A stretch of DNA of 64,000 nt from sequence record MT446416.1. The stretch is one strand, 5' to 3'. Position numbers and translations under genes: made by a program. The notes below the pieces were generated by a model. That model did not search any database, was not told the origin of the DNA, and saw only the letters and a program-made list of their open reading frames with translations. The DNA comes from Escherichia virus TH47. Positions 1 to 64,000 of this stretch are shown piece by piece; within the stretch, counting starts at the first letter, position 1; every line of letters starts with the position of its first letter.

Positions 1-562
1 TCATAACGTATGGTATGATAAATCGGTCATACATTTTATGTTCTTTAGCTGGACTCCAATACAATTCTAAATCTAATAGATATGGATTTCGCTCATTCAC
101 ATGATTCAGAACACTAATAAATTCTTGTGGTATTTGCTCTTCTGGTAACGATGCCCATTCCCAGAATGTTTTTGAGTTCGGTGGTAATTCACGAACAGTT
201 ACACGTTGATATAGTTTAGATGCAGTAGTTTCTTGTTCTGCAAAGTCTCCACTATCAACCATTTCTTTAATGTAAAATTTAGCTAGTTCTATTTCCTTAT
301 CCTGTGCACCAAAAGAAATGAGCAAAGACTCCATATCTTTGCTCATATATTTTCCAGGTTGCCACCCAGTTTTTAGACTACAGTTAAAACAGTTATAAGA
401 AACAGAACCATCTGCGTTAAACATATGATTGCCTCGATTTTTAGTATCGGGGCGTGAATGACCACGGAACACACAAGCAGGACAATTGTGATGTGTCCAC
501 ATACCAATTCCTGGTACTGGGTCATTCATGATTTGTGCCATGATGTTTTGTACAGCGTTCAT
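1..562 (-). CDS. 61: DNA primase (gp61-like), partial; ATG at 562, C-terminus runs off the window start
   Basis: Own translation from ATG 562: N-terminal zinc-ribbon motif (HHNCPACVFRGHSRPDTKNRGNHMF...YNCFNCSLKTG) followed by the start of a toprim-like region, as in T4 gp61. Not in the ORF track because no stop lies within the window. Confidence 0.6.
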   Translation of the reverse strand, partial: MNAVQNIMAQIMNDPVPGIGMWTHHNCPACVFRGHSRPDTKNRGNHMFNADGSVSYNCFNCSLKTGWQPGKYMSKDMESLLISFGAQDKEIELAKFYIKEMVDSGDFAEQETTASKLYQRVTVRELPPNSKTFWEWASLPEEQIPQEFISVLNHVNERNPYLLDLELYWSPAKEHKMYDRFIIPYVM

Positions 563-617
563 AATTTAATCCTTGTTATTTCTCACAAATGATTATAGCA
601 CAAACACTTGTTTTGTC

Positions 618-1595
618 TCACCTGCGAATCAAAATTTTAGGAACTGACAGTAGTGGGTCATAGACTTTTCTTACTGCCGCATAGTCATAAGGAACTGGAA
701 CGATCTTAGGATGAATACAAACAACCAATCGCAACCACATGTAATTACCTTTAAAATTAAATGCTTGAATCCCATCTAACGCTTTAGGGAATCCATTTTC
801 ATCAATATCATTTTCGATATATTCTTTACCATCCAATTTAACAATAAACCATTTATAGTTTTCGTTATCAGTTGGTACGTTATTACACAAACATCCTTGT
901 AATTGAATTCTACCAATGAATTTATCAAAGTACATTGCAATAGTACTAAGACCATCAACTAACCCATACTGCATTTGTGCAGGAAGAGGTGATGTTGCCA
1001 TTATATCATATTCACCAATAACACCACGAGCGATTGGTTCATGATACAAGCGTTTGATAGTAGTCCATGCTGGGTTTTTATTAACAGATACTTCAATACT
1101 TGGCACAAACACAGGAGCAGCTTGGTCGGAAATGATCAATTCAGCAGATGCTTCATAGTCAAGACCAGTGTATAAGTACTGTGTTGGTTCAATCAAGGAA
1201 CCATCCATTGTTACTTTAGTAATACTCCATCTATATTTTGAACCAGGACTAGTATCCTGAATTACACCAGCAGGAACAATACATCCATAATATACTTTTT
1301 TACTATTACCTAATGTTTGTCTTGCTTGTCCACTTTCTGATAGCCATGATGGTTTTTGTTTATCCAGAACTACATCGAATAATTTAGTATTGTTTCTAGC
1401 ATCAAAAATCATGAATGTTAGATATTCGTTATCTTTTAGTAATGTATATTTTCCATCAGCGTTGTGCACTGTGAATGATAAATTGTTATTTGCACCTCTG
1501 TATATTGTAAGTTTCTCATTGCTGTATGGCATATTAAAATTGCCCAATGATACTTCTTGGTTATAAGGGTACATAAACACGCCGTGATGAGCCAT
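618..1595 (-). CDS. hypothetical protein (about 325 aa), possibly late-expressed
   Basis: Track ORF 618..1829 trimmed to the Met (MAHHGVF) preceded by AAGGA. A palindromic TATAAATTTATA element lies about 35 nt upstream. Confidence 0.5.
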   Translation of the reverse strand: MAHHGVFMYPYNQEVSLGNFNMPYSNEKLTIYRGANNNLSFTVHNADGKYTLLKDNEYLTFMIFDARNNTKLFDVVLDKQKPSWLSESGQARQTLGNSKKVYYGCIVPAGVIQDTSPGSKYRWSITKVTMDGSLIEPTQYLYTGLDYEASAELIISDQAAPVFVPSIEVSVNKNPAWTTIKRLYHEPIARGVIGEYDIMATSPLPAQMQYGLVDGLSTIAMYFDKFIGRIQLQGCLCNNVPTDNENYKWFIVKLDGKEYIENDIDENGFPKALDGIQAFNFKGNYMWLRLVVCIHPKIVPVPYDYAAVRKVYDPLLSVPKILIRR

Positions 1596-1620
1596 AGTTT
1601 TTCCTTCCATAAATAATAGG

Positions 1621-1634
1621 TATAAATTTATACT
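1621..1634. promoter_or_regulatory. perfectly palindromic GTATAAATTTATAC element between divergent genes
   Basis: 14-mer identical on both strands, presenting TATAAAT to the minus gene (start 1595) and the plus ORF (start 1653). Confidence 0.4.
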
Positions 1635-1652
1635 AATATTTATGGAACTCAT

Positions 1653-2006
1653 ATGAATCAATATAATACTATTCCACCATTTATCACGGTAGTTCAGTGT
1701 GATGGTAAAACTTTCATTGGTATTATCAAGATAAAAAGTAAACAGTATACTACTCTTTACTGCTTTGAAGATATGGATGAACCAATGCAAGATGAATTGT
1801 TGGGTATAGCACATGATTGGTGGTGGCAAAGTAACAGGTCAATTCCAGTCTGTCTATTCTTCCAAGAAGAGATGGAGAAATTTGAACCTTACACACAGAG
1901 ATTCGATACCCCTGCGGTGAATTTCGTTTGTGGTCCAGTAGTTTCTTTAAGTGATTTGCCACAAAAACGCATCAAGCGTCGTAATGTGGCTCTTAAGAAG
2001 AAGTAA
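1653..2006 (+). CDS. hypothetical small protein (117 aa)
   Basis: Plus-strand ORF diverging from the same palindromic TATAAAT element; overlaps only the spurious N-terminal extension of the 618..1829 track ORF. Confidence 0.3.
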   Translation: MNQYNTIPPFITVVQCDGKTFIGIIKIKSKQYTTLYCFEDMDEPMQDELLGIAHDWWWQSNRSIPVCLFFQEEMEKFEPYTQRFDTPAVNFVCGPVVSLSDLPQKRIKRRNVALKKK

Positions 2007-2631
2007 GATGTTCAACTAAAGCGTTAAGTTGAACTACAATCATTAAGCTGTATGCATAAGCATGTGGCTTTTTGAAATATCGTAACTTATTTCCTGCTTG
2101 GTCTGTGCCAATAGTACTGTAATCCCATATAGTGGATTCAACTTCACTCCATGTATTCATACTTTGGCACTGCCTTTTTCCAGGACGAATCATTGCAATA
2201 AACATTGCAAGTTCATCTATGGATTTAGGTTTCCACACATTTAATAATGTAACGTGTTTTTTAATCTGTGAAAGATGTTCAACTATTTCTGGTTCTAACA
2301 GAAGATCCCAATTAGGTTCCTGATTCATTAGTTCTTTTAAATGTGCTCTATCACGAACATACTGGTAAGCCGATTGTGACAGGATATCTACCTTTTGATA
2401 TCCCAAGCGTTCGGCTTCTTTATATTGTATGCTGGCTAAACCAGTGATAGGGTCAATTGGTATATTATCAAAATGAACACCACTGTTATGGGGGATTAAA
2501 CCATCCTCCGTAATTTTTTCTGTACTTCGTACACAAGGAAGCTGTGCAATCACTGACTTACTATCTTTAAAGTCAATGTCGATATCAGTTCGTGCTTTGC
2601 GGTACGAATTAGAATTTGTCGAATCCTGCAT
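1993..2631 (-). CDS. hypothetical protein (212 aa) with weak Pol III alpha finger-like motifs
   Basis: Long ORF in the dense minus-strand early cluster. Motifs YQKVDIL and ELAMFIAMIRPG, spaced about 75 aa apart, resemble the LLKMDFLGL and ALYRPGP motifs of C-family polymerase alpha subunits; this is a tentative resemblance. Confidence 0.45.
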   Translation of the reverse strand: MQDSTNSNSYRKARTDIDIDFKDSKSVIAQLPCVRSTEKITEDGLIPHNSGVHFDNIPIDPITGLASIQYKEAERLGYQKVDILSQSAYQYVRDRAHLKELMNQEPNWDLLLEPEIVEHLSQIKKHVTLLNVWKPKSIDELAMFIAMIRPGKRQCQSMNTWSEVESTIWDYSTIGTDQAGNKLRYFKKPHAYAYSLMIVVQLNALVEHLTSS

Positions 2632-2938
2632 TTTTTATTTGCTCCTGCAATTTGTTTACAGTGTTAGATAATTTGGTTACCTGATTTTCTAACATTGTAC
2701 ACTTTTGTTTAGTCTTTGACAACTCTTGACTTAGACTAAAAAAACGTTCCTCATGCCTTTCAACCATACTGATAATTTTTTCAACACGAACAGGATCGTG
2801 CACCTGAAATGTTTTACCATCAAGTGTGATTTCCGTTATAGAGCCTTGTCTAAGCAATGATAAAGATTTAGATTTATCTGCTTTAGGCACAGGTACATAC
2901 CCTTCTGGTATTTTATTATATATACTTTTTCCATTCAT
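2609..2938 (-). CDS. hypothetical protein (109 aa), predicted coiled-coil C-terminus
   Basis: ORF in the operon-like minus-strand array, overlapping its neighbours by a few codons. Confidence 0.45.
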   Translation of the reverse strand: MNGKSIYNKIPEGYVPVPKADKSKSLSLLRQGSITEITLDGKTFQVHDPVRVEKIISMVERHEERFFSLSQELSKTKQKCTMLENQVTKLSNTVNKLQEQIKNAGFDKF

Positions 2939-3645
2939 AATCCAGCCTCACGTAGCATACTTTTTATTTCATCACATTCCTTTTTGTACTTTATAGTTTT
3001 AACCTCAAAGTAACTAGGATCAATGTATTTAAGTATATACTTGATTTCAGAGTTAGAGAGATTCTTGAAAAACTTATTAGTACTTTCTTTTGGTGCTAAC
3101 CAGATAATCCAAGGTGAAATCTTACCACTCTCAATCCATGCAATTGCACGGGCAGAACTCACATTGGAAAAAAACTTATTCCACTCCAAGTTCAGATTCT
3201 GGCCCCATTCCACCATTGCAACAACACTACGGGAAACAGCGGCGGTGGGAGATTCAGAACGGATACAATCTAATATCCATTCATCCTTTGCTTTATAAGT
3301 ACTCCATTCCATAATAGGACGGTTTCTTACAATTAGACTTTTTACAAAACCATCAATATCTAAAATATCACGGTTGTTCAAATAATAAATTGCAAAATCA
3401 TAAAAATCACTAAAGTACTTTGATTTTATAAAAGCCATTAATGGTTCAACTCCCTTCTTGAAAGGGAAATGGTTTAACTCCATGAATTGCATATAAATGC
3501 GAAAAGCCTCCCTCATGGGGCGGCTATCACGATCTTCGTAACGGTCACGTTTAACACACTTATGTGTGTTAACTGTGTCTTCGCGTTTAAATTCTTTATC
3601 ACAGAACTTACATGTGTATACGGGACTACTTGATTTCTTTGCCAT
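2935..3645 (-). CDS. hypothetical protein (236 aa) with N-terminal Cys/His zinc-finger-like motif
   Basis: Long ORF; N-terminus CKFCDKEF...HKC is zinc-finger-like. Start overlaps the upstream gene. Confidence 0.5.
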   Translation of the reverse strand: MAKKSSSPVYTCKFCDKEFKREDTVNTHKCVKRDRYEDRDSRPMREAFRIYMQFMELNHFPFKKGVEPLMAFIKSKYFSDFYDFAIYYLNNRDILDIDGFVKSLIVRNRPIMEWSTYKAKDEWILDCIRSESPTAAVSRSVVAMVEWGQNLNLEWNKFFSNVSSARAIAWIESGKISPWIIWLAPKESTNKFFKNLSNSEIKYILKYIDPSYFEVKTIKYKKECDEIKSMLREAGL

Positions 3646-4471
3646 ATTTCTTACATTCTTCTTTAAATAATTTCATCATTGATTTCATTTCTTTCTCTTG
3701 CAAACCTATGTCTTCAAGGAAAGACTCGAATGTTTTTTTGTTATATTGCAACAAAACAATTTTATATTCATCTTCGTTCATTTGAGTTGCTATTGAATCT
3801 GGCTGTGTACTTTTAATGAGTTCAAATAATTCATTATTAGCACGCTTGAAACTCTTGGAAAAGTTTAACCAGTTTCGTGGCAATTCCTTACCACCCAACA
3901 TATCATGAACCGAACATAGTAGTTGATATACAAGTTCAGGGTGTTCTTTCATATCCCAGAACCCATCATTAACCATATCATTCAACATAATCAACTGATA
4001 ACGTACAACGTCACTGTCAACCAATGAGATGATCTGTCCACCAGCAATACTAAATTCAGTCATTGCTGCAATCAACTTGTTAGCATCATCATTACTTTGT
4101 ACGGCAAACTTGATACGCCAATCATAGTCACTATGACAGTACTTAGTAACTGATGTTACATTAACACCAGTACTATTGAGTTCTTTGACAAGTTCAGTGA
4201 GTGCTTCTTTACCACCAGCTTTCCACTTACCAAATACGTTTTCCACTTTACTACTAGGGAAAGTTACTTGGAGGGAGTCATCAAGTGAACTTACCCAACG
4301 AAGTACAGTATAAGGCGTAAATTCCTTACGCTCATCTTCGGTCATGTCATTATAGTATTTGTAATCTGCACGGTCAATATGTTTTAGAAATTCAGCAATA
4401 GAAAATGTATGCTGGGTTGGTTTATCGTTTTCGTCTACTGACTTAGCTTTAATATTACTGAAATCTAACAC
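3626..4471 (-). CDS. hypothetical protein (281 aa)
   Basis: Long ORF in the early minus-strand array; no recognisable catalytic motif. Confidence 0.5.
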   Translation of the reverse strand: MLDFSNIKAKSVDENDKPTQHTFSIAEFLKHIDRADYKYYNDMTEDERKEFTPYTVLRWVSSLDDSLQVTFPSSKVENVFGKWKAGGKEALTELVKELNSTGVNVTSVTKYCHSDYDWRIKFAVQSNDDANKLIAAMTEFSIAGGQIISLVDSDVVRYQLIMLNDMVNDGFWDMKEHPELVYQLLCSVHDMLGGKELPRNWLNFSKSFKRANNELFELIKSTQPDSIATQMNEDEYKIVLLQYNKKTFESFLEDIGLQEKEMKSMMKLFKEECKKYGKEIK

Positions 4472-4473
4472 TA

Positions 4474-4971
4474 TTACACTCCTAGATACAAATCTTGAAT
4501 TTTCTCGTTCTCATCTGCAAAGTAAACACAAGGTGGATTGTTACCACTGTGCAGAGGAACACATAGTAAGTTCTTCTTAGGCAGCATAGGGATCTGCCAT
4601 TTAGTAGTGAGTGCGAATACACGCAGCACTTTTACAGGTTCGAACTTAGGATACATTGAACGGATTGGATTGTAAACAAAAGCTTTAGGTTCTTTCATAT
4701 TAAGAATGTTTTCAATAGTACACATCTCAACCATACCTGTCTCTTCATCACCCAACATGATTTGCCAACCCAATGGTACTTGGATAATCTTTTCACCAAT
4801 CTGCAAATCAGCACTGATACTATTAAATGACACAGTGTTTAAAATGTGGCGAAAATAAAAGTCAGAGTCACCGTTTGGACTCAAATCTAAAACACAATAC
4901 ATTTCTGATGGAATGTGTTCAGTTACTAAATCCATATCAAATGAATTATTTTCTGGGGTTAATACGTTCAT
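4474..4971 (-). CDS. hypothetical protein (165 aa)
   Basis: ORF tightly packed between neighbours (3 nt gap upstream). Confidence 0.5.
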   Translation of the reverse strand: MNVLTPENNSFDMDLVTEHIPSEMYCVLDLSPNGDSDFYFRHILNTVSFNSISADLQIGEKIIQVPLGWQIMLGDEETGMVEMCTIENILNMKEPKAFVYNPIRSMYPKFEPVKVLRVFALTTKWQIPMLPKKNLLCVPLHSGNNPPCVYFADENEKIQDLYLGV

Positions 4972-4980
4972 CTCATCTCC

Positions 4981-5409
4981 TTAGTACTGGGAATCTTCAT
5001 CTTCATCGTAGTAATCTTCTTCATCTTCATCTGATGTACCATAGAATTCAAGACCATACGTTTCACACATTTCTTGAATCTTATCAACATCAGTATCTAA
5101 GTAAGAATCAAAATTACCACTAAGACTAACTACATCAATAAACGTTGTAGTATCAGTACTTGCATAGATGATATCATATTTTAATGATTCAACTTTCGAG
5201 TCAATTCTGGTTTGCAATTCATAGATATTAATCCATGAATTAGTGTCAATATTACATCTCCAAACATTAGTATCGTCAGTTTCTAGTTCAGGTATATAGT
5301 CAAGTGAAGATACCATGTCATCCATAATACCATCACCATTCAACAATACATCAATTACATCTAACGTTTCTTGGTCACAGATAAAAGCAATACTAGATCT
5401 TAATTCCAT
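4981..5409 (-). CDS. hypothetical acidic protein (142 aa, C-terminal DEDEEDYYDEDEDSQY tail)
   Basis: ORF preceded by AAGGAAG and by an extended -10 element (TGATATAAT) about 36 nt upstream. Confidence 0.5.
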   Translation of the reverse strand: MELRSSIAFICDQETLDVIDVLLNGDGIMDDMVSSLDYIPELETDDTNVWRCNIDTNSWINIYELQTRIDSKVESLKYDIIYASTDTTTFIDVVSLSGNFDSYLDTDVDKIQEMCETYGLEFYGTSDEDEEDYYDEDEDSQY

Positions 5410-5444
5410 TTTTATTTTACTTCCTTGTTGTTGTCATACGACAC

Positions 5445-5474
5445 ATTATATCATGTACAGCGGGATTATCCCGC
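5445..5474 (-). promoter_or_regulatory. extended -10 promoter (TGATATAAT) upstream of gene 4981..5409
   Basis: Third exact TGATATAAT in the window, about 36 nt before the ATG, adjacent to the hairpin ACAGCGGGAttaTCCCGCTGT. Confidence 0.4.
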
Positions 5475-6950
5475 TGTATTTTCCCAATCCTTAACATCTA
5501 TGATACTATGAGGATATTGTGCTTCCTTATAGTATTGTAAACGTTCACGTAAGTGTTTTGCACTATATTTGTTTGTACCACTGATATCAAAGATTTCCAC
5601 GTGGTCTTTGTCTTCTGCACGACGCAACCCACGACCAATGGACTGTATTGTACGAACGAAGCTTTTTCCTGGTTCGATTAGAACGACATTATACAAACGA
5701 GAAATACTGATACCAGTACTTGCTACCCCATAGGTTGCAATGAGTATTTTGTTATCAGCCCAGCGAATTTCACCATATGAAGATTCACGGTCTTTCTTTT
5801 TGGTTTCCCCACGAACAAATTCTGACTTAGGAATACCCAAAAATTCACAAAGCAATTCACCAGCTTCAAGTCTATCAACCAGTACTAAAGTGTTTCCAGA
5901 TTCTGCTAACGCACCTATCAGTGATGCTACATATGCCATTCTATCACGGTCAGTAACTAAGTACTTTAATTCTTCTGCATATGACGCGAACTTTAAATTA
6001 CTTTTAAGTTTAATACAGTTCACATTACATGTGCTTAGTATTTTTTTATCTTGTAATTCTTTAGCTGTGATTTTAAATATCACATCACCAACGTTACATT
6101 TAATCTTCGCAGCGACAACTTGGTCTTTAGGGATTGTACCAGTTAATCCCCAGCGAAGTGGGACGTTATTCATAACTTTAGAGAGTACTTGAACTAATGC
6201 ATCACCACCAGCACCTTGACACTCATCGACAATCACACAAACCACACCATCAATAAAGTCATGAACGTCTTGTTCAGTCAGTTCAATTTCACCTTTCTTT
6301 GTTTTCTTCCACAAAGAGTTGAATGACTGCCAGGTAGTTATTGTGTGTTGGTGACCAAAGTCTTTCTGTGCACCATAGAACACTCCAGTGTCAAGACCAC
6401 ACATAACATAGTCATCATATGTTTGCTGCACCAAATCAGTACTAGGTACGATAATCACAGAACGTCCATACTCTTGTACCTTCTTGGATAATGCCGCTGT
6501 GATGAGCGTTTTACCAGCCCCTGTAGCTGCTAATAATAAACCATGTGGGTTTGCAAGGCAAGCATTAACTGCGTTCACCTGATGCTCTCTGAGCTTGATT
6601 GACTTACCTTCCATGTGGTGTCCAGCACCAAACACAACATCACTAAAAATATCTTCATCAATTGGTTCAAAATTGAATCCATAATTGACACGATGATCTT
6701 CAAGTTCAATATCAATTTTTGCTTCATCTAAGATTGGCAACAACTTATCCAACATGTGGTAGTAAGTACTGCCACCTAAGTTCATAAACTGTACCTTACC
6801 ATCCCAACGACCAATACGACCAGCAGGGGTGAACTTAGCGTATGGAAGTACATATTCTGTTGCACGAATCATCTTCTGACGAATTGAGGGATCTAGTCCC
6901 TCAAATTTACAATTAACCTCGTCCAGTAAGGTTAGCTTACAAGTTTTCAT
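5466..6950 (-). CDS. SF2 DNA helicase, UvsW-like
   Basis: Walker A LLAATGAGKT, DExx-type box IVDECQGAGG and C-terminal helicase motifs (TGISISRLYNVVL, QSIGRGLR); 494 aa. Confidence 0.65.
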   Translation of the reverse strand: MKTCKLTLLDEVNCKFEGLDPSIRQKMIRATEYVLPYAKFTPAGRIGRWDGKVQFMNLGGSTYYHMLDKLLPILDEAKIDIELEDHRVNYGFNFEPIDEDIFSDVVFGAGHHMEGKSIKLREHQVNAVNACLANPHGLLLAATGAGKTLITAALSKKVQEYGRSVIIVPSTDLVQQTYDDYVMCGLDTGVFYGAQKDFGHQHTITTWQSFNSLWKKTKKGEIELTEQDVHDFIDGVVCVIVDECQGAGGDALVQVLSKVMNNVPLRWGLTGTIPKDQVVAAKIKCNVGDVIFKITAKELQDKKILSTCNVNCIKLKSNLKFASYAEELKYLVTDRDRMAYVASLIGALAESGNTLVLVDRLEAGELLCEFLGIPKSEFVRGETKKKDRESSYGEIRWADNKILIATYGVASTGISISRLYNVVLIEPGKSFVRTIQSIGRGLRRAEDKDHVEIFDISGTNKYSAKHLRERLQYYKEAQYPHSIIDVKDWENTAG

Positions 6951-6965
6951 CCATGAATACCTTTA

Positions 6966-7784
6966 TTAATTAGTTCGAGTATTATATTCGTACTCAAATG
7001 TATATACTAAATCTTTATCACAGTTTGGGTTACTTGCATCAAGGATATCACTATTACTAATCATCCATTCAATATAGTTCAATGGAACAGTTTCCATTGG
7101 TTCACCTTTGTGTTTACCGAATGGCATGAATTTATAACGCATTGGTGTATTACAGAATGTTACTATTTGTTCACCAATGTCACCATTAGGGTCAATATGA
7201 CCACGTTCAATAGCAACTTCAATCAATTTGATTAGAACTTGGTAACACATGAATACGTCATCTTTTGCTGCGTGAGCATTCACTGCACGATGTACGTCAC
7301 GATAGCAACCAAATTTATACCACAAATAACTTAGAGTTAAGTTTTTGAATTCAGTGTCTTCTGCAAACATCTTCTTAGCTAAACGAAGGGTACAAATCCA
7401 TTTATCTTCATCGAGCAAGTACTGCGAAACTGAGTTACGATATTTATATTCGTTATCTACCATCATTCGGCGGTCAAATTGAACGTTGTGTCCAATAAAA
7501 TAATCACGACACCCCATGAGTGCGTCGATGTTTTCTAAGTCATCTTTATAACCAATGCAGTTTGCTACATCTTCAGTACTGATAAAATGCACAGCACTTG
7601 CTTCGGGTGGTATATCTTTTAGTGGTTTATAACGCAAAGTGTAGTTATCAATAGTATCAATATTCTCATGTGCACCGTGAGGATATGAAATACTAAATTC
7701 AATAATATCATCTTCACTTTCGACACCAGTTGTTTCGGTGTCTAGTACTGCTACATTTGATAAAAACGCATCTAATTTTGTCAT
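6966..7784 (-). CDS. DnaQ-like 3'-5' exonuclease (DEDDh family)
   Basis: Exo motifs VLDTETTG, GHNVQFD and HRAVNAHAAKDDV; 272 aa. Confidence 0.65.
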   Translation of the reverse strand: MTKLDAFLSNVAVLDTETTGVESEDDIIEFSISYPHGAHENIDTIDNYTLRYKPLKDIPPEASAVHFISTEDVANCIGYKDDLENIDALMGCRDYFIGHNVQFDRRMMVDNEYKYRNSVSQYLLDEDKWICTLRLAKKMFAEDTEFKNLTLSYLWYKFGCYRDVHRAVNAHAAKDDVFMCYQVLIKLIEVAIERGHIDPNGDIGEQIVTFCNTPMRYKFMPFGKHKGEPMETVPLNYIEWMISNSDILDASNPNCDKDLVYTFEYEYNTRTN

Positions 7785-7795
7785 TTTATTCTCGC

Positions 7796-7824
7796 ATAGA
7801 AAAAGGACGCGAAATGCGTCCTTA
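7796..7824 (-). terminator. terminator downstream of the 7822..8559 endonuclease gene
   Basis: Minus-strand reading AAGGACGCatttcGCGTCCTT followed by tttctat. Confidence 0.55.
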
Positions 7825-8559
7825 TGATATATTTTCTAGAACAATTTGAATATGATCTTCATCGTATTTTATTCTCAACAATTTAATATTATTTTGATTA
7901 CAATAATCATTCTTTATTTTATCATTTTTCTGAGTTAGTTTTAGTTTTTCTTTACCACCCCAACCACATGATTCAAAATGTTGAAGACCATCATATTCAA
8001 TACACATATTAAACGTTGGAAGATAAAAATCAAATCTCAAAGGAAGTATATTTTTACAATCATCAAACGTTTTTTCCATTACACACGATACATTTTTCAT
8101 ATCCAAAATGTTACGTATGTCTTTAACTGCCTTTGACATTTTATCAGATATTGCACATTTAATACAACCCTTTCCTGATAAATGGTCATTTGCTCTTTGT
8201 AAAAAATCACCATGTATTTTACAAGTTATAGTGAGTTTTTGTTTGTTGTTTTTGCCATATACAACTTTATCATAGTTATATCTATCACTATGTATTTTAT
8301 AAGATTCCTCAATGAAGGTTTCAGTTGTATGTTTGGAACGTCTTGAACATTTAGTACATCCAGCACCTCTGTAATGGACTTTAACAAATTGCTCATAATC
8401 ACCATGTATTTTACAAGTTACAATAACTTTTGAATTTACATTCTCATATACTGTTTTATCATATAAGAATATATCACCATAAATTGATTTTGATTTTTCT
8501 ATAAATTGTTCTGTTGTTTGCTTTTTATTATTTGCACCCATAACCGTATCACCTAACAA
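7822..8559 (-). CDS. putative homing endonuclease (tandem Cys/His repeats plus C-terminal Vsr/DUF559-like nuclease fold)
   Basis: Two N-terminal repeats (TTExFIEx...YDKxVY...CKIHGDF...GxGCxKC) and C-terminal FDFYLP...CIEYDGLQHF resembling a restriction-endonuclease-like fold. Flanked by hairpin terminators on both sides. Confidence 0.5.
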   Translation of the reverse strand: MLGDTVMGANNKKQTTEQFIEKSKSIYGDIFLYDKTVYENVNSKVIVTCKIHGDYEQFVKVHYRGAGCTKCSRRSKHTTETFIEESYKIHSDRYNYDKVVYGKNNKQKLTITCKIHGDFLQRANDHLSGKGCIKCAISDKMSKAVKDIRNILDMKNVSCVMEKTFDDCKNILPLRFDFYLPTFNMCIEYDGLQHFESCGWGGKEKLKLTQKNDKIKNDYCNQNNIKLLRIKYDEDHIQIVLENIS

Positions 8560-8592
8560 AAAAGACAGTTTTATATAAAACTGTCTTTTATT
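8558..8592. terminator. hairpin terminator between the UvsY-like and endonuclease genes
   Basis: AGACAGTTTTatataAAACTGTCT flanked by A-run and T-run on both sides. Confidence 0.5.
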
Positions 8593-8601
8593 TAATTTAT
8601 A

Positions 8602-9063
8602 TTAGTCTAGTCGGCTATCTTCAATACCCGCAGCACGTAGTCTCACAATATTGTTTAACTGAAAAGCTTTCATCTCTAAGGATTTAACAATACTGGAATA
8701 TGTGTTACGGATATATGATACTTCATTTATAAGTTCAGATAATTCACAAACTTCTTTATCACCCTCAACATACTTTTTACAGTCAGAGGATGATAGTGCT
8801 CGACGATATGCTTCAAGGAAATATTTAAACTTTTCAGCTTGTAGTTGACGCATTTCAATTTCTAGCATTTCAAGTACAGCTTCAAGTTCTTGAAGCTGGC
8901 TGAGACGTGTCTCATGCCAGCCGGGAATCTCCTGTGCAATCTTCTCAATAATGCCAATCTTCTTAACTTCACGACGAGCTTCTTCAGTTTCTTTTTCGAA
9001 GTACTCAATCATGTCGATAATTTTAGATTTGTCATCTTTGATAATCCAGTGCCAAGGTTTCAT
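8602..9063 (-). CDS. UvsY-like recombination mediator (tentative)
   Basis: 153 aa; immediately downstream of and translationally coupled to uvsX. C-terminal segment IVKSLEMKAFQLNNIVRLRAAG loosely resembles the T4 UvsY C-terminus. Confidence 0.4.
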   Translation of the reverse strand: MKPWHWIIKDDKSKIIDMIEYFEKETEEARREVKKIGIIEKIAQEIPGWHETRLSQLQELEAVLEMLEIEMRQLQAEKFKYFLEAYRRALSSSDCKKYVEGDKEVCELSELINEVSYIRNTYSSIVKSLEMKAFQLNNIVRLRAAGIEDSRLD

Positions 9064-10181
9064 TATTCCTCACTAGTGTCGATATCAGTACCAAATGATT
9101 CATCACCTTTTTCTTCTTCTTTGACGTCTTCAATCAACGGGTGACGTTTGAATTGATTCATAACTAAATCAAGGCAAGAATCTTCGTTACGCATCCATTC
9201 TTTACGATATTTTAGAATCTGTTCACCAGTGTCTATATCAACGTACATTAGACGGTTACCCGATTTAACGATAAGTTCATATTTCTCAAACATATCTAGT
9301 AGACCACTGCGTGGGTCCATACCTTTATCCCAAGGAATTTTAATCTCAACATCTTCAAATGGCTTGTTGTAACGAGTCTTCATGACTTTACATTTAGAAC
9401 GAATACCACTTACATCTGAAGTCTTGTTGCCTTCTTCATCTTCTTTAAGTTTTAGTTTACCCATTGCGATAACCATAGAAGATGCATAAATCAAACCACT
9501 ACCACCAGATACTTTTGGGTCAGGGTTGAACATATCTTGGGATTCATAACTATGGTTTACACAAACCATACCAATGTTAAGTGAACCAATCGAGTTTACG
9601 CAGTTGGTGATGTAAGCTTTAAGCTGTTTAGGTTTGTGACCCATATCACCTTTCAAGTTACCAGCTTTCATCTGGTCATTAGCAACTTCAGTATTCAACA
9701 TACCAATTGAGTCGATAATGAATAATACTTTTTGACGTTCTTCTTTAGGAGTATTTTCGTATTCTTTACGATACCCTTCGATGAACTCATAGGTAAATTT
9801 AGCAACATCACCAATCATACCCATGTTTACTTTTAGTAGTTTTTCTTCTGAAGTGTCTACGCCTAGTGCTTGTAGCCAATCTGAATCCAATGCGTTCTCG
9901 GAATCAATCATAACAACAAAGATACCTTGTTGTTGTGCTTCACGGGCGATGTTTCCAGAAACGATAAATGATTTACCAGAACCAGATTCACCAGCAAACA
10001 TTGTTACTTTACCTAGTGGAATACCACGGTCAAAATAACCACTAATACGATAGTTCAAAGCAAAGTTACCAGTACTAATCCATGTATCAGGATCATGAAA
10101 GCCTACACTAACACCAGTATTCTTTTTAACACTACCAGTACTATTTTTTAGAATGTTTGCAAAACCACTTGTCATTTTCAT
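9063..10181 (-). CDS. uvsX: UvsX, RecA-like recombinase
   Basis: Walker A GESGSGKSF, Walker B-like VVMIDS and overall RecA/UvsX layout; 372 aa. Confidence 0.9.
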   Translation of the reverse strand: MKMTSGFANILKNSTGSVKKNTGVSVGFHDPDTWISTGNFALNYRISGYFDRGIPLGKVTMFAGESGSGKSFIVSGNIAREAQQQGIFVVMIDSENALDSDWLQALGVDTSEEKLLKVNMGMIGDVAKFTYEFIEGYRKEYENTPKEERQKVLFIIDSIGMLNTEVANDQMKAGNLKGDMGHKPKQLKAYITNCVNSIGSLNIGMVCVNHSYESQDMFNPDPKVSGGSGLIYASSMVIAMGKLKLKEDEEGNKTSDVSGIRSKCKVMKTRYNKPFEDVEIKIPWDKGMDPRSGLLDMFEKYELIVKSGNRLMYVDIDTGEQILKYRKEWMRNEDSCLDLVMNQFKRHPLIEDVKEEEKGDESFGTDIDTSEE

Positions 10182-10204
10182 AATTCGCTCCTTGAATTTT
10201 ATGA

Positions 10205-10233
10205 AATAAAACGGGGCAAACTCCGTTGCCCCT
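10205..10233 (-). terminator. terminator between gene 32 and uvsX
   Basis: Minus-strand reading GGGGCAAcggagtTTGCCCC followed by gttttattt. Confidence 0.55.
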
Positions 10234-10250
10234 TAACTTTTCAAATACTA

Positions 10251-11318
10251 TTACTTACCTTGTTGTTTCAAACGAGCAACTAGTGCAGATGCAGAAAGTT
10301 GTTCTTTTGGAGCTTCAGCTACTGGTGCTGGTGCAGTAGCTACTGGTTCAGCAGCAGGAGTAGGAGTAGCTACTGGTGCTTGCGGTGCAGGAGTTTGTGC
10401 AGGAGCAGGTTGTTGTACTGGAGCTTGTGGAGCAGGTTTGTTTTCACTAATAGTACCAGTTGTTGGTTTTTGTACACCTGCTGGACGGTAAGCGAAAGCC
10501 CAACGTGCAGGGTCATAAGGTTTACCATCAACAGATGCTTCGAACATTTCTTCGATAGCTTTTAGTTCTTCTGGAGTTGGTTGTTTTGGCATAAAATCAT
10601 TTAGATTATATAGACCAAACTTTTCAATCGCTGCTAGTTCTTCTTCATTGAGTGGACGCTCGGACATGGAGAATTGAGACATGTCATAGCTATTGTAACC
10701 ACCACCATTCTTAGTTTTAACAATACCAAAGTCACGACCATGAATATAGTGAGTTGGTAGTTCTTTGATGCCTGGATTTAGCAGGATAGATTTAACTTTA
10801 TCAAAGATATCTTTGTTAGCTAGGATACGACGGATTGGGTTTTCTGGAGCAATATCGTCTTTTACTGCTACGCTATCAGGAGCAACGAAACATTGCATTA
10901 GATAGGTTTTCTTTTTCCAGTAACGACCAGCCATTGCTTTCAGTTCTTCGTTTCCAGTTTCATTCGCACTTTGGAACCATTGACGTACTTCTTTAAGAAT
11001 TGGACATGATTTAGGAACCCACATTTCGTTACATGGTACTTGAACGGTAACTTTATCAGTGTGCATACCAACAATACCTTGGAACGTTAGGTTGATCATA
11101 TCACGTTCACGCCAGAAGAATGGGTTAGACTCATCAGCATCTGGTAGAAAACGTAGGTTTAGTGGTTCATTGTAAGGGACATTCCAGAAAGCTAGGAAAG
11201 AATCGGCTTTACGGTCGCCTGTAAATGTACCATTCTTCTGTGCTTCTGCTTTTTCTTGTTCAGCTTTTAGTTTTGCACGAATTTCAGCTAGAGTTTGCAT
11301 ATTGGGCTTCCTTGTCAT
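10251..11318 (-). CDS. 32: gp32-like ssDNA-binding protein with Pro/Ala-rich C-terminal tail
   Basis: N-terminal LNLRFLPDADESNPFFW resembles the T4 gp32 core (IRFLPSKNDEQAPF); His/Cys cluster HTDKVTVQVPCNEMWVPKSCP; strong AAGGAAG SD. C-terminus is a PAPQAP-type low-complexity linker. Confidence 0.75.
   Translation of the reverse strand: MTRKPNMQTLAEIRAKLKAEQEKAEAQKNGTFTGDRKADSFLAFWNVPYNEPLNLRFLPDADESNPFFWRERDMINLTFQGIVGMHTDKVTVQVPCNEMWVPKSCPILKEVRQWFQSANETGNEELKAMAGRYWKKKTYLMQCFVAPDSVAVKDDIAPENPIRRILANKDIFDKVKSILLNPGIKELPTHYIHGRDFGIVKTKNGGGYNSYDMSQFSMSERPLNEEELAAIEKFGLYNLNDFMPKQPTPEELKAIEEMFEASVDGKPYDPARWAFAYRPAGVQKPTTGTISENKPAPQAPVQQPAPAQTPAPQAPVATPTPAAEPVATAPAPVAEAPKEQLSASALVARLKQQGK
10290..10440. 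repeat. imperfect short tandem repeats (GCAGGAGNN / GCTACTGGT units) encoding the Pro/Ala-rich tail of gp32
   Basis: Repeated gctactggtgct, gcaggagtaggagta and gcaggagcaggt units on the plus strand, within the 3' end of gene 32. Confidence 0.6.
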
Positions 11319-11387
11319 TAGTTTGTTTGTTAAGTTTTAACGGGCTATTAACGTTGATTTGTCTTCATTGACTCATCAACAATTTAC

Positions 11388-11417
11388 ATTATATCATGGG
11401 ATTTTTAACCGTCCCAA
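11388..11417 (-). promoter_or_regulatory. sigma70-like promoter (TTGGGA - 18 nt - extended -10 TGATATAAT) upstream of gene 32
   Basis: Minus-strand reading ...TTGGGAcggttaaaaatcccaTGATATAAT..., about 70-95 nt before the gene 32 ATG. Confidence 0.5.
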
Positions 11418-11462
11418 GGTTTTTTACTCTGTTTGTCAAGGCTCATTGCCCTGACAAACATC

Positions 11463-16718
<5,256 letters not shown>

Positions 16719-16722
16719 GATT

Positions 16723-16806
16723 TGATAAATAATATCATAGAGATCAGGGAATATTGCCTTAAATTTAAATGTGGTTTATATTTTTTGATAAATAATATTA
16801 AGCAGG
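16723..16806 (+). promoter_or_regulatory. two GATAAATAAT boxes upstream of the Ala-rich gene pair
   Basis: ttGATAAATAATatcata at 16723-16732 and ttGATAAATAATattaag at 16797-16806, the latter about 35 nt before the ATG at 16841. Confidence 0.45.
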
Positions 16807-16840
16807 GTGTTCCTGCACAAAATTTGACAAGGAGATTTTT

Positions 16841-17440
16841 ATGAGTCTTAATTCTTTTAACCGTAACTATGGTATGTCTGCTACTGCTCGTGAATACTGG
16901 GGTGGTAACAATGGTTTCGTAACCATCGTTGTTGATCTACCAGCAGATGTTGAAGTTGGTACTACCGCTGTTACTTCTGACGGTTCCGAAATTCAAGATG
17001 AAGCACTACAAACTGCAATCAGTAATGCTCAATACAACCAATTCATGATTACCCAACTACTACAACAACGTGCAGTACTAGTTACTACTTCCGTACTAGC
17101 TCTAGACACCGCTGTTGTTATCCCTGCTGACTTTAAAACCGTTGGTGGTAACGTAATCGCGTTTGGTACTAGTGGTACTGATGTTGCAGGTGGTGCTGGT
17201 TCTGTTGCTCTAACCTTCATCTGTGAACGTCAAGACGTATTTGACAAACAAGAAGTTCGCCCAGGTGCTGCTTACTCTGTTCCAGTTGATCCAACTGTTG
17301 AACTAGCTAAAGCAATTGCACAAGCTAAATTCTTCCGTACCAAATCTTATGTTGCTCTAGGTACTGATGGTGTTGGTGATGCTGCTGCGGCTGACGCTGT
17401 TGCAATTAAAGTTCGTGCTGCTCTACCAGTACAACTATAA
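16841..17440 (+). CDS. Ala/Val/Thr-rich protein (199 aa), paralog A of a tandem pair, unknown function
   Basis: Strong SD (AAGGAGA); shares QQRAV(L/I)(V/I)(T/A)TS and (L/V)TF(I/L)(C/V)ER(Q/A)(D/N)VFDK blocks with the next gene; on the opposite strand to all flanking genes. Confidence 0.7.
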   Translation: MSLNSFNRNYGMSATAREYWGGNNGFVTIVVDLPADVEVGTTAVTSDGSEIQDEALQTAISNAQYNQFMITQLLQQRAVLVTTSVLALDTAVVIPADFKTVGGNVIAFGTSGTDVAGGAGSVALTFICERQDVFDKQEVRPGAAYSVPVDPTVELAKAIAQAKFFRTKSYVALGTDGVGDAAAADAVAIKVRAALPVQL

Positions 17441-17455
17441 TAGGGGGACTACAAT

Positions 17456-18145
17456 ATGTCTAATACTAATACTTCTTTTGAACGTATCAATGGTTATTCC
17501 TTTGATAAAATTCTAGGTTACTTCTGTGGTAAAAACGCCCTAGCATCTATCGCAATTAGTAAAATTGGTAATGTTAACGTGCGTGTTACTGGTGCAGTTG
17601 GTTCTTTCGCTGGTCTACAACGTTTCCTAAACACTGACGTAGCTGATGAAATCGTTGCATATCTAAACGAAAAAGGTATCATCCGTATCGATGGTACTCC
17701 ATTTGAAGCAGCAACTCTAGAAGCTGATTATAACGCTGCTTACGCTGCACAAACTAACGTTAAACGTATCGTTGATGTTGTTCAACAACGTGCAGTTATC
17801 ATCGCTACTTCCGAAATCGCTGGCAACGACGCTGAGCCATTTGCAGTTACTGGTTTTACCAACGCTGCTGACGGTATCCTAAGTGTTGGTGCTGTTGATA
17901 TCGCTAGTGCTTCAGTAGTTACTTTCCTCGTTGAACGTGCTAACGTATTTGATAAAGATATTCAATCTTTCCAAGGCGTTCCGAGTACTGAGATCGAAGA
18001 AGGCCGTCTACTAATTGATGACCTAACCGCAGTTCCACTACTCGCTAAAGATGGTGTTACTGAAGTTGTTCTACGTTCCCAAGCTGCTGATGCTGCTGGT
18101 GACTTCGGTATCAAACTATTCAAATTCATCCCAGCGATGGTTTAA
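17456..18145 (+). CDS. Ala/Val/Thr-rich protein (229 aa), paralog B of a tandem pair, unknown function
   Basis: SD AGGGGGA 8 nt upstream; paralogous to 16841..17440; followed by a bidirectional hairpin terminator. Confidence 0.7.
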   Translation: MSNTNTSFERINGYSFDKILGYFCGKNALASIAISKIGNVNVRVTGAVGSFAGLQRFLNTDVADEIVAYLNEKGIIRIDGTPFEAATLEADYNAAYAAQTNVKRIVDVVQQRAVIIATSEIAGNDAEPFAVTGFTNAADGILSVGAVDIASASVVTFLVERANVFDKDIQSFQGVPSTEIEEGRLLIDDLTAVPLLAKDGVTEVVLRSQAADAAGDFGIKLFKFIPAMV

Positions 18146-18162
18146 TAAATTAAAGATAAAAG

Positions 18163-18193
18163 AAAAGGAGAGCTTTTGCTCTCCTTTTTTATT
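18163..18193. terminator. bidirectional rho-independent terminator
   Basis: aaaaGGAGAGCttttGCTCTCCtttttt: 7 bp GC-rich stem flanked by an A-run and a T-run, between convergent genes ending at 18145 and 18189. Confidence 0.7.
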
Positions 18194-18914
18194 TGTATGA
18201 ACGGAACCCTTCAGGTAAACCAGGTAGATTCTCTAACCCTTCGTTCGCATTCACTAGCTTTACGTCATAATCATCACTGAAATCATCCGTAGCTAGTTTA
18301 CGCCCCATGTCTCTAACGAAGTTGTCAATAATTTCTTCTTCGTCATTACCTGGATGACCTTCCGCTTTTAACTTTTTCCAAAAGTATTCATTATAATCAA
18401 AAACAAATTCAACTTCATTTGTTTCTGGATTAAGTACTACATCCAAATCAATCCAAGGTTCTTTACGTAAAGTAAAGATTTCCTTTGAATACTCTTGTTG
18501 TGTAATCTCTTCATAACGATATGCAAACTCGATAGCTTTAAGACGTTTGTCATCACCATCAGGCATTAGTTCGATTACTTCCATATCATACTCTTTTTGA
18601 GTAATTGCACCAGTACTCAATTTGGCATCAAGTAATTTTACATTATACTCATCACGGGTAATCTTGGAATACTTCAATTGTACATCTGCCTGTGCTATTA
18701 GATAATCAAGAGTTTCTAATACATTGTATTTCTTTTTGATATCCAACTGTGCTACATCAACTTCATATGGTGTTAGATATGTAAGTTCTGCAACTAACAT
18801 ATCAGCTTCATAATCATCGTTATAGTAGTATGCTTTCGCAATCTCTTTCGCTTTTCCAGAAAGTCCCCAGTGAGCGGGGACCATCCAGAAAGGAATAAAC
18901 CTTTTTTTAGCCAT
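18189..18914 (-). CDS. hypothetical protein (about 241 aa)
   Basis: Track ORF begins at a TTG; first ATG (MAKKRF) is at 18914 and overlaps the stop of the upstream GroES-like gene by 8 nt. Confidence 0.5.
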   Translation of the reverse strand: MAKKRFIPFWMVPAHWGLSGKAKEIAKAYYYNDDYEADMLVAELTYLTPYEVDVAQLDIKKKYNVLETLDYLIAQADVQLKYSKITRDEYNVKLLDAKLSTGAITQKEYDMEVIELMPDGDDKRLKAIEFAYRYEEITQQEYSKEIFTLRKEPWIDLDVVLNPETNEVEFVFDYNEYFWKKLKAEGHPGNDEEEIIDNFVRDMGRKLATDDFSDDYDVKLVNANEGLENLPGLPEGFRSYK

Positions 18915-19209
18915 TTGATTTCTTACCAAAAATTTCTTCAATTTTCATCACATAATATGTGTCTTCACCACCACCAAGATCTTCAGTGATAGGAGTGTTT
19001 AGTGATGAACGACCGAATACAACCATATCACCAACACAAATATTATGTTCTGCAATTTGTCCATTAGGTAGTACTTTACCTTCACCAACTGAAATCACCA
19101 TACCAACACATGGTGGTTCAACGTTTCCTAGGATAATACCACCAGTACTTTTATTCTGTGCTTCAATTTGACGAACCAGTACATAATCGTTAATCATTTT
19201 AATTTTCAT
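18907..19209 (-). CDS. GroES-like co-chaperonin (Cpn10 family)
   Basis: About 100 aa with Cpn10 pattern: YVLVRQIE...STGGIILG...GMVISVGEGKVLPNGQ...VGDMVVFGR. Start MKIKM at 19209 with GGAGG SD. Confidence 0.6.
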   Translation of the reverse strand: MKIKMINDYVLVRQIEAQNKSTGGIILGNVEPPCVGMVISVGEGKVLPNGQIAEHNICVGDMVVFGRSSLNTPITEDLGGGEDTYYVMKIEEIFGKKSNG

Positions 19210-19210
19210 A

Positions 19211-19417
19211 TCAGTAACCTCCAGTGTTTGCAAACCATTTACCACGGAAATAAAGATTAGCACCTTTATCACCTGGGGTAAAAACTTCCAACTTCATAGT
19301 CTTCTCACCATTACATTGTGGACAATCATGAGGTTCTTCACGATTGGCAATTTTTACAATCTTTTCTAAACTGTGTTTACATTCTTCTTTTTCACAACGA
19401 TATGTATATAATGGCAT
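19211..19417 (-). CDS. zinc-ribbon protein (FmdB-like CxxC...CPxCxG)
   Basis: 68 aa; YTYRCEKEEC...HDCPQCNG. Preceded by a TATAAATAAT element and a hairpin. Confidence 0.5.
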   Translation of the reverse strand: MPLYTYRCEKEECKHSLEKIVKIANREEPHDCPQCNGEKTMKLEVFTPGDKGANLYFRGKWFANTGGY

Positions 19418-19449
19418 TTTTTTGTCTTCCTTTACTTATTTTTAAATCA

Positions 19450-19482
19450 AAAATTTGGGGAACTCCATGTTCCCCATTATTT
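19450..19482 (-). terminator. hairpin (terminator or attenuator) between the clamp-like and zinc-ribbon genes
   Basis: Minus-strand reading GGGGAACatggaGTTCCCC followed by aaattttt. Confidence 0.4.
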
Positions 19483-19486
19483 ATAT
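19477..19486 (-). promoter_or_regulatory. late promoter-like box TATAAATAAT upstream of the zinc-ribbon gene
   Basis: Minus-strand reading gctaaTATAAATAATgggg, immediately after the clamp-like gene stop and before a hairpin. Confidence 0.4.
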
Positions 19487-20217
19487 TAGCAACCAGTTAC
19501 GTAAATCTTGTATACCGCAATACCAGTGTCTAGAGTTACGTTTAGCATACCAGTTTTGGTAATACCTAGGGTAACAGATTCTGCGTTAGAAACGCGAGAT
19601 AGAGCTTGTAGAACACGGTCAATGTTATAACCAAAACCAAGACCTAGTTCACCTTCAGTTTTAGAGAATGCTAGTGCACCAACGTGGTTACTTTTGTTCT
19701 TCTCACCAACGTGGAAGTAAAGAGTATCACCTTCAGTGTATGGAGTTACTAGAGAACTGAAAGATTTAAACACACCAGAGAAGCTTTTTAGTTCCTGAAC
19801 TTTAGCTGCACTAGGTGTAACCTGTACGTCATATGGTTGTTCGTGGAAACGAGGCTGGGCTGGAATTAGTTTTTCTGGTTGAACCATGAAAGTAGTACTT
19901 GCATCTTCTGCTTTGAATGCTAGGCTCTTAACTGCACCATCTTTCAAATTAGAAGTGATAGTAGTTCCTTCAGTACTATAAGTTTTTAGAGACATTAGAC
20001 CCTGTAGAAGACCTAGGTTACCAAGACCAAAACGACCTTGAACTTCTGGTACGTTTTCTTTAGTGTGAGCACGCATAACTAGGGTGCGGTCATCGGTGTA
20101 TGCTTCCATGTAAACACGCTGTCCATCACCACGGTCTTCACTGCTAACTGCGATACAAGAAAAGTCGATGCCGTTGGTAGTGTTAACTAGGTCACGTAGT
20201 ACGTTGCGTAGATCCAT
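19486..20217 (-). CDS. possible sliding clamp (gp45-like), tentative
   Basis: 243 aa, similar size to T4 gp45, with loose N-terminal resemblance (VLRDLVNTTNGIDF vs LLKNFATINSGIML). Preceded by a TTGAGA-N18-TATAAT promoter and GGAG SD. Confidence 0.35.
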   Translation of the reverse strand: MDLRNVLRDLVNTTNGIDFSCIAVSSEDRGDGQRVYMEAYTDDRTLVMRAHTKENVPEVQGRFGLGNLGLLQGLMSLKTYSTEGTTITSNLKDGAVKSLAFKAEDASTTFMVQPEKLIPAQPRFHEQPYDVQVTPSAAKVQELKSFSGVFKSFSSLVTPYTEGDTLYFHVGEKNKSNHVGALAFSKTEGELGLGFGYNIDRVLQALSRVSNAESVTLGITKTGMLNVTLDTGIAVYKIYVTGC

Positions 20218-20284
20218 TATATAATTCTCCGTTTTATTTGTTAATCAAAAATGTTTTTGTATGCTTCAGATTACTACAAGCACC

Positions 20285-20314
20285 ATTATATCTCGTGAAT
20301 GATGCTTGTCTCAA
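20285..20314 (-). promoter_or_regulatory. sigma70-like promoter (TTGAGA - 18 nt - TATAAT) upstream of the clamp-like gene
   Basis: Minus-strand reading TTGAGAcaagcatcattcacgagaTATAAT, about 68 nt before the ATG at 20217. Confidence 0.45.
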
Positions 20315-20321
20315 TTTTTTA

Positions 20322-20624
20322 TCAGTATTTTGTGTTCCAACGTTTAAGGTACGGCTTATCAGAGTTTGCACCTGCACCAATGTTGAATTTGTAACGTAGA
20401 TGTTCTAAGTCTTTTAACGTGTTAACATCTTCAACAATGACAACTTTGCGTTTCTTTTCAATAGAATAGACGTCAACAATCTCACCGTCAATTTCAACAG
20501 AACCAGTTCTGGTGAAACCAGCAGACATTAGAACAACTTCATCATCATTATTGTATGCAAGTACTGAATTTACGATAGTACTATCTTCCAGTACTGCACC
20601 AACACGCTTATAGATATTTTCCAT
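20322..20624 (-). CDS. hypothetical protein (about 100 aa)
   Basis: Start moved to MENIYK (AGGAG SD 7 nt upstream); lies between polymerase and the clamp-like gene. Confidence 0.45.
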   Translation of the reverse strand: MENIYKRVGAVLEDSTIVNSVLAYNNDDEVVLMSAGFTRTGSVEIDGEIVDVYSIEKKRKVVIVEDVNTLKDLEHLRYKFNIGAGANSDKPYLKRWNTKY

Positions 20625-20625
20625 A

Positions 20626-20766
20626 TTACTCTCCTTGGGATGCACTCCATAAAACGTACTGTTCCCACGCCTCGTTAACACTGTCCTCAGACAGTGCTAG
20701 TGATTCATCAGAGAATACGTCATTTACTTCGTCATATTTTAGTTTAGTTTCGTCTGCAATAATCAT
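20626..20766 (-). CDS. hypothetical small acidic protein (about 46 aa)
   Basis: Start MIIADET at 20766 (AGGAA SD), just downstream of the polymerase stop. Confidence 0.3.
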   Translation of the reverse strand: MIIADETKLKYDEVNDVFSDESLALSEDSVNEAWEQYVLWSASQGE

Positions 20767-20776
20767 AATATTTTCC

Positions 20777-23700
20777 TTACCAGGTGAAGAATCCGTTATT
20801 AACGGCTGCTGTACTTTTCTCATGAATACCAATATCCATATCCAGAATACCAAAAATGTTTTCTAATTTTTTAGTTAGAACTATTTCTTCCATTTTCTCT
20901 GTATCAAATGGTAGTTCTAAGAACCATTCAGGTAGATATTCCACACAGTCAATTGGATAACCTACTGCTTTGATACCCATCGGGTTATCTTTTAAGTTAC
21001 ATACAATTACTTTTGTACCATCAGTTACTTCAGGTACAGATTTGTCATCATATACTTCACGTAGACGGTTCCATTGAATACCTGCTAATACGTGACCAAC
21101 TTTACATTTACCAGAAACTTCATATTCTGCTTCTAAGTTGGTATAGTTCTTAACAGTTTTTGGTGAACCCTTTTCGTGTACTGGCATGTCTTTAAATACC
21201 TCTTTAAAGTCACGTACACGCTGTTTAAGTTGAGCCTCAGACTCACCCACCAGCAATGCAATTAGAGTCTCTTCTAGGAAGTTCTGGATGTATTTTGGTG
21301 TGTCTGAACGTTTAATTTCAAGACCCATCGCTTTAATTTCACCAGGCTTACCATCAACATCTTTACGGAAACCATCTTCCCAGTACTTGAGAATTGCATA
21401 ACGCTTTTTCTTCAGGAATAGACCACGGGAACCGACCATCTCTAGGTCTGCACCAACAATCTTACCTTTCTCAATACCAGTATTGAACATTTCGTTCATG
21501 AATGAAGGGAATGATTCACCAACTTCATCACCGATTTTGATATACATGTCAACGATTTCTTCTTTAGAAAGATTATATGGAATACCTTGTTCTTTCAGGT
21601 AATGAGTTACACTGAAATAAACGGAGTCGGTATCACCGTAAATCACAGAGCCACCTTGGTGATTATAAACGCCAGTAGTGATTTCATTGATACGGCTTGC
21701 CATATGTTTAGTCATAGAACGACCAGTTAAGGTAACGGACTGACCTAAACGCTTATCAAAGAAACGTGAACCTTTGTTCAATAGTGCACCATATAGACTG
21801 TTTAGAAGAATCTTACGAATTTGCTGGTTCTGTTTCCAGAATGCACTTTGCTGTTTGAAGTAATTCTTATCTTCCGTTGCACAGAAAATACGACCATCTT
21901 TTAGTACTAAACCATTTTCAACAATGAGTCTTGCAACTTCTTCCCATTGACCTTTGCCAATAGCAATACGTAATAGATATACAGGGTCATTGTCATGTAA
22001 GTTTGTACGGAACATTGTACCACTTGTGTAGTTAGATAGCAAAGGTTCAACCTTCTCAGAACCATTGAATTCCCACCCATCACTATACATGTGTTTGTAG
22101 TCGATTACCATTTTTTGTTGTGCTTTACGCTCAGAATACCATTGAGTAAGAATATCTGGGATTACACCATACTTAGACTTATCAAAAAGTGTTCCGTTAG
22201 CACTTAGTACAATAGTACTGTCTTCAGCAAAGATAATATCATACAATTCTTTACCAGTTGCATTGAACGAACTACCATCTTCTAAATCAACAATCAAAGT
22301 TTTGTCTGATTTTTCATGAACCATTGTAAATTCTACAGCAGCAAATAAACCATGCCATGCGGCGGTCCAATCAGGTTCAAACGCTTTAGATTTGGATTTA
22401 GCTTTTTGTTCTTGTACTTTAGCAGCAAGATATGCATCAGTGTAATCTTGACGAAGTTGACCAAGAATACATTCAGTACTCATGCCAAGTGTACGTAGTA
22501 CAGTTGGATACAATGAGTTAAAGTCTGTACATCCCAAATCGCTAACAAGGCCAAGAACTGGATCTTGAACCCATGCACCAGCAGCTTTTGCACTGATTTT
22601 CTCATCTTCTTCATCACCTTCTTCACCATAGTACTCCATCTCTGGATCTAACTCAATGTCATCTTTCGGTGCTTTGTTAAAAACAACTTCACCGCGACTG
22701 TGAGCAAGGTTGATGATAGCAGTGTCGATTAGTGCAACCGAACCCATTGTAGTACTAATTAGTACACATTCTTTATGTGCAAGACGGTTATGCAGGTTGA
22801 TAAAGTCACATTTAGCATCAATTTTCTTTAGAAGAATACTATCCTGCTTAGAATAACGCAAGAATGTAATGTAATCTTCGCGGTATAATTTATCCAAAGA
22901 ACCTTCATAGGATACTTTGTTTTCTTTAGTTACCTTTTCAGCAATATAATCTAGTTTGTACGACTGTTCAACTTGACCAGCATGTTTCTTATAAAGAGCA
23001 AGATAGTCTAAGTGTACACGACCAATAAGATCATATGTTACTACAGTTTTACCAAAGTTATCAGCTTCACGAGCATTTGGTTTTTTATTCCACAAGCACC
23101 AACGAGCAGTAGTTGCTTCGTTGAAGATTTTCTTGGTACGGTTTACCATATATGGAATATCAAAGAATTCACTGTTCCAACCTGAAATTACATCAGAGTC
23201 ATCGATTAGACTAAAGAACTCCATAAACATTTCTTTCTCATCCGTATAAAGGATGACAGTACTGTTAGGGTCGTTAGTTTCTTCGTTTAACTGACGAACA
23301 ATATCTTGTGCTTCGTACATTTCCATATCAGTTGGTGGCAAAGTCAATACATAATCCTTACCAGTCCATGATTGATAGAGAGAAATTGCAGTTACACGGT
23401 TGAATGGATCTGATGGTGGAGCATAACCAAACTTCTTATGGAAGTCGGTTTCGATATCGAAAAATGCTACGTTCAAATCCGGCGATCCTTTACCCATGTA
23501 TTCTCTAGCCAACGTTTTGAAGGTAATGTTGCAATCACTTTCAAAAATACGTAGACCTTCATTTTTATGTTGCTCAACGCTTTTATTCATCTGTGATTGA
23601 GTTTCAAACTCCAAATGCTTTGCGTTGGTTCCATAAATTGTTTTGTGTTCACCAGTAGGAGATTCAACATAATATTCATATACTGGGTCCAACTGACGTA

Positions 23701-23782
23701 GAATACGTTTACCGTTTTTACGTTCTGCTACGTGCAAAATATCACCAGTACGTTTACGTTCCATATAAGCATCGATATACAT
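20777..23782 (-). CDS. 43: DNA polymerase, family B (gp43-like)
   Basis: 1001 aa; pol motif C YGDTDS (VIYGDTDSVYF), motif A-like (DFNSLYP) and an N-terminal exonuclease-like FDIETD. Confidence 0.9.
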   Translation of the reverse strand: MYIDAYMERKRTGDILHVAERKNGKRILRQLDPVYEYYVESPTGEHKTIYGTNAKHLEFETQSQMNKSVEQHKNEGLRIFESDCNITFKTLAREYMGKGSPDLNVAFFDIETDFHKKFGYAPPSDPFNRVTAISLYQSWTGKDYVLTLPPTDMEMYEAQDIVRQLNEETNDPNSTVILYTDEKEMFMEFFSLIDDSDVISGWNSEFFDIPYMVNRTKKIFNEATTARWCLWNKKPNAREADNFGKTVVTYDLIGRVHLDYLALYKKHAGQVEQSYKLDYIAEKVTKENKVSYEGSLDKLYREDYITFLRYSKQDSILLKKIDAKCDFINLHNRLAHKECVLISTTMGSVALIDTAIINLAHSRGEVVFNKAPKDDIELDPEMEYYGEEGDEEDEKISAKAAGAWVQDPVLGLVSDLGCTDFNSLYPTVLRTLGMSTECILGQLRQDYTDAYLAAKVQEQKAKSKSKAFEPDWTAAWHGLFAAVEFTMVHEKSDKTLIVDLEDGSSFNATGKELYDIIFAEDSTIVLSANGTLFDKSKYGVIPDILTQWYSERKAQQKMVIDYKHMYSDGWEFNGSEKVEPLLSNYTSGTMFRTNLHDNDPVYLLRIAIGKGQWEEVARLIVENGLVLKDGRIFCATEDKNYFKQQSAFWKQNQQIRKILLNSLYGALLNKGSRFFDKRLGQSVTLTGRSMTKHMASRINEITTGVYNHQGGSVIYGDTDSVYFSVTHYLKEQGIPYNLSKEEIVDMYIKIGDEVGESFPSFMNEMFNTGIEKGKIVGADLEMVGSRGLFLKKKRYAILKYWEDGFRKDVDGKPGEIKAMGLEIKRSDTPKYIQNFLEETLIALLVGESEAQLKQRVRDFKEVFKDMPVHEKGSPKTVKNYTNLEAEYEVSGKCKVGHVLAGIQWNRLREVYDDKSVPEVTDGTKVIVCNLKDNPMGIKAVGYPIDCVEYLPEWFLELPFDTEKMEEIVLTKKLENIFGILDMDIGIHEKSTAAVNNGFFTW

Positions 23783-23812
23783 CGTTTGTATTCCTTTACG
23801 TTTATTAAGTTA

Positions 23813-23845
23813 AAAATAAAGCCCCCATTCATTGGAGGCTATAAA
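23813..23845 (-). terminator. terminator upstream of the polymerase gene
   Basis: Minus-strand reading AGCCTCCaatgaatGGGGGCT (one G-U pair) followed by ttatttttaa. Confidence 0.5.
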
Positions 23846-23864
23846 GTTTAGTTTTTAGTACTTA

Positions 23865-24170
23865 TTAGTAATCGTCATCTGCTTGTGGCAAATTGTTAGT
23901 AACACTTAGGATAGTTTCGATGTTATCGAGTTTGTTTTGTTTATCAAAGTAATCGCCTTTGTAGATACGTTGAGCGGCTTGTTTGATATCGGATGCATCA
24001 ATACCTAGTTCATCAGAGATGGAACTAATGAAATCTGCATAGGATGCTTTGGTGTCGTCAATAAAAGTAAGTTGTACTACTGCGTTGTTTAGTGCATCAC
24101 CTAGACGTTTACGTTGTTCATCATTTAGGTCACGAATTTCAACTTTAACTTCTTTTTTAGCTTTTGCCAT
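23865..24170 (-). CDS. hypothetical protein (about 101 aa)
   Basis: Start moved to MAKAKKEV (GGAGA SD); the track's longer N-terminus overlaps a terminator hairpin. Confidence 0.45.
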   Translation of the reverse strand: MAKAKKEVKVEIRDLNDEQRKRLGDALNNAVVQLTFIDDTKASYADFISSISDELGIDASDIKQAAQRIYKGDYFDKQNKLDNIETILSVTNNLPQADDDY

Positions 24171-24193
24171 TTGTTTGCTTCTCCATGTGTTTT

Positions 24194-24229
24194 GAAAAAA
24201 TGTCATCTCACAACCGCTGTAAGATGACT
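24194..24229 (-). terminator. terminator downstream of the tail fibre / 24269..24787 pair
   Basis: Minus-strand reading GTCATCT - 13 nt loop - AGATGAC followed by attttttc. Confidence 0.45.
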
Positions 24230-24268
24230 ACATTGTATCACTACTTACGATTTTGTTCCAAAAAACTT

Positions 24269-24787
24269 TTAAACAGGTTTAACAGGGAACGAAAACTTCT
24301 TCTTACTAAATTCAGATGTTGTTAGAGATGATAGCTCAAGAACATATGCTTTCAACTTAGGAAACAGTTCTATTTCATAATCAGTTGCTACCTCAAGATC
24401 TATCGCCATCTTAATGTTATTCAACTCATTAATTGCTACAGTTCTTAATTCTTGGTGCTCAGATGATAGACGTTTGATCTTTTCATCAGTAGATTCAACA
24501 TAATCAGAAATTTTACTTCCATCATAGATTTTACCAACTACTTCATCTTCATCTCCATCATGCTCCAACTCAGAAACACTGTATCCATACGGTACTAACA
24601 ATGTTACATCATATGATGCTTGTGCAATATAACCATCGTCAGAGTACTGAACTTTTAAAGTATCTTGTCTGAATTCGTTTTGACAATCATACCAGTCAAT
24701 ACCCTCATCTGACAATAGATAAAGAACATTATCTCCATGTTTTTTTTCTACTGGTATATATTTTTTGAAATTTGTATACGTTTTCAT
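24269..24787 (-). CDS. hypothetical protein; possible tail fibre assembly chaperone by position only
   Basis: 172 aa, start overlapping the stop of the upstream tail-fibre-like gene; followed by a hairpin terminator. No diagnostic motif. Confidence 0.35.
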   Translation of the reverse strand: MKTYTNFKKYIPVEKKHGDNVLYLLSDEGIDWYDCQNEFRQDTLKVQYSDDGYIAQASYDVTLLVPYGYSVSELEHDGDEDEVVGKIYDGSKISDYVESTDEKIKRLSSEHQELRTVAINELNNIKMAIDLEVATDYEIELFPKLKAYVLELSSLTTSEFSKKKFSFPVKPV

Positions 24788-24788
24788 A

Positions 24789-26417
24789 TTAAGACTCCAC
24801 TACTACGTTAGTCCATACACCATTTACAAGTTTTTGTGTATATCTCCAACTCAAACCTTCAACGTGTGTACCTGAACTACCATTTACTGAAATAAACAAC
24901 CCATCAAGTGTAGCACCTTCAGGTACATAGTTCCAAGAAGAATCAGGAACACTTCGCGTAGTTGTTCTTTTACTTAAACGAACATCTTGTACAGCACCTA
25001 GTGTTAAAGTTACGTTACCGTTTACATCAGCGTTGTTACCGTTAATAGATCTTACGATGTTTTTACTGGCAACAGTTGCAGTGTTTCCAGAAATAGACAA
25101 TGATGCACCAGTAACTGATGGGGCATAAAGTACACCAGATGAGTTAATTGTAACTTCCGAACCACCATTACTTCTCAAACGTAATGTATTTGTTGATGAA
25201 CTATGATAAATTGCTGCACGTTCAGTAGTTCCTGCCGCGTTACGGAAGTAAAGTACCAAAGATGTGTCGTCTGAACGAATTGTTGCACTGTTAGCAATAG
25301 TCAATGAACCAGTCATTACATCACCAGTTTTCAGTACATAACGGGTGTTTGCAACTTTTTCACTCAATGCAACGTTAGACTCAGCAATGTTATATAAGTA
25401 TGCCACATTAAAGTGTGGTACGTCAATATTGCTAATTCCGTGGGTATGTGCTTGTCCACTACCAACGGTATTGGTTGAACCACTGAATCTATGCACGTGA
25501 TCAGGTGCTTCGTTAATGTTATTAATTACAGTTGGAATACCATTATCTCTACTCGATGTTATTGCATTTAGACCACTACGGTCATTACCTTTTAGTGCTT
25601 GGCTATGACCATGACGACCAGCAGCACCAGTAGTTCCACTGAAACTAAATGAGTGCGGTGGAAGTTGATCAATTGATATCGCAGTACCACTAATTGATGC
25701 ACTACTTGCAATCACACTATCAGTTTTAGTTACGCCTGATGTGGTAATGCCTTTCAAGTATGCTTCTTGGTTAAGATTTGGAACTTGTTTAGTGATTGTA
25801 CCATTTTCACCAACCCATTGCCACCACATTCCATCAGCAAAACACCAACCATCAGAAGTTTTCCACGGAGAACCTTGTGAACCATTACGACCACTTTGAC
25901 CATTAGTTGCTCCAGACATCTGTTCACGAATACTAGCAACAGTTTGTCCAGAAGTCAATGAGTACTGGGTAATTGCACCAGGCTTCATTGAAGTGTAAAG
26001 ACCTGTTGGTCCAGTACCGCTACTTGATTGAGTAGGGAATACGATATTTAAATTCGTACCACTAATGCTCGCACTTGGGACAGCACTACTACTATATGTT
26101 ACTGTTTCAACTTTTAAATTCAATTTACGGTTCACTTCATCGAGTGAAATACGGATTGGTTCAAGAATTGTATCAGTATCATATACTGCAATCCAACTTG
26201 TACCGTTGTGGTATTTTAACACCAACTCATTTCTATCAAATACCATAGCACCTTGCTCACCTGCTGGCAATGCCTGTACGGGTAAAATGACAGAAGATGA
26301 ATTAAAACGAATAGGTCTTGGATTAGTTGGTGTACCACCAAGCACTATTAGTTCTAAAGATCCATTAGCACCAGTACTAGTCATAGTATCCAGTGGGTTA
26401 TTAAAACTTATGCTCAT
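24789..26417 (-). CDS. tail fibre-like protein
   Basis: 542 aa, Gly/Ser/Thr/Asn-rich with collar-like N-terminus and His-containing segments (HGHSQ, HVHRFSGSTNTVGSGQAHTHGISN) reminiscent of T4 fibre metal-binding repeats. Confidence 0.5.
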   Translation of the reverse strand: MSISFNNPLDTMTSTGANGSLELIVLGGTPTNPRPIRFNSSSVILPVQALPAGEQGAMVFDRNELVLKYHNGTSWIAVYDTDTILEPIRISLDEVNRKLNLKVETVTYSSSAVPSASISGTNLNIVFPTQSSSGTGPTGLYTSMKPGAITQYSLTSGQTVASIREQMSGATNGQSGRNGSQGSPWKTSDGWCFADGMWWQWVGENGTITKQVPNLNQEAYLKGITTSGVTKTDSVIASSASISGTAISIDQLPPHSFSFSGTTGAAGRHGHSQALKGNDRSGLNAITSSRDNGIPTVINNINEAPDHVHRFSGSTNTVGSGQAHTHGISNIDVPHFNVAYLYNIAESNVALSEKVANTRYVLKTGDVMTGSLTIANSATIRSDDTSLVLYFRNAAGTTERAAIYHSSSTNTLRLRSNGGSEVTINSSGVLYAPSVTGASLSISGNTATVASKNIVRSINGNNADVNGNVTLTLGAVQDVRLSKRTTTRSVPDSSWNYVPEGATLDGLFISVNGSSGTHVEGLSWRYTQKLVNGVWTNVVVES

Positions 26418-26458
26418 GTATAAATCCCTTTAATGATTAATATATACTATATTTATTA

Positions 26459-26782
26459 CTATAGCAAGTCGTTTTCCATATCGTCAAGAACAGAATCGAC
26501 GATGTTCGCTGCTATCTTCTTAGGCATCTTGAACCACTCGGTGTTAGGTTGCCTTACTGCGTTCATTTGTTTTAGTCTTTTGTGAATTTCTTTCTCTGCT
26601 AAACGTGCATCTTCAAAGTGTACTTCATGGTATACCACAAAATCTCTAAAAGGTGTAGCAGTTTGATATGTCCTTAAACGTTCTGTCATTTCAGATTTAC
26701 TGGTAAATCCTATCTTAACATAATCAGGCCATGCATCATTTACTATAACATAACATATCTGTGACATAGAAAATATCTCCAT
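26459..26782 (-). CDS. T5orf172 / GIY-YIG-like domain protein (freestanding)
   Basis: ICYVIVNDAWPDYVKIGFT...ERLRTYQTATPF...EIHKRL...EWF fits the T5orf172 domain pattern. A shorter start (MSQICY, 26767) has a better SD. Confidence 0.55.
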   Translation of the reverse strand: MEIFSMSQICYVIVNDAWPDYVKIGFTSKSEMTERLRTYQTATPFRDFVVYHEVHFEDARLAEKEIHKRLKQMNAVRQPNTEWFKMPKKIAANIVDSVLDDMENDLL

Positions 26783-26806
26783 CAGTAATATGAAGATATT
26801 TATTAA

Positions 26807-27166
26807 TCAAGTAATTCGGAAATTTACCCCAGCATCAATTAGGCGTTGGAATGGGTTTTGTGGCTCGAATTCAGAAGGAGTTTTTGAAATGTTCAGTACT
26901 GGAGCATCAGCATGTAACTTTGACATACGTTCTTTGTACTTATCTAAGTATTCTTCATACAACATATCTTCAGTGTTACTATTAAGTATGTCTTCGATAA
27001 ATGAATCAATACTATAGTCCAGTCTATCATCATTATAATACAAAGTTTCACTAGCTTCATCATAACCAACTAAAGTTCCGTATGGAACATTAATCTCAAT
27101 TTTTGAGTACTGACTCTTTAAGTACTCTTCTTTCTTAAAAATGTATACAGTTAACATCCGTGTCAA
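26807..27166 (-). CDS. hypothetical protein (119 aa)
   Basis: ORF within the accessory island between the tail fibre and capsid genes. Confidence 0.45.
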   Translation of the reverse strand: MTRMLTVYIFKKEEYLKSQYSKIEINVPYGTLVGYDEASETLYYNDDRLDYSIDSFIEDILNSNTEDMLYEEYLDKYKERMSKLHADAPVLNISKTPSEFEPQNPFQRLIDAGVNFRIT

Positions 27167-27180
27167 CTCCTTATGGTTGT

Positions 27181-28179
27181 TTACTTAGTTTTCCATTCTT
27201 TTATCATGGTTAGTACTAAATCCAAATCTTCTTCATTGAAAGTTTCAGTGTATCCATCTGGAAAATCTTCTTTTTCAACAACTTTATTAGTTATAGTACC
27301 TTTTATTTTTTGTTCGAGATCTTGTGCTTCTCTTCGTGTTTCAAAGTCCTCAATTAACAAAACATCGTGTTCAGTATGAGCATAATGTTTTTGTTGACTA
27401 ATTCTACGGTTGATATCATTAGTTACACCCAATTTATAAAATACACCTTTTGTTGGGTGAGTTATTTTTTGTACATATAAAGTTGATGGCTCACGCATAG
27501 TACCTTCACTTTCGTTACATACTGGACAATGTTCTCTATCAGTTTTTCTGAAATTCGCTAGGGTTTTATGTATTTTTACATCTTTATGTAGTGTGCATCC
27601 AAAAACACATTCAGTATGGTGATAATCATAAGTTTCGTCATACTGAAAATCATCATAGGTGTACTTGTCACCATGAATTTTCTTCAACTCTTTCGTTATA
27701 TCATTAGCATCTTTTCGTTTGGAAGAAATCGTTCGTTCTTTACCACACTCATAACATCCACTAAACCTACCTAAAAATTCATCAAATGATAAGACGAAAT
27801 GCTTCTTATGTTTTTTACAATTAAATTCAACATCGGATTTTTTCTTACCTATAAATTTAACTACTTGTACGAATTCCCAAGGTTTGTTCTCATTTGCTAT
27901 CCTAGTTAAACATGCGTGTTTGTATTGGCTGGCAGTTTTTGGGACACTAGTTCCATTTTGTTGTTTCATTATACCACAATGTTGACATTTTTTTCTCGAT
28001 GAAAAGTTGTCTATACTACATGACAATATAGAAGACTTACAATCCCAGCATGTGTATGAAAAATTACTTTTGGCATTTTTAAAATTAATTATTTTATGAA
28101 ATACAATGTTTAAGTTATTAGTTTTTATTATGTTAAGTATCTTATCCACATAATGTTGTTCATCTAATTTTGAAGCCAT
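27181..28179 (-). CDS. putative homing endonuclease-like protein (Cys-rich repeats plus C-terminal T5orf172-like domain)
   Basis: 332 aa with several CxxC pairs, a KKIHGDKYTYDD repeat like that in 7822..8559, and C-terminal YKLGVTND...GYTETF as in 39092..40114. Confidence 0.5.
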   Translation of the reverse strand: MASKLDEQHYVDKILNIIKTNNLNIVFHKIINFKNAKSNFSYTCWDCKSSILSCSIDNFSSRKKCQHCGIMKQQNGTSVPKTASQYKHACLTRIANENKPWEFVQVVKFIGKKKSDVEFNCKKHKKHFVLSFDEFLGRFSGCYECGKERTISSKRKDANDITKELKKIHGDKYTYDDFQYDETYDYHHTECVFGCTLHKDVKIHKTLANFRKTDREHCPVCNESEGTMREPSTLYVQKITHPTKGVFYKLGVTNDINRRISQQKHYAHTEHDVLLIEDFETRREAQDLEQKIKGTITNKVVEKEDFPDGYTETFNEEDLDLVLTMIKEWKTK

Positions 28180-28244
28180 AATTAAAATCCTCGGTTACAA
28201 TAAAATAATAATATCACAAAATGATGCACACCACAAGTATATTT

Positions 28245-28275
28245 ACAAAAGAAAAGGGACTCCGAAGAGTCCCTA
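28245..28275 (-). terminator. rho-independent terminator downstream of the capsid gene
   Basis: Minus-strand reading GGGACTCttcgGAGTCCC followed by ttttcttttg. Confidence 0.65.
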
Positions 28276-28317
28276 TTGTTTTTAATTTCTTGATTAAATC
28301 TTTTAAATCTATTACAA

Positions 28318-29493
28318 TTACATGAAAGTAACGTTTTTGATAGCGATTTTGCTGTAGTAGTCAGCAGCATTACCAAGAGATGAAGTACTGTCGGTTAGCT
28401 GAACGTAGCCATAGCGTGTTAAAAATGTCGTGACTAGCTCACCAGTGTTAGGGTCCATTACAGTACCGGAAGCCATTAGTGGGATGTATGGGCAATAGAA
28501 CACACCAGCATCAGTTTCAGCATTACCTTTATAACCAATCAAAATGTCCTCGACATCGCTGGCATACGTGTCTACAAAAATACGCATGGTGCTGTTTAGA
28601 GTACCAACAAATTTAACGTTAGTTGGAGCTTCGAAAGTACCTTCAGTAGTACGTGCAAAACTAGAAGTAGTTGCAGACTGTAGAATGGTTAGAGCGGTTG
28701 GAGAAACAACAGCCCAGTTCGCAGCACCACGTTTGGTACGACGAGCAACTTCGTTCGCTTGACGGTTGATTAGGGTAGCTAGAGCAGCGTGCTCGTCACC
28801 AACGAAGGTCGCAACACCAGTAACTTTAGATTGGTCATAAGTTACAGCAGCAGCACCAGGTAGTGCACGTAGACGGCTTAGTAGCTCTTGGTCGATTTCA
28901 ACGGTAACTTCTTGAGCGATTGCAGCCATTAGTTCAGCTTCAACGTCGATACCATGTTGGGATTGTGCATCTTGTGCAGATTCAACAGTCCAACGTGCAG
29001 ATAGACGACGAGATTTCGCTTCAACAGTTTCACGTAGAATACGGATGTTAACGCGACGACCCATAGTACCTTCTAGTTGACTAGTAGGAGCAGCTTGTGG
29101 GTTGCTGTTGTCTGCGTTTAGGTCACCAGTATAAGACTTAGCGATTTTGTATGGAGAAAGCATTTCTTCACCAGCGATAACACCAGGAGCGTTGTCAGCA
29201 TATTGAACACGTAGGGTGTGGATCTGACCAACTGGGCCAGTCATTGGCTGAACACCGATGATTTCGTTAGCGATTACGGTTGGCATAACACGACGCATAA
29301 TTGGTAGAATCACTTTGTTTAGAGTAGCGATGTTACCAGCGGTGGTTGCACCAGAAGTAGCAGATTCGTTTAGCATTAGTTTACGATGGTTATCAAGTAC
29401 GGTTTCCATTACGGACTTACGAGTACCTTGTAGACCTTCAACTAGTTTCTCTTTAACTGCTACCCATTTGGATTCATTTAGTAGTTGTGACAT
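28318..29493 (-). CDS. 23: major capsid protein, gp23 family (compact, 391 aa)
   Basis: IANEIIGVQPMTGPVGQIHTLRVQY and VEAKSRRLSARWTVESAQDAQSQHGIDVEAEL match T4 gp23 blocks; TATAAATA about 45 nt upstream; terminator downstream. Confidence 0.9.
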   Translation of the reverse strand: MSQLLNESKWVAVKEKLVEGLQGTRKSVMETVLDNHRKLMLNESATSGATTAGNIATLNKVILPIMRRVMPTVIANEIIGVQPMTGPVGQIHTLRVQYADNAPGVIAGEEMLSPYKIAKSYTGDLNADNSNPQAAPTSQLEGTMGRRVNIRILRETVEAKSRRLSARWTVESAQDAQSQHGIDVEAELMAAIAQEVTVEIDQELLSRLRALPGAAAVTYDQSKVTGVATFVGDEHAALATLINRQANEVARRTKRGAANWAVVSPTALTILQSATTSSFARTTEGTFEAPTNVKFVGTLNSTMRIFVDTYASDVEDILIGYKGNAETDAGVFYCPYIPLMASGTVMDPNTGELVTTFLTRYGYVQLTDSTSSLGNAADYYSKIAIKNVTFM

Positions 29494-29537
29494 TATTATC
29501 TCCTTAAAGATGTTATATTCGTTTTTCAGTATGATAT

Positions 29538-29545
29538 TATTTATA
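29538..29545 (-). promoter_or_regulatory. late promoter box TATAAATA upstream of the major capsid gene
   Basis: Minus-strand reading tttttcagttcTATAAATAatatcatact, about 45 nt before the capsid ATG at 29493. Confidence 0.55.
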
Positions 29546-29583
29546 GAACTGAAAAATTTGATTATTAAAATGCTTTAAAATGT

Positions 29584-30699
29584 TTATTTTTTATTGATAC
29601 CAGAAAGAACATCGAGTTCTTTTAGGAATGCCATATCGTCAGCGGTCATTTCTTCGCTTTCAACAATAGCCTGACGGTTGCCAGTGATTACTTTACCTTC
29701 TGCAAGAGTTCTCTTAGCGGAAGACTGAACTGCTTGACGAGTGGTAGCAGATTCATTTACTTTAGTACCGTTAAGTACTGACTTATGGTACTTGCTGAAA
29801 TCGTCTTTAAGCTTTTCTGTAGGAGAAGTAGCTAGAAGGGATTCCATAATTTGTTTCTGTTGTGTAGTTAGTGGCTTAACTAGTTCAGACATAATCGCAT
29901 TACGAGCTTGTGAATCTTCCATAATACGTAGTTTGGTTTTAGCAGCTTTAACTTCACTTACAGTTTCATTTAGTTCTTTCTTAACTTGAGCAATTTCGTC
30001 TTCTTTAGACTTGATTGATTCAGTTAGGGAACGTAGTAGTGAATTCTCATTAAATTGTTTGACATTAAACTCTTGAGCAAATGCTTCAAAGATTTTACGA
30101 CCAAACATATTTTGTTTTGCTTCAACAAGATCTTCTTTCAAAGCGTATAGGTTTTTCTGAGTAGTTTCTGCAATATATTTAGCAGCACTTTCAGATGTAC
30201 GTTTGATGAAGTTGTTACGTGCTTCAGCAATTTGACGGGAGCCTTCAGCTAGTAGTTTAACGCGAGTTTCAACTAGTTGACGTTTCTCGATGTGGAATTC
30301 TTTTAGCTCTTCTGCTAGGATACCGTTAGAGAAATTAACGAATTTACCCATGCATTCTTGAAGATGCTTACGTTCTTTACGCATTTGTTTAACTTCTTCA
30401 GCCAAAACAGAGTTAGAAAACGCAGAGAAATTACTTAGGGTTTTGCGGAGAGTTACACGATCTTCTACAAGACGTTTTTTCTCTTCATATACTGCACCCA
30501 TTTCTTCAGCGATAACTTGAGTAACCATAGTATTTAGACCTTCGGTTAGCTCAGACAAATCTTGTTTGTAGCGGCCTTTCATTTCTTCACGCATTTCTGC
30601 GGCAAGTGTGTTTTTTTCTTCATTCCATGCTTCCTGAATTAGCTGTTTTGCCTCATCAGAAAGAGATGATTCTTTTAGAAGCTTTTCTAATTTAGACAT
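29584..30699 (-). CDS. 22: prohead scaffold / core protein (gp22-like)
   Basis: 371 aa, highly charged coiled-coil composition; sits between the protease and capsid genes as in T4; TATAAATA upstream. Confidence 0.7.
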   Translation of the reverse strand: MSKLEKLLKESSLSDEAKQLIQEAWNEEKNTLAAEMREEMKGRYKQDLSELTEGLNTMVTQVIAEEMGAVYEEKKRLVEDRVTLRKTLSNFSAFSNSVLAEEVKQMRKERKHLQECMGKFVNFSNGILAEELKEFHIEKRQLVETRVKLLAEGSRQIAEARNNFIKRTSESAAKYIAETTQKNLYALKEDLVEAKQNMFGRKIFEAFAQEFNVKQFNENSLLRSLTESIKSKEDEIAQVKKELNETVSEVKAAKTKLRIMEDSQARNAIMSELVKPLTTQQKQIMESLLATSPTEKLKDDFSKYHKSVLNGTKVNESATTRQAVQSSAKRTLAEGKVITGNRQAIVESEEMTADDMAFLKELDVLSGINKK

Positions 30700-30746
30700 T
30701 CGTTCTCTCCTTTAAGTACTGAAATATCTGTACTTCAACATACAAA

Positions 30747-30754
30747 TATTTATA
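30747..30754 (-). promoter_or_regulatory. late promoter box TATAAATA upstream of the scaffold gene
   Basis: Minus-strand reading aaaaaTATAAATAtttgtatg about 50 nt before the ATG at 30699. Confidence 0.5.
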
Positions 30755-30765
30755 TTTTTAAAATG

Positions 30766-31386
30766 TTAACCTTTTAATTTCTTGAAAAAATCGTAAATTT
30801 CAGAATCTACATTATTTACTGTTTTAGATTCTGTGATTTTTTTAGGACTATTACAAGGTGATCCGTACTTACTCATCAGAGATTCAAAAACCGCAGTAGG
30901 GTATGCCTCTGGAGCACTAGGTTGAGCAACAATATCAATTGTGATAATTTCAAAATCAGAAACTATTCCATTGTAATCCACGTTACCGGAACCACGAGAA
31001 CTTACACCAAGTTTCACACCAGCTTCTAGCATTTTACGAATATTAGTACCATGAGCAGTATCAAGTAGTTTGATTTCTGCCATGCCGTTAGCACCTTCCA
31101 TCCAGACCTTAGTAATCATTGCTGCTACACGGTCAAGGTTAATTGTTAGTGTTTCGGGGTGGTCACATTCAACTAGAATACTTTCACCTTTAGCCAAACG
31201 TTGAGCCATATTATTAACAGCTTTAGTAATTTCGGCTAAAGGGTAAATTCTCTCATTTAAATTTCTTTGGTCGGCTTGAATAGCAATACCACGAAGATAG
31301 CAATCACGCCCACCAAGTCCATTATCACGATGTTCCAAAACAACTTTAGAATCATTGAATGAAGACCATTCACGAATCATACTCAT
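30766..31386 (-). CDS. 21: prohead core protease (gp21-like)
   Basis: 206 aa; VECDHPETLTINLDRVAAM...DTAHGTNIRKML...GVSSRGSG pattern consistent with the gp21 family, in the T4 position. Confidence 0.8.
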   Translation of the reverse strand: MSMIREWSSFNDSKVVLEHRDNGLGGRDCYLRGIAIQADQRNLNERIYPLAEITKAVNNMAQRLAKGESILVECDHPETLTINLDRVAAMITKVWMEGANGMAEIKLLDTAHGTNIRKMLEAGVKLGVSSRGSGNVDYNGIVSDFEIITIDIVAQPSAPEAYPTAVFESLMSKYGSPCNSPKKITESKTVNNVDSEIYDFFKKLKG

Positions 31387-31417
31387 AATGATCTCCTTTC
31401 CTTTTCTTTATTTAGTG

Positions 31418-32224
31418 TTAGATTTTTGGTTGTGATTTTGGTAGTGGAGAGCGAGATTTAGAAGCAGTATTTTTTGGCTTCGCAACATCTTTCATTTCGC
31501 CACGAGCATTTTTACCTAGGTCTTCATCAGTGTGAGACATAGCATCTTCGTTTTCAAAATCATAATCTACTTGTTTTTCGGAAGCTTTAGCGAATTTCAC
31601 TGGAGCAACACCTTGAACTGGAGATTTAGCTTCTGGAGCAACTGGAGACTTGGTATTAACGCCAGCTTTTTCTTTCTTATCAACCGCAGCAACTTGCTTA
31701 AGTTTGAAAGACTCACCAACTTTCTCATCACCGAATTGTACATCAGCAAATTCGTCTTCAGATTCTTCACCATCAGCACCAACTTCAACTTCGTCTTCAG
31801 AACCTAGGTCAACTTCATCACCGCCGATTTCGTCAAACATTTGTTGTAGGCCACGGAAAGCATCTTGAATAGATTCCCATTGGTCTTCGGAAGGAACTTC
31901 TGCACCAACTTCTGCTTCAGCGTCAACTTCTTCGCCATCAGCATCAGCAGAGAATTCAACTTCTTCTTCTGCACTTTCATCTTCTTCACCTAGGGTGTAT
32001 TCGATTTCAGCATTTAGACCTGCGTCGGGTTGAACATCAAAATCTTCGTCAAGTTTTTCTTCGTCTTTGACTTCACATTCTTCTTCGTCCATGCTTTCTT
32101 CTAGTTCTTTATTGATTTCTTGAGCTTGCTCAACAAAGTACTTACGCATTTTTTTATCAGCAACATCTTGTTCGCCGTTTGCAAACGCTTCAATTGCTTC
32201 TTGTAGTAGTTTTAAATTCGCCAT
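31418..32224 (-). CDS. acidic prohead core protein candidate (gp67/68-like by position)
   Basis: Very acidic low-complexity protein between portal and protease. Start moved to MANLK (GGAGGA SD); TAAATAAT motif upstream. Confidence 0.5.
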   Translation of the reverse strand: MANLKLLQEAIEAFANGEQDVADKKMRKYFVEQAQEINKELEESMDEEECEVKDEEKLDEDFDVQPDAGLNAEIEYTLGEEDESAEEEVEFSADADGEEVDAEAEVGAEVPSEDQWESIQDAFRGLQQMFDEIGGDEVDLGSEDEVEVGADGEESEDEFADVQFGDEKVGESFKLKQVAAVDKKEKAGVNTKSPVAPEAKSPVQGVAPVKFAKASEKQVDYDFENEDAMSHTDEDLGKNARGEMKDVAKPKNTASKSRSPLPKSQPKI

Positions 32225-32324
32225 TATATCCTCCATAGATATATTACATTCATATAAAGTATGATATTATTTAGTACTGAAAAATTTCGCCATTTTTAAA
32301 AGCTTTAAAAAGTGCGATTTTTGT

Positions 32325-32555
32325 TTACATTAATCCTGAACCATCACCGGATGGTGCTGCTGCTGCATAAACAACAGCGACAACATTTTTGCGTCGTTGT
32401 TCTTCATTAGCTTTAAATTCACGGTACTTTCTTAAATTATTAAGTACTTGTAATGTTAGTTTTGGTTTTCTGGAATCAGTAATTTTATATACGTTCTGAT
32501 CATCTTCAGGGTCGTATAAAGAATCACTGCTAGATTCAAAGATGTCCTTTAACAT
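32325..32555 (-). CDS. hypothetical small protein (76 aa), possible prohead core component by position
   Basis: Small ORF just downstream of the portal gene; ATAAATAA and TATAAT elements upstream. Confidence 0.4.
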   Translation of the reverse strand: MLKDIFESSSDSLYDPEDDQNVYKITDSRKPKLTLQVLNNLRKYREFKANEEQRRKNVVAVVYAAAAPSGDGSGLM

Positions 32556-32628
32556 TTCATCTCCTTTGAATATGCATTATAATGAGGGCAACTAATGTAC
32601 CCTCATTCTTATACATTGTTATTTATGA

Positions 32629-34365
32629 TTAAAAAGAATCGCCTAAATTATTCGGGTTAAAACCTGCACTTCCTTGTTGTTCTTGGTATTCAGCATCGGC
32701 ACTTTCTAAGTTACCGTCACCATCAATACCCAAATCCATACCAGGATCGTTAGGAGCATCTATACCAACAGATTGCAACCCAGCAGCATCTTCTTCACCA
32801 CTTGACGGAGCGGAACCATCTTGTGGATTTTCTTGGAGCCACATTTGCTCATTCTTAACAATATCAGCTTTAGAGAAGCCCATTTTTTCAAGAATAGTTT
32901 GTTTTGCCATATATGGCAGATCGTTAAGTGGGAGATAGGTGTTAATTAGTTTAGCATCTAGTTCCGCTTTACGATAAGAAGCCAAGTTAATAGGTGGATT
33001 CATAATTACTTCAAAAGATGAAGTACTAATGTTATATCCATTTTTAACCATAAAACGTTTAAATTCTGCATCAAATAGTTTTGCAACCAAACGTTGATAA
33101 CGCATACATTGGTTATTAAAACGTAATTCACTTGCCATTGCTTGTGTTGCACCATCACCAAATAGTGATACACCACCATCATCTGGACCTTGCGGTAGAT
33201 ATGAAGCTGGGATTTGCAATCCACGAATCAATTTATTGTTGAAGTAACGCAAGTCATCAATCTGACCTAAGTTATCACCACCAGGAAGTGTTTGTACATC
33301 TGAACCACGACCTTCAGAAGTTTGTGGGAAGAAGTAATCTTCTAGAATACTTAATGGATTATATGCTGCATCCATTAGAGAAGTACTGCCACCTTTATTT
33401 GAAGGAATACGTCTTTGGTGAATTTCATTTTTGAATCGTTCTACGTATGCCATTGCTTGGTGAGTTTGCATATCACCAACGTCAATTTTAAATACACGAC
33501 GCTCTGGAGCACGTTGAACACGATAGATAATAATACTATCTTCAAGTAATTCTTTTTGTTTATAGACTTTGAAAACATCTTCAAGTATACTAGTACCGAA
33601 AGGCCAAACTCCATCTTGTCCTGTATTTAGGGTTAGATGAATTACGTGTTCTGCACCAACTGGAATAACATCAAGACGACCGTTAGTACTGAATGGGTCA
33701 GCAGAGTTTCCTTGGTTAGTAAAGCCAGATGCACCACCTGCTGCCACTGAACCACCGCCACCTAATGTGGTAGGGATTGCACCAGGGTATGCAGTTTTAT
33801 CAAATCCAACTTGTAAGTTACTAAACACTTTATCTTTAAGATTCAAAGATACGTCACGAATATAATAAATTACAGGGGTTTTTCCGGTTGCTTCGTTAAC
33901 GAATACTTGTTCAACGTTTTTTGGGCTTACCCAGTACCAGTCAAATGTTTCTGGGTCACGAATGAAGAATTGGTCACCGTATTTTAATAGGCCACGTACA
34001 ATTTCATACATTCGGGTTTTAAAATCATTTTGTTCAGTCCATGCATCCAAACGGTCTTCAATAGTAGAAACTTCGGTATCACCAATATCATCTTTGTATT
34101 TGATTTTATATGGAAGACCGAAATCTTCAGTACTTTGTGTACAGAAGTCAGCAATGATATTAAGTGCTGTTCTAATTTCAGGGTCTTGGTCCATCTGGTC
34201 ATACTGACTATAACGTTCAGTACGGTTAGCTAAACCATTGTATACTACTGGAAGATAGGAAGCGAAATTTGATTTCGTTCCTATTGATTTGTTGCTATTA
34301 CTGGACTGATTTGGGACGACCGATAATTTCGATCTCCCCATTGTCATATGTCGTTTCCAACTCAT
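32629..34365 (-). CDS. 20: portal vertex protein (gp20-like)
   Basis: 578 aa ORF upstream of the core/protease/scaffold/capsid genes in T4 order; size and position fit a portal. No single diagnostic motif. Confidence 0.7.
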   Translation of the reverse strand: MSWKRHMTMGRSKLSVVPNQSSNSNKSIGTKSNFASYLPVVYNGLANRTERYSQYDQMDQDPEIRTALNIIADFCTQSTEDFGLPYKIKYKDDIGDTEVSTIEDRLDAWTEQNDFKTRMYEIVRGLLKYGDQFFIRDPETFDWYWVSPKNVEQVFVNEATGKTPVIYYIRDVSLNLKDKVFSNLQVGFDKTAYPGAIPTTLGGGGSVAAGGASGFTNQGNSADPFSTNGRLDVIPVGAEHVIHLTLNTGQDGVWPFGTSILEDVFKVYKQKELLEDSIIIYRVQRAPERRVFKIDVGDMQTHQAMAYVERFKNEIHQRRIPSNKGGSTSLMDAAYNPLSILEDYFFPQTSEGRGSDVQTLPGGDNLGQIDDLRYFNNKLIRGLQIPASYLPQGPDDGGVSLFGDGATQAMASELRFNNQCMRYQRLVAKLFDAEFKRFMVKNGYNISTSSFEVIMNPPINLASYRKAELDAKLINTYLPLNDLPYMAKQTILEKMGFSKADIVKNEQMWLQENPQDGSAPSSGEEDAAGLQSVGIDAPNDPGMDLGIDGDGNLESADAEYQEQQGSAGFNPNNLGDSF

Positions 34366-34377
34366 TATTGTTCGTCC

Positions 34378-36579
34378 TTAACTGTTTCTCTCACCTTGGG
34401 TGTTTTCAGAGATAGTTCTTAGATAATTATTTGTCTGTTGTACAGCAGATAGTGATTGTTCATTAACATCGGCAAGCTTTTTGAGTATTTCTTTCATTTC
34501 ATCAGAAATCGGTGCTGGTGGACCAGTTCTCGATGTCACTGCACTACCATTATTTATCATCTTCTTAATTGCCTCTGTATCGTCAGGTTTTGGTGGAACT
34601 GGTGGTTCACCTGGTGCCCATGCAGTTTTATCAAAATCTTTACGAGATACAGTTATTTCTGGAGCAACGTTATTTGTTTTTTCAATAACAGGGCGAATGC
34701 GTTCTACACCTGGACGGTTGAATAAACTGTCAGCATAGTCAGATGGTAGTGGTGCTGGTTCTTTGTAGTTACGTGCGGTGTTCCATTTATTGAACTTATC
34801 CCACATTCCTGCAAAATAATCACTAACACTATTTACTCCATTGTCAATGATGCTGTTTACGCTTTCTGCTGGGGTTTCAGTACTGTTATTGAGTTTTATC
34901 TCATTATCAGAACCACCACCGAACCAACTTTTAACAGAATTCCATAGGTTACCAGGTAAATCCATTAAGTTATTCATAAAGGTATCAAATGCTTCTGACA
35001 CTTTAGTGTAACCTGAACCGAATATATCTGCACCCAATCCATCCAACCAAGCTGTAAATTCAGCACCAATACGATCAAGGTAAGCAATTGCATCTTTAGC
35101 AATAGGTACTAACCCAAATCCATCAAGAGCCAATTCCCCAATAAACTCCCATGCACCATCAGTTCTGTCTGCAATGTCAGAAAGATAATCCACAATTGAA
35201 TTTTGTGTATTAGCATACATTATATTAAATGGTTCAGTGAATTCTTTACTAATCCACATATTGAAGCGGTTGGTAAATTGAGTTAATTTATCAGCCGGAT
35301 TATTTTGTGCAGCATTGAATCTGGATTCTGCGGCTAGAAGTTCTTTAATTGCAGCAGCAGAAGCAGCCCCTTCAGAACCACGTTGTTGTTGATAATACAA
35401 CTCCATTTCCAATTCACTTTTATTCTTCTTGGTATATTCCATTATTTTGCGTTGTAAATCAACGGAACTGGTCCCAGATCTAACAAGTTCAGAAACGTAA
35501 TTACTAAGATCGAACAATTCAGGAGCTAATATATCATCAGGAAGTGCTCCAGTTGTGATTTTGGAGTTTACTATGCTTAGAAGTTTTGGTCCAAAGTCAC
35601 CCATTGCTGCGGAAGCTTCAACTATATTCTTTGCCGCAGTTGCTGCTGCATCAGAAGTTAGTCCACCTACATGTTCAAGTGATATTGCAATTGATTTTGC
35701 GTCAAGTGAATCATCAAGAGAACTAGTTTTATTCAACAGTGAATCTACCGACTCACCCATTGCTTTACTGAAAGTGGTTATTGTTTTTATAAATTGTTCA
35801 GTACTGCGTTCTTGGTTAGAACGCTGTAGTAATTCTTTACCACCCAATATTTTTTGAACTTTAATATTCCTAGCAGTGAGATCAATTAGTGTTTTTTGAG
35901 ATATGCCATATAAACCAAGTTCTTTCTGTGCAAGTTGGACATTACCAACTAAGTTTGCGAATGCCATTGTTCCATCGCCATACAACGCACCCAACTGGTT
36001 TACTGCTTGGGCATGAACTGACACTGCCTCAGAAAACTGATCAACACTCATCATCGCTGCACCAGCACCTTTCAGTACTGAACCATAACCTTCAGCCAAT
36101 GCAACACCAGCACTGTTAATTCTGGTGTATACTTCCAATTGTGCATTAAGGGCATTGTATACAGCAAGACCAGCACCAGTAACGAGTTTAAATGCTGCTG
36201 CCGCTGCACCAATTGGACCTGGCATCATTGCTAATGAACCAGCAAATGAGGATGCACTAACGCCTAATGAGTTTACTACAGTACTTACGTTGTTACTGGA
36301 GTTCATCATTGTTTTGCTTACATTAGAAACTTCAGAAGATAGTGATTTGAACAATTTACCAAATGCTTTCCCGTCATCGGCTTGTGCACTTCCACGAGTT
36401 CCACGATTACTGGAAGAACTGGAACTGGAACCATTCTTTTTACTATTTGAACCTGATTTTTTCTTATCATTCTTTATATTTTCAGCTAATAACTCACGGA
36501 TAGCAGTCAAACTATCATTGTTATCTTTAGTTTGATTAACCAACTGCTGTAGTAGGTAATCACTTGTATTGACAGCCAT
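34378..36579 (-). CDS. large Ala/Gly/Ser-rich predicted helical virion protein (about 733 aa); tape-measure-like or internal protein, uncertain
   Basis: Start moved to MAVNTSDY. Poly-Ser stretch, long Ala-rich helical core (GAAAAAFKLVTGAGLAVYNALNAQ...), Pro-rich C-terminal part. Confidence 0.55.
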   Translation of the reverse strand: MAVNTSDYLLQQLVNQTKDNNDSLTAIRELLAENIKNDKKKSGSNSKKNGSSSSSSSNRGTRGSAQADDGKAFGKLFKSLSSEVSNVSKTMMNSSNNVSTVVNSLGVSASSFAGSLAMMPGPIGAAAAAFKLVTGAGLAVYNALNAQLEVYTRINSAGVALAEGYGSVLKGAGAAMMSVDQFSEAVSVHAQAVNQLGALYGDGTMAFANLVGNVQLAQKELGLYGISQKTLIDLTARNIKVQKILGGKELLQRSNQERSTEQFIKTITTFSKAMGESVDSLLNKTSSLDDSLDAKSIAISLEHVGGLTSDAAATAAKNIVEASAAMGDFGPKLLSIVNSKITTGALPDDILAPELFDLSNYVSELVRSGTSSVDLQRKIMEYTKKNKSELEMELYYQQQRGSEGAASAAAIKELLAAESRFNAAQNNPADKLTQFTNRFNMWISKEFTEPFNIMYANTQNSIVDYLSDIADRTDGAWEFIGELALDGFGLVPIAKDAIAYLDRIGAEFTAWLDGLGADIFGSGYTKVSEAFDTFMNNLMDLPGNLWNSVKSWFGGGSDNEIKLNNSTETPAESVNSIIDNGVNSVSDYFAGMWDKFNKWNTARNYKEPAPLPSDYADSLFNRPGVERIRPVIEKTNNVAPEITVSRKDFDKTAWAPGEPPVPPKPDDTEAIKKMINNGSAVTSRTGPPAPISDEMKEILKKLADVNEQSLSAVQQTNNYLRTISENTQGERNS

Positions 36580-36715
36580 AACATTCCCTTTTAATAGATG
36601 TATTATAGAAATATTTATGAATCTATAACGAATAAAAAAGACCCATCTATAACATTTGTCCCATTTTTTGGTAATAAATACTACAGAGACATTTATTACA
36701 TGGAGATTTAATAAA

Positions 36716-37552
36716 ATGGCAATGAACCCACTAGCTAAGTATACTAAAATTGAAGAACTTGGTACAAAATTGGTCACAAATGGCGTGATTCCTTATAAAG
36801 AAGGAGTTCTTGGCTCTAAAGGTATCAAATGTGGCATTTGTGCTCGTAGTGCACGTGATGAAATGACACTCAATACACCAGATATGCTTCTAAATGGTGA
36901 TGCAATTGCTCGTGTTATTGAAAACTGCGTACCTAACGTACTTGATGCAGATGAACTTTATGTAAATGACGTAGAGCTACTACTTATCGCTATTAAAGTA
37001 GCTTCTAAAGAAGAATCATATGATATTAATGTGACATGCCCTGAATGTAACAAAGAAGGCCGTTTTGAGCGTAGCTTATCATATCTACTAGAAACAGCAC
37101 AAACTTTCAGTGAAGTTCCTACTGTGCAATTGGATAATGGACTAAGTTTAGAGTTTAGACCACTTACTTGGAAGGAATATTCTAACTTCGCAGAAAGAAT
37201 GTTTACAGAACAACAAAAAACTAAATTCCTTGAAACTGCCGAAATGGAGCAGGAAGAAAAAGTTAAAGTGTTTGGTGAAGTATTTGAAAGTATGGCACAA
37301 CTCAACTTTGATATGATCGCAGGAGTTATTGCTAAGGTAATTACACCTGAAGGTGATGAAGTAACTGAAAACGAATTCATTTCTGAATGGCTAGGTCAGC
37401 AGTCCAAAGGAACACTTAAAATAATTCGTGAAAAAATGGATGAAGTACTTGAAATTGGTGTTTCCCATACTATGGAAGTTGAATGCAGTGACTGTAATCA
37501 TCAATGGGAAATTAATGGACTGAAATATGACCCAAGTCATTTTTTCGCATAA
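36716..37552 (+). CDS. hypothetical Cys-rich protein (about 278 aa; CGIC, CPEC, CSDC pairs)
   Basis: Start moved to MAMNPL (GGAG SD). Three CxxC pairs suggest zinc binding. Diverges from the 733 aa gene. Confidence 0.55.
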   Translation: MAMNPLAKYTKIEELGTKLVTNGVIPYKEGVLGSKGIKCGICARSARDEMTLNTPDMLLNGDAIARVIENCVPNVLDADELYVNDVELLLIAIKVASKEESYDINVTCPECNKEGRFERSLSYLLETAQTFSEVPTVQLDNGLSLEFRPLTWKEYSNFAERMFTEQQKTKFLETAEMEQEEKVKVFGEVFESMAQLNFDMIAGVIAKVITPEGDEVTENEFISEWLGQQSKGTLKIIREKMDEVLEIGVSHTMEVECSDCNHQWEINGLKYDPSHFFA

Positions 37553-37761
37553 TGCTTCTCCACTCATCTCCTGAAGAAATACAAGAAGTACTTAAGGAAT
37601 TTGAGTTGAATAAGTCAGATATTAAAACTGCATTAATGGAGTGTTCTGTTTATATGGAAAGTGTTGATTACGGAACACTACTTAATATGCCACTAATTGA
37701 TAGAGACTTATTAGTTAAGTCTTTTAATAAGAAAATTAAAAAACAAAACGAGAAGCACTAA
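37552..37761 (+). CDS. hypothetical small protein (69 aa)
   Basis: TAATG stop/start overlap with the upstream gene; followed by a strong terminator. Confidence 0.4.
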   Translation: MLLHSSPEEIQEVLKEFELNKSDIKTALMECSVYMESVDYGTLLNMPLIDRDLLVKSFNKKIKKQNEKH

Positions 37762-38600
37762 CTCACAAGGAGCCAGCACATTGTTGCTGGTTTTTTTTTT
37801 GGTTTTAAACTACAGAATTGATTGAATTGAATTTTGAAAGGAATTAATTATTTTATAGTGAACTCATCTAACTCATTTCATTCGTTAGCTGAAGAATATT
37901 CGTTACTACGTAACTCATATTCATTTCTTATAATTAATTATAAAGAACTTTAAAAGATTTAATACTTGACGGGATTTGTTGAAGACATTTTCATCCCCCC
38001 GCAGGGGAATGAAGACAATAAAAAAGAGACAATTAAGTCTCTTAATTCTTGACGCTGATGGTTTCAGCATTTATTGTATTGCGAATTTCTTAAAATTCAT
38101 TAAGAACGAAAGCGGGTTGCTCTGTTTCTCTCTATCGCAGTCATGTGCAACGGTCGTCAGTCTTAATCATCCTGACACTCACCTGAAAGTCTATACAATC
38201 AAACTTCAGGCTGTTTATTAAATCACTTAATAAACTCCCTTAGCAAATCTGGTAAGGTGCGATCCTTATACATCTATCGAGGAACTCTCTGTATGCTTAT
38301 CGGAGTTCTTTATTGAGCCGTGTCGCCGTGAGGGGTTCAAACTATGCCCACATCTAACGGGTTTCTTCTGCTCATCGCACTGTTGAACTGCTCATCTGCC
38401 ATCTACATTTTCGATAGGATCAGGTTCTAATTTATATGCATTTCTGCATTCAACAGGATTGTCATCACTACAATTAACATTATAGCACCAAATTCAAAAG
38501 TGTCTCACTATTATGGTAAAAAATTTATAAAAAGTACATAATTCTTGTTATCTGAAGTAACGCATAAATATTTTGATAAGAATTAGTTTAGTGGGGATTT
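37762..38600. other. about 840 bp noncoding, iteron-like region with hairpins (candidate origin, regulatory region or ncRNA locus)
   Basis: No plausible ORF (only a 81-codon TTG-initiated ORF without SD). Contains AACTCAT x3, ATTCGTTA x2, TTGAATTGAATT, CTGCTCATC x2, two TTGACG boxes and strong hairpins near 37989-38012 and 38283-38307. Confidence 0.5.
37770..37802 (+). terminator. rho-independent terminator
   Basis: CCAGCAcattgtTGCTGG followed by T11, just after the stop at 37761. Confidence 0.7.
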
Positions 38601-39095
38601 ATGAAGAAAAGATTAAAAGATAGTAAAGAAGCTGCAAACTATCGAAATGAATTACTAAAGAAGCAAAAAGGAATTGATCCTATAATTAAGGAACCAATAA
38701 CTAAGCCAGTACTTGATCACTATCACTTCGAGAATCAACACTGTCGCGGGGTACTCCAGAATGAGATAAACGCCTTTGAGGGTAAGGTTTCCAACGCATG
38801 GAACCGATATGGAAAGCATTTAACTGATATGCCATTACATGAAGTACTAAGAAATCTGGCAGATTATCTTGAAAAGAACAATAACATTCCACCTGAAGAG
38901 CAAGTCATACATCACACTGCACTAACTGTGGATGTTAATAAGTTTAAAAGGCTTCCAGCAACACAGCAAAACGCGATTCTGGAAGGGTTAGGAGTTGTCC
39001 CTGGTAGTAACGTCAAGGAGAGAACTAAGCAAGCCAGAAGGCTCATTAAGGACGGTAAATTAAATATGGTAGATGTAAAAAGAGATACAAAATGA
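38601..39095 (+). CDS. 49: endonuclease VII-like protein (gp49 family), lacking the canonical zinc-ligand Cys pairs
   Basis: LDHYHFENQHCRGVLQNEINAFEGKVSNAWNRYG...LHEVLRNLADYLEK aligns with T4 endo VII HLDHDHELNG...VRGLLCNLCNAAEGQMKHKFNRSG...YLEWLENLLTYLK; 164 aa versus 157 aa. Confidence 0.65.
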   Translation: MKKRLKDSKEAANYRNELLKKQKGIDPIIKEPITKPVLDHYHFENQHCRGVLQNEINAFEGKVSNAWNRYGKHLTDMPLHEVLRNLADYLEKNNNIPPEEQVIHHTALTVDVNKFKRLPATQQNAILEGLGVVPGSNVKERTKQARRLIKDGKLNMVDVKRDTK

Positions 39096-40114
39096 AAATA
39101 TCATTACCAAACGAAATAAACTTAAAACACATAAATTACAATACAAAAATGCCACAAGAATATTTTGATGATTTAAGTAAGAGATTATCAAAATATGACA
39201 TTATTTTTAATGGATTTATAATTGAAGATGAATGGAAAGGTAATAACACGTTAACTTCTATAGAATGTGAAGGAAACCTCTACAACAACTATCGAATTAA
39301 TAAATTATACAGATATATTAAACGTATGGATACAAAAGGATATCAGAAACCTAAAGGTTTTAACTTAACCCCTGAACTATTGGTACAAAACGTCAACGAT
39401 GAATGTATAAAACGTGGTGGTAAGATTGAATTTATTGGTTATAAACAATTTAATGGTGCAAAAACATATTTGGAATTGAAATGTAATGATTTGGAATCAC
39501 ATGATGAACCATATGAGTGGTGTTCAACGATTTATGATAGTTTTGTCGGAAACAATAGACATTTGAATGGTTGTCATAAATGTTCAGGTAGATATCATTA
39601 CACTATAGAAGAACTTAACAATAATATAAATTATTTTTGTGAAACACGTGGATTCGTAAACCCAGTATTGATAACTAATGAAACTATGAATGGTGTTAAT
39701 AGTATTGTTTCATTCACCTGTCATTGTGGTGAGAAAGCAACGATGACATATGATAGTTTATCACGTGCTCGTTTTTGTATATTATGCAGCGAAGGTAGTT
39801 ATAAACAATATATTCCTGGTTCATTGTATGTATTAGAAGTATATAAAAATGATAAACATGTGGCATATAAATTTGGTATATCAAACTATGTCCCAAAACG
39901 CCTCATGGAATATGGAAAATCTCCATGTAATGTTAAGATTATTCATCAATATGATTTTGAAGATGGTTCTATTCCATATAAAATTGAAAATAAAATAAAA
40001 AACTCATTACCAATCAGATATCTTACCAAAAATGAGTTCGGTGTAGGATATACAGAAACGATAGATACAACTTTATACGAAGATTTAATTAATATTATAA
40101 AAAAGGGAGCATAA
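39092..40114 (+). CDS. putative homing endonuclease-like protein (Cys-rich N-terminal region plus C-terminal T5orf172-like domain)
   Basis: 340 aa; C-terminus YKFGISNYVPKRLMEY...GYTETI parallels 27181..28179 and the T5orf172 pattern; multiple CxxC pairs; stop lies in the loop of a bidirectional terminator. Confidence 0.5.
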   Translation: MKISLPNEINLKHINYNTKMPQEYFDDLSKRLSKYDIIFNGFIIEDEWKGNNTLTSIECEGNLYNNYRINKLYRYIKRMDTKGYQKPKGFNLTPELLVQNVNDECIKRGGKIEFIGYKQFNGAKTYLELKCNDLESHDEPYEWCSTIYDSFVGNNRHLNGCHKCSGRYHYTIEELNNNINYFCETRGFVNPVLITNETMNGVNSIVSFTCHCGEKATMTYDSLSRARFCILCSEGSYKQYIPGSLYVLEVYKNDKHVAYKFGISNYVPKRLMEYGKSPCNVKIIHQYDFEDGSIPYKIENKIKNSLPIRYLTKNEFGVGYTETIDTTLYEDLINIIKKGA

Positions 40115-40126
40115 GCTCCCTTTTCT
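40100..40126. terminator. bidirectional terminator between convergent genes
   Basis: aaaaaGGGAGCataaGCTCCCtttt; the stop codon of 39092..40114 lies in the loop; gp46-like gene ends at 40131 on the other strand. Confidence 0.6.
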
Positions 40127-40130
40127 GTTA

Positions 40131-42278
40131 TTAATAGATATCATCAATTGTACAGTAACTTATAGTACTAAAACCATCTTCTTTAGTTACTTTAAGTATA
40201 TGTTCAGTCTTAGAAACTAGTTCTTCTCTATGAGAGATGATATATACATTTTTATTTCTGATAGCAGCCATGTCATTGAAGATTGACCACACTTTAACAA
40301 CACCACTTGAATCAAGACCAACATCACAAGCTTCATCTAGTGCTATTAGATTGATACTTTGGTATAATGACTCATATGTATCACGGAAAGCACATGATAA
40401 AGCAATGTTTACCCTTGTACGCTCACCACGACTAAGCTGTTTATAGTCAAAGTACTGACCACTTTTCTCAATTTCTACACTCAAATCATTCAAGAACACA
40501 ACATTATGTTCAGAACCACACATATCAATGTAATATTGAAGACGTGTATTCAGATACGAAATGTTTTGTTCAATAATACGCTTACGGACATAAGAATCCT
40601 TGTTTAACAACAATTTAACCAAGAAATCTTGGTGATTTGCCATCTTATCAAGGTTATTATAGTCACTATAGTCGATTGGTACTAATGAATCGGTAGTAAG
40701 TGTATTAATTTGTCCAATAAATGTGTTAGTAGTTTTCAATTCACGATCTAATTGCTGTGATAATGAAGTTACTGTCATTTCTAACTCTTTTACTTCAGAT
40801 TTATTCAATGTATCTGGTACTTCTTGAAGAACATGTGCGTTCAGTTCTTCATATGATGACATAAGTTCATTAGCATAGATGTTAATTTGCTCTTCTTCAC
40901 TCTTTTTAATAAGTTCTTGAAGCTTATGCTCATGCATTTGTGCTTCAGTTAGTGTAGAATAGAATGTCACAGGCTTAGGTGGCATATCAAAAATCTCAAT
41001 ACTATCAATTTCCTGAAGTATTGTTTCAATTTCAGAAGTGGAACTATCAATTTTCGATTGAAGTTCATTAATAGTATTTTGAATTTTATCTTTAATAGAC
41101 GAAGTATGTTCATTATGTTCTAATTCGGACATACAAAGTGGACATTTACTACTCTCCACTGTTGCTAATTTGTCCACCTCAGCACGTAACGAACTCTCAT
41201 GACCATTTAAAGCCACCTTTAATGCGTTAAGTTTTTGTTCTTTGAAACGTTTTTGGTTATTATTCTCTTTTAGAATACCCTCCAATTGTTTCCATATCTC
41301 CAACTCATTGTGATTTTCTAATTCAGTACTGATATCAATAGTTTTTAGCTTATCAATACTTACATTTAATGCTAATTTTGCTGTTGCTAGTTCACGGTCA
41401 TATGCATCATACTTCAAAGCTAACTCTTGCACACGTCTTTCTATTTGATCACGAGCAGCATTATGAATAAGAGCTTTCTCTTTCACTTCTGCCAAATCAT
41501 AGAGATCGTTGAAGTCTAAAGTTTTGTAGATATTCAATTCTTCAGTCAACTTAGATACTCTATTATTTTTATCAATCTCAAATTGGTTAGCTTGTTCTTG
41601 TAATGATTCAATACTTTTTTGAATACGTTCATTACTTGCAGCCACAGTTTCAATTTTGAACTTTTCTTGTTCAGCTAAACGTTTAGAATCTTTATACATA
41701 TCCTTTAATAGTTCAGCTTTCTCTGTTAATTGTGTGATGCCCAGAAGTTCCTCAATCATATCACGTTGTTTCTGTGATGATAATGCAAGAAACGGCTCTA
41801 CGTTAGCATTAAGTACTACAATATGTTCAAATAGTAGTTGAGAAATCCCAAGAATCTCGTTTAGATCTTCTTGTGTATCTTTCTTCTCCCCTCTTGACTC
41901 ATCTTCGACCTTATTATCTTTACCTAATGTAATAAAGTTGAAATACGTGGGACTTCTCCCACGCTCGACGAGATATTGTACACCATCTTTCTCGAACTCA
42001 ACAGATACTTCACAGTTTTTAGCATTAGTTTTATTAACTAAGTTTGGAATTTTGATATCGTTACCAATACTTTTTCCAAACAAACCAAAAACTAAACCTT
42101 GAATGATGGCACTTTTACCAACACCATTACGGCGACCGGAACTATCACCACCTTCAATAACTGCATCATTGTTTTGACCAAGAACTAACGATATATCAGC
42201 ACCAGACAAATCAATTACTTGTGGTGCATTGCCAAATGAAAAGAAGTTCCTCATTGATATACGTGTAATGTTTAGCAC
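40131..42278 (-). CDS. 46: SbcC/Rad50-like recombination ATPase (gp46-like)
   Basis: N-terminal Walker A GRRNGVGKSAI, long central coiled coil with CPLC zinc hook, C-terminal signature/Walker B region (LDEACDVGLD). Confidence 0.85.
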   Translation of the reverse strand: MLNITRISMRNFFSFGNAPQVIDLSGADISLVLGQNNDAVIEGGDSSGRRNGVGKSAIIQGLVFGLFGKSIGNDIKIPNLVNKTNAKNCEVSVEFEKDGVQYLVERGRSPTYFNFITLGKDNKVEDESRGEKKDTQEDLNEILGISQLLFEHIVVLNANVEPFLALSSQKQRDMIEELLGITQLTEKAELLKDMYKDSKRLAEQEKFKIETVAASNERIQKSIESLQEQANQFEIDKNNRVSKLTEELNIYKTLDFNDLYDLAEVKEKALIHNAARDQIERRVQELALKYDAYDRELATAKLALNVSIDKLKTIDISTELENHNELEIWKQLEGILKENNNQKRFKEQKLNALKVALNGHESSLRAEVDKLATVESSKCPLCMSELEHNEHTSSIKDKIQNTINELQSKIDSSTSEIETILQEIDSIEIFDMPPKPVTFYSTLTEAQMHEHKLQELIKKSEEEQINIYANELMSSYEELNAHVLQEVPDTLNKSEVKELEMTVTSLSQQLDRELKTTNTFIGQINTLTTDSLVPIDYSDYNNLDKMANHQDFLVKLLLNKDSYVRKRIIEQNISYLNTRLQYYIDMCGSEHNVVFLNDLSVEIEKSGQYFDYKQLSRGERTRVNIALSCAFRDTYESLYQSINLIALDEACDVGLDSSGVVKVWSIFNDMAAIRNKNVYIISHREELVSKTEHILKVTKEDGFSTISYCTIDDIY

Positions 42279-42290
42279 AATAAATTTCCC

Positions 42291-43322
42291 TTATAGTGAT
42301 CTGTAAATTTGGATTAGAAGATTTTTATCGAACATAGGTGAATCAATTTCCATGATTTGTTGTAACACAATCTCATCAACTGACTCAGTACTTTCAAAGC
42401 TTTCACCATCTTCAATAAGTTCTTTGATACTTTGCTTGCTAGTAACAACGTTAAACTCACGAATGTTATAAAGTTTAGTAAAAGTATCACGAATAAAACT
42501 AATCTCATCAGTAGTGATAGCAATATCAACTTGAACCTTTGAAATAGTATTGTCTTGAAGATAGTAACTTGGATCTGTTAATAGTTCTGAAAGTGTAAAT
42601 GTTCTATATTTTGGTGCTTCTGACCAAGAATGGAAAGTTGGTTCTTTACCATGTTCTAAAATCATCACACCTCTTGCATCATCCCATGTATCAGAAAAGT
42701 TATGTGGGAAACAGTTACCTGTGTAAATTACACGAGTTCCTTTAGATGTTGTTTTTGCTTGTCTCTTGTGGAAATGTCCACTAAAAACATACTCACAACC
42801 ACCAAAAGAACCTTCAGTCTCTTTACCATGATCTGGCATCTCAACCATTTTATTGAGCAAGTATCCAGGTAACTCTAAGTGACCAAAAACATACTTACTT
42901 TTAAGTTGAGGTAGAACTTTGTATTCATCTTCAATCATAAATGGAATGAAAGTACAATCATCAAATGTTGTGATTTCATTAATGAACTCGATGTTCTCAT
43001 AAACTTGTGCCATATTAATACTAGTAATGTCACGTTTATTTTTATGATACATGTCATGGTTCCCAACTAAGAAGTAAACCTTATCGAAGTTGTCATTTAG
43101 TAATTGTAGAATTTGTAAACCATAGTTTAATGTTTGAATGTTAATATTACTGCGGTTATGGAAGTAATCTCCCATAAACACGCATACAGTAATACCATTT
43201 TTCTTAGCAAGTTCAATCATAAACTTGATGAAGTTCAAACAATCTTCGTTGTGCTGCTTGCTGTTATTCTTTAATCCTAAATGAATATCAGTAAATGTAA
43301 TTGCTTTATCAAATAGAGCCAT
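42291..43322 (-). CDS. 47: SbcD/Mre11-like nuclease (gp47-like)
   Basis: Phosphoesterase motifs DIHLG, GDYFH, GNHDM and GHFH. Start moved to MALFDK (AAGGA SD); the track ORF begins at a TTG. Confidence 0.85.
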   Translation of the reverse strand: MALFDKAITFTDIHLGLKNNSKQHNEDCLNFIKFMIELAKKNGITVCVFMGDYFHNRSNINIQTLNYGLQILQLLNDNFDKVYFLVGNHDMYHKNKRDITSINMAQVYENIEFINEITTFDDCTFIPFMIEDEYKVLPQLKSKYVFGHLELPGYLLNKMVEMPDHGKETEGSFGGCEYVFSGHFHKRQAKTTSKGTRVIYTGNCFPHNFSDTWDDARGVMILEHGKEPTFHSWSEAPKYRTFTLSELLTDPSYYLQDNTISKVQVDIAITTDEISFIRDTFTKLYNIREFNVVTSKQSIKELIEDGESFESTESVDEIVLQQIMEIDSPMFDKNLLIQIYRSL

Positions 43323-44148
43323 CTTCGTTTTTCCTTTCAATCATGTTCATTTCAATTTCGATTTGACGAGTGTGTGATGGTGTAAAACCATGCATCTCAA
43401 GTAAATCGTCTCGGATGTTACGAACATTTTTCTCACTATTAAGAATCGAACGGAAACTATTGTTAACGAACGAAGTATAGTAAGAGAAAGGATTCAACTG
43501 TACTGCTGGTTTATCTTTTTTGTAAAGAATACTCTCTTTAAAGAGAAGTGCGTTTTTAACTAATTGTATTCTGGCATCACCCATCATTTCATCCAAATAT
43601 GTATAGTTTCTATAGTTGGATTTGTGTGAGATTTCCTCTGCCAGTTTAATGAACATTTTACCTAGTTCATTAGTGATTTTACCATGAACAGTACTGAATT
43701 CTCCGTCTTCAAGATCACCTTTCCAGTGAGAACGAACAACTTCGTACAGAATACCTTCTTCATCTACAATGTAATGTTTGAATGGTTCAAAATTAACTCT
43801 TGTATCTGCTGGGATATGATCATCGGTAATTACACGAATAACCACCTCATCGATAGGTACATCAGTCAGTACTAAATTGTGCTCATCTGCGTATTCCTTC
43901 GCTTTCTTCGCACTCATACCTTCTTTTTCACGAATTGCATCAAGCATTTCATTGTTGAGACGTTTAATACGTGCTGCTTTAGCTTTATCTAAAAGTTCTG
44001 CTGTAATTTCGGATTCATCAAAAACTATATAATCATACATACTGTAGCACTTATCAAGTAACCAGCAATATGAGATTTTACTTTTTTGTATCTCACGAAG
44101 TAAATCAGCATTGTTAAGATACTTTTTACGCTTCGGCCTATTTGTCAT
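43309..44148 (-). CDS. 55: gp55-like late sigma factor with C-terminal extension
   Basis: N-terminus KRKKYLNNADLLREIQKSK resembles T4 gp55 [20 protein letters not shown]; sits after 46/47 as in T4. Start moved to MTNRPK (GGAGAG SD). About 280 aa versus 185 aa in T4. Confidence 0.5.
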   Translation of the reverse strand: MTNRPKRKKYLNNADLLREIQKSKISYCWLLDKCYSMYDYIVFDESEITAELLDKAKAARIKRLNNEMLDAIREKEGMSAKKAKEYADEHNLVLTDVPIDEVVIRVITDDHIPADTRVNFEPFKHYIVDEEGILYEVVRSHWKGDLEDGEFSTVHGKITNELGKMFIKLAEEISHKSNYRNYTYLDEMMGDARIQLVKNALLFKESILYKKDKPAVQLNPFSYYTSFVNNSFRSILNSEKNVRNIRDDLLEMHGFTPSHTRQIEIEMNMIERKNEDGSI

Positions 44149-44235
44149 TATTTCAACTCTCCATGTTTTAAATCCAATAGGTACATTCCTTGTACCATCA
44201 ATGTTATTATAGCACCAAAAACGTCTTTGTCCCAC

Positions 44236-44243
44236 GTATAAAT
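44236..44243 (+). promoter_or_regulatory. T4-type late promoter box TATAAATA
   Basis: Exact TATAAATA about 37 nt upstream of the ATG at 44280, in the divergent region next to the gp55-like gene. Confidence 0.55.
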
Positions 44244-44279
44244 ACATCAAATGTTCCCTTCTTATGGAGAATCAAAAAG

Positions 44280-45011
44280 ATGATTGATCGTAGAATCCGA
44301 TTAAGACCTAAAACCGCAGGTGCTAACTATGTGTATGGTGATTTTGGCAACAGTTCAGAACCAACATTGCTATCGTTTCTGCGTCCAACAAATGGTTTGG
44401 TTTGGACTGTAACCCCAACTGTAACTGAACAAAGGTCTGTTCAATATGAAACACAGTCCCCTATACATACTAACAGTAACTATAACAACTACAAGAATAC
44501 AACAAACACTGTTTTCACTATCCAAGGTGAGTTTTATGCGAACACTGCTGCTGAAGCAATGTATGCATTGGCTTGTGTTCATTTTATTCGTTCCGTGTCC
44601 TTAATGGACTTTGGTCGTCAAGCAGCATCTGCTAATAATCCCGAACTAGCAATTGCAGGTGCACCACCACCAATTTTACTATTAAGTGGGTATGGTCGTT
44701 ATACATATAATGATATTCCTGTTATTTTGAAAGCATATAATTTTACATATCCAAATGATGTGTCTTACATTCAGGTTCCATTGGATAGTAGTGATAGTAC
44801 TTTTAATTTATCTGATATGGATAGTCGTAAATTCTTCGAACAGCTTAGAAGTACTGGATATATGAATCCACAAGATGAGGTATGGGTTCCACAGAAAATA
44901 TCGGTAACGCTTCAACTTGAAGAACAACCAACATCTGATTACATGACTAAAAAGTTCAACCTAAATGCATTTAAGCGTGGTGAACTATTACGTAATGGAG
45001 GATTTATCTAA
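44280..45011 (+). CDS. putative virion/baseplate structural protein (243 aa)
   Basis: Start moved to MIDRRIR (GGAGA SD); perfect TATAAATA about 37 nt upstream; first gene of the plus-strand baseplate cluster. Confidence 0.5.
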   Translation: MIDRRIRLRPKTAGANYVYGDFGNSSEPTLLSFLRPTNGLVWTVTPTVTEQRSVQYETQSPIHTNSNYNNYKNTTNTVFTIQGEFYANTAAEAMYALACVHFIRSVSLMDFGRQAASANNPELAIAGAPPPILLLSGYGRYTYNDIPVILKAYNFTYPNDVSYIQVPLDSSDSTFNLSDMDSRKFFEQLRSTGYMNPQDEVWVPQKISVTLQLEEQPTSDYMTKKFNLNAFKRGELLRNGGFI

Positions 45012-45325
45012 TGTCCAATTATAGTCAATACTCTCCTTATGCAAAGGTTAAACAAACGTGGTATCTTGGTTACAATTTACCACGTGATATGGTTCCTGCT
45101 GATACTGACGACTTCTATGTAATTCCATTGAAGTATGAGCATCAACCTTGGCGTTTAGCATACGAAATGTATGGTAATGAACGTCTGTATTATGTATTTG
45201 CCCTATTGAATCCTGATATATTAGGAGAAGACCCAATATACAATTTTAATAGTGGTATCACAATTCGTGTTCCCTCAAATCAACGAGTGCAAAACTATTT
45301 GAACGGTACTCGTAACATAGGTTAA
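45011..45325 (+). CDS. LysM-like baseplate protein (gp53 / P2 gpX-like), tentative
   Basis: 104 aa; WRLAYEMYGNERLYYVFALLNPDI...GITIRVP resembles the tail protein X / LysM-like pattern; translationally coupled to the upstream gene. Confidence 0.4.
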   Translation: MSNYSQYSPYAKVKQTWYLGYNLPRDMVPADTDDFYVIPLKYEHQPWRLAYEMYGNERLYYVFALLNPDILGEDPIYNFNSGITIRVPSNQRVQNYLNGTRNIG

Positions 45326-45336
45326 TGGAGTAAAGT

Positions 45337-47592
45337 ATGGCAGATTTACAAAGTTCTGTTGATAATTTTAAAAATGATATTTCAAACATCACAAGTTCTG
45401 CAAAGGCAGCAAAAGAAACTGCAACAAGTACTATTGAAAGCTTAAAAGCCACTGCTAATACTTTGCAAAATGATCTTGAAAAAGTAAAAAACAATTTTAA
45501 AGCTAAGGTTAGTAACGTACAGTCTTTACCAAAGCAAAGTGCAAGCGTTGACCAAGTGTATGAAGACTTGGATCTAAGTGAGTTTGTTATTCCTTATGAC
45601 AATAAATTGTTAAAGTATGACAATCCAACTTGGCACTTTTCCCTTTTCGCATTAGACAAGGATGATTTCAAAAACTTCTGGCTTTACCCAGATGCTGAAG
45701 TTCAACGTCATGTCATCTCTGAAAGTGGTGTAACTGGAAAGTATAATATCACAAGTGTTCAGATGACGCAAGCTGGTCCTTCAACTCCAGGGATGACAAC
45801 CAACTATTGCTTCAACACAGCAGTACTGAACCTTTCAGAAAACAATAGTATGAGTTTATATGATGAACTAATTTCTTTAAGTAATAAACTAAGGTATCAT
45901 AAGTTCATGGACTTACCTTTAATATTAGAATTGAAATTTATTGGATTCAATACTAATGGTGTACCTGAAACTATACCAGAAACAACTCGTAAATGGTCCG
46001 TGAAGATTAACAGTGTTACCGCTAGTGCATCACAAAGTGGTAGTACTATGATGTATTCTATGAGTCTTGTTCATAACCGTACTGCTCTAGTGGATAACGT
46101 TGAATGGACTCTTAAAGAACCATTTAACTGCACAGCAGAAAACTTTGGTGATTTTTGTTTTGATTTGGAAGATAAATTGAATCAAATGGCAGACCAACAA
46201 TATGGTTATTTGCGTTATAAATTTGGTGAGTTAGCAGAAGGGAAGTTCTTTGAATTTAAAGTTGCACCAGATTTACAGGATTTGTTTATAAACTATGATT
46301 CTAAACAGATGGCAGAAGCTGGAGCTACAAAAAGTGGTGCACAGGGTTCTAAAAACTTTTCATGGAATCCAAGTACTCCAATTTCTCGAATTATCGATGA
46401 CGTAATAGATACCTGTACTGTACAGGCTGATGATAGTACTAGTGTTCGTCAATTTGTTAATATAATCCCACTTAAACAGTATGTTGGATTTGATAATTAC
46501 CGAAACACGTCAGTTTATAAAGTTGTTTTCTATATAGTTCGTTTTAAAATTGGTGATATTGTTCATGAATCCGATTTACAGCCAGAAAACTTTACATTTG
46601 AGTATTTCTTTGAAAATGCCGAGAAATATGTAGACCCAAATGACCAAAAACCAAAGATTAACATGAAAACTTACAATTATCAGTTTAGTGGACTCAATAG
46701 TGAGATTCTAGACCTTGATTTGAAGTTTGACCAGCAATTCTTTGTGGCTACAACTCGTAACCCTGGGCCAATACAGGATGTTGCTAACCACGCTGGTACT
46801 CATACCTCCCAAGAATTGAATATACAAGGGGTTCAGTACAACAGTATACCAGATGCATGGGCAAAAACAAGTGATTTACGCGTTACACGTGATCTTGGTG
46901 GTATGTTAACACAGGCTCAGGAACAACTACTCAATCAAGTTGAAACTTTAGCAAAAGAACAAATGCAAGTTGGTAATGCTGAAGAACAGGATCGTTATAA
47001 TAACTATCAAGTAAACGTTCTACCACAGTATATTGAAGATTATCTAACCACATATGAAGAAAATGACGGTGGAACCGATGGAATTGGTCATCGATATGGT
47101 GAAGTATTCACAATGCCAACTGAAGCAACCAATAATGAAACAACATTATCTGCATCATTGAACGATAACAGTAGTACATATGAAATGGACCGCCGTAAAA
47201 TTCGTGACAACTATTACAATCGTCCATTCTTGTGTAAATTGGATATGCGTGTAGTTGGTGACCCATATTGGTTAGGTTGGAGTGATTATCCATATATCCA
47301 ATATCTTGAACAGGTAATTAATGGAGAAGATATGGAAATTAATCCAGAAGATTACCATGTAGCAAACTACATTACATCTGAAGCATATCTTTTATTGAAA
47401 TTACAACCTGTAGTTTCTATAAATGATAACACTGGTGTTCTTGATATTAATACCCCAACTACATTTAACCAAACTGTTTATCGTGTAAACAAAATTGTTC
47501 ATGATTTTGGTGCAGGTGGTTCATTTACACAACAAATTCAGGCTGCAATTGTAATTCGTGCACTCAAACGTCACGATAGTATAATTGAATAA
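45337..47592 (+). CDS. putative baseplate/tail structural protein (751 aa)
   Basis: Long ORF with GGAG SD, N-terminal coiled-coil-like segment, immediately upstream of the gp5-like spike gene. Confidence 0.5.
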   Translation: MADLQSSVDNFKNDISNITSSAKAAKETATSTIESLKATANTLQNDLEKVKNNFKAKVSNVQSLPKQSASVDQVYEDLDLSEFVIPYDNKLLKYDNPTWHFSLFALDKDDFKNFWLYPDAEVQRHVISESGVTGKYNITSVQMTQAGPSTPGMTTNYCFNTAVLNLSENNSMSLYDELISLSNKLRYHKFMDLPLILELKFIGFNTNGVPETIPETTRKWSVKINSVTASASQSGSTMMYSMSLVHNRTALVDNVEWTLKEPFNCTAENFGDFCFDLEDKLNQMADQQYGYLRYKFGELAEGKFFEFKVAPDLQDLFINYDSKQMAEAGATKSGAQGSKNFSWNPSTPISRIIDDVIDTCTVQADDSTSVRQFVNIIPLKQYVGFDNYRNTSVYKVVFYIVRFKIGDIVHESDLQPENFTFEYFFENAEKYVDPNDQKPKINMKTYNYQFSGLNSEILDLDLKFDQQFFVATTRNPGPIQDVANHAGTHTSQELNIQGVQYNSIPDAWAKTSDLRVTRDLGGMLTQAQEQLLNQVETLAKEQMQVGNAEEQDRYNNYQVNVLPQYIEDYLTTYEENDGGTDGIGHRYGEVFTMPTEATNNETTLSASLNDNSSTYEMDRRKIRDNYYNRPFLCKLDMRVVGDPYWLGWSDYPYIQYLEQVINGEDMEINPEDYHVANYITSEAYLLLKLQPVVSINDNTGVLDINTPTTFNQTVYRVNKIVHDFGAGGSFTQQIQAAIVIRALKRHDSIIE

Positions 47593-47605
47593 GGAATAAT
47601 TTAAG

Positions 47606-50272
47606 ATGGCAGATACAAGTAAGAAATATGCCCAACAACAGTTGGGTCGTTTTGACCCTTCGTATCCACAACTAGCAACCGTGATGGATAACCGTGACCC
47701 AACTAAATCCGGTAAGCTAAAAGTGTGGATTCAAGGTTCACAAAGTGATAAAAATTCAAAAGAGTCATGGATTGAAGCATCATACATGTCTCCATTCGCT
47801 GGTAAAACTCCAGGGATACCAAGTGCTGATGCTTATGGTCAATATCCAAAGGGATATGGTTTTTGGGCGGTTCCACCTGATGTCGGATGTACTGTTGTTG
47901 TTATATTTGCACAAGCAAGAACATTCCAAGCGTATTGGATTGGTTGTGTTTATGACCAACGTATGAATACGATGGTTCCTGGAATGGCTACTGAAATAAG
48001 CAACTATGCTGGTACTGATATGCCATTACCCGTAACTGATTATGACCGTAATACAATTTCTACCAGTACACAAGACAAATATGCAAACGTTCCAATTATT
48101 GCAGGTCTGAAAAAACAAAACTTACTTTATGATGAGGAAGCGGGTGTTGCTAACCGTAGCAGTACTCGCCAAACTACCAGTACGGTTTATGGTCTTTCAT
48201 CACCTCGTGGTAACAGTTTTATTATTGATGATGGTTACACAGAAGAAGAATTAACAGCACCTACATGGGATCAAGATCCAGATGGTTATCAGGATACACA
48301 ATTCAATAACCCAGTAAACGATACTCGCGTTGGTTCTCGTAAAAATGAAGGCGTTGTAATTAAAACACGTAGTGGTGCACAGTTGTTGTTATCTGAAGCC
48401 TCTGGTGATGTTCTTTTAATTAACCGTGATGGTACTGCACGTATTAAATTCACTGGTGAAGGTGACATTGAAATGCACTGTGATAAGAATATTAACATTC
48501 GTGCAGGACAAGATATTAACATGGTTGCTGGTCGCTCATATAATATTGAAAGTGGAGCAGACTTCAATGCTCGTGTTGGTGCAAACACTAAACTAGATTT
48601 GGTTGGTGCATTGGATGCTAAAGTTGGTGGTCAGGTTGTTATTAACGCTGGGGCAGATTTACGTTTAGTAACAGCAGCTTCATTACGTATGCAAAGTGGT
48701 AGCAGTACTGATATAACTGCTGGTTCTAATGCGTCAATCTCTGCTGCTACCAGTGCTAATCTTATTGGTTCTTCATCAGCTATTATTAGTGGTGGTGGTC
48801 AAACTCTTACTGTTAACAGTGGTGGTAATAGTGGTACTGCTGAATTTAATGCACCAAACTTCCGCACCCCATCTGCTGGCTTGAATGAACATATACATGA
48901 TATATCGGCTTGGGTTGATGCAGAGAATCACGGCAGTACTGTTGAACCTCCACGTCAAGGTGGTGGTAGTGGGAATAGTGAATCCCCAGTTCAACCTGAA
49001 CCTGCTAATGATGTAGCTCCAACTTTAGCTCCAGTACAGGACACTGAAGCAATTCAATATGTAAATTATACAACAGAAACAGAACAAGTTCAAACACAAG
49101 ATTTAATGACTTCTGATCCTGGCATGGCTGGTTATAGCATTACGTATGAAGGTCTTCATATGTTCATGCCGTGTAGTGGAACCATTCGCCAATACGGTTA
49201 TTGGGGGAAAGGTGTCCCGACTAGTGGTGGTGGTAAAGCTGATAGAAGTGGCTGGGAAATACAGTGCAAGGGTGATGTTGTAGCTCCAGATGGTGGTGTA
49301 GTTGTTATCACGAATGGTGCTTTATTGGTTCAACATAAGTCTGGATATAAATCTGTATTTTATAATATTCAATCAGATTTGCTCAATAAAGACGTTGTTC
49401 AAAAAGGACAAGTACTGGGGAAAGCTAATGGTGTTATTCAATTTGAAATAAGAGTTACCTCTGCCAACGTACTGGGATTTAGTGGTTCAGTTGACCCTGG
49501 ATTATTCTATGCATCGCAGACTGGTACAGGTTCTGAAGCGGGAAATAAAACATTAATTGCAGGACAAGCAACGAACCAAGCAGCACCGAAAGCTGTTGTT
49601 CAACCTTCTGTTGATAGTGATGAATTAGTTGTCTCCACTAAAATTAAAACCATCGGTACTGGATATTCACAACGTGGTTCTAGGCATGTCCCTCGTCGTA
49701 GAAGAACACAACGTTCAGGTGGTAGTACCGCAGCACCAACTGCACAAGAATCATACAATGTTGGTAATGTTGACAAGACGGCAATTGACTGGAAAGTTGT
49801 TCCTGGTGATTCACAATTTATTTCCGAATTGAAAGAATATGAAGGGACAATGGCGTATCAACAAGCTAAAGGATATTACCGAAATGGTAAATTCTGGAGA
49901 TATTTAGACAGTCGTGGGTTCCCAACCATTGGTTACGGACACTTGATTGTTGGTGGAGAAAACTTCTCTGGTGGTATTACCGAACAGGAAGCCAATGATA
50001 TGTTAGTTCGTGATAGTAGTAAAGCTATATATGATGCCAAATCAATCTACGCTTCTTATAAGATGAAAACACCTTACATGGCACAACAAGTCCTATGTCA
50101 AATGGTCTTCCAGATGGGTAAAGGTGGAGTAATGAAATTCAAGTCAATGCTATCTGAAATGGCGAAAGGAAACTATAAGCAAGCTGCTGCTCAAATCCGA
50201 AATTCTGCTTGGTATCGCCAAACAACTCGTCGTGCTGAATTAATGGCACGAAGATTAGAGGCATGTCAATAA
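47606..50272 (+). CDS. 5: baseplate central spike (gp5-like): OB-fold N-terminus, beta-helix-like repeats, degenerate M23-like segment, C-terminal GH24 lysozyme
   Basis: N-terminus GKLKVWIQGS...GFWAVPPDVGCTVVVIFAQARTFQAYWIGCVYD (gp5/VgrG-type OB fold); repetitive Gly/Ser/Ala middle; M23-like segment with HxH replaced; C-terminal EYEGT...PTIGYGHL...FQMG...WYRQT lysozyme. Confidence 0.75.
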   Translation: MADTSKKYAQQQLGRFDPSYPQLATVMDNRDPTKSGKLKVWIQGSQSDKNSKESWIEASYMSPFAGKTPGIPSADAYGQYPKGYGFWAVPPDVGCTVVVIFAQARTFQAYWIGCVYDQRMNTMVPGMATEISNYAGTDMPLPVTDYDRNTISTSTQDKYANVPIIAGLKKQNLLYDEEAGVANRSSTRQTTSTVYGLSSPRGNSFIIDDGYTEEELTAPTWDQDPDGYQDTQFNNPVNDTRVGSRKNEGVVIKTRSGAQLLLSEASGDVLLINRDGTARIKFTGEGDIEMHCDKNINIRAGQDINMVAGRSYNIESGADFNARVGANTKLDLVGALDAKVGGQVVINAGADLRLVTAASLRMQSGSSTDITAGSNASISAATSANLIGSSSAIISGGGQTLTVNSGGNSGTAEFNAPNFRTPSAGLNEHIHDISAWVDAENHGSTVEPPRQGGGSGNSESPVQPEPANDVAPTLAPVQDTEAIQYVNYTTETEQVQTQDLMTSDPGMAGYSITYEGLHMFMPCSGTIRQYGYWGKGVPTSGGGKADRSGWEIQCKGDVVAPDGGVVVITNGALLVQHKSGYKSVFYNIQSDLLNKDVVQKGQVLGKANGVIQFEIRVTSANVLGFSGSVDPGLFYASQTGTGSEAGNKTLIAGQATNQAAPKAVVQPSVDSDELVVSTKIKTIGTGYSQRGSRHVPRRRRTQRSGGSTAAPTAQESYNVGNVDKTAIDWKVVPGDSQFISELKEYEGTMAYQQAKGYYRNGKFWRYLDSRGFPTIGYGHLIVGGENFSGGITEQEANDMLVRDSSKAIYDAKSIYASYKMKTPYMAQQVLCQMVFQMGKGGVMKFKSMLSEMAKGNYKQAAAQIRNSAWYRQTTRRAELMARRLEACQ

Positions 50273-50284
50273 ATATTTCAGTAC

Positions 50285-50292
50285 TATAAATA
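50285..50292 (+). promoter_or_regulatory. late promoter box TATAAATA (tttcagtacTATAAATAata) upstream of lysozyme
   Basis: Exact TATAAATA embedded in the cagtaCTATAAATAAT context shared with the capsid and core-protein upstream regions. Confidence 0.5.
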
Positions 50293-50309
50293 ATAATGAG
50301 GAAATCTTT

Positions 50310-50798
50310 ATGAGTAAATGGGAAATCAAAAATACCGACGAACAATTTTTTAAAGAAATTAAAGAATTTGAAGGTACTATTGCGTATCAGAAAAAACTTG
50401 GTTATTTTAAAAATGATAAGTTTTGGGTATATAAAGACAGTCTAGGTCTTGATACCATTGGTTACGGTCACCTTGTACTTAAGGGTGAAAGTTTCAAAAA
50501 TGGACTCACTGAAGCAGAAGCTGATGCTCTCCTTATAAAAGATGCTCAGACCGCTTACAATGACGCAAAATCAATCTATGATCAATTTGGAATGACTGCT
50601 CCAGTACAGGTTCAGCGTGTATTGTGGTTTATGGTGTTCCAAATGGGTAAATCAAAAGTTTTAAATTTCAAAAAAGCGATGGCTGCTCTTGGTCGTGGTG
50701 ATTATAAAACTGCTGGTAAAGAAATGCGTGATAGTACGTGGTACAAACAAACCACATCCAGAGCGGAGAAGATGGCTCGAATCGTCGAATCCGTATAA
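50310..50798 (+). CDS. e: T4-type lysozyme (GH24, gene e-like endolysin)
   Basis: EFEGT...YKDSLGLDTIGYGHL...FQMG...WYKQT matches T4 lysozyme catalytic Glu/Asp/Thr positions; TATAAATA about 20 nt upstream. Confidence 0.85.
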   Translation: MSKWEIKNTDEQFFKEIKEFEGTIAYQKKLGYFKNDKFWVYKDSLGLDTIGYGHLVLKGESFKNGLTEAEADALLIKDAQTAYNDAKSIYDQFGMTAPVQVQRVLWFMVFQMGKSKVLNFKKAMAALGRGDYKTAGKEMRDSTWYKQTTSRAEKMARIVESV

Positions 50799-50813
50799 TA
50801 AAGGAAACACATA

Positions 50814-51209
50814 ATGGCAATTGTTTTTAAAGGTTTTTCAACTCCAGTAGTTGGAAGAACTGAAACATTGTATGACAGTGAATTGGTTCGTCAGGATTTA
50901 ATGAATCATTTCAATACAAAAAAAGGTGAACGTGCATTTGATGCTGATTATGGGTTCATTGCGTGGGATTTGCTATTTGAATTGGATGGTTATAATACAA
51001 TCAACCTTTTGGAAGCAGATGCCCGTAGAATTATTAGCTTGGACCCACGTTTAAGCTTAAAGAAACTTCAAATATCAAGAATTGAGTACGGTTATCAGAT
51101 GGATATAGTACTTGAATATGTTGTTCTCAATACTCTTGAAGAATTAACTATAGTTTTTGATGCAAGAAGTAACAACAGAATGGCTACCTATTCTGTATCA
51201 TCTTTGTAA
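50814..51209 (+). CDS. 25: baseplate wedge protein (gp25 / gpW-like)
   Basis: 131 aa; KGERAFDADYGFIAWDLLFE resembles T4 gp25 KGSRPFDPEFGCDLSDQLFE; followed by a UUCG-loop terminator. Confidence 0.7.
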   Translation: MAIVFKGFSTPVVGRTETLYDSELVRQDLMNHFNTKKGERAFDADYGFIAWDLLFELDGYNTINLLEADARRIISLDPRLSLKKLQISRIEYGYQMDIVLEYVVLNTLEELTIVFDARSNNRMATYSVSSL

Positions 51210-51215
51210 ATTATA

Positions 51216-51246
51216 AAAGCACTCTTCGGGGTGCTTTTCTTTTTGG
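51216..51246 (+). terminator. rho-independent terminator with UUCG tetraloop
   Basis: AGCACTCttcgGGGTGCT followed by ttttcttttt, after the gp25-like gene. Confidence 0.65.
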
Positions 51247-51279
51247 ATAAATATTTCTATATAATTCATGGAGTGATGT

Positions 51280-51987
51280 ATGAAAAGTTATTATGGTTTC
51301 ATTTATCAATGGGAAGATAGCACCAATGGTATAAAATACATAGGTTCTCATTATGGAGCAACAGATGACAATTATGTGTCATCTAATGTTATAGTTAATA
51401 GAATTTATAAGGGAAGACCACAGGATTTATCAAGAACAGTTTTAGAATATATTATAGTTGATGATAAGAAATTTTTATTGGAGAGAGAACAAAAATACTT
51501 AGATTTGATATTACCCTCTGAATTGTACACGAGTTTAAACAGAAAAAATAAAACCGTGAAATATTACAACATGAAAAGGAATGCATGTGGTGGTAACGGT
51601 GGTGTAGGAAGTAATGGTATGTTGAAAAATAAAATAAAATATTTTAACAAACATACATTTGAACAAAAATTCTTTAGTAGTACTGACATTATACCAGATG
51701 ATTGGGTTAAAGGTGTACCATCCTCAAAGGTTAGCTGTACTGGAAGCACTTGGTATCTGAATATCAAAACTGGGGAAAATAAAAGATTTAAGAATAATCC
51801 AGGTATTGAATGGATTGAAGGTAAACGTAATATTTCAACAACACCAAAAAAAGTAAACACTCCGTATGGAATTTTTGAAAGTGCATCTGAATGTGGTAGA
51901 CAGACTGGGATAAAACAAGCAACTGTAACGTTTAGGTGTCGTTCAAAATCATCTAATATGGCAAATTGGTTTTATATAGAGGAATAA
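51280..51987 (+). CDS. GIY-YIG homing endonuclease (Seg-like)
   Basis: N-terminal YGFIYQWEDSTNGIKYIGSH...EREQKYL is a GIY-YIG module; freestanding gene between gp25-like and gp6-like genes. Confidence 0.7.
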   Translation: MKSYYGFIYQWEDSTNGIKYIGSHYGATDDNYVSSNVIVNRIYKGRPQDLSRTVLEYIIVDDKKFLLEREQKYLDLILPSELYTSLNRKNKTVKYYNMKRNACGGNGGVGSNGMLKNKIKYFNKHTFEQKFFSSTDIIPDDWVKGVPSSKVSCTGSTWYLNIKTGENKRFKNNPGIEWIEGKRNISTTPKKVNTPYGIFESASECGRQTGIKQATVTFRCRSKSSNMANWFYIEE

Positions 51988-51990
51988 ATT

Positions 51991-54900
51991 ATGTCACAAC
52001 AAAAAAGACAATCCAATTTATACGCGGGGGAAGATTGGACCCAGGTATATGAAAGCTTTTACAAAATCAATCTCACGGCATTTGATTACGATACCATTCG
52101 TCAAAGTATGATAGACTATCTCCGAACTACATATCCAGATTCGTTTAACGACTGGATTGAGAACGACCAGTTTATTTTTATTCTAGATACAATATCTATG
52201 CTGGGGCAGAACTTAGCGTTTCGTATGGATCTTAATACACGCGAAAACTTTTTAGATACTGCAACTCGTCGTGCATCCGTACTGAAACTCGCAAAAATGA
52301 TTTCTTACTTTCCACGCCGTTCATATCCAGGTCGTGCAGTTGCTAAATTAACAGAAATAAAAACCAACCAAGACGTTCGTAATAGTTTTAACGAATCACT
52401 TAAGGATAAAATCATTCGTTGGAATGACCCAATGGACACAAACTGGTATGAGAACTTCATTCTAGTTATGAACAGTTCATTTGTCAGTACTAACCAATTT
52501 GGTAATCCGGTTAAACGTATCGATATCAATGGTGTTTCTCGTCATCTATATCGCATGAATACAATTCCAATGTCAGCCCCAAGTCTCCCATTCACTGCTA
52601 CAGTTAATGGTGAATCGATGACATTTGAAGTTGTCAACCCTGATATTACGGCAGTTGGTGTTGAAGAGCGTCACCCCGAACCACAAGAGCAAAAATATAT
52701 AGTTTATCAGAATGATGGTAATGGATTTAGTTCACCAAATACTGGTTTCTTTGTTTATTTTGTTCAAGGGACATTGACATACCAAGATTTCCAATATAAT
52801 ATTCGAGAAGAAAACCGAATTCAAGATATCAATGTTGATAATATCAACGAAACTGATGTTTGGGTTCAGGAAATCAACGAAGATGGTATTGTTCGTACTA
52901 AATGGACCAAAGTTCCATCTATGGAAAGTATCGCATACAATACTGTTAACCGTCAACTAAAAACAATCTTTGCTGTCACAACTCGTGATAAAGACCAGAT
53001 TACTATTAAGTATCCTGATTCTCGTAGTGGTGTTGTTCCTCGTGGGACGTATCGTGTATGGTATCGTGTTAGTAATGGTGAAACATACAACATTAAAACC
53101 TCTGAAATCCAGAACAAAAGTGTAAAATACACCTATAGAACCAAAACACAATCAAGCTACGAATCCAGTACTTTGGATATTCGTTTCACATTGCAATATG
53201 AGTCAGATCGTGCACAAAGTGCAGAAACAATTGAACAAATTAAGGCTCGTGCTCCACAAATGTATTATACTCAAAACCGTTTTGTTAACGGAGAAGACTA
53301 TAACATTGCTCCGTTGAGTTTGGGTAACACAGTTCTTAAATCTAAAGCAATTAACCGTTTATATAGTGGTCAGTCACGATTTATTGATATTAATGACCCA
53401 ACTGGTAAGTATCAAAACACTGATGTGTTTAGTGATGATGGTTCAATGTATCAAGAAAAAACACAATTTAATAAATCATTACAATTACCAACTACCAAAA
53501 CAAATGCTAGTATTGCAATTGATAATATTCAGCCATTGATTGGTGAGAATGCTGTAATACAACGTTATCAAGCATATCCACCGAATACAATTGGTATTGA
53601 AATTCAACAAAAATGGACACCTGAATACAATTCTAATTACGCAACTAATACGTATGGTCGTATTATGGGGGCAACAGGTAACGTATTCGTAAATTATCAA
53701 GTTGGTACGTTGATTAAGTTTTCAAATGCTGGAACTACTGTGTGGGCTAGTATTGTTAGTGTTCTTGATAATGGATATTACGTTCTAAGTACTTCAGTTT
53801 CATCAAATATGCAAGCACAAGAGTACATTTTACAATACAGAACACGTTTTAATAGTGTCGAAGTACAAGCAATCTCTGCAATGCTTGATAAAAAGACAGA
53901 TTTTGTTATTATTCATGATAAAGAAACAACTTCTTGGCTTCCATTAGAAATCAGTACTGATGAAGATACTATTTCTTATAATGGAAATGAAGTTCTTGTT
54001 ATGATTAACATCAAATATACTGCTGAAACATGGGAATTTTATGCGAATGGCGTTGAATATGTGTTCGTTGGTGGTGATAAAGTTCGTTTTTACTTCGTTT
54101 CTTCTAAAAAGATAACTGATATTAGTACTGGTAGTGTTCAGAGTGACAAAATTGAAATTTTATCATCAAATACCACAAGTAATAGTAATGCTGGGTTGAC
54201 AAGTAACATAGATTTCCAAATTTATGACACAATTCAACAAGAAAACGGGTATCTTGATGGTTCTCGTGTGGTTATCACCTCTGAAAACGTTGATAGTAAT
54301 GGAATCCCACTAGAACCTAATCAATTCAGAGAAATTGTACCAAATTGGACTGGTGAAGATTCAGTTAAATATGGTGGTATATTGGTTTTCCAAGAAAATG
54401 ATGATTTCACTATATCAGTACTGTCATTACCGAACGATACTTTCACTATTCTTGATTCTTCATGGGCTTATACAATGGAACAGGCACTTGCAGAAACTAA
54501 TGCGTATAAGAGAAGTGAATTTGTTCGCAACAATGCTATTCGCTCAACAACATTGAGTGGTATCTATAGTAAAGGTTCAGGCTTTATGGTTGGCTTTAAA
54601 TACGATGGTAAATATTACTTTATAGAACAAACTGTTGGTAATAATAATGATCGTTTAAACCAATTAATTGAGAACTTGACCTATTCTGATGACACAACTG
54701 CTGCAACTCCTGAACTTGCGTTTTATCGTGCTATTGTTAATATCGGAACTAATGCTGATGCTAACCAAAAGTTAGATTATTATGGTTATAAAGATGTAAC
54801 TTCACAATATACAGTAAAAACGAATGCAAGAACTGGTATTGATTTCCACTGGAAACATTATGCACCAGATGATAATCGCATTGACCCAAGTAGAACAAAC

Positions 54901-55452
54901 TTGATTGACATGTATGTATTAACCAATTCATACAAAACTGAAGTTGATGTATGGTTGAAGAATGGAACACAAGGTAATATGCCTAAGCCTCCAACATCTG
55001 TTGAATTGAAAGACATTTTTAAAGAAGTTGAACAAAAAATAGTCATCAGTGACAGTATTATTTGGCATAGTGCAGAATATCTACCATTATTTGGTGCGAG
55101 TGCTGATGAAGATTATAAAGCAGATTTCAAAGTCGTCAAATTGCCTAACAGTACAATGAGTGATGATGAAATTCGTCAAAATGTCGTAGCACTAACTAAC
55201 GAGTATTTTAATGTTGACAACTGGGATTTTGGTGAAAGTTTCTATTACACAGACTTGTGTACATACATTCACTCCCAATTAGGACGACATATTAGTACTA
55301 TTGTTATCGTAGCTCAAAACCCTAACTCTAAATTTGGCTCACTATTTGAAATCCCTTCACGTTCTGACCAGATTTTCTTAAGTACTGCATCAGTTGATAA
55401 CGTACAGATAGTCAATTCCTTGGCTAAGAGTAACATTAACATTGGTTCATAA
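51991..55452 (+). CDS. baseplate wedge protein, gp6 / gpJ-like (1153 aa)
   Basis: N-terminal FDYDTIRQSMIDYLRTTYPDSFNDW...ISMLGQNLAFRMD...FLDTATRRAS resembles the Baseplate_J pattern; followed by a UUCG-loop terminator. Confidence 0.6.
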   Translation: MSQQKRQSNLYAGEDWTQVYESFYKINLTAFDYDTIRQSMIDYLRTTYPDSFNDWIENDQFIFILDTISMLGQNLAFRMDLNTRENFLDTATRRASVLKLAKMISYFPRRSYPGRAVAKLTEIKTNQDVRNSFNESLKDKIIRWNDPMDTNWYENFILVMNSSFVSTNQFGNPVKRIDINGVSRHLYRMNTIPMSAPSLPFTATVNGESMTFEVVNPDITAVGVEERHPEPQEQKYIVYQNDGNGFSSPNTGFFVYFVQGTLTYQDFQYNIREENRIQDINVDNINETDVWVQEINEDGIVRTKWTKVPSMESIAYNTVNRQLKTIFAVTTRDKDQITIKYPDSRSGVVPRGTYRVWYRVSNGETYNIKTSEIQNKSVKYTYRTKTQSSYESSTLDIRFTLQYESDRAQSAETIEQIKARAPQMYYTQNRFVNGEDYNIAPLSLGNTVLKSKAINRLYSGQSRFIDINDPTGKYQNTDVFSDDGSMYQEKTQFNKSLQLPTTKTNASIAIDNIQPLIGENAVIQRYQAYPPNTIGIEIQQKWTPEYNSNYATNTYGRIMGATGNVFVNYQVGTLIKFSNAGTTVWASIVSVLDNGYYVLSTSVSSNMQAQEYILQYRTRFNSVEVQAISAMLDKKTDFVIIHDKETTSWLPLEISTDEDTISYNGNEVLVMINIKYTAETWEFYANGVEYVFVGGDKVRFYFVSSKKITDISTGSVQSDKIEILSSNTTSNSNAGLTSNIDFQIYDTIQQENGYLDGSRVVITSENVDSNGIPLEPNQFREIVPNWTGEDSVKYGGILVFQENDDFTISVLSLPNDTFTILDSSWAYTMEQALAETNAYKRSEFVRNNAIRSTTLSGIYSKGSGFMVGFKYDGKYYFIEQTVGNNNDRLNQLIENLTYSDDTTAATPELAFYRAIVNIGTNADANQKLDYYGYKDVTSQYTVKTNARTGIDFHWKHYAPDDNRIDPSRTNLIDMYVLTNSYKTEVDVWLKNGTQGNMPKPPTSVELKDIFKEVEQKIVISDSIIWHSAEYLPLFGASADEDYKADFKVVKLPNSTMSDDEIRQNVVALTNEYFNVDNWDFGESFYYTDLCTYIHSQLGRHISTIVIVAQNPNSKFGSLFEIPSRSDQIFLSTASVDNVQIVNSLAKSNINIGS

Positions 55453-55458
55453 CACATT

Positions 55459-55486
55459 AAGGCGTTCTTCGGAACGTCTTTTTTAT
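55459..55486 (+). terminator. rho-independent terminator with UUCG tetraloop
   Basis: GGCGTTCttcgGAACGTC followed by tttttt, after the gp6-like gene. Confidence 0.65.
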
Positions 55487-55532
55487 ATCATAAATAAATC
55501 AAATGAATGAACGAATTATATGGAGTCCAAAA

Positions 55533-58500
55533 ATGACTAATAATTTTAAGTTTCAACCTACACAGATGGCTGAAGCAGTACAGAAGAAGCTTTTCATAAA
55601 AAGATTGCCTGAGTGGATGCAAGGCTTAGAAGATATTCAGAAAGTCAGTGATGATGTTATCCAACAATGGTTTAATCCGGCTGAAAACGAATTAGTTGAC
55701 GGCTACATTGGTGACATGGGTTCTCCGGCAGCAGCAGGGAACATCTTCTTACACGAGTCAACAGTCGCACGTCAACTATATCAGTTGTCCACTGCGTATG
55801 TCTCAAGAAATAATGACTCCAGCATTCGTTCAATTCAATTTTATGATGATCTAGTTGGCTATATGAATCATTACGGTGCACTAACCGAAAATGAAAGCCG
55901 TTTGTTTAATGGTAAGTTCTATTCATGGACCCCACCAATTAACCCAAATAAAATGAACAACTACAGTTCATACCTATGGGATTCCAAGAATAGCTATAAT
56001 ATCACAACTCCAGATTATATTGTTATGGAACGTGGTGCAGAAAATGGTAACACTTGGTCACTACAAAACTTCTGGTACACATTAGGTGAAACTTTAGAAG
56101 ATGGTACTATCCTAACTGAAGAACTAATGCAAGATTCCCGTTTTGTTCGTGCTCGTGCACCAATTATCGAATACAATAAAAATATCGAACTAATGAACTA
56201 CGGTACTAAATTCCGTGGAACAGTTGATTTGTTCTCTGATATTATTAAACCAGAAGATATCGTACAAAAAGATATTAACAGCGGTATACGTATCGATGGT
56301 ATTATTCCACAAGATGGTATGCGTATACTTTTCACCAGTATTGGTAACAATGGTGAAAACAACAGAATTTATAAAGTATATGTTAAACGTATGCAAGATG
56401 GAACACGTGTGTATGGTCTAGCATTAGATCCAGACGAAGAATCTGAAAGCCGTCCGAGTGGTGAACCACAAGATGGTGACGTAGTTCTTATTATCAAAGG
56501 TAATGAATTTGGTAACAGTTCCATGTATTGGAACGGTTCTCATTGGATTCAAGCACAGTCTAAAACTTCTGTGAACGTATTTCCACAATTCCAATTGTAT
56601 GACCGTAATGGTGTTAAACTAAACAACACTACTACCTATCCATCAAGTACTTTTACTGGTTCTTCACTATTTGGTTTTAAAATTAACTATAATTATGCAA
56701 CTGATAGCGTTTATGGTTATAACATTGAACTAGGTGATTACAATTATTACACATATGAGAATTTCCTACAATCAACTCGTTATACTTACGAGCATTTGGG
56801 TGTGGAAGTTGAAATTGATGGACTATATTACTATAACGTAATTGGTGAAGGTAATACAATGAACCTAGAAACTGATTGGGTTCGTAGTACTGAATACTCC
56901 AAACAATATGTTAAACAAACTCCACAGGTTGAACGTACAGTAATGTTTCGCGTGTTCAGTACTGTTTATGACATGGAAAGTTTCAAAGATCCAGTTGAAG
57001 GAATGTATGCTTATGTAATTGAAGTTGATAGAACATATCAATATTACAAAGCAGAACGTGAAACATATCTTGATTGGCATGTTATCGTTGGTGATGGTGT
57101 ACAAAGCGTTAAGTACAATCACACATTTGAATTGGCACAAAAAGTACTAGATAATTCTGATGATATTATTGAACTAGTTGTTGATGGTGTGGAAATAAAA
57201 GAATACACCAAAACTGTAGTTAATAATCAAGTACAAAGTATTACAATTGATAGCTCTGTTGATTTGGATGAAGATTCTGTTGTACAAATCAGAACTTATA
57301 GTAGCACTATCACTCCAAATAAAGAATTGGGTGCATATGAAGTTCCAATTAACCTACAAAATAACCCATATAATTCAAACATTGAATACATCAACCAAGG
57401 TGATTACACCCAGCACTTCCAAGATATTATTCAAAAGAATATTACATCTGGTTCTGCTGATGACTTTAACAATTACGAAGAACGTTTGGCTTCTGGTTTG
57501 GTTAATAATGGTGTAGGCACTAAAATTATTCAAAACGAAGCGTCCATGTTACCACTAATGGCACATACCGCTAATGAAGATATTGATTTGTTTGAATCAA
57601 TCATGTTTATGCAAGCAGAATACTTCCGCTTCATTAACAAGTTCAACACTCAAATGCTTCGTTTGTATGAAGAAGATCCAAGTGCTTTTCTTGGTAATAG
57701 TGCATCAAACATCGTAGATGCGATTCTAACAGCTATTAATATGGGACGTGATAGTACATTCCCATTCTACTATGACAACGTTGCAAGCACTGCTGGGTTT
57801 ATTCGTGCATTTGTCCCACCAACTCCACAGTTCTTGGGTATTTTGCAAGCTTATACACCACAAAAAGCAACATTCTTAACTGCTGGTAGTAAATCTAGCT
57901 GGTATAATATCAGTCATACTGGTATTATTTCAAAAGCATACCGTGTTATCAATGGTGTTGATAAAATGGATGACGTTGTTTTCGAATTGGAGAATCGTAT
58001 CTTTAATAGTATCGATCTTACTTTCAAGGATATTGATTATAAACCAGTACTAAACAGTGAAGATCTATTCCCAACTCCATATTTCACTGGTACTGATTAT
58101 AGTGCAGAAGAAAAGAAAACTCTATTGCTACGTGGTTACATTAACTTCACAGCAACCAATGGTATTAGTAACAGTACTCATGATTATGATGCAAATAACT
58201 GGAGAACTTGGAACTATACTGGTAGTTATTATGTTGTTGATGGTCAACGTACTGAAATTCCTGCTCGTGGTTCATGGCGTGCAATCTATACTGACCAATA
58301 CGGCACATATCGTCCAGCAACCCATCCGTGGGAAATGATGGGCTTCTCTCAACGTCCTACTTGGTGGAACCAAGAATACGAACCAACCGCAGTTCAAGTT
58401 GGTGAACGTGAAGGTGATGTTGTTTATGTGTATGAAGCACTAGTAATGAATGAAAGTGGTGATTTGGTCCCAAGTGGTTTGTGGGATATTGATGGTACTA

Positions 58501-61500
58501 TCGGTGACAGCAGTACTGGTACTATTTTGTCAGGTGAACGCCGTGGTCAATATGACAAATACAAGCGTTTCGGTGTACAGCCATTTAAAATCACTAAGAC
58601 TGGCGAGAAAACCAGCACTGGTATTGATATTTGTGAAGTTGAGTATATTGCACCTGAAGTTTTAGGTCTTGTTAGTGGTAATTTGGATCATCGTGCAGAA
58701 CCGTGGGCTTATGGTGACATGGGTGACATGGAATTCACTTACATGAACACTGCGATGTTTGCTTATGACCAAATGCTTCTTCTATACAAAGCAAAACCAG
58801 CACAGTTTGCAAACTATTACTGGGATACCCGTAATGATAACCTTAAACCAGTTTATACTGATGGTTCACAGTTCCTTTATGGTGAAACCCGTAAGCGTCT
58901 AAACTTTGACAGTACTACATTAGTACATGGTGAGAAAAATACCCGTACTATCGGTTATCAAATGTTTGTTAGTGACTATTTGATGTATCAGAACAAGAAC
59001 ATTACCACCAAATACGGTGACGTTGTTCGTTCTTCTTATGTCAATGTCGCTCACAAAATTGGTGGCTTTACTAAAGCAGACCAATTGACATTCACTGCTA
59101 AATCTTTCGGTTTGATTTCACAAGAAAACCAAACTATCGGTCTAGTTCGTTCCAATAACATTCTCGATGAGCAAATGAGTGCAGTAAAAATTACTTGGAA
59201 TGGTAGTGCATATCAAATTGATGGTTATGATTTAGTTGGTGCTAAATTTAAATATAAAATTCCAGTTAAAAATGGAAGAAAAGTAACTCTTAAATTGGAA
59301 GACAGAACTGTTGTTCATTACAATGAATGGAAATCTGAAGGTACATTAGAATATGGTAAAATATTCAATACATACCAAGAAGTTTATACTTTCATTTGTG
59401 GATATGGTGAATATCTAAAAGAACATGGCTGGATTTTTGAAGATGTAAATGATAGTGGTGCTCAACAAGACTGGACAACTATTGCTAAAGACTTTGTTAT
59501 TTGGAGTCAGAATAGTTTAAGTACTGGCGAGTTCATCTCCTGTACTCCAAGTGCAGCTAATGCTAAATTTGGTGCAGATTTTGGTTCAGTTCAATCTGTT
59601 ACACAGAACAGTGGTGGTGTTTGGTCATTACTTGATGATGAAAACCAAGGTATCCGTCAATATGAAATCGAAACTTCGCGTATCGGTAACGTATTCACAG
59701 TGAGAACTACATCCGAATCACAAAAACGTATGGCGTTGATTCGTTTGAGCCTAAGTTCATATGAACACGCAGTTGTTTTTGATGATAAAACTATCTTTGG
59801 TGATTTCATTTACCAACCAACTTATGGTGCTATTCAAGAATTGATTAAAATGTATGGTTACATTACTGGGTCATGGACTGGTCGCCTACAAGCACCTGGT
59901 TTCATTATCCTAGAAGCAGGAACTTTACCATCATTTGAAAAATTAGTAACTGATTTTGATTTATATTATAATAGTGAAACTCCTGTGAGTGATGTTCAGC
60001 TTCAAGAGTTATCAAATCACTTGATTGGCTATCAAACTCGTGATTATCTACAACGTATGATTAGTAGTGATGTTAGTCGTGTTGATTTCTATAAAGGATT
60101 CATTCATGACAAAGGTACTAACCAAGTAATGGAAAAAGTACTACGTGTTTCTAAATCTTACGACACTGATGAATATAAAGCACTTCAGGAATGGGCATTT
60201 AAGATTGGTACTTATGGTAATATCAATGGTAAGAAAAATCTACAATTTAAACTAATCAATGACCAATTTAAACAACAACCACAGATGGTTTCGTTTGATG
60301 TTAATGCTACATCAAATGGTACTGGTAATGGTATTGTTTATTACGGTGAACAAGGGGTTGACCCACGCTGGATTACTCGCCCAAATGGTAAGTTTTCATT
60401 CCCAATGCGTAGTGGAAGAAGTGAGAACATTCAACTTCCAGACATTGGCCCTGTAACACTAGATGAAATTTCATATGTTACTAAAGATTTCAGTACTGCA
60501 TATAATGATCGTATCAATTATATGAATAACAGTGGTGAAATCCCAGATTCTGTATGGATGTTTAAAGATGGTAATGATTTGTGGAATATTTTCGAACTAG
60601 TAGACACTGAAGTTGAGATGCTCTCTATCGTTCCAATTGAAAATACCGATGTATATGCAGAACAATTCTGTAAAGTAACTCTAAGTGATGATATCCCACT
60701 AAATGATGGTGATTATTATTACTTTGTTGATGAAACTAACTTTATGCCAGATACATTGACTATAGAAAGTCAATATTATACTGCGGGTAATGACCCTAGA
60801 GTTATGGTAGTTCCGTTTGACACTTCAATCACTATTGACTTCACTGATCCTGATACTCGCCCACGCTTGTATCGTTATGTTTCACGATTCAGTACTGAAG
60901 AGATGCGTCAGGAATACATTGACAGAAAATATAGTTTTAAAGCTCCACAAAGTACTTTGTTTGACCGCCCAACCACATATGATGAGCGTACTAACATTAC
61001 TGCGTTGTACCTAAACGTGTTTGACCCAATCAACGGTGTTATTCCTGGTGCAGCGATGCAGAACGTTACCTACACATCTCCAGTTGACCCAGCACAATAC
61101 AACAGCAATGGTGAATTGATTCAAGCATGGGGTGCTGATAAAGTTGGTCAGGTTTGGTGGAACACCAGCACTGCTTTCTACTTAGATTACACTCGTGCAA
61201 TCTATGATGCTGATGGTAATGTGGATGTTGATGCAACAAATGAATATAAACGTTATAACTGGGGCAGATTGCTACCGCACAGTACTGTTGATGTTCTTGA
61301 ATGGGTATGTTCGCCAGTTGAACCATATAACTGGGACAAATACTGCAAAGACGTTGCTAACAAAAATAAAAACAACACTATGTACCTACCAAGCGGAACC
61401 GCATTGGAAGATAATTATAGTACGTTCTTAGAATATGATAGCACAACTGATACTTATGTTACAAAATACTATTTCTGGGTGCGTGATACAATCTATGTGC

Positions 61501-64000
61501 CACCATTGCATTCCAGAACTAAATCTTGTACTGATATTGCTCGTATTATTAAAGAACCAGCACAGCTTAACATTCCTTGGTTTGCACCAATCAATGAAAG
61601 CTCGTTCATTCTAAGTAATATGCAATTTGAAGTCAACGATGACACAAGTATTTTAACTGTTTCTTATTACATGGATAATACTGAAGTTATTAAACATGAC
61701 CAGTATCAATTATGTAAAGAAGGTGATAGCTATAACTTCAATCCATCAATCTGGACTTCTATGTGGAATTCTATGATTGGTCAAGAAACTACTGAATCAG
61801 GAACTGTTATTGATTTACTATATCCTTTAGTACCAAACGGTTTAGGTTCTAATAAGACTTGGTTCCAAGATGTAATTGAAGCTCGTAGAAACTTTGTAGA
61901 AAGTGCAAATAACTATTATCGCTCACAGAATATAACAACTAACACTGTTCTAATGGACGAAGTGTTTAATGTTAAAACTACTGAAGTTAACCCGAATGAA
62001 GTATCATATCGTGTACTAACTTACAATAGTGAATTAGTCATTGCACCTGAAAGTGACAAGTTCAAAGAAAACGACGCAGTACTAGTAAGTACTAGTGGTG
62101 TATTACCTAACCCACTATCAACTAGCTCTGTATATTTTGTGCATATTGATGCTAATGGTTATATTCATCTAATGAATAGCCCATCAAGTGCTGGTAGTGT
62201 GGTTACCATTACATTGGAAAACCGTGGTGAAGGTCAACAGAAAATGATTAAACAATCAGACTATGTTGAAGCACTAGGAACTTCATTGGACATGACCCAG
62301 TACTGGTCACTAGCAGATTGGTATGATATTGGCTACGATAAAAATACTGCATATACACAAGAATCCAGCCTAGAAGATGCAAACACTAAGAACTATCAAG
62401 TTGGTGACATTATCAGAATTACAGATGTTGATGGCATCTGGACATTGTACATTAAAGCACAATCACGTGATTCAGTTTACTGGAAAGCAATTGGTCGTGA
62501 AAATAGTACAGTTGAATTGAATGATATGTTATACGCTGACTATACAGTTCGTGATGCTAATGGTTCGTTGAGTAATCGTGAGATTAACGTTCGTAAAGCA
62601 CTAGCTTTATTGAAGAACTCATTCGATTTACATCAGAGTGAAATTGTGTTTGATATGGTTAAGTATGTTCACGTAGAACAAAGCGTTGTTGATTGGGTAT
62701 TCAAAACATCTTACATTTATATTGTAGGTTTAGAACAATCATTAGTACAGAACTATTCCAACGACAACTTGATTAATCAAATCGTTGAGTACTTTGAAGA
62801 AGTTAAACCATATAGAACTAAGATTCGTTCCCAGATTGAACAGAAAACTTCAGATGATGATTTAATTAAAGGTTTGTGTAATGATTTAGATCCTAATGGC
62901 TATATATTTGCAGATGGGACTTGGGTTAAAACGGAAAAAGACATTTGGGATTATGAATATGCTCAATTCAATGAGGTAACTCAACGTTGGGAGCAAGTTG
63001 GTGAATTGCCAAGTGATTTCGTAACACCTAATCGCCGTTTCCAAGAAATTGATGTTATCATGCACTACGACAACACTCAATGTAAACCAAATGATAATTT
63101 GGCAAGTGTTGATGTATTGGAAGAAGTGAATAAAAAATATCAATCTAATGCACAAGATGTTGTTAGTGATTTTGAATTACAACGTTACAAATATACATTC
63201 CCAGAATACAGTGATGAAGATTTCGACCTATTGGTTGCTTATCAGATGCAATTGTATTACCCAGAATTGAACGTAACTCTAGGGATTGCTTATGGTGTTA
63301 ACCAATGGTATGCAGAACATGCAGATGATTTGGTAGCAACCGCAGAATTCACAGAAACGTTGAATCGTGTATATAAAGAATCAACACAGAATGAAATGTT
63401 TAATGACGTAAATCATTATGTTCAGTATAACACACTCTCTAACCGTTTGAAATTGTACACAGGTGCAGATGATGAAGTAATTCATGATGAGGTTGGATGT
63501 GGATTTAGTGGGTTAACTTACGATGATAATCCAAGCACCAGACTACCGTTTGGTTACGCATCCAGTACTGATTATAACTTTGGTTACTTTGAAGTTAGTA
63601 GTGAGTTGTATAATAAGTATGTTTCTTTAATTAAAGAAAACAATACTACTGCAACTGATGATGAAGTTAGAATTATACTTGAAGTTGAATATGGTGTTTA
63701 TTCATATCGCCATGTAGATGAAGATGGAAATCAACGATTCTACAATGACGCAATTCATGTATTGTCCGGTATGCGTGGTTTGTATGACAAAGATGCTACC
63801 GACCATTATGAAAAGGCTGAAGAAATACTAAGTAGAATGCCTATTGATATTCATGCATTTACTATGATGCCACGAAAATATGTTTATGTTAATGTTAATG
63901 GTGTATACGAGAGTATCCCAGATGACCAAAGCATTGATGATTTCATGGAAGACAAATTCATAACTGACGGTCAACTAGTTCAATTGGCAGAAATAAATCT
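55533..64000 (+). CDS. giant virion-associated protein (at least 2822 aa, C-terminus beyond window), function unknown
   Basis: ATG at 55533 with GGAG SD; frame spot-checked open at 56193, 57000, 60000 and 63000. No in-frame stop through 64000 and no competing plus-strand ORFs in the track across about 8.5 kb. Confidence 0.6.
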   Translation, partial: MTNNFKFQPTQMAEAVQKKLFIKRLPEWMQGLEDIQKVSDDVIQQWFNPAENELVDGYIGDMGSPAAAGNIFLHESTVARQLYQLSTAYVSRNNDSSIRSIQFYDDLVGYMNHYGALTENESRLFNGKFYSWTPPINPNKMNNYSSYLWDSKNSYNITTPDYIVMERGAENGNTWSLQNFWYTLGETLEDGTILTEELMQDSRFVRARAPIIEYNKNIELMNYGTKFRGTVDLFSDIIKPEDIVQKDINSGIRIDGIIPQDGMRILFTSIGNNGENNRIYKVYVKRMQDGTRVYGLALDPDEESESRPSGEPQDGDVVLIIKGNEFGNSSMYWNGSHWIQAQSKTSVNVFPQFQLYDRNGVKLNNTTTYPSSTFTGSSLFGFKINYNYATDSVYGYNIELGDYNYYTYENFLQSTRYTYEHLGVEVEIDGLYYYNVIGEGNTMNLETDWVRSTEYSKQYVKQTPQVERTVMFRVFSTVYDMESFKDPVEGMYAYVIEVDRTYQYYKAERETYLDWHVIVGDGVQSVKYNHTFELAQKVLDNSDDIIELVVDGVEIKEYTKTVVNNQVQSITIDSSVDLDEDSVVQIRTYSSTITPNKELGAYEVPINLQNNPYNSNIEYINQGDYTQHFQDIIQKNITSGSADDFNNYEERLASGLVNNGVGTKIIQNEASMLPLMAHTANEDIDLFESIMFMQAEYFRFINKFNTQMLRLYEEDPSAFLGNSASNIVDAILTAINMGRDSTFPFYYDNVASTAGFIRAFVPPTPQFLGILQAYTPQKATFLTAGSKSSWYNISHTGIISKAYRVINGVDKMDDVVFELENRIFNSIDLTFKDIDYKPVLNSEDLFPTPYFTGTDYSAEEKKTLLLRGYINFTATNGISNSTHDYDANNWRTWNYTGSYYVVDGQRTEIPARGSWRAIYTDQYGTYRPATHPWEMMGFSQRPTWWNQEYEPTAVQVGEREGDVVYVYEALVMNESGDLVPSGLWDIDGTIGDSSTGTILSGERRGQYDKYKRFGVQPFKITKTGEKTSTGIDICEVEYIAPEVLGLVSGNLDHRAEPWAYGDMGDMEFTYMNTAMFAYDQMLLLYKAKPAQFANYYWDTRNDNLKPVYTDGSQFLYGETRKRLNFDSTTLVHGEKNTRTIGYQMFVSDYLMYQNKNITTKYGDVVRSSYVNVAHKIGGFTKADQLTFTAKSFGLISQENQTIGLVRSNNILDEQMSAVKITWNGSAYQIDGYDLVGAKFKYKIPVKNGRKVTLKLEDRTVVHYNEWKSEGTLEYGKIFNTYQEVYTFICGYGEYLKEHGWIFEDVNDSGAQQDWTTIAKDFVIWSQNSLSTGEFISCTPSAANAKFGADFGSVQSVTQNSGGVWSLLDDENQGIRQYEIETSRIGNVFTVRTTSESQKRMALIRLSLSSYEHAVVFDDKTIFGDFIYQPTYGAIQELIKMYGYITGSWTGRLQAPGFIILEAGTLPSFEKLVTDFDLYYNSETPVSDVQLQELSNHLIGYQTRDYLQRMISSDVSRVDFYKGFIHDKGTNQVMEKVLRVSKSYDTDEYKALQEWAFKIGTYGNINGKKNLQFKLINDQFKQQPQMVSFDVNATSNGTGNGIVYYGEQGVDPRWITRPNGKFSFPMRSGRSENIQLPDIGPVTLDEISYVTKDFSTAYNDRINYMNNSGEIPDSVWMFKDGNDLWNIFELVDTEVEMLSIVPIENTDVYAEQFCKVTLSDDIPLNDGDYYYFVDETNFMPDTLTIESQYYTAGNDPRVMVVPFDTSITIDFTDPDTRPRLYRYVSRFSTEEMRQEYIDRKYSFKAPQSTLFDRPTTYDERTNITALYLNVFDPINGVIPGAAMQNVTYTSPVDPAQYNSNGELIQAWGADKVGQVWWNTSTAFYLDYTRAIYDADGNVDVDATNEYKRYNWGRLLPHSTVDVLEWVCSPVEPYNWDKYCKDVANKNKNNTMYLPSGTALEDNYSTFLEYDSTTDTYVTKYYFWVRDTIYVPPLHSRTKSCTDIARIIKEPAQLNIPWFAPINESSFILSNMQFEVNDDTSILTVSYYMDNTEVIKHDQYQLCKEGDSYNFNPSIWTSMWNSMIGQETTESGTVIDLLYPLVPNGLGSNKTWFQDVIEARRNFVESANNYYRSQNITTNTVLMDEVFNVKTTEVNPNEVSYRVLTYNSELVIAPESDKFKENDAVLVSTSGVLPNPLSTSSVYFVHIDANGYIHLMNSPSSAGSVVTITLENRGEGQQKMIKQSDYVEALGTSLDMTQYWSLADWYDIGYDKNTAYTQESSLEDANTKNYQVGDIIRITDVDGIWTLYIKAQSRDSVYWKAIGRENSTVELNDMLYADYTVRDANGSLSNREINVRKALALLKNSFDLHQSEIVFDMVKYVHVEQSVVDWVFKTSYIYIVGLEQSLVQNYSNDNLINQIVEYFEEVKPYRTKIRSQIEQKTSDDDLIKGLCNDLDPNGYIFADGTWVKTEKDIWDYEYAQFNEVTQRWEQVGELPSDFVTPNRRFQEIDVIMHYDNTQCKPNDNLASVDVLEEVNKKYQSNAQDVVSDFELQRYKYTFPEYSDEDFDLLVAYQMQLYYPELNVTLGIAYGVNQWYAEHADDLVATAEFTETLNRVYKESTQNEMFNDVNHYVQYNTLSNRLKLYTGADDEVIHDEVGCGFSGLTYDDNPSTRLPFGYASSTDYNFGYFEVSSELYNKYVSLIKENNTTATDDEVRIILEVEYGVYSYRHVDEDGNQRFYNDAIHVLSGMRGLYDKDATDHYEKAEEILSRMPIDIHAFTMMPRKYVYVNVNGVYESIPDDQSIDDFMEDKFITDGQLVQLAEIN

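What the first reader, a model, noticed from the sequence alone, without database searches (positions are those of the whole stretch)
7822..8559. Family of Cys/His-repeat endonuclease-like genes scattered through the window
Three genes (7822..8559, 27181..28179, 39092..40114) share Cys-rich zinc-finger-like N-terminal modules (KIHGDxY, GxGCxxC type) fused to nuclease-like C-terminal domains: Vsr/DUF559-like in the first, T5orf172-like (ending GYTETF / GYTETI) in the other two. Each sits between conserved core genes and is flanked by terminators, as expected for freestanding homing endonucleases. Domain shuffling within one genome is worth documenting.
Basis: partly seen in the sequence, partly recalled or inferred. 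Interest (0 to 1): 0.45.

Follow-up and report, generated by a model that had tools for sequence, protein, structure and literature searches.

The report
Selfish homing-endonuclease genes in jumbo phage
The three genes are real, freestanding "homing endonuclease" genes (selfish DNA-cutting genes that copy themselves into related phages) in a jumbo E. coli phage; they are a clear textbook-quality example, but both gene architectures have already been described.

Summary
The window is a 121Q/PBECO4-like (Asteriusvirus-type) jumbo coliphage. Gene A (true start ATG 8541; 7822..8541, 239 aa) has two tandem ~60-aa Cys/His zinc modules (DUF723/DUF4379/CapR type) and a Vsr/EDxHD-fold nuclease. B (27181..28179) and C (39092..40114) carry degenerate copies of the same modules fused to a T5orf172 (GIY-YIG-fold) nuclease. 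Each lies beside a core gene and is sporadic among relatives. A is in 1 of 36 relatives. B's site is empty or holds other alleles. C is in no Asteriusvirus, but has a syntenic 48% homologue in RaK2-like phages. A is far younger than its flanks (dS 0.046 vs 0.66-0.87). The insertions are bordered by sharply bounded divergent tracts; the capsid-gene one is purely synonymous. This is the signature of homing with co-conversion. Nuclease activity and target sites are inferred. Both architectures are published (Barth 2023; NAR 2025 gkaf761), so these are new members of known kinds. "Flanked by terminators" is only partly right, and the module sharing is ancient, not recent shuffling.

The parts
7822..8541 (-). 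HEG A coding sequence (239 aa): two zinc modules plus a Vsr/EDxHD-like nuclease
   Evidence: ORF. ATG start with an RBS, matching the UE-S1 annotation. phrog_559 E 1e-57. More than 2394 homologues. AlphaFold model pLDDT 93.
8344..8520 (-). A, zinc module 1 (aa 8-66; ligands C43, H46, C62, C65)
   Evidence: Repeat alignment. Invariant Cys/His columns.
8152..8331 (-). A, zinc module 2 (aa 71-130; ligands C107, H110, C126, C129)
7825..8136 (-). A, Vsr/EDxHD-like nuclease domain (aa 136-239). Invariant D171, E182, H188, D207, K210; D184 nearly invariant.
7839..8616 (.). Cassette 1: 778 bp present here in place of 7 bp in BF17. It holds the hairpin, the RBS and HEG A.
   Evidence: Junction mapping. 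The same gap is seen against fEgEco12.
8560..8589 (-). AT-rich hairpin (13-bp stem) upstream of A, inside the cassette and followed by a T run on the minus strand
   Evidence: Annotated as a terminator in UE-S1.
7803..7823 (-). Terminator directly after the A stop codon; also present in the empty allele
27181..28179 (-). HEG B coding sequence (332 aa): zinc modules plus a T5orf172 nuclease
27511..28062 (-). B, zinc-module region (aa 40-223): three modules with patterns CxxC..CxxC, CxxH..CxxC and C..H..CxxC
   Evidence: Alignment. hhalign against the A family. BLASTP against P0126.
27184..27504 (-). B, T5orf172 / GIY-YIG-fold nuclease domain (aa 226-332)
27158..28245 (.). Cassette 2: 1088 bp in place of 38 bp in fEgEco12. 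Other relatives hold 305-aa or 365-aa T5orf172 alleles at the same site.
28370..28580 (-). Divergent tract in the 3' end of the major capsid gene: 37 nucleotide differences from fEgEco12 and no amino-acid change
   Evidence: No phage in the phage database is more than 91.7% identical over the 323 bp that contain it (28318-28640).
39092..40114 (+). HEG C coding sequence (340 aa): zinc modules plus a T5orf172 nuclease. Its start overlaps the endonuclease VII stop (ATGA); its stop lies in the terminator stem.
39797..40111 (+). C, T5orf172/MUG113 nuclease domain (aa 236-340)
   Evidence: Pfam MUG113 24.0 bits, above the cutoff of 22.3. Alignment.
39085..40098 (.). Cassette 3: about 1014 bp absent from fEgEco12, with 7 bp of junction ambiguity
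38700..39084 (+). Divergent tract in the 3' half of the endonuclease VII gene (18-31% mismatch against a background near 0%). Its protein sequence resembles RaK2.
40100..40400 (-). Divergent tract in the 3' end of the gp46/SbcC-like gene. It holds 69 of the 72 nucleotide differences in the whole gene.
40101..40124 (+). Bidirectional terminator shared with the empty allele; contains the stop codon of C
51280..51987 (+). Fourth freestanding homing endonuclease gene (235 aa): GIY-YIG/Seg-like with an I-TevI-type DNA-binding tail.
52000..52300 (+). Divergent tract (14-17%) at the 5' end of the baseplate wedge gene, next to the fourth HEG

Best explanation
A, B and C are freestanding homing endonuclease genes in a jumbo coliphage, as is a fourth gene at 51280..51987.

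Proposed mechanism:
1. In a mixed infection, the protein's array of treble-clef zinc modules binds a long site in the neighbouring conserved gene of a relative that lacks the HEG.
2. The C-terminal nuclease cuts nearby. This is the Vsr/EDxHD fold in A and the T5orf172/GIY-YIG fold in B and C.
3. The phage's own recombination machinery (UvsX, UvsY-like, gp46/47, all encoded in this window) repairs the break from the HEG-bearing genome.
4. Repair copies in the cassette together with a few hundred bases of flank. That flank carries substitutions which make the carrier's own site uncuttable.

What is shown: the architecture and folds, insertion at precise intergenic points, sporadic distribution, recent transfer of A, and divergent tracts hugging every insertion.

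What is inferred: nuclease activity, target location, and homing itself.
For: Insertions:
- Against fEgEco12 (98% identical), the only large insertions in 64 kb are these four genes.
- Their junctions lie between a stop codon and a terminator or RBS.

Distribution among relatives:
- A is present in 1 of 36 relatives that cover most of the query.
- B's site is empty, or holds 305-, 332- or 365-aa T5orf172 alleles.
- C is absent from all 63 matching records. A 48% homologue sits at the same endonuclease VII | gp46 junction in RaK2-like phages.

Recent transfer:
- A vs UE-S1 has dS 0.046. The adjacent genes have dS 0.87 and 0.66.
- The high-identity tract runs from 7795 to 8703.

Flanking divergence:
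- The mismatch rate within 500 bp of the four insertions is 7.4%, against 1.3% elsewhere.
- The capsid gene has dS 1.06 in codons 301-392 against 0.004 in codons 1-300, with no amino-acid change.

Protein features:
- Catalytic-type residues are invariant in both nuclease families.
- Folds are confirmed.
- B resembles the putative ICP1 homing endonuclease TcgB along its whole length.

Published precedent: Barth et al. 2023 (PMC10448857) for T5orf172 plus CapR/DUF723 repeats next to capsid and other essential genes; PMC12350094 for CapR-like repeats plus EDxHD/Vsr.
Against: - No cleavage assay or cross was done, and no target site was identified.
- The model of B is only moderately confident (pLDDT 66).
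- Some divergent tracts elsewhere in the window are not next to an insertion (24800-25600, 35300-36100, 46700-47000, 49600-50200). Mosaicism is therefore not exclusive to the HEG loci.
- For B, the same-allele phage SHEFM2K does not share the capsid-gene tract of the window. The link between that tract and target immunity is therefore indirect.
- The Fisher p-value treats sites as independent and overstates significance.
Confidence: 0.85

Rival explanations
1. The genes are domesticated, not selfish. The proteins act mainly as sequence-specific DNA binders or regulators (like the satellite repressor CapR, or I-TevI autorepression), or as weapons against a competitor or satellite (like ICP1 Odn). 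The phage keeps them for that benefit.
For: - The zinc modules are the CapR-type DNA-binding domain. The literature documents co-option of T5orf172 and CapR parts (PMC10448857).
- C is translationally coupled to endonuclease VII. Its homologue appears fixed in RaK2-like phages.
- B shows purifying selection (dN/dS 0.08-0.16).
- A stand-alone T5orf172 gene (26459..26782) is conserved in all relatives examined.
Against: - The three genes are absent from most close relatives.
- A shows relaxed constraint (dN/dS 0.53) and is split in another genome.
- Catalytic residues are intact.
- Divergent tracts around each site point to break-repair events.
Confidence: 0.1
2. The genes are passive cargo ('morons') placed by ordinary recombination at intergenic hot spots. 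The nuclease plays no part in their spread, and the flanking divergence is general phage mosaicism.
For: - Other divergent patches exist away from the insertions.
- Insertion points coincide with terminators and gene boundaries, which are common recombination joints.
Against: - All four large insertions in 64 kb encode site-specific-nuclease architectures.
- Divergence is about six-fold enriched within 500 bp of them.
- The same capsid-gene junction holds several different nuclease alleles.
- The A cassette moved between lineages whose flanks are about 15% divergent.
Confidence: 0.05

Closest known systems
T5orf172 homing endonuclease genes with CapR/DUF723/DUF4379 zinc-finger repeats (ICP1, T5-like and other phages; Barth, Dunham & Seed 2023, PMC10448857)
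   Same: - B and C have the same architecture: repeated zinc modules at the N-terminus and T5orf172 at the C-terminus.
- They sit next to capsid and recombination genes and are sporadically distributed.
- They mark boundaries of sequence exchange.
- B matches the putative ICP1 homing endonuclease TcgB over 89% of its length.
   Different: - Sequence is very diverged (24.5% identity to ICP1 TcgB).
- The Pfam CapR and DUF models do not reach threshold on B or C.
- The host is a jumbo Asteriusvirus-type coliphage, a group not named in that paper: the terms 'jumbo', '121Q' and 'RaK2' are absent.
- C is fused into the endonuclease VII operon, with overlapping stop/start codons and its own stop inside a terminator.
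[quoted passage not shown]
   Same: A has tandem ~60-aa CapR/DUF4379/DUF723-type domains followed by a ~100-aa Vsr-like nuclease. The family has thousands of members.
   Different: - A is freestanding, not encoded in an intron.
- It has two repeats, where that paper describes three to five and A's closest full-length relatives have three.
I-Bth0305I, prototype of the EDxHD family (PDB 3r3p; PMC3239194)
   Different: - I-Bth0305I is encoded in a group I intron and binds DNA through NUMOD/helix-turn-helix motifs. A uses zinc modules.
- No sequence-level match to 3r3p was found, even with a profile.
T4 Seg/Mob freestanding homing endonucleases (e.g. SegG; marker exclusion with co-conversion from a distant cut site). 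Comparison from my own knowledge and the reference list of PMC10448857.
   Same: - Intergenic, freestanding position between conserved genes of a T4-like replication/recombination and virion module.
- Presence/absence among relatives.
- Flanking co-conversion-like tracts.
- The fourth gene (51280..51987) is of this GIY-YIG type.
   Different: A, B and C use zinc-module arrays and different nuclease families from the T4 Seg (canonical GIY-YIG) and Mob (HNH) proteins.

Membership tests
EDxHD / Vsr-like homing endonucleases (gene A) | Vsr-like nuclease fold in the catalytic domain | tested here: met
EDxHD / Vsr-like homing endonucleases (gene A) | Conserved composite catalytic motif (Glu, Asp, His, Asp plus a fifth acidic residue) | tested here: inconclusive
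   D171, E182, H188 and D207 are invariant and D184 is nearly invariant in 50 homologues. The pattern E-x-D-x3-H...D fits. Residue-by-residue equivalence to I-Bth0305I was not checked on a superposition, and there is no sequence-level hit to 3r3p.
EDxHD / Vsr-like homing endonucleases (gene A) | N-terminal NUMOD/helix-turn-helix DNA-binding repeats, as in I-Bth0305I | tested here: not met
   The N-terminus consists of two Cys/His zinc modules (DUF723/DUF4379 type), not NUMODs.
CapR-like-repeat + EDxHD/Vsr outgroup (PMC12350094) (gene A) | Several ~60-aa CapR/DUF4379/DUF723-like domains followed by a ~100-aa Vsr-like domain | tested here: met
   Two repeats of about 60 aa plus a 104-aa Vsr-like domain. 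The paper describes three to five repeats. Pfam scores on A itself are below threshold, but the homologues carry PF05265 and PF14311.
T5orf172 homing endonucleases (genes B and C) | T5orf172/MUG113 domain (GIY-YIG clan) at one terminus | tested here: met
T5orf172 homing endonucleases (genes B and C) | CapR/DUF723/DUF4379-type zinc-finger DNA-binding repeats | tested here: met
   hhalign of the A family against the B/C family: 96.5%, E 9.8e-10. B vs a DUF723/DUF4379 protein: E 5e-10. Conserved Cys/His columns. A homologue of C carries PF14311. Direct Pfam hits on B and C are sub-threshold or absent.
Homing endonuclease genes in general (A, B, C) | Presence/absence polymorphism at a fixed site in otherwise collinear relatives | tested here: met
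Homing endonuclease genes in general (A, B, C) | Evidence of horizontal movement independent of the flanks | tested here: met
   - A: dS 0.046 vs 0.66-0.87 in the flanks.
- B: the nuclease domain (dS 0.13) is much younger than the DNA-binding part (dS about 1.0) when compared with SHEFM2K.
- C: no near-identical copy in the phage collection, so this was not testable for C.
Homing endonuclease genes in general (A, B, C) | Site-specific cleavage of the HEG-less allele, and biased inheritance | not testable with these tools
   Requires enzyme assays and phage crosses.
HNH endonuclease (database label of phrog_559 and of several GenBank homologues of A) | HNH (beta-beta-alpha-metal) catalytic motif | tested here: not met
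   No HNH Pfam match. The nuclease domain has the Vsr fold. The label is a misnomer.

The most novel reading that the evidence does not exclude
The junction downstream of the major capsid gene may be a multi-allelic battleground. At least three T5orf172 alleles with different zinc-module arrays compete for one site. Each sweep rewrites the last ~250 nt of an essential capsid gene at synonymous positions only. On this reading the zinc-module array is a swappable targeting unit, shared between two unrelated nuclease folds in this phage group. This is suggested by A's array being 39.5% identical to the array of the BF17 T5orf172 allele. If so, module sequence could be read against target sequence across alleles to derive a recognition code.
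Probability: 0.3. Interest if true: 0.5.

Novelty: new member of a known kind. Interest (0 to 1): 0.3.

Why it matters
The window is a compact, well-controlled natural example. Four homing endonuclease genes of three nuclease types account for all large differences from a 98%-identical relative, and each is bordered by a sharply bounded divergent tract.

It shows that jumbo Asteriusvirus- and RaK2-type phages take part in the nuclease-driven exchange described for ICP1, T5 and T4. It also corrects common database labels ('HNH endonuclease', 'hypothetical protein').

In addition, it provides matched occupied and empty alleles and candidate target regions, such as the capsid gene 3' end and the endonuclease VII/gp46 ends. 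These could be used to work out how CapR-type zinc-module arrays read DNA. It does not reveal a new kind of system.

Tried and rejected
- Single-sequence and profile searches of PDB sequences with A, B, the full A-family alignment and the nuclease-domain alignment gave no significant hit. The best was AbaSI at E 0.12, which is Vsr-like but not significant. Fold comparison was needed instead.
- Local HMMs built from the A family did not detect B or C in the six-frame translation of the window, and the B/C HMM did not detect A. BLAST between A and B/C was also only marginal. The module homology therefore rests on hhalign, the PHROG profile and a bridging protein.
- No further member of either family was found in the window.
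- The homologue searches for B and C returned only 5-7 proteins. The model of B is therefore shallow (pLDDT 66) and its N-terminal modules are not reliably modelled.
- I looked for the donor of the divergent flanks. RaK2 is syntenic but 23-41% divergent at the nucleotide level, so it is not the donor. No phage in the collection matches the capsid-gene tract better than 91.7%.
- I considered that the genes are core genes (rejected) and that A is an HNH enzyme as annotated (rejected).
- The sigma-70 scan gave no more promoter-like sites than shuffled sequence at any locus. A possible extended -10 element (TGATATTAT) upstream of B is my reading of the sequence only.

Full report
**Context**

The window belongs to a jumbo Escherichia phage of the 121Q/PBECO4 (Asteriusvirus-type) group. 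Three 4.5-5 kb probes match BF17, fEgEco12, vB_Ec-M-J, Ecwhy_1 and CMSTMSU at 95-98% identity, and 121Q/PBECO4-like phages at about 86-89%. All four proteins discussed here occur on one 352,450-bp NCBI contig.

The gene neighbourhood is the T4-like replication, recombination and virion core. It includes helicase, exonuclease, UvsY-like, UvsX, gp32, terminase, polymerase, major capsid protein, portal, endonuclease VII, gp46/47 and baseplate genes.

**Checking the observation**

The three ORFs exist at the stated coordinates.

Gene A:
- It most likely starts at ATG 8541, not TTG 8559. An AGGTGA ribosome-binding site lies 7 nt upstream. UE-S1 annotates 720 bp, and the NCBI protein is 239 aa.
- It contains two tandem ~60-aa repeats that are 51% identical to each other (E 5e-19). 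A 192-bp period is still visible in the DNA.
- In an alignment of 50 homologues the ligand-like residues are invariant or nearly so: C43, H46, C62, C65 and C107, H110, C126, C129.
- Pfam sees DUF723 and DUF4379 ('probable treble clef zinc finger') below threshold on A itself. Its homologues carry both domains in the precomputed annotation.
- The AlphaFold model built on that alignment is confident (pLDDT 93.4).
- D171, E182, H188, D207 and K210 are invariant and D184 is nearly so.

Genes B and C:
- They match Pfam T5orf172/MUG113 above the curated cut-offs.
- They hit phrog_681 over their full length (E about 1e-40).
- They align with each other across two zinc modules and the nuclease domain.

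Shared N-terminal module:
- By BLAST, the A family and the B/C family share it only marginally (E about 0.01).
- Local HMMs miss it.
- Profile-profile comparison aligns two tandem modules with probability 96.5% and E 9.8e-10.
- A's N-terminus hits the phrog_681 profile (E 2e-24).
- B matches a DUF723/DUF4379 protein at E 5e-10.
- The T5orf172 alleles of relatives hit both phrog_681 and, over their repeats, phrog_559, which is the A-type family.

**What the genes are in the genome**

I aligned the whole window to fEgEco12. This gives six collinear blocks at 94-98.7% identity and four large insertions in the window:
- 7843-8598 (A)
- 27158-28245 (B)
- 39085-40095 (C)
- 51264-51979

The fourth insertion holds a 235-aa ORF (51280..51987). 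It has a GIY-YIG N-terminus and an I-TevI-type DNA-binding tail (phrog_314 'homing endonuclease' E 1.9e-14; Pfam sub-threshold).

The junctions are precise:
- Cassette 1 (778 bp in place of 7 bp in BF17) lies between the stop codon of the uvsY-like gene and that gene's terminator. It brings its own AT-rich hairpin, RBS and ORF. The stop codon of A abuts the resident terminator.
- Cassette 2 (1088 bp in place of 38 bp) lies between the capsid-gene terminator and the start codon of the next gene, and replaces that gene's RBS.
- Cassette 3 replaces the last codons of endonuclease VII. The start of C overlaps the new endonuclease VII stop (ATGA). The stop of C lies in the stem of the bidirectional terminator shared with gp46.

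So 'flanked by terminators' is fully true only for A.

**Distribution among relatives**

- A: of 36 relatives that cover most of the 5-kb probe, only UE-S1 has the gene.
- B: SHEFM2K and JNE01 carry the same allele. fEgEco12, CMSTMSU, PBECO4 and some Salmonella phages are empty. Most others carry different T5orf172 alleles of 305 or 365 aa, which share the last ~30 bp of the cassette.
- C: none of the 63 matching records has it. Its nearest relatives in the phage collection are 48%-identical proteins of RaK2-like Klebsiella jumbo phages. There they sit at the same endonuclease VII | gp46 junction with the same 4-bp overlap. The window is collinear with RaK2 across the three genes at 68% identity.
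- Phage EC22.5-2 carries a three-repeat A-type gene just upstream of endonuclease VII.

**Evidence of movement**

Gene A:
- Between the window and UE-S1, a 909-bp tract (7795-8703) containing cassette 1 has about 3% mismatches. The flanks have 10-20%.
- By Nei-Gojobori counting, A has dS 0.046 and dN/dS 0.53. The adjacent exonuclease and uvsY-like genes have dS 0.87 and 0.66, and dN/dS 0.05.
- The cassette is thus far younger than the genomes it sits in, and it is under relaxed constraint.
- In another ~354-kb contig the gene is split into 159-aa and 90-aa pieces. This could be decay or a sequencing error.

Gene B:
- Compared with its SHEFM2K allele, B is a mosaic. The nuclease domain has dS 0.13 and the DNA-binding two-thirds have dS about 1.0. 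The highest dN (0.17) is in the central modules.

**Flanking tracts**

Against fEgEco12, mismatches are concentrated beside the insertions:
- 7.4% within 500 bp of the four insertions, against 1.29% elsewhere (odds ratio 6.1). The nominal p-value overstates significance because sites are linked.

The tracts are sharply bounded:
- 38700-39084: 18-31%
- 40100-40400: 17-25%
- 52000-52300: 14-17%
- 28300-28600: 7-15%
- Modest elevation on both sides of A (6-10%)

In the gp46-like gene, 69 of 72 differences fall in the last 300 nt.

In the capsid gene:
- 37 of 38 differences fall in two patches (CDS nt 914-971 and 1052-1124), and none changes an amino acid.
- dS is 1.06 in codons 301-392, against 0.004 in codons 1-300.
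- No phage in the collection is more than 91.7% identical over the 323 bp (28318-28640) containing these patches, although many are 98% identical genome-wide.
- An alignment of five alleles shows a patchwork of short variant segments.

The C-terminal half of the window's endonuclease VII resembles RaK2 at the protein level more than it resembles its own close relatives. This suggests that the cassette arrived with its flanks from a divergent donor that already carried a C-type gene.

**Mechanism**

The best explanation is homing with co-conversion:
1. The zinc-module array binds a site in the neighbouring conserved gene of a HEG-less co-infecting relative.
2. The nuclease cuts.
3. The phage recombination system repairs the break from the HEG-bearing genome.
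4. Repair copies the cassette and adjacent sequence, and that sequence protects the carrier's own site.

The folds, the polymorphism, the recent transfer and the tracts are shown. Cleavage, target position and biased inheritance are inferred.

Some divergent patches lie away from any insertion (24800-25600 in the tail fibre region, 35300-36100 in a tail-tip gene, and others). The window and SHEFM2K share B but not the capsid tract. The tract-to-immunity link therefore remains indirect.

**Comparison with what is known**

- Barth, Dunham and Seed 2023 (PMC10448857) describe T5orf172 homing endonuclease genes whose DNA-binding parts are repeated CapR/DUF723/DUF4379-class zinc fingers. They report that these genes are frequently found next to capsid, terminase and nucleotide-metabolism genes, that they mark boundaries of exchange, and that domain shuffling occurs. 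B matches the putative ICP1 homing endonuclease TcgB over 89% of its length.
- PMC12350094 (NAR 2025) describes three to five ~60-aa CapR/DUF4379/DUF723-like domains followed by an EDxHD/Vsr-like domain. [quoted passage not shown] This fits A and its more than 2394 homologues and 1045 phage records.
- I-Bth0305I (PMC3239194) shares the catalytic fold, but it uses NUMOD/helix-turn-helix motifs and lives in an intron.
- The frequent 'HNH endonuclease' label for the A family is not supported.

**Verdict**

The genes are new members of two published kinds.

The pairing of one DNA-binding module with two nuclease folds is an old, family-level relationship. A's modules are about 25% identical to those of B and C, and 39.5% identical to those of the BF17 T5orf172 allele. 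It is not a recent shuffle within this genome.

The most useful product is the set of matched occupied and empty alleles and candidate target regions, which experiments could use.

Noticed in passing
window 51280..51987 (+), insertion 51264-51979: A fourth freestanding homing endonuclease gene (235 aa), of GIY-YIG/Seg type with an I-TevI-like DNA-binding tail. It lies between the gp25-like and baseplate wedge genes and is absent from fEgEco12. A one-sided 14-17% divergent tract follows at 52000-52300.
   Followed up: partly
window 26459..26782 (-): A stand-alone 107-aa T5orf172 domain protein (Pfam E 3e-13) with no DNA-binding region. It lies two genes from cassette 2 and is conserved in all relatives examined. 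It could be a fixed remnant or a domesticated nuclease.
   Followed up: partly
window 35307..36100: A 543-bp segment is replaced by an unalignable 541-bp segment relative to fEgEco12, followed by 21-34% mismatches. All of this lies inside the gene corresponding to the fEgEco12 'pore-forming tail tip protein'. There is no insertion nearby.
   Followed up: no
window 24800..25600: Elevated divergence (8-14% per 100 bp) from fEgEco12 in the tail fibre gene region, unrelated to any insertion.
   Followed up: no
L008 (Escherichia phage EC22.5-2) 1601..2557 (-): A three-repeat A-type (zinc modules plus Vsr-like) gene of 318 aa sits just upstream of endonuclease VII in this relative. The endonuclease VII neighbourhood is therefore a hot spot for different nuclease genes.
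   Followed up: partly
L012 (Klebsiella phage RaK2) 3001..4032 (+): A 48%-identical homologue of C occupies the same endonuclease VII | gp46 junction, with the same ATGA overlap. It appears to be present in all RaK2-like records that matched.
   Followed up: partly
proteins P0144 (159 aa) and P0145 (90 aa), on a 353,697-bp contig labelled E. coli: The A-type gene is split near residue 157 into a DNA-binding piece and a nuclease piece in another genome. This is either decay of the gene or a sequencing frameshift.
   Followed up: partly
window 27157 (start of the gene at 26807..27157, minus strand): The small gene downstream of B most likely starts at ATG 27157 (MLTVYIF...), as annotated in relatives, not at the TTG at 27166. 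Its ribosome-binding site is supplied by the cassette.
   Followed up: partly

What the first reader, a model, noticed from the sequence alone, without database searches (positions are those of the whole stretch)
10251..10450. gp32-like SSB ends in a long Pro/Ala-rich repeat tail instead of the acidic C-terminal domain
The last 60 or so residues are a PAPQAP-type low-complexity linker encoded by short DNA repeats, ending in a basic KQQGK. In T4 the acidic C-terminal domain mediates contacts with replication and recombination proteins, so a different tail implies different partner recognition. The repeats are also prone to slippage.
Basis: partly seen in the sequence, partly recalled or inferred. 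Interest (0 to 1): 0.4.

Follow-up and report, generated by a model that had tools for sequence, protein, structure and literature searches.

The report
Jumbo-phage SSB: neutral linker, conserved basic tip
The DNA-coating protein of this giant E. coli phage does end in a proline/alanine-rich, non-acidic tail, but that tail is a fast-changing flexible spacer carrying a short helix that all relatives conserve, so it is a family trait and probably a tethered docking peptide.

Summary
ORF 10251-11318 (minus strand) is a gp32-type ssDNA-binding protein of a RaK2/Asteriusvirus-like jumbo phage. It lies upstream of UvsX and UvsY.

- **Composition:** its last ~73 residues are not acidic (net +2, against -11 for the last 60 residues of T4 gp32). 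They are 52% Pro+Ala over 56 residues.
the tail has two parts. The first is a disordered linker (residues 283-338) that varies in sequence and length. The second is a terminal helix, SASALVARLKQQGK. Its core [LI][LVI]Ax[LI] lies 3-9 residues from the C-terminus in 134 of 135 homologs, and a looser form of the motif persists in more distant relatives down to about 35% identity.
- **Shared with T4:** five of the eight T4-type and more distant gp32 sequences sampled also end in a variable spacer plus D-L-L-x-x-L (T4: DLDDLLNDL). The architecture is therefore shared, and only the charge is inverted.
- **Slippage:** supported by comparison. Near-identical phages differ by in-frame linker indels of 2-9 residues, and the two examined at DNA level lie between short direct repeats.

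The most likely function, inferred and not shown, is a flexible tether presenting a partner-docking helix. The tip also resembles the N-terminal cooperativity helix, which suggests self-competition. I rate this a new variant of a known kind, of moderate interest.

The parts
10251..11318 (-). gp32-type ssDNA-binding protein ORF, 355 aa from the first ATG. The stop codon is at 10251-10253.
   Evidence: Pfam PF08804 and phrog_1192 matches. AF2 plus Foldseek to T4/RB69 gp32 cores. 99% identical to the SSB of Ecwhy_1, fEgEco12 and others.
11298..11300 (-). Probable true start codon (Met7 of the ORF), giving a 349-aa protein that starts MQTLAEIRAKL.
   Evidence: Shine-Dalgarno AAGGAAG at 11307-11313, six bases upstream; the ATG at 11318 has none. 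Homologs begin M-x-[ST]-LAEIR, and most database members of the cluster are 349 aa.
11235..11291 (-). N-terminal helix (residues 10-28, TLAEIRAKLKAEQEKAEAQ), the counterpart of the T4 gp32 cooperativity (B) domain helix. The T4 basic KRKST motif is absent.
   Evidence: AF2 helix 10-28, pLDDT 70-83. E12, I13, R14, A15 and L17 are nearly invariant. T4 N-terminus for comparison.
10473..11201 (-). Folded gp32 core (residues 40-282), including the clade-specific conserved C-terminal extension YDPARWAFAYRPAGV (268-282).
   Evidence: pLDDT 91-98 for the blocks covering residues 41-280. Invariant Y268, Y277, P279, G281; nearly invariant D269, P270, R272, W273, R278, V282. Foldseek E 1e-9.
10305..10472 (-). 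Disordered Pro/Ala/Thr/Gln/Val-rich linker (residues 283-338), net charge about -1, hypervariable in sequence and length.
   Evidence: AF2 pLDDT below 50 over 288-341. Composition and charge. Against PBECO4: linker 60% identical, core 95%, tip 100%. In-frame indels in relatives. Local GC rises to 52% against about 37%.
10317..10357 (.). The only tandem repeat called in the tail: 21 nt x 2, 80% matches.
   Evidence: Other imperfect direct repeats of 23-42 nt at 61-78% identity.
10254..10304 (-). Conserved C-terminal tip (residues 339-355, EQLSASALVARLKQQGK): an amphipathic basic helix. Motif: S-x-x-[DA]-[LI]-[LVI]-A-x-[LI]-[KR].
   Evidence: Core motif 3-9 residues from the C-terminus in 134/135 homologs, against 9/6750 shuffled tails. 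AF2 helix 343-353, pLDDT about 68. Net charge +3 over SASALVARLKQQGK.
10213..10232 (-). Terminator-like GC-rich hairpin with a T-run, between the SSB stop and the UvsX start.
   Evidence: This is a consensus scan only.
9063..10181 (-). UvsX-like RecA-family recombinase, immediately downstream.
   Evidence: Pfam RecA, phrog_97 E 2.2e-69.
8602..9063 (-). UvsY-like recombination mediator.
   Evidence: Pfam UvsY PF11056, phrog_231 E 1.2e-25.

Best explanation
The tail is the standard C-terminal module of the jumbo-phage branch of the gp32 family. It has two parts with different jobs.

1. Residues 283-338 form an intrinsically disordered Pro/Ala-rich spacer. Selection acts on its composition and approximate length, not on its sequence, so it drifts and gains or loses short in-frame segments by slippage between short repeats.
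2. Residues about 339-355 fold into a short amphipathic basic helix (SASALVARLKQQGK) that is under strong purifying selection.

The most likely function is that the spacer holds this helix several nanometres from the ssDNA-bound core, where it docks onto other proteins of the phage replication and recombination machinery. Candidates include UvsX and UvsY (encoded next door), helicases and the polymerase. This would parallel how an amphipathic helix in the T4 gp32 C-terminal region docks onto the Dda helicase, and how the tip of bacterial SSB recruits its partners.

Because the tail is neutral to basic, it cannot act as the electrostatic DNA mimic that occludes the binding cleft, which is the role proposed for the acidic end of T4 gp32.

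**Shown:** the fold, the disorder prediction, the composition, the conservation pattern and the indels.
**Inferred:** docking to partners, the identity of those partners, and loss of acidic autoinhibition.
For: - **Architecture.** AF2 gives a confident core, a linker with pLDDT below 50 over 288-341, and a terminal helix at 343-353.
- **Tip conservation.** The tip core lies 3-9 residues from the C-terminus in 134/135 homologs, against 0.13% of shuffled tails. A looser form persists in 50%-identity cluster representatives down to about 35% identity, typically as DILAMIRNR.
- **Differential evolution.** Against PBECO4 the core is 95% identical, the linker 60% and the tip 100%. Against RaK2 the figures are 81, 36 and 59%.
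- **Motif duplication.** Some lineages carry a second copy of the tip motif inside the linker (RaK2 AASDLLNRLKTN plus SAADLIARLKQQ). This behaviour is typical of short linear motifs.
- **Indels only in the linker.** The length from the start to YRPAGV is constant at 270 residues.
- **Charge.** Window tail +2 against T4 -11.
- **T4 precedent.** He et al. 2024 (PMC11551737) show that residues 248-270 of T4 gp32 form an amphipathic helix that binds Dda. They propose that the acidic 273-301 stretch serves ssDNA-cleft functions.
- **Cross-clade test.** A motif matrix trained only on jumbo-clade tips ranks the extreme C-terminus DLDDLLNDL first among 293 positions in T4 gp32.
- **Context.** UvsX and UvsY lie directly downstream. 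A helicase, exonucleases and a DNA polymerase lie within 12 kb.
Against: - No binding partner was identified.
- No other ORF in the 64-kb window carries a similar motif that might indicate a shared hub.
- The pLDDT of the tip helix is only about 68.
- The evidence is conservation plus analogy. The same data fit a self-interaction role (first rival).
- The T4 Dda-binding helix (248-270) is not positionally equivalent to the tip.
- He et al. considered T4 residues 281-301 unlikely to make specific contacts.
Confidence: 0.6

Rival explanations
1. The tip is a tethered copy of the protein's own N-terminal cooperativity helix. It would compete with the N-helix of a neighbouring SSB for the same docking site on the core, or pair with that helix. 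That would tune filament cooperativity, turnover and dissociation rather than recruit other proteins. The two roles could coexist.
For: - Scanning the tip matrix over each protein with its tail removed puts the best hit on the N-terminal helix, in one register (TLAEIRAKLKAE against SASALVARLKQQ). This happens in 106 of 122 distinct cores, and in 5 more the best hit falls at positions 21-30, which I read as the same helix in N-terminally extended ORFs.
- hhalign of the tip profile against the rest of the family aligns to the same helix, P 0.027.
- In T4-like proteins that were not used for training, the same matrix ranks the C-terminal tip and the N-helix as follows: T4 1st and 2nd, IME281 2nd and 1st, Konradin 3rd and 1st, Aeh1 2nd and 3rd.
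- For T4, a 2025 preprint (10.1101/2025.09.05.674579, citing Cashen et al.) reports that the full C-terminal domain is required to disrupt cooperative contacts between neighbouring gp32 monomers.
- He et al. 2024 see the N-terminus as a helix packed on helix 141-152 of the neighbouring core.
Against: - The scores are modest: mean 5 bits, against a shuffled 95th percentile of 3.7.
- The N-helix is nearly invariant, so the 111 hits amount to roughly one observation.
- Both segments are generic amphipathic helices (acidic-L-x-A-x-L).
- I had no access to model coordinates or complex prediction, so no contact could be examined.
Confidence: 0.25
2. The tail has no specific docking function. It would be an entropic bristle, or a disordered linker that promotes solubility, spacing, condensate formation or linker-mediated cooperativity, as proposed for the disordered linker of E. 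coli SSB. The terminal basic residues would add only weak non-specific DNA affinity.
For: - Linker composition is conserved while its sequence is not (pooled: A 19%, P 13%, T 13%, V 11%).
- The window's linker contains many PxxP-like spacings (direct reading of the sequence).
- The tip is positively charged in 93% of homologs.
Against: The hydrophobic positions of the tip ([LI][LVI]Ax[LI]) are far more conserved than the charges, and its distance from the C-terminus is fixed. This is not expected for a non-specific basic patch or a bristle.
Confidence: 0.1
3. Artefact: a frameshift or sequencing error in a low-complexity stretch means the real stop lies upstream, so the tail is not translated.
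For: One relative, CMSTMSU (flagged UNVERIFIED_ORG), has this gene broken into several small ORFs. This shows that such errors occur in this group.
Against: - The frame is kept and the conserved tip is read in more than 130 independent homologs.
- Eight genomes at 99% or higher identity show the same 355-codon frame.
- All indels in relatives are multiples of three.
- A terminator-like hairpin follows the stop.
Confidence: 0.01

Closest known systems
Bacteriophage T4 gp32 (and RB69 gp32), Pfam PF08804
   Same: - Same OB-fold core (Foldseek E 1e-9).
- An N-terminal helix aligned with the T4 cooperativity domain (AEL-A-M against AEI-A-L).
- A C-terminal low-complexity spacer followed by a terminal D-L-L-x-x-L type motif.
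- Co-encoded with UvsX and UvsY.
   Different: - The tail is neutral to basic (+2) rather than strongly acidic (-11).
- The spacer is Pro/Ala-rich and about 56 aa long, rather than Ser/Asp-rich and short.
- There is no counterpart of the Dda-binding helix at T4 248-270. A conserved YDPxRWxxYRPxGV extension takes its place.
- The basic KRKST motif is missing at the N-terminus.
- Only two of the four T4 zinc ligands are conserved.
Bacterial SSB C-terminal tail (disordered linker plus acidic tip DDDIPF)
   Same: - Same logic: DNA-binding core, then a Pro/Gly/Gln-rich disordered linker of variable length, then a short conserved tip at the very C-terminus used as a protein-docking site.
- Some homologs of the window protein carry a DDxPF/W motif inside their linker.
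   Different: - Unrelated core: a gp32 monomer, not a homotetrameric SSB OB fold.
- The tip here is a basic amphipathic helix, not an acidic peptide ending in an aromatic residue.
- The window protein has no DDxPF motif.
phrog_1192, the SSB of RaK2-like and related jumbo phages (PBECO4, 121Q, RaK2, GAP32, CBB, fHe-Yen9-04, PA5oct, Atu_ph07 and others)
   Same: The window protein is a full-length member (E 2.5e-97, profile positions 2-326 of 326). It shares the core, linker and tip.
   Different: Nothing beyond linker sequence and length. The window gene is 99% identical to those of Ecwhy_1, fEgEco12, BF17 and others.
Ala/Pro-rich inter-domain linkers of 2-oxo acid dehydrogenase E2 chains (from my own knowledge, not tested here)
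   Same: Very similar composition (runs of A, P, with Q/E/K/T/V). These linkers are known as extended, flexible tethers that let a small domain reach distant sites.
   Different: Unrelated proteins. This is an analogy of physical behaviour only.

Membership tests
T4 gp32-type SSB (Pfam PF08804) | Sequence match above the curated Pfam threshold | tested here: met
   29.8 bits against a cut-off of 26.8, residues 55-251. A profile of 58 homologs hits PDB gp32 chains at E 5e-6.
T4 gp32-type SSB (Pfam PF08804) | gp32 core fold (OB fold with its helical subdomain) | tested here: met
   AF2 mean pLDDT 83, core above 90. Foldseek to 2a1k, 1gpc and 8gme: E 1e-9 to 4e-8, target TM 0.6-0.74.
T4 gp32-type SSB (Pfam PF08804) | Zinc site His64-Cys77-Cys87-Cys90 | tested here: not met
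   Only C96 and C105, aligned to T4 C77 and C87, are invariant. T4 C90 aligns to Leu (CPILKE). No conserved His corresponds to H64.
T4 gp32-type SSB (Pfam PF08804) | [quoted passage not shown] | tested here: inconclusive
   The helix is present and nearly invariant (AF2 10-28). The KRKST-type motif is absent if translation starts at Met7 (MQTLAEIR), as the RBS and the homologs indicate.
T4 gp32-type SSB (Pfam PF08804) | Acidic C-terminal (A) domain | tested here: not met
   Net charge +2 over residues 282-355, against -11 over the last 60 residues of T4 and -4 to -11 in eight T4-type and more distant gp32 sequences.
T4 gp32-type SSB (Pfam PF08804) | Cooperative ssDNA binding and recruitment of replication and recombination proteins | not testable with these tools
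   Requires biochemistry. Only genomic context (UvsX and UvsY downstream) supports the role.
Jumbo-phage SSB clade (phrog_1192) | Full-length match including the C-terminal region | tested here: met
   E 2.5e-97, protein 7-353 against profile 2-326 of 326.
Jumbo-phage SSB clade (phrog_1192) | Clade signature defined here: YRPxGV anchor, variable linker, terminal [LI][LVI]Ax[LI] helix | tested here: met
   Present in the window protein and in 134 of 135 homologs.
Bacterial SSB-type tail (disordered linker plus acidic tip) | Disordered linker between the core and a conserved C-terminal tip | tested here: met
   pLDDT below 50 over 288-341. Hypervariable sequence and length.
Bacterial SSB-type tail (disordered linker plus acidic tip) | Acidic tip ending in hydrophobic or aromatic residues (DDDIPF) | tested here: not met
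   The tip is SASALVARLKQQGK (+3). The window tail has no DDxPF motif, although 18 of 219 homologs carry one inside the linker.

The most novel reading that the evidence does not exclude
Across the whole gp32 superfamily, the extreme C-terminal tip would be a tethered pseudo-copy of the N-terminal cooperativity helix: DLDDLLNDL in T4, SASALVARLK in this jumbo-phage clade. It would compete for the site on the neighbouring core where the N-helix docks. Every monomer would then carry its own built-in, concentration-independent antagonist of filament cooperativity. That would explain why the T4 C-terminal domain is needed for rapid filament reorganisation and dissociation. The jumbo-phage clade would be a natural charge-swapped version in which this role is separated from the acidic DNA-mimic role.
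Probability: 0.2. Interest if true: 0.65.

Novelty: new variant of a known kind. Interest (0 to 1): 0.42.

Why it matters
T4 gp32 is the textbook model for single-stranded DNA-binding proteins. Its acidic C-terminal domain is central to current models of autoinhibition, junction recognition and partner recruitment.

This work shows a large natural clade that keeps the gp32 core and N-terminal helix but replaces the acidic tail. The clade comprises about 90 isolated jumbo phages plus many metagenomic relatives. In place of the acidic tail it has a neutral Pro/Ala spacer ending in a conserved basic helix. That gives a natural experiment for separating what the charge does from what the terminal helix does.

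The work also points to the last nine residues of T4 gp32 itself as a conserved motif that recent structural work set aside.

Practically, the linker is a hotspot for in-frame indels. It is therefore a poor target for primers or typing, and length differences there should not be read as assembly errors.

Tried and rejected
- **Tandem-repeat array:** rejected. TRF finds only one 21-nt x2 repeat at 80% identity. The other repeats are imperfect, 61-78%.
- **Frameshift or false stop:** rejected.
- **Plus-strand ORF 10299-10565** (88 aa, Cys/Ser/Trp-rich): judged a by-product of the low-complexity antisense sequence. It was not searched against any library.
- **Shared motif elsewhere in the window:** scanning all 82 ORFs of at least 70 aa with the tip matrix found nothing above 10 bits except the SSB itself at 25 bits.
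- **Prior description in the literature:** searches found no description of the tip motif or of the non-acidic tail in jumbo-phage gp32. The string DDLLNDL occurs in no searchable paper. Iyer et al. 2021 mention only that group 2 jumbo phages have a gp32-type SSB.
- **Beta-clamp-binding motif:** the QLSASAL stretch looks superficially like QLxLxL. I rejected this because the QL is not conserved outside the closest relatives.
- **Contacts of the tip in the model:** I could not inspect the 3D coordinates or predicted aligned error of the AF2 model, so whether the tip contacts the core could not be assessed. A second AF2 job was not used, because pLDDT alone would not settle the question.

Full report
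**What the window is.** The region around the finding is 99% identical over 3.8 kb to Escherichia jumbo phages Ecwhy_1, fEgEco12, EC.P1, BF17 and others. It is about 88% identical to PBECO4 and 121Q (Asteriusvirus). On the minus strand the gene order is:
- virion structural protein (11473-12777);
- the ORF in question (10251-11318);
- UvsX-like recombinase (9063-10181);
- UvsY-like mediator (8602-9063);
- an HNH endonuclease (7822-8559).

A helicase, two exonuclease-type proteins and a family B DNA polymerase lie within 12 kb.

**Checking the observation.**
- *Family.* The ORF encodes a gp32-type SSB. It matches Pfam PF08804 above threshold and phrog_1192 over its full length at E 2.5e-97.
- *Model.* An AlphaFold2 model built on 58 homologs has mean pLDDT 83, with blocks at 91-98 over residues 41-280. 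It shows an N-terminal helix at 10-28, a stretch at 288-341 with pLDDT below 50, and a terminal helix at 343-353. Foldseek finds the RB69 and T4 gp32 cores at E 1e-9.
- *Composition.* Residues 283-338 are 52% Pro+Ala, against 15% in the rest of the protein (P 2e-10).
- *Charge.* The tail carries +2. The last 60 residues of T4 gp32 carry -11, and eight T4-type and more distant gp32 sequences range from -4 to -11. The T4 sequence was verified from a T4 record.

First, the DNA repetition is weak. Second, the last 17 residues are not low complexity.

**The stop codon is real.** The frame is conserved in all relatives. Indels are multiples of three. A terminator-like hairpin follows the stop.

**Anatomy from comparison.** I translated the orthologs of 14 named jumbo phages. 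I also collected 120 database homologs and 148 representatives of 50%-identity clusters. All share one layout.
- *Core.* A conserved core ends in YDPxRWxxYRPxGV.
- *Linker.* A linker of 23-95 residues follows (median 58). It is rich in A, P, T, V, S, Q and E.
- *Tip.* A short motif sits at the very C-terminus: S-x-x-[DA]-[LI]-[LVI]-A-x-[LI]-[KR].

The hydrophobic core of the motif lies 3-9 residues from the C-terminus in 134 of 135 sequences. The same is true of 9 of 6750 composition-matched shuffles. The single exception (P0056, 327 aa) looks truncated.

The three parts evolve at different rates:

| Compared with | Core identity | Linker identity | Tip identity |
|---|---|---|---|
| PBECO4 | 95% | 60% | 100% |
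| RaK2 | 81% | 36% | 59% |

Some lineages carry a second copy of the motif inside the linker (RaK2 and several metagenomic proteins). Among isolated phages this SSB type occurs only in jumbo phages: RaK2-like, PA5oct-like, Atu_ph07, SCTP-2, XaC1 and Vibrio 2.275.O.

**Slippage.**
- PBECO4, SP27 and E9.1 differ by 1-3 bases in the first 750 nt of the gene.
- SP27 lacks 27 nt and E9.1 lacks 18 nt in the linker. Each deletion lies between short direct repeats (CTGCTCCAGT; CCAGTnnCACC).
- In the window's own 90% cluster, one member lacks AQTP and another lacks AP.
- In three clusters, the length from the start to the YRPAGV anchor is always 270 residues, while tail length ranges from 65 to 81.
- Most amino-acid substitutions within the cluster also fall in the linker.

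Read-level data were not available.

**Relation to T4.** Five of the eight T4-type and more distant gp32 sequences I fetched also end in a variable low-complexity spacer followed by a terminal hydrophobic motif: T4 DLDDLLNDL, IME281 GLDDLLAGL, Konradin ELNDLLNGL, Aeh1 DLDDLLNEI and V07 ELDALLADL. More distant ones end in ...YFARLAEED...YAGLLED and ...FEQFLKQD.

A matrix trained only on jumbo-clade tips ranks DLDDLLNDL first of 293 positions in T4 gp32. That score is 9.9 bits, against a shuffled 95th percentile of 7.0. The spacer-plus-terminal-helix architecture therefore looks ancestral, and the jumbo clade differs mainly in charge. The sample of T4-type sequences is small (eight).

**How it probably works.** He et al. 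2024 (PMC11551737) showed that residues 248-270 of T4 gp32 form an amphipathic helix that docks on the Dda helicase. They proposed that the acidic 273-301 stretch serves ssDNA-cleft functions.

By analogy, and given the conservation pattern, the best explanation is that the Pro/Ala spacer is a flexible tether and the tip helix is a docking peptide for replication and recombination partners. With a neutral tail, the electrostatic DNA-mimic autoinhibition proposed for T4 cannot operate in the same way. These functional steps are inferred, not shown.

**A second reading.** The tip resembles the protein's own N-terminal helix.
- The tip matrix picks TLAEIRAKLKAE as the best non-tail hit in 106 of 122 distinct cores. 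In 5 more the best hit falls at positions 21-30, which I read as the same helix in N-terminally extended ORFs.
- hhalign gives the same register at P 0.027.
- In T4-like proteins the matrix ranks both the C-terminal tip and the N-helix (STAELAAQM, DPSQLAAQL) among the top three positions.
- The T4 N-helix docks on the neighbouring core.
- The T4 C-terminal domain is reported to be needed to disrupt cooperative contacts.

The tip may therefore compete with the N-helix. The statistics are modest and both segments are generic amphipathic helices, so I give this 0.2-0.25.

**Membership.** The protein is a member of the gp32 family by sequence and fold, and a typical member of phrog_1192. It fails or leaves unresolved three features of the T4 prototype:
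- the acidic C-terminal domain (not met);
- the full Cys3His zinc site, of which only C96 and C105 are conserved (not met);
- the basic KRKST motif, which is absent if translation starts at Met7, although the N-terminal helix itself is present (inconclusive).

Met7 as the true start is indicated by a good Shine-Dalgarno sequence and by the homologs.

**Novelty and score.** The gene is already in databases, annotated as SSB or as hypothetical. I found no paper describing the neutral linker, the conserved basic tip, or the shared terminal motif with T4. I rate it a new variant of a known kind, with interest 0.42. The tail is not peculiar to this phage, but the clade-wide pattern offers a natural test of what the gp32 tail's charge and tip each do.

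Noticed in passing
window 11298-11318 (minus strand): The longest ORF starts at ATG 11318, but the ATG at 11300 (Met7) has a strong Shine-Dalgarno sequence (AAGGAAG, 11307-11313). Homologs start M-x-[ST]-LAEIR, and most database entries are 349 aa. The true protein is probably 349 aa.
   Followed up: yes
window 10251-11318, residues C96 and C105: Only two of the four T4 gp32 zinc ligands (equivalents of C77 and C87) are conserved in this clade. The positions of H64 and C90 are not. The zinc site may be lost or rebuilt.
   Followed up: partly
homologs P0098, P0111, P0114, P0115, P0139, P0182, P0226; L013 (PA5oct); L019 (Aeh1): 18 of 219 homologs carry a motif like the bacterial SSB tip (DDDIPF, DEDDEIPF, DDLPW) inside the linker. 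One protein ends in ...DEDSIPY, and Aeh1 gp32 has EDDDVPF. This suggests some phage gp32 proteins also mimic the host SSB tail. The window protein lacks the motif.
   Followed up: partly
L005 (RaK2) and P0024, P0025, P0027, P0088, P0095, P0096: These homologs have two copies of the tip motif: one mid-linker and one terminal.
   Followed up: partly
L013 (PA5oct, EST35_0207); 121Q, UB and 7t3 records: The orthologous SSB is annotated 'structural protein'.
   Followed up: no
L016 (T4 gp32, residues 293-301 and 6-14): The jumbo-clade tip matrix ranks T4's last nine residues first and its N-terminal helix second. In the five Straboviridae gp32 sequences sampled the terminal motif is [DE]L[DN][DA]LLxx[LI], despite variable spacers. 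He et al. 2024 judged residues 281-301 unlikely to make specific interactions and did not include them in their peptide binding screen.
   Followed up: partly
window 12810-14147 (minus strand): This 445-aa ORF matches only positions 447-890 of the large-terminase profile phrog_36964. It may be the C-terminal half of a split terminase gene. No N-terminal half is adjacent.
   Followed up: no
window 7822-8559 (minus strand): An HNH-type homing endonuclease ORF with a TTG start sits directly after uvsY in the recombination gene cluster.
   Followed up: no
L002 (CMSTMSU, MH494197.1): In this UNVERIFIED_ORG record the SSB gene is broken into three small ORFs. The likely cause is assembly frameshifts, not biology.
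   Followed up: partly
window 10275-10500: GC content rises to 50-52%, against about 36-38% in the flanks, with strong GC skew. The cause is the Pro/Ala codons of the linker. The 88-aa plus-strand ORF at 10299-10565 is a by-product.
   Followed up: yes

What the first reader, a model, noticed from the sequence alone, without database searches (positions are those of the whole stretch)
11319..11472. Gene 32 leader with two exact TGATATAAT extended -10 elements, a 6+6 palindrome and an A/C-rich unstructured tract
The upstream region holds two identical extended -10 boxes about 75 nt apart, the proximal one with TTGGGA at -35 spacing, separated by TTGTCA...TGACAA. The roughly 95 nt leader ends in aacaaacaaacta before a strong SD. 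T4 gene 32 mRNA is autoregulated through an unstructured leader next to a structured element, so this may be the equivalent operator. The same TGATATAAT 9-mer recurs before gene 4981..5409.
Basis: partly seen in the sequence, partly recalled or inferred. Interest (0 to 1): 0.4.

Follow-up and report, generated by a model that had tools for sequence, protein, structure and literature searches.

The report
Tandem promoters and leader of phage gene 32
The stretch upstream of a jumbo coliphage's single-strand-DNA-binding gene holds two conserved promoters of a published phage-specific type, each followed by a hairpin, and an A-rich leader with a short conserved motif. This is an ordinary but well-conserved control region that may, untested, work like the T4 gene 32 self-repression site.

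Summary
The window is a RaK2-like (Asteriusvirus-related) E. coli jumbo phage.

- **Promoters.** The two TGATATAAT boxes (11471-11463, 11396-11388) belong to the promoter class published for GAP32 and CBB: a box 13 nt upstream of TGnTATAAT. The box is GAGACA/GGGACG here and TGAAACG there. All 22 relatives examined, out to a Vibrio phage, keep two such promoters upstream of gene 32 (JNE01 has three).
- **Hairpins.** Each promoter is followed at once by a hairpin. A second, 28-nt hairpin starts at the proximal transcription start. Both are supported by compensatory changes.
- **Leader.** About 52 A-rich nt follow. The only conserved islands are UAACAAAGAA (AACAAACAAAC here) and the Shine-Dalgarno AAGGAAG, then ATG 11300. 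The motif is about 175-fold enriched in gene 32 leaders.
- **Gene unit.** An intrinsic terminator follows the gene.

The layout resembles the T4 gene 32 operator (structure, then an unstructured tract, then the ribosome site). However, there is no pseudoknot, no Rfam match, and no excess unpairedness or internal repetition in this window. Promoter function is well supported by comparison. Autoregulation is plausible but untested.

The parts
11493..11499 (-). A7 tract upstream of the distal -35-like box (UP-element-like), inside the 3' end of the structural gene
   Evidence: Sequence. A-rich positions at the same place in the relatives' promoter alignment.
11485..11490 (-). Distal promoter -35-like box GAGACA, 16-nt spacer to TATAAT
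   Evidence: 121Q has GGGACA in the same register.
11463..11471 (-). Distal extended -10 TGATATAAT. The stop codon TAG of the structural gene is at 11475-11473.
   Evidence: 38.8 bits. Conserved in all relatives.
11431..11459 (-). Hairpin D: 12-13 bp stem GUUUGUCAGGGC/GCCUUGACAAAC with loop AAUGA. It starts at the predicted distal transcription start and has no U-tract after it.
   Evidence: I1.: -20.4 kcal/mol, z = -6.7. Covariation: 100% of cells paired, 3 pairs changed on both sides. Not called a terminator.
11420..11425 (-). A6 tract directly upstream of the proximal -35-like box (UP-element-like)
   Evidence: An A-tract at this position in nearly all relatives. The CBB paper notes UP-like elements for its classical RpoD-like promoters, not for this class.
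11410..11415 (-). Proximal promoter -35-like box GGGACG, 16-nt spacer.
11388..11396 (-). Proximal extended -10 TGATATAAT. Predicted transcription start at 11383-11380.
   Evidence: 34.8 bits. In relatives the proximal box starts 86-126 nt upstream of the ATG (56 nt in the Vibrio phage).
11353..11380 (-). Hairpin P: 28 nt, outer stem GUUGAU/AUCAAC, inner stem GUC/GAC, loop AAUGAA, at the 5' end of the proximal transcript
   Evidence: I2.: -10.0 kcal/mol, z = -2.9. Covariation: 5 of 11 pairs changed on both sides, 0 of 500 shuffles reach the score. A hairpin at the same place in 16 of 17 relatives folded.
11301..11352 (-). A-rich leader tract (48% A, 12% G). It holds UUAA(A) three times and the conserved island UAACAAACAAAC at 11332-11321.
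   Evidence: invariant island; ACAAAGAA: 34 hits in 2,070 nt of leaders vs 15 in 160 kb; the only 5'-UTR occurrence in the window; composition and unpaired probability.
11307..11313 (-). Shine-Dalgarno AAGGAAG, 6 nt before the start codon
   Evidence: AAGGA is invariant in alignment A1.
10251..11300 (-). Gene 32 homologue (gp32-family SSB, 349 aa from ATG 11300)
   Evidence: Start as annotated in fEgEco12 and 121Q.
10213..10232 (-). Intrinsic terminator after gene 32: GGGGCAACGGAGUUUGCCCC followed by GUUUUAUUUC
   Evidence: ARNOLD terminator annotated at the equivalent place in phage G17.

Best explanation
The region is the expression cassette of a single-gene transcription unit for the phage SSB, a gp32 homologue.

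**Transcription.** Two tandem promoters of the clade's phage-specific sigma-70-like class drive it. Each has an A-tract, a GGGACR/GAGACA box, a 16-nt spacer and an extended -10 TGATATAAT. The class is probably read by host core polymerase with either host sigma-70 or the phage-encoded RpoD-like sigma. An intrinsic terminator at 10232-10213 ends the unit.

**5' stem-loops.** Each promoter's predicted start lies at the foot of a stem-loop, so both mRNAs would begin with a 5'-terminal hairpin. I infer that this protects against 5'-end-dependent decay. The distal hairpin also sits 15 nt after the upstream late gene's stop codon and probably serves as that gene's 3' end structure.

**Leader.** Both transcripts carry the same roughly 80-nt proximal leader: a 28-nt hairpin with a conserved AAUGAA-type loop, about 52 A-rich and G-poor nucleotides containing the conserved island UAACAAAGAA (AACAAACAAAC here), a strong Shine-Dalgarno, then AUG.

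**Most likely role of the leader (inferred, about 40%).** It is a translational operator analogous to that of T4 gene 32. Free SSB would load at or next to the hairpin, spread along the single-stranded A-rich tract over the ribosome site, and be titrated away by ssDNA.

**What is shown.** The elements exist, they are conserved, the stems covary, and the motif is specific to gene 32 leaders.

**What is inferred.** Transcription start sites, the sigma factor used, mRNA stabilisation, and SSB binding and repression.
For: - **Identity of the phage.** 99.5% identical to Ecwhy_1 and fEgEco12, 87% to Asteriusvirus. Gene order is TerL, virion protein, gp32, UvsX, UvsY.
- **Promoter class.** A matrix built from relatives finds 8 sites, all on the coding strand, against 0.07 per shuffle. 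The same architecture, TGAAACG-N13-TGnTATAAT, is published for CBB and GAP32 and concentrated in front of DNA-metabolism genes. Asteriusvirus encodes an RpoD-like sigma.
- **Tandem arrangement.** It is kept in every RaK2-like relative and in a Vibrio phage whose SSB is 58% identical. PA5oct and the more distant environmental contigs have a single canonical promoter instead.
- **Hairpins.** D: -20.4 kcal/mol, z = -6.7. P: -10.0 kcal/mol, z = -2.9. Compensatory changes are seen in both, and modestly in other genera. Across 47 promoter instances, the first 38 nt (starting 5 nt after the -10 box) are more stable than background windows: median percentile 0.07, and 64% at or below 0.10.
- **Leader.** The only invariant islands are AACAAAGAA and AAGGA. 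ACAAAGAA is about 175-fold enriched in gene 32 leaders. It is absent from other 5' UTRs in the 64-kb window.
- **Gene end.** A terminator follows the gene.
- **T4 paradigm.** Structure plus a >40-nt unstructured tract overlapping the ribosome site. Distant gp32 clades also show a hairpin followed by clade-specific repeated motifs before the SD.
Against: - There are no transcript or binding data for any phage of this clade.
- In this window the A-rich tract is predicted no more unpaired than shuffled sequence (0.61 vs 0.58 +/- 0.06).
- Internal repeats in the tract are at chance level (p = 0.67).
- No pseudoknot-like loop-to-downstream pairing exceeds chance.
- No Rfam family matches.
- The SSB is only a remote gp32 relative: phmmer finds no PDB gp32 chain. 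It also lacks T4's acidic C-terminus.
- The covariation sets are small (5-9 sequences) and the structures were derived from those same sequences.
- The motif enrichment counts related genomes, not independent events.
- The window's motif copy differs from the consensus (C in place of G).
Confidence: 0.5

Rival explanations
1. High-output leader only. The 5'-terminal hairpins stabilise the mRNA and the A-rich, G-poor tract with the ACAAAGAA island acts as a ribosome-recruiting translational enhancer or standby site. The SSB exerts no feedback.
For: - The SSB is needed stoichiometrically, which fits tandem strong promoters, a strong SD and a terminator-bounded unit.
- The conserved island resembles the SD context (AAAGAA vs AAGGAA).
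- Hairpins sit exactly at the predicted starts of both promoters and of most relatives' promoters.
- There is no pseudoknot and no excess repetition in this window.
Against: - A generic enhancer should recur before other highly expressed genes. The motif is found in no other 5' UTR of about 70 genes here.
- Distant gp32 clades carry different motifs at the same place (WAGGCA, CACAATTTAG), although ribosomes are conserved. That points to a clade-specific partner.
- The conserved loop on covarying stems suggests recognition by a factor.
Confidence: 0.35
2. Hairpin D is mainly the transcription terminator or 3'-end structure of the upstream late virion gene. The distal box is a re-start promoter overlapping it, forming a composite promoter/stem-loop cassette that has been tandemly duplicated, like the PeSL/PmSL cassettes of T4-like phages. 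This can coexist with the main explanation.
For: - The hairpin starts 13 nt after the stop codon.
- The upstream gene carries a late-type ATAAATA motif.
- In JNE01 the orthologous hairpin is followed by UUUUC, and there are three promoter-hairpin units.
- The two units here share TGATATAATg...GUC..CAAUGA..GAC....
- Promoter 24240 is likewise followed by a hairpin plus U-tract.
- PeSL/PmSL cassettes are described in PMC4122927.
Against: - In this window the hairpin is followed by CAGAGUAAAAAA with no U-tract. The terminator scan does not call it, nor does the ARNOLD annotation of G17.
- PeSLs lie in hyperplastic regions next to variable ORFs, with the stem-loop upstream of the promoter. This locus is in the conserved core and the order is promoter then stem-loop.
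Confidence: 0.3
3. The hairpin-loop AUG opens a small upstream ORF (AUG AAG ACA AAU CAA CGU UAA, 11367-11347). Its translation would control hairpin opening or gene 32 translation.
For: An AUG in or next to the hairpin loop, with a short ORF and often an SD-like AGGAA just upstream, is seen in 121Q, ph0011, RaK2, Munch, L020, L022 and L023 (my reading of the sequences).
Against: - A4 has ACG, UE-S1 has AUU, and Hallingskeid has no AUG at that place.
- SD-to-AUG spacing is only 2-3 nt.
- The peptides are not conserved.
- The window itself has no good SD before this AUG.
Confidence: 0.05
4. The boxes are chance AT-rich matches and the region is simply a spacer.
For: The genome is 36% GC. Two of the five TGATATAAT copies in the window lie inside ORFs without an upstream box.
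Against: - Two exact copies occur within 154 nt, where about 0.002 is expected from the window-wide rate.
- The matrix scores far exceed the shuffle maximum.
- Boxes, spacing and A-tracts are conserved across genera while flanks diverge.
Confidence: 0.03

Closest known systems
Bacteriophage T4 gene 32 translational operator (autogenous repression by gp32)
   Same: It sits in the 5' leader of the SSB gene. A structured element of about 28 nt lies at the 5' end (-80 to -53 here; about -67 in T4). A tract of more than 40 nt, A-rich and weakly structured, follows and runs into the SD and AUG. The window's tract even holds three UUAA(A) elements. T4 gene 32 mRNA is described as intrinsically more stable than typical prokaryotic mRNA (PMC535899, PMC3014915).
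   Different: The structure is a simple interrupted hairpin, not a pseudoknot. The tract is A/C-rich rather than A/U-rich. The conserved element is a single UAACAAAGAA island rather than UUAAA repeats. There is no sequence or Rfam similarity. The protein is a remote gp32 relative with a Pro/Ala/Gln-rich, non-acidic tail. Repression is untested.
'Divergent RpoD-like' promoters of Cronobacter phage GAP32 and Pectobacterium phage CBB (TGAAACG-N13-TGnTATAAT)
   Same: The geometry is identical: a box 13 nt upstream of TG, then an extended -10 TGnTATAAT. In CBB 11 of the 18 listed sites lie upstream of ORFs 258-329, a block holding many DNA-synthesis genes including the SSB gene CBB_277. A matrix from that clade family recovers the sites here.
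   Different: The box is GGGACR/GAGACA in this lineage instead of TGAAACG. The published CBB table does not list the pair in front of its SSB gene; the proximal box begins 94 nt upstream of the CBB start codon, at the edge of the 100 bp that the authors submitted to MEME. The tandem arrangement and its conservation are not described there.
T4 middle promoters (MotA box at -30 plus sigma-70 -10, often extended)
   Same: A non-canonical upstream box is combined with a strong, often TG-extended -10, in front of replication genes. The clade-specific box suggests a phage-encoded specificity factor.
   Different: The box sits at the normal -35 distance (16-nt spacer) and keeps the ACA of TTGACA. No MotA or AsiA homologue was looked for. 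A phage RpoD-like sigma is the proposed factor. The comparison with T4 rests on my own knowledge.
PeSL/PmSL composite promoter/stem-loop cassettes of T4-like phages
   Same: Short conserved units combine a promoter and a stem-loop. They are repeated and prone to duplication: there are three units in JNE01.
   Different: The order here is promoter then stem-loop. The locus is in the conserved core, not next to variable ORFs. The hairpin here lacks a U-tract.
5'-terminal stem-loop mRNA stabilisers (E. coli ompA leader; T4 gene 32 leader)
   Same: The stem-loop begins within 0-3 nt of the predicted 5' end of both transcripts.
   Different: 5' ends are predicted, not mapped, and no half-life data exist. 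The comparison rests on my own knowledge.

Membership tests
Sigma-70-type extended -10 promoter | TGn immediately upstream of a TATAAT-like hexamer | tested here: met
   TGATATAAT, an exact match, occurs twice.
Sigma-70-type extended -10 promoter | -35-like hexamer at a 16-18 nt spacing | tested here: met
   GAGACA (16 nt) and GGGACG (16 nt) or TTGGGA (18 nt); each matches 3-4 of 6 positions of TTGACA.
Sigma-70-type extended -10 promoter | Transcripts start 6-8 nt downstream of the -10 element | not testable with these tools
   No transcript data. Needs 5'-end mapping.
GAP32/CBB divergent RpoD-like promoter class | Conserved box exactly 13 nt upstream of TGnTATAAT | tested here: met
   Gap-free alignment of 25 sites. 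Matrix hits. Same geometry as CBB Table S6. The box sequence is a lineage variant (GGGACR vs TGAAACG).
GAP32/CBB divergent RpoD-like promoter class | Placed in front of DNA-metabolism (middle-type) genes | tested here: met
   The sites precede the gp32 gene and other intergenic starts on the coding strand, including the gene after the helicase. A weaker TGCTATAAT at 16698 precedes the RNase H-like gene but is below the 14-bit cut-off.
GAP32/CBB divergent RpoD-like promoter class | Recognised by a particular sigma factor (host or phage RpoD-like) | not testable with these tools
   Only proposed in the literature.
T4 gene 32 translational operator | Lies in the 5' leader of the gp32 gene and overlaps its ribosome site | tested here: met
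T4 gene 32 translational operator | 5' RNA pseudoknot of about 28 nt as nucleation site | tested here: not met
   A 28-nt hairpin is present. Loop-to-downstream complementarity is at chance in 10 leaders. This was a simple complementarity test, not a full pseudoknot prediction.
T4 gene 32 translational operator | Unstructured tract of more than 40 nt with repeated UUAAA/UAAA elements | tested here: inconclusive
   52-nt tract, 48% A, three UUAA(A). Predicted unpairedness is 0.61 vs 0.58 in shuffles here, though higher than shuffles in several relatives. Internal repeats are not above chance.
T4 gene 32 translational operator | gp32 binds the leader cooperatively and represses translation; ssDNA relieves the repression | not testable with these tools
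   Needs purified protein or genetics.
T4 gene 32 translational operator | Sequence or structure similarity to a curated RNA family | tested here: not met
   Only one chance-level Rfam hit (IBV_D-RNA, E = 0.5), on the other strand.
Intrinsic (Rho-independent) terminator (hairpin D) | Stable G+C-containing stem | tested here: met
   -20.4 kcal/mol.
Intrinsic (Rho-independent) terminator (hairpin D) | U-tract directly after the stem | tested here: not met
   Followed by CAGAGUAAAAAA and not called. The JNE01 orthologue has UUUUC.
PeSL/PmSL cassette | Stem-loop terminator upstream of the promoter, in hyperplastic regions next to variable ORFs | tested here: not met
   Conserved core locus (TerL, virion protein, gp32, UvsX) in all relatives, and the order is reversed.

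The most novel reading that the evidence does not exclude
The 28-nt hairpin with its AAUGAA-type loop, together with the UAACAAAGAARC island, is a pseudoknot-free translational operator through which the RaK2-like SSB represses its own mRNA. Other gp32-encoding jumbo phage clades would carry analogous operators built from a 5' hairpin and their own short repeats (WAGGCA; CACAAUUUAG; AUAAGRCUC). SSB autoregulation would then be ancestral to the T4 superfamily, with its RNA target co-evolving with the protein.
Probability: 0.3. Interest if true: 0.6.

Novelty: new variant of a known kind. Interest (0 to 1): 0.38.

Why it matters
The promoters add a lineage variant (GGGACR box) to a promoter class so far only predicted in GAP32 and CBB. 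They are also kept as a conserved tandem pair in front of the SSB gene across at least four named genera, several unclassified phages and a Vibrio phage. That makes them a convenient, strongly constrained test case for asking which sigma factor reads this class in jumbo phages that encode their own RpoD-like sigma.

The leader gives a concrete target, a hairpin plus a 10-nt conserved island, for testing whether SSB autoregulation, known only for T4, RB69 and close kin, extends to distant gp32 homologues without a pseudoknot.

If neither holds, it is simply a well-built high-expression cassette.

Tried and rejected
- **Rfam scan of 11200-11600, both strands.** Only a chance hit.
- **RNAalifold on the sequence-only alignment of 14 leaders.** It missed the 5' hairpin because the stems are not in register across genera. 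I therefore used small gap-free sub-alignments. These are partly fitted to the structure.
- **Pseudoknot test (loop vs downstream complementarity).** At chance level.
- **Plus-strand terminator-like site at 11397-11416** (TGGGA..TCCCA plus T-run). Rejected: the hairpin is no better than shuffles (z = +0.36). The T-run is the complement of the conserved A-tract.
- **Unpaired-probability test.** The tract in the window is not distinguishable from shuffles.
- **Intra-leader repeat enrichment.** Not significant in the window or in any RaK2-like leader; significant only in some distant clades.
- **Alternative pairing between hairpin D's 5' arm and the leader island** (direct repeat D1). Not conserved in 121Q-type leaders, where the island is ACAAAG.
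- **Long-range pairing UUGGG (11417-11413) with CCCAA (11306-11302) in the distal transcript**. The structure has an ensemble frequency of 0.018 and is not conserved.
- **uORF idea.** Inconsistent across relatives.
- **Leader island as the -35 box of a third promoter.** No -10 element lies at the right distance (reading).
- **phmmer of the SSB against PDB.** No gp32 chain found, so homology rests on the Pfam and PHROG profiles.
- **Literature search for the motif.** Nothing relevant.
- **tRNA scan of the window.** None found.
Full report
**What the window is.** The region 10200-12800 is 99.3-99.6% identical to the Escherichia jumbo phages Ecwhy_1, fEgEco12, Turkey3, EC.P1 and others. It is about 87% identical to Asteriusvirus (121Q, PBECO4, phAPEC6, G17). 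It is 60-80% identical to Klebsiella (RaK2), Salmonella, Erwinia, Serratia and Pectobacterium jumbo phages.

All genes around the finding are on the minus strand:
- large terminase, 12810-14147
- a virion structural protein, 11473-12777
- a gp32-family SSB, 10251-11300 (Pfam gp32 E = 7.5e-7; PHROG 1192 E = 2.5e-97)
- UvsX, 9063-10181
- UvsY, 8602-9063

The ORF tool starts the SSB at 11318. That ATG has no Shine-Dalgarno and no counterpart in relatives. ATG 11300 follows AAGGAAG by 6 nt and is the start annotated in fEgEco12 and 121Q.

**The observation.**
- TGATATAAT lies at 11471-11463 and 11396-11388.
- A third copy at 5453-5445 precedes ORF 4981-5409.
- There are five copies in all, all on the minus strand, against 1.69 expected.
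- The palindrome is longer than described: 13-nt arms, 92% complementary, 5-nt loop.
- The tract aacaaacaaacta and the SD are as stated.

**The boxes are promoters of a known phage class.** I pulled the interval between the virion gene and gene 32 from 16 sequenced relatives and about 9 further non-redundant IMG/VR contigs.
- Every RaK2-like phage has two TGnTATAAT boxes upstream of gene 32. This covers Asteriusvirus, Alcyoneusvirus, Eneladusvirus, Mimasvirus, the Munch and Hallingskeid types, and a Vibrio phage whose SSB is only 58% identical. JNE01 has three.
- The 25 sites align without gaps. Each shows an A-rich stretch, then a box exactly 13 nt upstream of TG, then TGnTATAAT, then usually G or A.
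- The box is GGGACA, GAGACA or GGGACG in this lineage, TGAACA in RaK2, and TGAAACG in Mimasvirus and Eneladusvirus. Read as a -35 hexamer it has a 16-nt spacer.
- A weight matrix built only from the relatives finds 8 sites above 14 bits in the 64-kb window, against 0.07 per shuffle. All are on the minus strand and 7 are intergenic. They lie at 11471, 11396, 38487, 24240, 44214, 20293, 5453 and 600.

This is the class that Buttimer et al. described for phage CBB, and cite for GAP32, as a promoter with a classical -10 but TGAAACG instead of TTGACA. In CBB 11 of the 18 listed sites lie upstream of ORFs 258-329, a block holding many DNA-synthesis genes, among them the SSB gene CBB_277 (PMC5259590). 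Their Table S6 does not list the pair before the SSB gene; the proximal box begins 94 nt upstream of the CBB start codon, at the edge of the 100 bp they submitted to MEME. CBB and the Asteriusvirus Sharanji encode an RpoD-like sigma factor. Which holoenzyme reads the box is unknown.

The upstream virion gene carries the clade's late-type ATAAATA motif at 12813-12807. Gene 32 therefore has its own promoters next to a late gene. It is closed by an intrinsic terminator at 10232-10213.

**Hairpins at both starts.**
- *Hairpin D.* The distal -10 is followed after 3 nt by GUUUGUCAGGGC-AAUGA-GCCUUGACAAAC (11459-11431; -20.4 kcal/mol, z = -6.7). Among six Asteriusvirus-type sequences every cell of the 12-pair stem is a standard pair. 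Three pairs show changes on both sides, for example A-U, G-C and G-U at one position.
- *No terminator signature.* In this window hairpin D is followed by CAGAGUAAAAAA with no U-tract. Neither my scan nor the ARNOLD annotation of G17 calls it a terminator. JNE01 has UUUUC there.
- *Hairpin P.* The proximal -10 is followed after 7 nt by a 28-nt hairpin (11380-11353; -10.0 kcal/mol, z = -2.9). In a gap-free alignment with 121Q, ph0011, UE-S1 and A4, 5 of 11 pairs change on both sides. No shuffle of 500 reaches the covariation score. Sliding the partner drops pairing from 82% to 49% or less.
- *Other genera.* The equivalent hairpin in Mimasvirus and Eneladusvirus shows modest covariation. The loop stays purine-rich (AAUGAA, ACGAA, AGGAA, AUGAA) while the stems change.
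- *Across all instances.* Over 47 promoter instances, the first 38 nt (starting 5 nt after the -10 box) are more stable than background windows of the same loci. The median percentile is 0.07, and 64% are at or below 0.10.
- *Caveats.* The sets are small, the structures come from these same sequences, and the start sites are predicted.

**The leader.** From the predicted start (11383-11380) to ATG 11300 is about 81 nt. After hairpin P come 52 nt with 48% A and 12% G.

In a 14-genome alignment the only invariant islands are AACAAAGAA (AACAAACAA in the window, 11331-11323) and the SD AAGGA. The sequence between them varies. The 8-mer ACAAAGAA occurs 34 times in 23 gene 32 leaders (2,070 nt) and 15 times in the other 160 kb of those loci, counting both strands. 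That is about a 175-fold enrichment, though the genomes are related. In the 64-kb window the motif family occurs in no other 5' UTR.

Tests that did not support a T4-like operator in this window:
- Predicted unpairedness of the tract equals that of shuffles here (0.61 vs 0.58), though it is higher than shuffles in 121Q, ph0011, UE-S1, Hallingskeid and Yen9-03.
- Internal repetition is at chance (p = 0.67).
- Loop-to-downstream complementarity is at chance, so there is no sign of a pseudoknot.
- No Rfam family matches.

**Comparison with T4.** According to Borjac-Natour et al. (PMC535899) and Uzan and Miller (PMC3014915), the T4 operator has three parts. There is a roughly 28-nt pseudoknot about 67 nt upstream of the AUG. 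A >40-nt weakly structured tract with UUAAA/UAAA repeats overlaps the ribosome site. gp32 nucleates at the pseudoknot and spreads cooperatively. The mRNA is described as intrinsically more stable than typical prokaryotic mRNA.

The window has the same grammar: a 28-nt structure at -80 to -53, then an A-rich tract with three UUAA(A), then the SD. It does not have the defining pseudoknot and shares no sequence similarity. It therefore works-like at best and is not a member.

**More distant clades.** Some support for a gene-specific, co-evolving RNA target comes from more distant gp32 clades.
- Environmental contigs with 40-52% identical SSBs have a canonical TTGACA-type promoter, a 5' hairpin, and then two to four WAGGCA repeats before the SD (15 in 770 nt vs 18 in 40.9 kb).
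- Atu_ph07 has three tandem CACAAUU(U)AG repeats after a hairpin, and Phosso has two AUAAGRCUC.
- Intra-leader repetition is significant in five of these distant leaders (L036, L039, L046, L048 and PA5oct).
- Because ribosomes are conserved but the motifs differ by clade, I lean slightly towards a clade-specific partner such as the SSB. This is inference only.

**Verdict.**
- The promoter reading is strongly supported by comparison (about 0.9). It places the sites in a published class, with a lineage-specific box and a previously unlisted, deeply conserved tandem arrangement.
- The palindrome is a covarying stem-loop at the start of the distal transcript and the end of the late gene.
- The operator hypothesis is plausible (about 0.4) and now has defined targets. 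The main rival, a stability and translation leader without feedback (about 0.35), is not excluded.

Overall this is a well-conserved but conventional regulatory region: a new variant of known kinds, of moderate interest.

Noticed in passing
window 12810-15112 (minus strand): The large terminase is split into three overlapping ORFs (14426-15112, 14110-14454, 12810-14147) here and in fEgEco12. It is two ORFs in 121Q and G17, and a single ORF of about 889 aa in RaK2 and JNE01. This could be a programmed frameshift, separate subunits or decay; I cannot say which.
   Followed up: partly
window 55494-64000 (plus strand): One reading frame stays open from 55494 to the end of the window (more than 2,835 codons). 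This is a giant gene cut by the window, which is why no long ORFs are listed there. No tRNA genes occur anywhere in the window.
   Followed up: partly
window 38487-38479 (minus strand): This is the third-best promoter-class hit (30 bits; GAGACA-N13-TGCTATAAT). It points into about 1.9 kb where the longer ORFs are on the plus strand, and no clear minus-strand gene follows. It may drive an antisense or non-coding transcript, or small unannotated ORFs.
   Followed up: partly
window 24240-24190 (minus strand): A promoter-class site (TGATACAAT) is followed at once by the hairpin GTCATCTTACA..TGTGAGATGAC plus ATTTTTT. The predicted start would lie inside the 5' arm of a terminator-like hairpin. This arrangement could stop upstream transcripts while sparing those started here.
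   Followed up: no
window 12813-12807 (minus strand): ATAAATA, the late-promoter-like motif reported for CBB and GAP32, overlaps the terminase stop codon 30 nt upstream of the virion structural gene's ATG (12777).
   Followed up: no
window 10251-10480 (minus strand; C-terminus of the SSB): The SSB ends in a Pro/Ala/Gln-rich low-complexity region of about 60 aa and a short basic tail (..LVARLKQQGK). T4 gp32 has an acidic C-terminal domain there. Relatives align only over residues 1 to about 285.
   Followed up: no
L036-L050, L051 (Phosso), L052 (Atu_ph07), L018 (PA5oct): about 100 nt upstream of the SSB gene: Distant gp32-encoding phages have a single canonical TTGACA-type promoter, a 5' hairpin, and clade-specific short repeats before the SD: WAGGCA two to four times; CACAATT(T)AG three times; ATAAGRCTC twice; TTARGGATAA twice.
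   Followed up: partly
L006 (JNE01) 1910-2200: JNE01 (and, from the similar split match, probably Turkey5) carries three promoter-hairpin units upstream of gene 32 instead of two. This shows recent duplication of the unit of about 80 bp.
   Followed up: partly
window 11417-11413 with 11306-11302 (minus strand): In the long transcript from the distal promoter, the minimum-energy fold pairs UUGGG (the proximal -35 region) with CCCAA between the SD and the AUG. The structure has low ensemble frequency (0.018) and is not conserved in 121Q.
   Followed up: partly

Follow-up and report, generated by a model that had tools for sequence, protein, structure and literature searches.

The window analyzed is a 64,000-nucleotide stretch of DNA from Escherichia virus TH47, and it contains, on the plus strand and arranged in tandem, two adjacent genes that form a compact transcription unit. 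The features assigned to the unit are, in their order along the window, the following:

16724..16735, plus strand: distal late-promoter-like box GATAAATAATAT, an exact 12-mer
16787..16798, plus strand: proximal late-promoter-like box GATAAATAATAT, an exact 12-mer, with the start codon 43 nt downstream
16802..16816, plus strand: leader hairpin GCAGG-loop-CCTGC, directly after the proximal box, conserved according to RNAalifold
16829..16835, plus strand: Shine-Dalgarno sequence AAGGAGA of gene 1, read from the sequence
16841..17440, plus strand: gene 1 (p1-type paralog), coding for 199 aa, 20.8 kDa, pI 4.5
17443..17448, plus strand: Shine-Dalgarno sequence GGGGGA of gene 2, read from the sequence
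17456..18145, plus strand: gene 2 (p2-type paralog), coding for 229 aa, 24.3 kDa, pI 4.5
18161..18190, both strands: bidirectional intrinsic terminator, a 13-bp stem with T-runs on both strands

The intergenic gap between both genes is of 15 nt, and neither a promoter nor a terminator was found inside it. A first-pass annotation had described here two plus-strand ORFs of 199 and 229 aa, with promoter boxes of their own, strong Shine-Dalgarno sequences and a bidirectional terminator. These elements were recovered, respectively, as two copies of the core ATAAATAATA upstream of gene 1, as the AAGGAGA and GGGGGA motifs, and as a stem that scores on both strands. It had also described the pair as the only plus-strand genes in roughly 35 kb, and this holds. 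The minus-strand block around the pair measures about 34.7 kb, and the nearest other credible plus-strand genes in the window are a 117-aa ORF at 1653–2006, which matches phrog_11637 (E = 1e-54), and the genes from ~36.8 kb on. In phage vB_Ec-M-J, all the annotated genes from EcMJ_331 to EcMJ_372 are on one strand, with the exception of the pair.

The ATAAATAATA cores upstream of gene 1 are located at 16725–16734 and 16788–16797. The window contains six sites of this kind versus 0.74 expected, a number that was reached by none of 100 shuffles. Three of the others occur just upstream of the genes for the major capsid protein, a 434-aa virion protein and a protein with a tail lysozyme domain, while the remaining one (1609–1618) precedes the 117-aa plus-strand ORF. 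The ATAAATAATA motif corresponds to the late promoter of T4, TATAAATA, in extended form, and a gene for a late sigma factor is present in the phage; for these two reasons, we read the boxes as probable late promoters. The leader was compared in 12 related loci from four genera. The distal box is kept in most of them, and the sequence TTGATAAATAA at the proximal box is nearly invariant across the loci of Asteriusvirus, Alcyoneusvirus, Mimasvirus and Eneladusvirus. The hairpin predicted with RNAalifold has five pairs, four of which keep pairing through two-sided changes in at least one sequence, and the stem of RaK2 reads GTAAG/CTTAC. The hairpin folds also in isolation, both in the window and in phage BF, and it may play a role in mRNA stability. 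The AGGAGA ribosome-binding site is kept in the ten closest loci. Concerning the other end of the unit, the terminator closes also the convergent, minus-strand gene of a virion protein (18189–18941), and the annotation of phage G17 has a terminator feature at the corresponding position.

Both proteins are acidic and rich in Ala and Val. When compared by BLASTP, they aligned over 83 aa with 35% identity (E = 1e-6), and the alignment takes in the QQRAV... and ...ER.(D/N)VFDK blocks, which are the conserved blocks quoted in the first-pass annotation when it proposed an ancient tandem duplication. Both matched the profile phrog_9326, p1 with E = 1.7e-82 (residues 1–199 on profile positions 1–195 of 195) and p2 with E = 1e-80 (residues 4–229 on profile positions 2–195 of 195). 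When 1.84 billion representative proteins were searched exhaustively with a profile, only 42 hits were obtained. Two short fragments among them fell outside the clade classification, and all the family members long enough to classify belong either to a p1-type clade, with the N-terminal motif REFWGGNNGFVTV, or to a p2-type clade, with the motif LGYFxGxNAxVSVAV. A 1054-aa repeat protein (P0159, E = 1e-6) was judged a spurious match, as it is matched only in an Ala/Tyr-rich helix. On this sequence evidence, p1 and p2 are true paralogs and, since the family splits into two deep clades, the duplication is older than the known diversity of the family. The proposal of an ancient tandem duplication is thereby upheld by the pairwise alignment, the common profile and the two clades.

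The family was already known, as it comprises annotated and experimentally detected virion proteins of RaK2-like jumbo phages. The window region shares 99.5% identity with Escherichia phage vB_Ec-M-J and with seven other Asteriusvirus isolates, and about 82% with 121Q, PBECO4 and phAPEC6. At the protein level, relatives were found in 73 phage records, all of them of RaK2-like jumbo phages (of enterobacteria, Xanthomonas and Vibrio). The p1 protein of the window is 100% identical to EcMJ_352 of vB_Ec-M-J, and p2 is 100% identical to EcMJ_351 (locus L001, 9857–10543) and to the database cluster P0044. The orthologs of p1 are RaK2 gp107w (ORF107w), phAPEC6 gp210, CBB_271, 121Q gp618 and GAP32 gp265, and those of p2 are RaK2 gp106w (ORF106w), phAPEC6 gp211, CBB_270, 121Q gp617 and GAP32 gp264. 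The homology with the orthologs in these five phages is full-length (60–100% identity), and the gene order, the flanks, the promoter boxes, the leader and the terminator position are all as in the window. There is no difference of substance between the RaK2-like ortholog pairs and the pair of the window. Both genes are annotated as "virion structural protein" in vB_Ec-M-J, which is also the label of PHROG 9326, a family of RaK2-like jumbo phages. The novelty implied by the first-pass annotation is therefore lost: GenBank already has both as virion structural proteins, and the products have been in print since 2013. On the other hand, its statement that no T4 counterpart could be recognized stands, as no Pfam or NCBIfam family was found above threshold for the pair and the sole PHROG match is specific to RaK2-like phages. 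The hits to PF19858 (E = 0.031, far below threshold) and TIGR03278 (24.9 bits versus a cut-off of 350) were taken as chance. The GenBank label of phAPEC6 gp211 as a haemagglutinin-repeat protein was discarded, since a Pfam search at E up to 1 gave no haemagglutinin repeat profile, nor any other Pfam family, for the 229-aa protein. Some distant p2-type members carry a C-terminal extension of ~80 aa, and its matches to baseplate wedge and head-closure PHROGs (E 0.004–0.0008) were considered too weak.

The genomic surroundings are conserved too. The arrangement RNase H gene (rnh, minus), p1 and p2 (plus), virion protein and GroES genes (minus) is kept in 24 related loci, with order and strands alike in L001–L003 and L006–L025. 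There is one exception to the presence of two genes, a metagenomic lineage (L024) that has only a p1-type gene at the conserved site; another, more divergent lineage (L025) has genes of both types. The neighborhood of the pair is one of head and packaging functions, with the terminase, the GroES-like gene and, 10 kb away, the major capsid gene (28318–29493, phrog_138), which has the same promoter box upstream as the pair.

A separate observation concerns the large terminase gene of the window, which is split into two overlapping ORFs by a one-base insertion. The insertion directly precedes the codons of Walker A (CAG ATG C GGA AAA ACA ACC), and eight phages sequenced independently of one another share the 161-nt segment with 100% identity, seven of them with two terminase CDS annotated there. 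The terminases of relatives are either uninterrupted or intein-containing, and read ...TARQMGK... or ...TARQLGKTT.... Therefore, a +1 shift seems to be required for a functional P-loop. It would fall at a CGG codon, and CGG is never used in the 14 genes tabulated.

The structures of both proteins were modeled with AlphaFold2 on a 91-sequence alignment. The models are confident (pLDDT 88.5 and pTM 0.83 for p1; pLDDT 83.2 and pTM 0.78 for p2), and they have no clear structural relative. Each is predicted to have a flexible arm at the N-terminus and a body of mixed alpha/beta structure that includes one long helix; p2 has a helical insert in addition. So, the first-pass description of the proteins as beta-rich does not fit the models, which are not simply of that kind. 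The N-terminal arm, though predicted to be flexible, contains residues that are invariant across both paralogs, with the pattern R-x-x-G ... G-x-N-[GA]-[FL]-[VA]-[TS]-[VI]. Sequence searches of the PDB, either with single sequences or with the 91-sequence profile, gave no match below E ~0.2, Foldseek gave none against the PDB at E 0.001 or better, and the matches among the BFVD viral models were only homologs and uncharacterized phage proteins. The first-pass annotation had proposed to combine structure prediction with fold searches, and doing so did not lead to any well-characterized family. The core topology of the models is like that of the ferredoxin-like beta-alpha-beta-beta-alpha-beta domains of ACT, ribosomal protein S6, HPPK and EF-G domain IV/V, but the identity to these is of 4–14%, the coverage is partial and there is no functional motif in common; we read the resemblance of the predicted core as generic topology and not as evidence of relationship. 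No high-resolution structure of a RaK2-like phage was found in the literature search. The cryo-EM work on phiKp24, a phage with an assigned tube and a capsid free of decoration, was dropped as evidence from a close relative, since this phage, with a capsid protein of ~590 aa and T = 27, was judged not closely related.

Concerning the amounts in which the proteins are made, the published virion proteomics of orthologs agrees with the first-pass guess of abundant structural proteins. In RaK2, gp107w and gp106w could be seen in SDS-PAGE as bands of the predicted mass, which means that there is no maturation cleavage, and mass spectrometry (MS) coverage was 53–55% (PMC3622015). In phAPEC6, the coverage of gp210 and gp211 was 69.8% and 69.9%, and the capsid protein and the sheath reached 74.9% and 68.0%, respectively (PMC7247149). 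In CBB, the p2 ortholog CBB_270 reached 91.3%, at the top of 55 virion proteins, and the p1 ortholog CBB_271 reached 56.4% (PMC5259590). The coverage of orthologs (53–91%), comparable to that of the major capsid protein, shows that the pair is among the most abundant virion proteins, taking into account that MS coverage, like codon bias, is a rough proxy for copy number. Codon bias was evaluated in 132 non-overlapping ORFs from the window and from 86 kb of vB_Ec-M-J including the tail genes. The pair displayed the strongest bias of the set, with Nc values of 29.5–29.8 and a preferred-codon fraction of 0.75, versus 0.70 for the capsid gene, 0.60 for the sheath gene and 0.56 or less for the tail-tube paralogs. 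Leucine is encoded in the pair almost exclusively by CTA, as in the capsid gene. The codon bias, together with the tandem late boxes, the strong ribosome-binding sites and the structured leader, argues for expression of the pair at or above the level of the capsid protein.

The sequence of events that would best explain these data is as follows. Both genes would be transcribed together late in infection, with initiation at the tandem T4-type late boxes, a short structured leader and termination at the shared bidirectional terminator. A very high rate of translation would then give two paralogs, both acidic, with masses of about 21 and 24 kDa. That such proteins enter the virion without cleavage and in many copies has been shown for orthologs by the published proteomics. 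As to their position in the virion, which we infer, our tentative preference is for an accessory cement or decoration layer on the capsid lattice, possibly as a p1:p2 heteromer. The conserved N-terminal arm of both paralogs would serve for docking onto the capsid. The outside of the capsid shell is favored because of the head/packaging neighborhood, the acidic and uncleaved character of the proteins and their conservation in every lineage. The maps of the T = 28 capsids of 121Q and phAPEC6, which are of the 10-Å class, contain decoration densities that their authors could not assign to gene products. One is a ridge network made of an elongated external protein, with about one copy per capsid protein, that meets across the local two-folds; another is a dimer-shaped protein at each hexamer center, which anchors the capsid fibers; and there is an extra density at the vertex too. 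The pair would account for one of the first two, either the ridge or the protein at the hexamer centers. Some points are against the decoration reading. The models do not resemble any known decoration fold; the RaK2 authors labeled both proteins "putative tail protein" (PMC3622015); the small, high-coverage proteins gp347, gp306c and gp253 of phAPEC6 are alternative fillers of the densities (PMC7247149); and the phAPEC6 authors considered that the ridge could belong to the capsid protein itself, as an additional domain. A more specific proposal, which we regard as doubtful, is that the missing cement of T = 28 jumbo capsids is a pseudo-symmetric p1:p2 heterodimer with a fold unseen in solved virus structures. 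The heterodimer would build either the zig-zag ridge at the two-folds or the dimer-shaped hub at the hexamer centers, in 121Q, phAPEC6 and all the RaK2-like phages. An obligate heterodimer is questionable, since the L024 lineage keeps only the p1-type gene.

The label "putative tail protein" is part of another explanation, in which the pair would be a tail component. The RaK2 authors suggested in 2013, from the size, the abundance and the predicted beta content of the proteins, that one of them might be the tail tube (PMC3622015), and unassigned elongated decoration proteins are seen at the collar and at the distal tail in the phAPEC6 map, so a decoration of the sheath or of the collar ring could also be thought of. 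However, in vB_Ec-M-J it is the three genes after the sheath gene that match the tail-tube PHROGs 4542/13438 (E = 1e-80 to 1e-225). The products gp273c–275c of phAPEC6, which we matched to these tube paralogs from their predicted mass and the closeness of their genes to that of the sheath, are in the virion (PMC7247149). The identity of the tube paralogs rests on the PHROG names and the position adjacent to the sheath, since the PDB sequence search with them gave no matches. The sheath (EcMJ_282, 887 aa) and tube (EcMJ_284–286) genes are at 127.8–133.5 kb of vB_Ec-M-J and the pair at 216.8–218.1 kb, i.e., ~87 kb away and not adjacent to the sheath gene. The T4 gp19-type tube proteins, represented here by phrog_4542 and 13438, are similar to the pair in size and high abundance, but there is neither profile similarity nor fold match. 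The pair had no match to a tail-tube PHROG or Pfam family, hhalign of its family versus the tube paralogs of the phage itself gave a probability of 0.1%, and a beta-sandwich fold of the tube/Hcp type was not found in the pair. The 2013 tail-tube suggestion is thus not supported. The collar and distal decorations, with 12 copies each, are too few for proteins with a codon bias above that of the sheath, and a tail location in any form appears to us quite unlikely.

Two other locations have to be weighed along with the capsid surface. One is the interior of the head, where the proteins would form the bulk of the "inner body", a rod of 91 × 18 nm, be packaged with the DNA and perhaps be ejected. 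This rod was seen by bubblegram imaging in the heads of 121Q and phAPEC6 without an assigned composition, no homolog of phiKZ inner-body proteins was found in these phages, and the pair is nearer to head genes than to tail genes. By our own estimate, the volume of the rod would need several hundred copies of the 45 kDa pair, which fits its abundance. The internal proteins of T4 contact DNA and are basic, unlike the acidic proteins of the pair (pI 4.5), and both the T4 internal proteins and the inner-body proteins of phiKZ are processed by the prohead protease. A basic character was not found in the pair, nor was a cleaved N-terminal peptide, the evidence on cleavage being that of the literature: the proteins are uncleaved in RaK2 (PMC3622015) and CBB_270 was covered to 91% (PMC5259590). 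Moreover, the candidates that the phAPEC6 authors favored as inner-body components were the RCC1-like "DNA condensation" proteins. Taken together, we consider an internal location unlikely. The other possibility, in our opinion highly improbable, is that the pair provides the building blocks or the anchors of the long "hairy" fibers that phAPEC6, 121Q and CBB carry on both capsid and tail. The hair proteins of these phages are not assigned, and there is a dimer-shaped anchor at each hexamer center. Nevertheless, fibrous proteins would be expected in fibers of 119 nm, whereas the models predict a compact alpha/beta globule for each protein. RaK2 has a pair that is no less conserved and abundant, but micrographs of this phage were reported to show elaborate tail-fiber spikes and not hairs, and the CBB authors stated that the whiskers were not described in any other published RaK2-like phage. 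The pair is present in all the RaK2-like lineages regardless of tail fibers or hairs. If the pair were the anchor at the hexamer center, this would overlap with the decoration reading rather than compete with it.

Placing the pair would be of relevance because, after the capsid and sheath proteins, it is the most prominent component of virions that belong to some of the largest cultured coliphages and Klebsiella phages, which are considered for therapy. It would complete the inventory of the T = 28 capsid and could bring to light a new mode of reinforcement for very large shells. What is new in this work is the evidence against the tail tube, the codon-bias evidence for capsid-level expression, the confident models, the conserved architecture of promoter and leader, and the deep division of the family into two clades. 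When further maps appear, the AlphaFold models will be available for docking; the outcome as a whole is useful bookkeeping rather than a surprise.

Returning to the preferred location on the capsid surface, the comparison is with the decoration proteins Soc and Hoc of T4, gp10 of epsilon15, gpD of lambda and gp1 of GP4. No similarity of sequence or fold relates the pair to any of them, and the solved decoration folds searched (the beta-tulip of gpD/SHP, the Ig-like Hoc, Soc and the OB-fold Dec) were not similar to the pair either. The likeness is of another kind, as all these proteins are, like the pair, small, late, uncleaved and present in numbers on the scale of the lattice. Among them, gp10 of epsilon15 and Soc occupy inter-capsomer sites, and Hoc occupies the centers of the hexamers.

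Concerning codon usage, the strongest bias was found in the pair of plus-strand paralogs (genes 1 and 2, 16841-18145), in the major capsid gene (28318-29493) and in the ssDNA-binding protein gene (10251-11318). In these genes leucine was nearly always encoded by CTA, which accounted for 12 of 13 and 13 of 15 leucine codons in the two paralogs, 26 of 31 in the capsid gene and 16 of 22 in the ssDNA-binding protein gene. E. coli rarely uses CTA for leucine. The 64,000-nt window contains no tRNA genes, and the preference for CTA would be explained by a putative phage tRNA-Leu(UAG) gene located outside it. Two other ORFs displayed a codon bias similar to that of the capsid gene (preferred-codon fraction 0.70):

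19486-20217, minus strand: 243-aa ORF, preferred-codon fraction 0.66, phrog_12062
31418-32236, minus strand: 272-aa ORF, preferred-codon fraction 0.71, in the head module

The products of both may be additional abundant head-assembly proteins. The counterpart of the 243-aa ORF in the RaK2-like jumbo phage phAPEC6, gp215c, which was matched by gene order and size, is present in the virion with 26% coverage.

The leader of gene 1 contains a conserved hairpin, which follows the proximal late-promoter box and precedes the ribosome-binding site:

16802-16816, plus strand: hairpin GCAGG-loop-CCTGC

The stem shows compensatory changes in RaK2 (GTAAG/CTTAC) and has a sixth pair in some genera. The region upstream of the capsid gene is devoid of an equivalent hairpin. 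On the late transcript, the gene 1 hairpin would occupy the 5′ terminus or a position close to it, and it may thereby stabilise the mRNA.

As to the conservation of the pair itself, the corresponding site of a divergent RaK2-like lineage (L024, IMG/VR contig 3300033072_000210) is occupied by a single gene:

L024 8001-8558: p1-type gene (gene 1 type), sole copy, flanked by the RNase H gene on one side and the virion-protein and GroES genes on the other

Both paralogs are retained in L025, a contig more divergent than L024. So, at least one lineage appears either to do without the p2-type paralog (gene 2 type) or to have a replacement for it.

Another ORF looks like a second small late gene on the opposite strand, overlooked by current annotation:

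1609-1618, plus strand: ATAAATAATA box, upstream of the ORF
1653-2006, plus strand: 117-aa ORF, full-length match to phrog_11637 (E=1.2e-54)

Its locus lies within a 398-nt gap without annotation in the near-identical genome of vB_Ec-M-J. For the minus-strand ORF that overlaps it in the window (618-1829), the match to that ORF's own family starts only at residue 78.

The large terminase gene is divided into two overlapping ORFs:

12810-14454, minus strand: large terminase gene, ORFs of 114 aa and 445 aa
about 14170-14191, minus strand: junction of the ORFs, site of an extra C

The junction is a candidate for either a split terminase or a programmed +1 frameshift. Compared to the intact ...TARQ(M/L)GKTT..., the window carries one extra C (CAG ATG C GGA AAA ACA ACC), which shifts the Walker A GKTT codons to the +1 frame; this frame has a stop 8 codons upstream of them. 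The frame-A codon at this site is CGG, with 0 uses in the 14 genes tabulated. The junction segment is 100% identical across eight independently sequenced phages, seven of whose records annotate two terminase CDS there, the upstream piece being hypothetical in the remaining one. In UE-S1, the terminase reads CAG ATG GGT AAG and continues into an intein-like insert.
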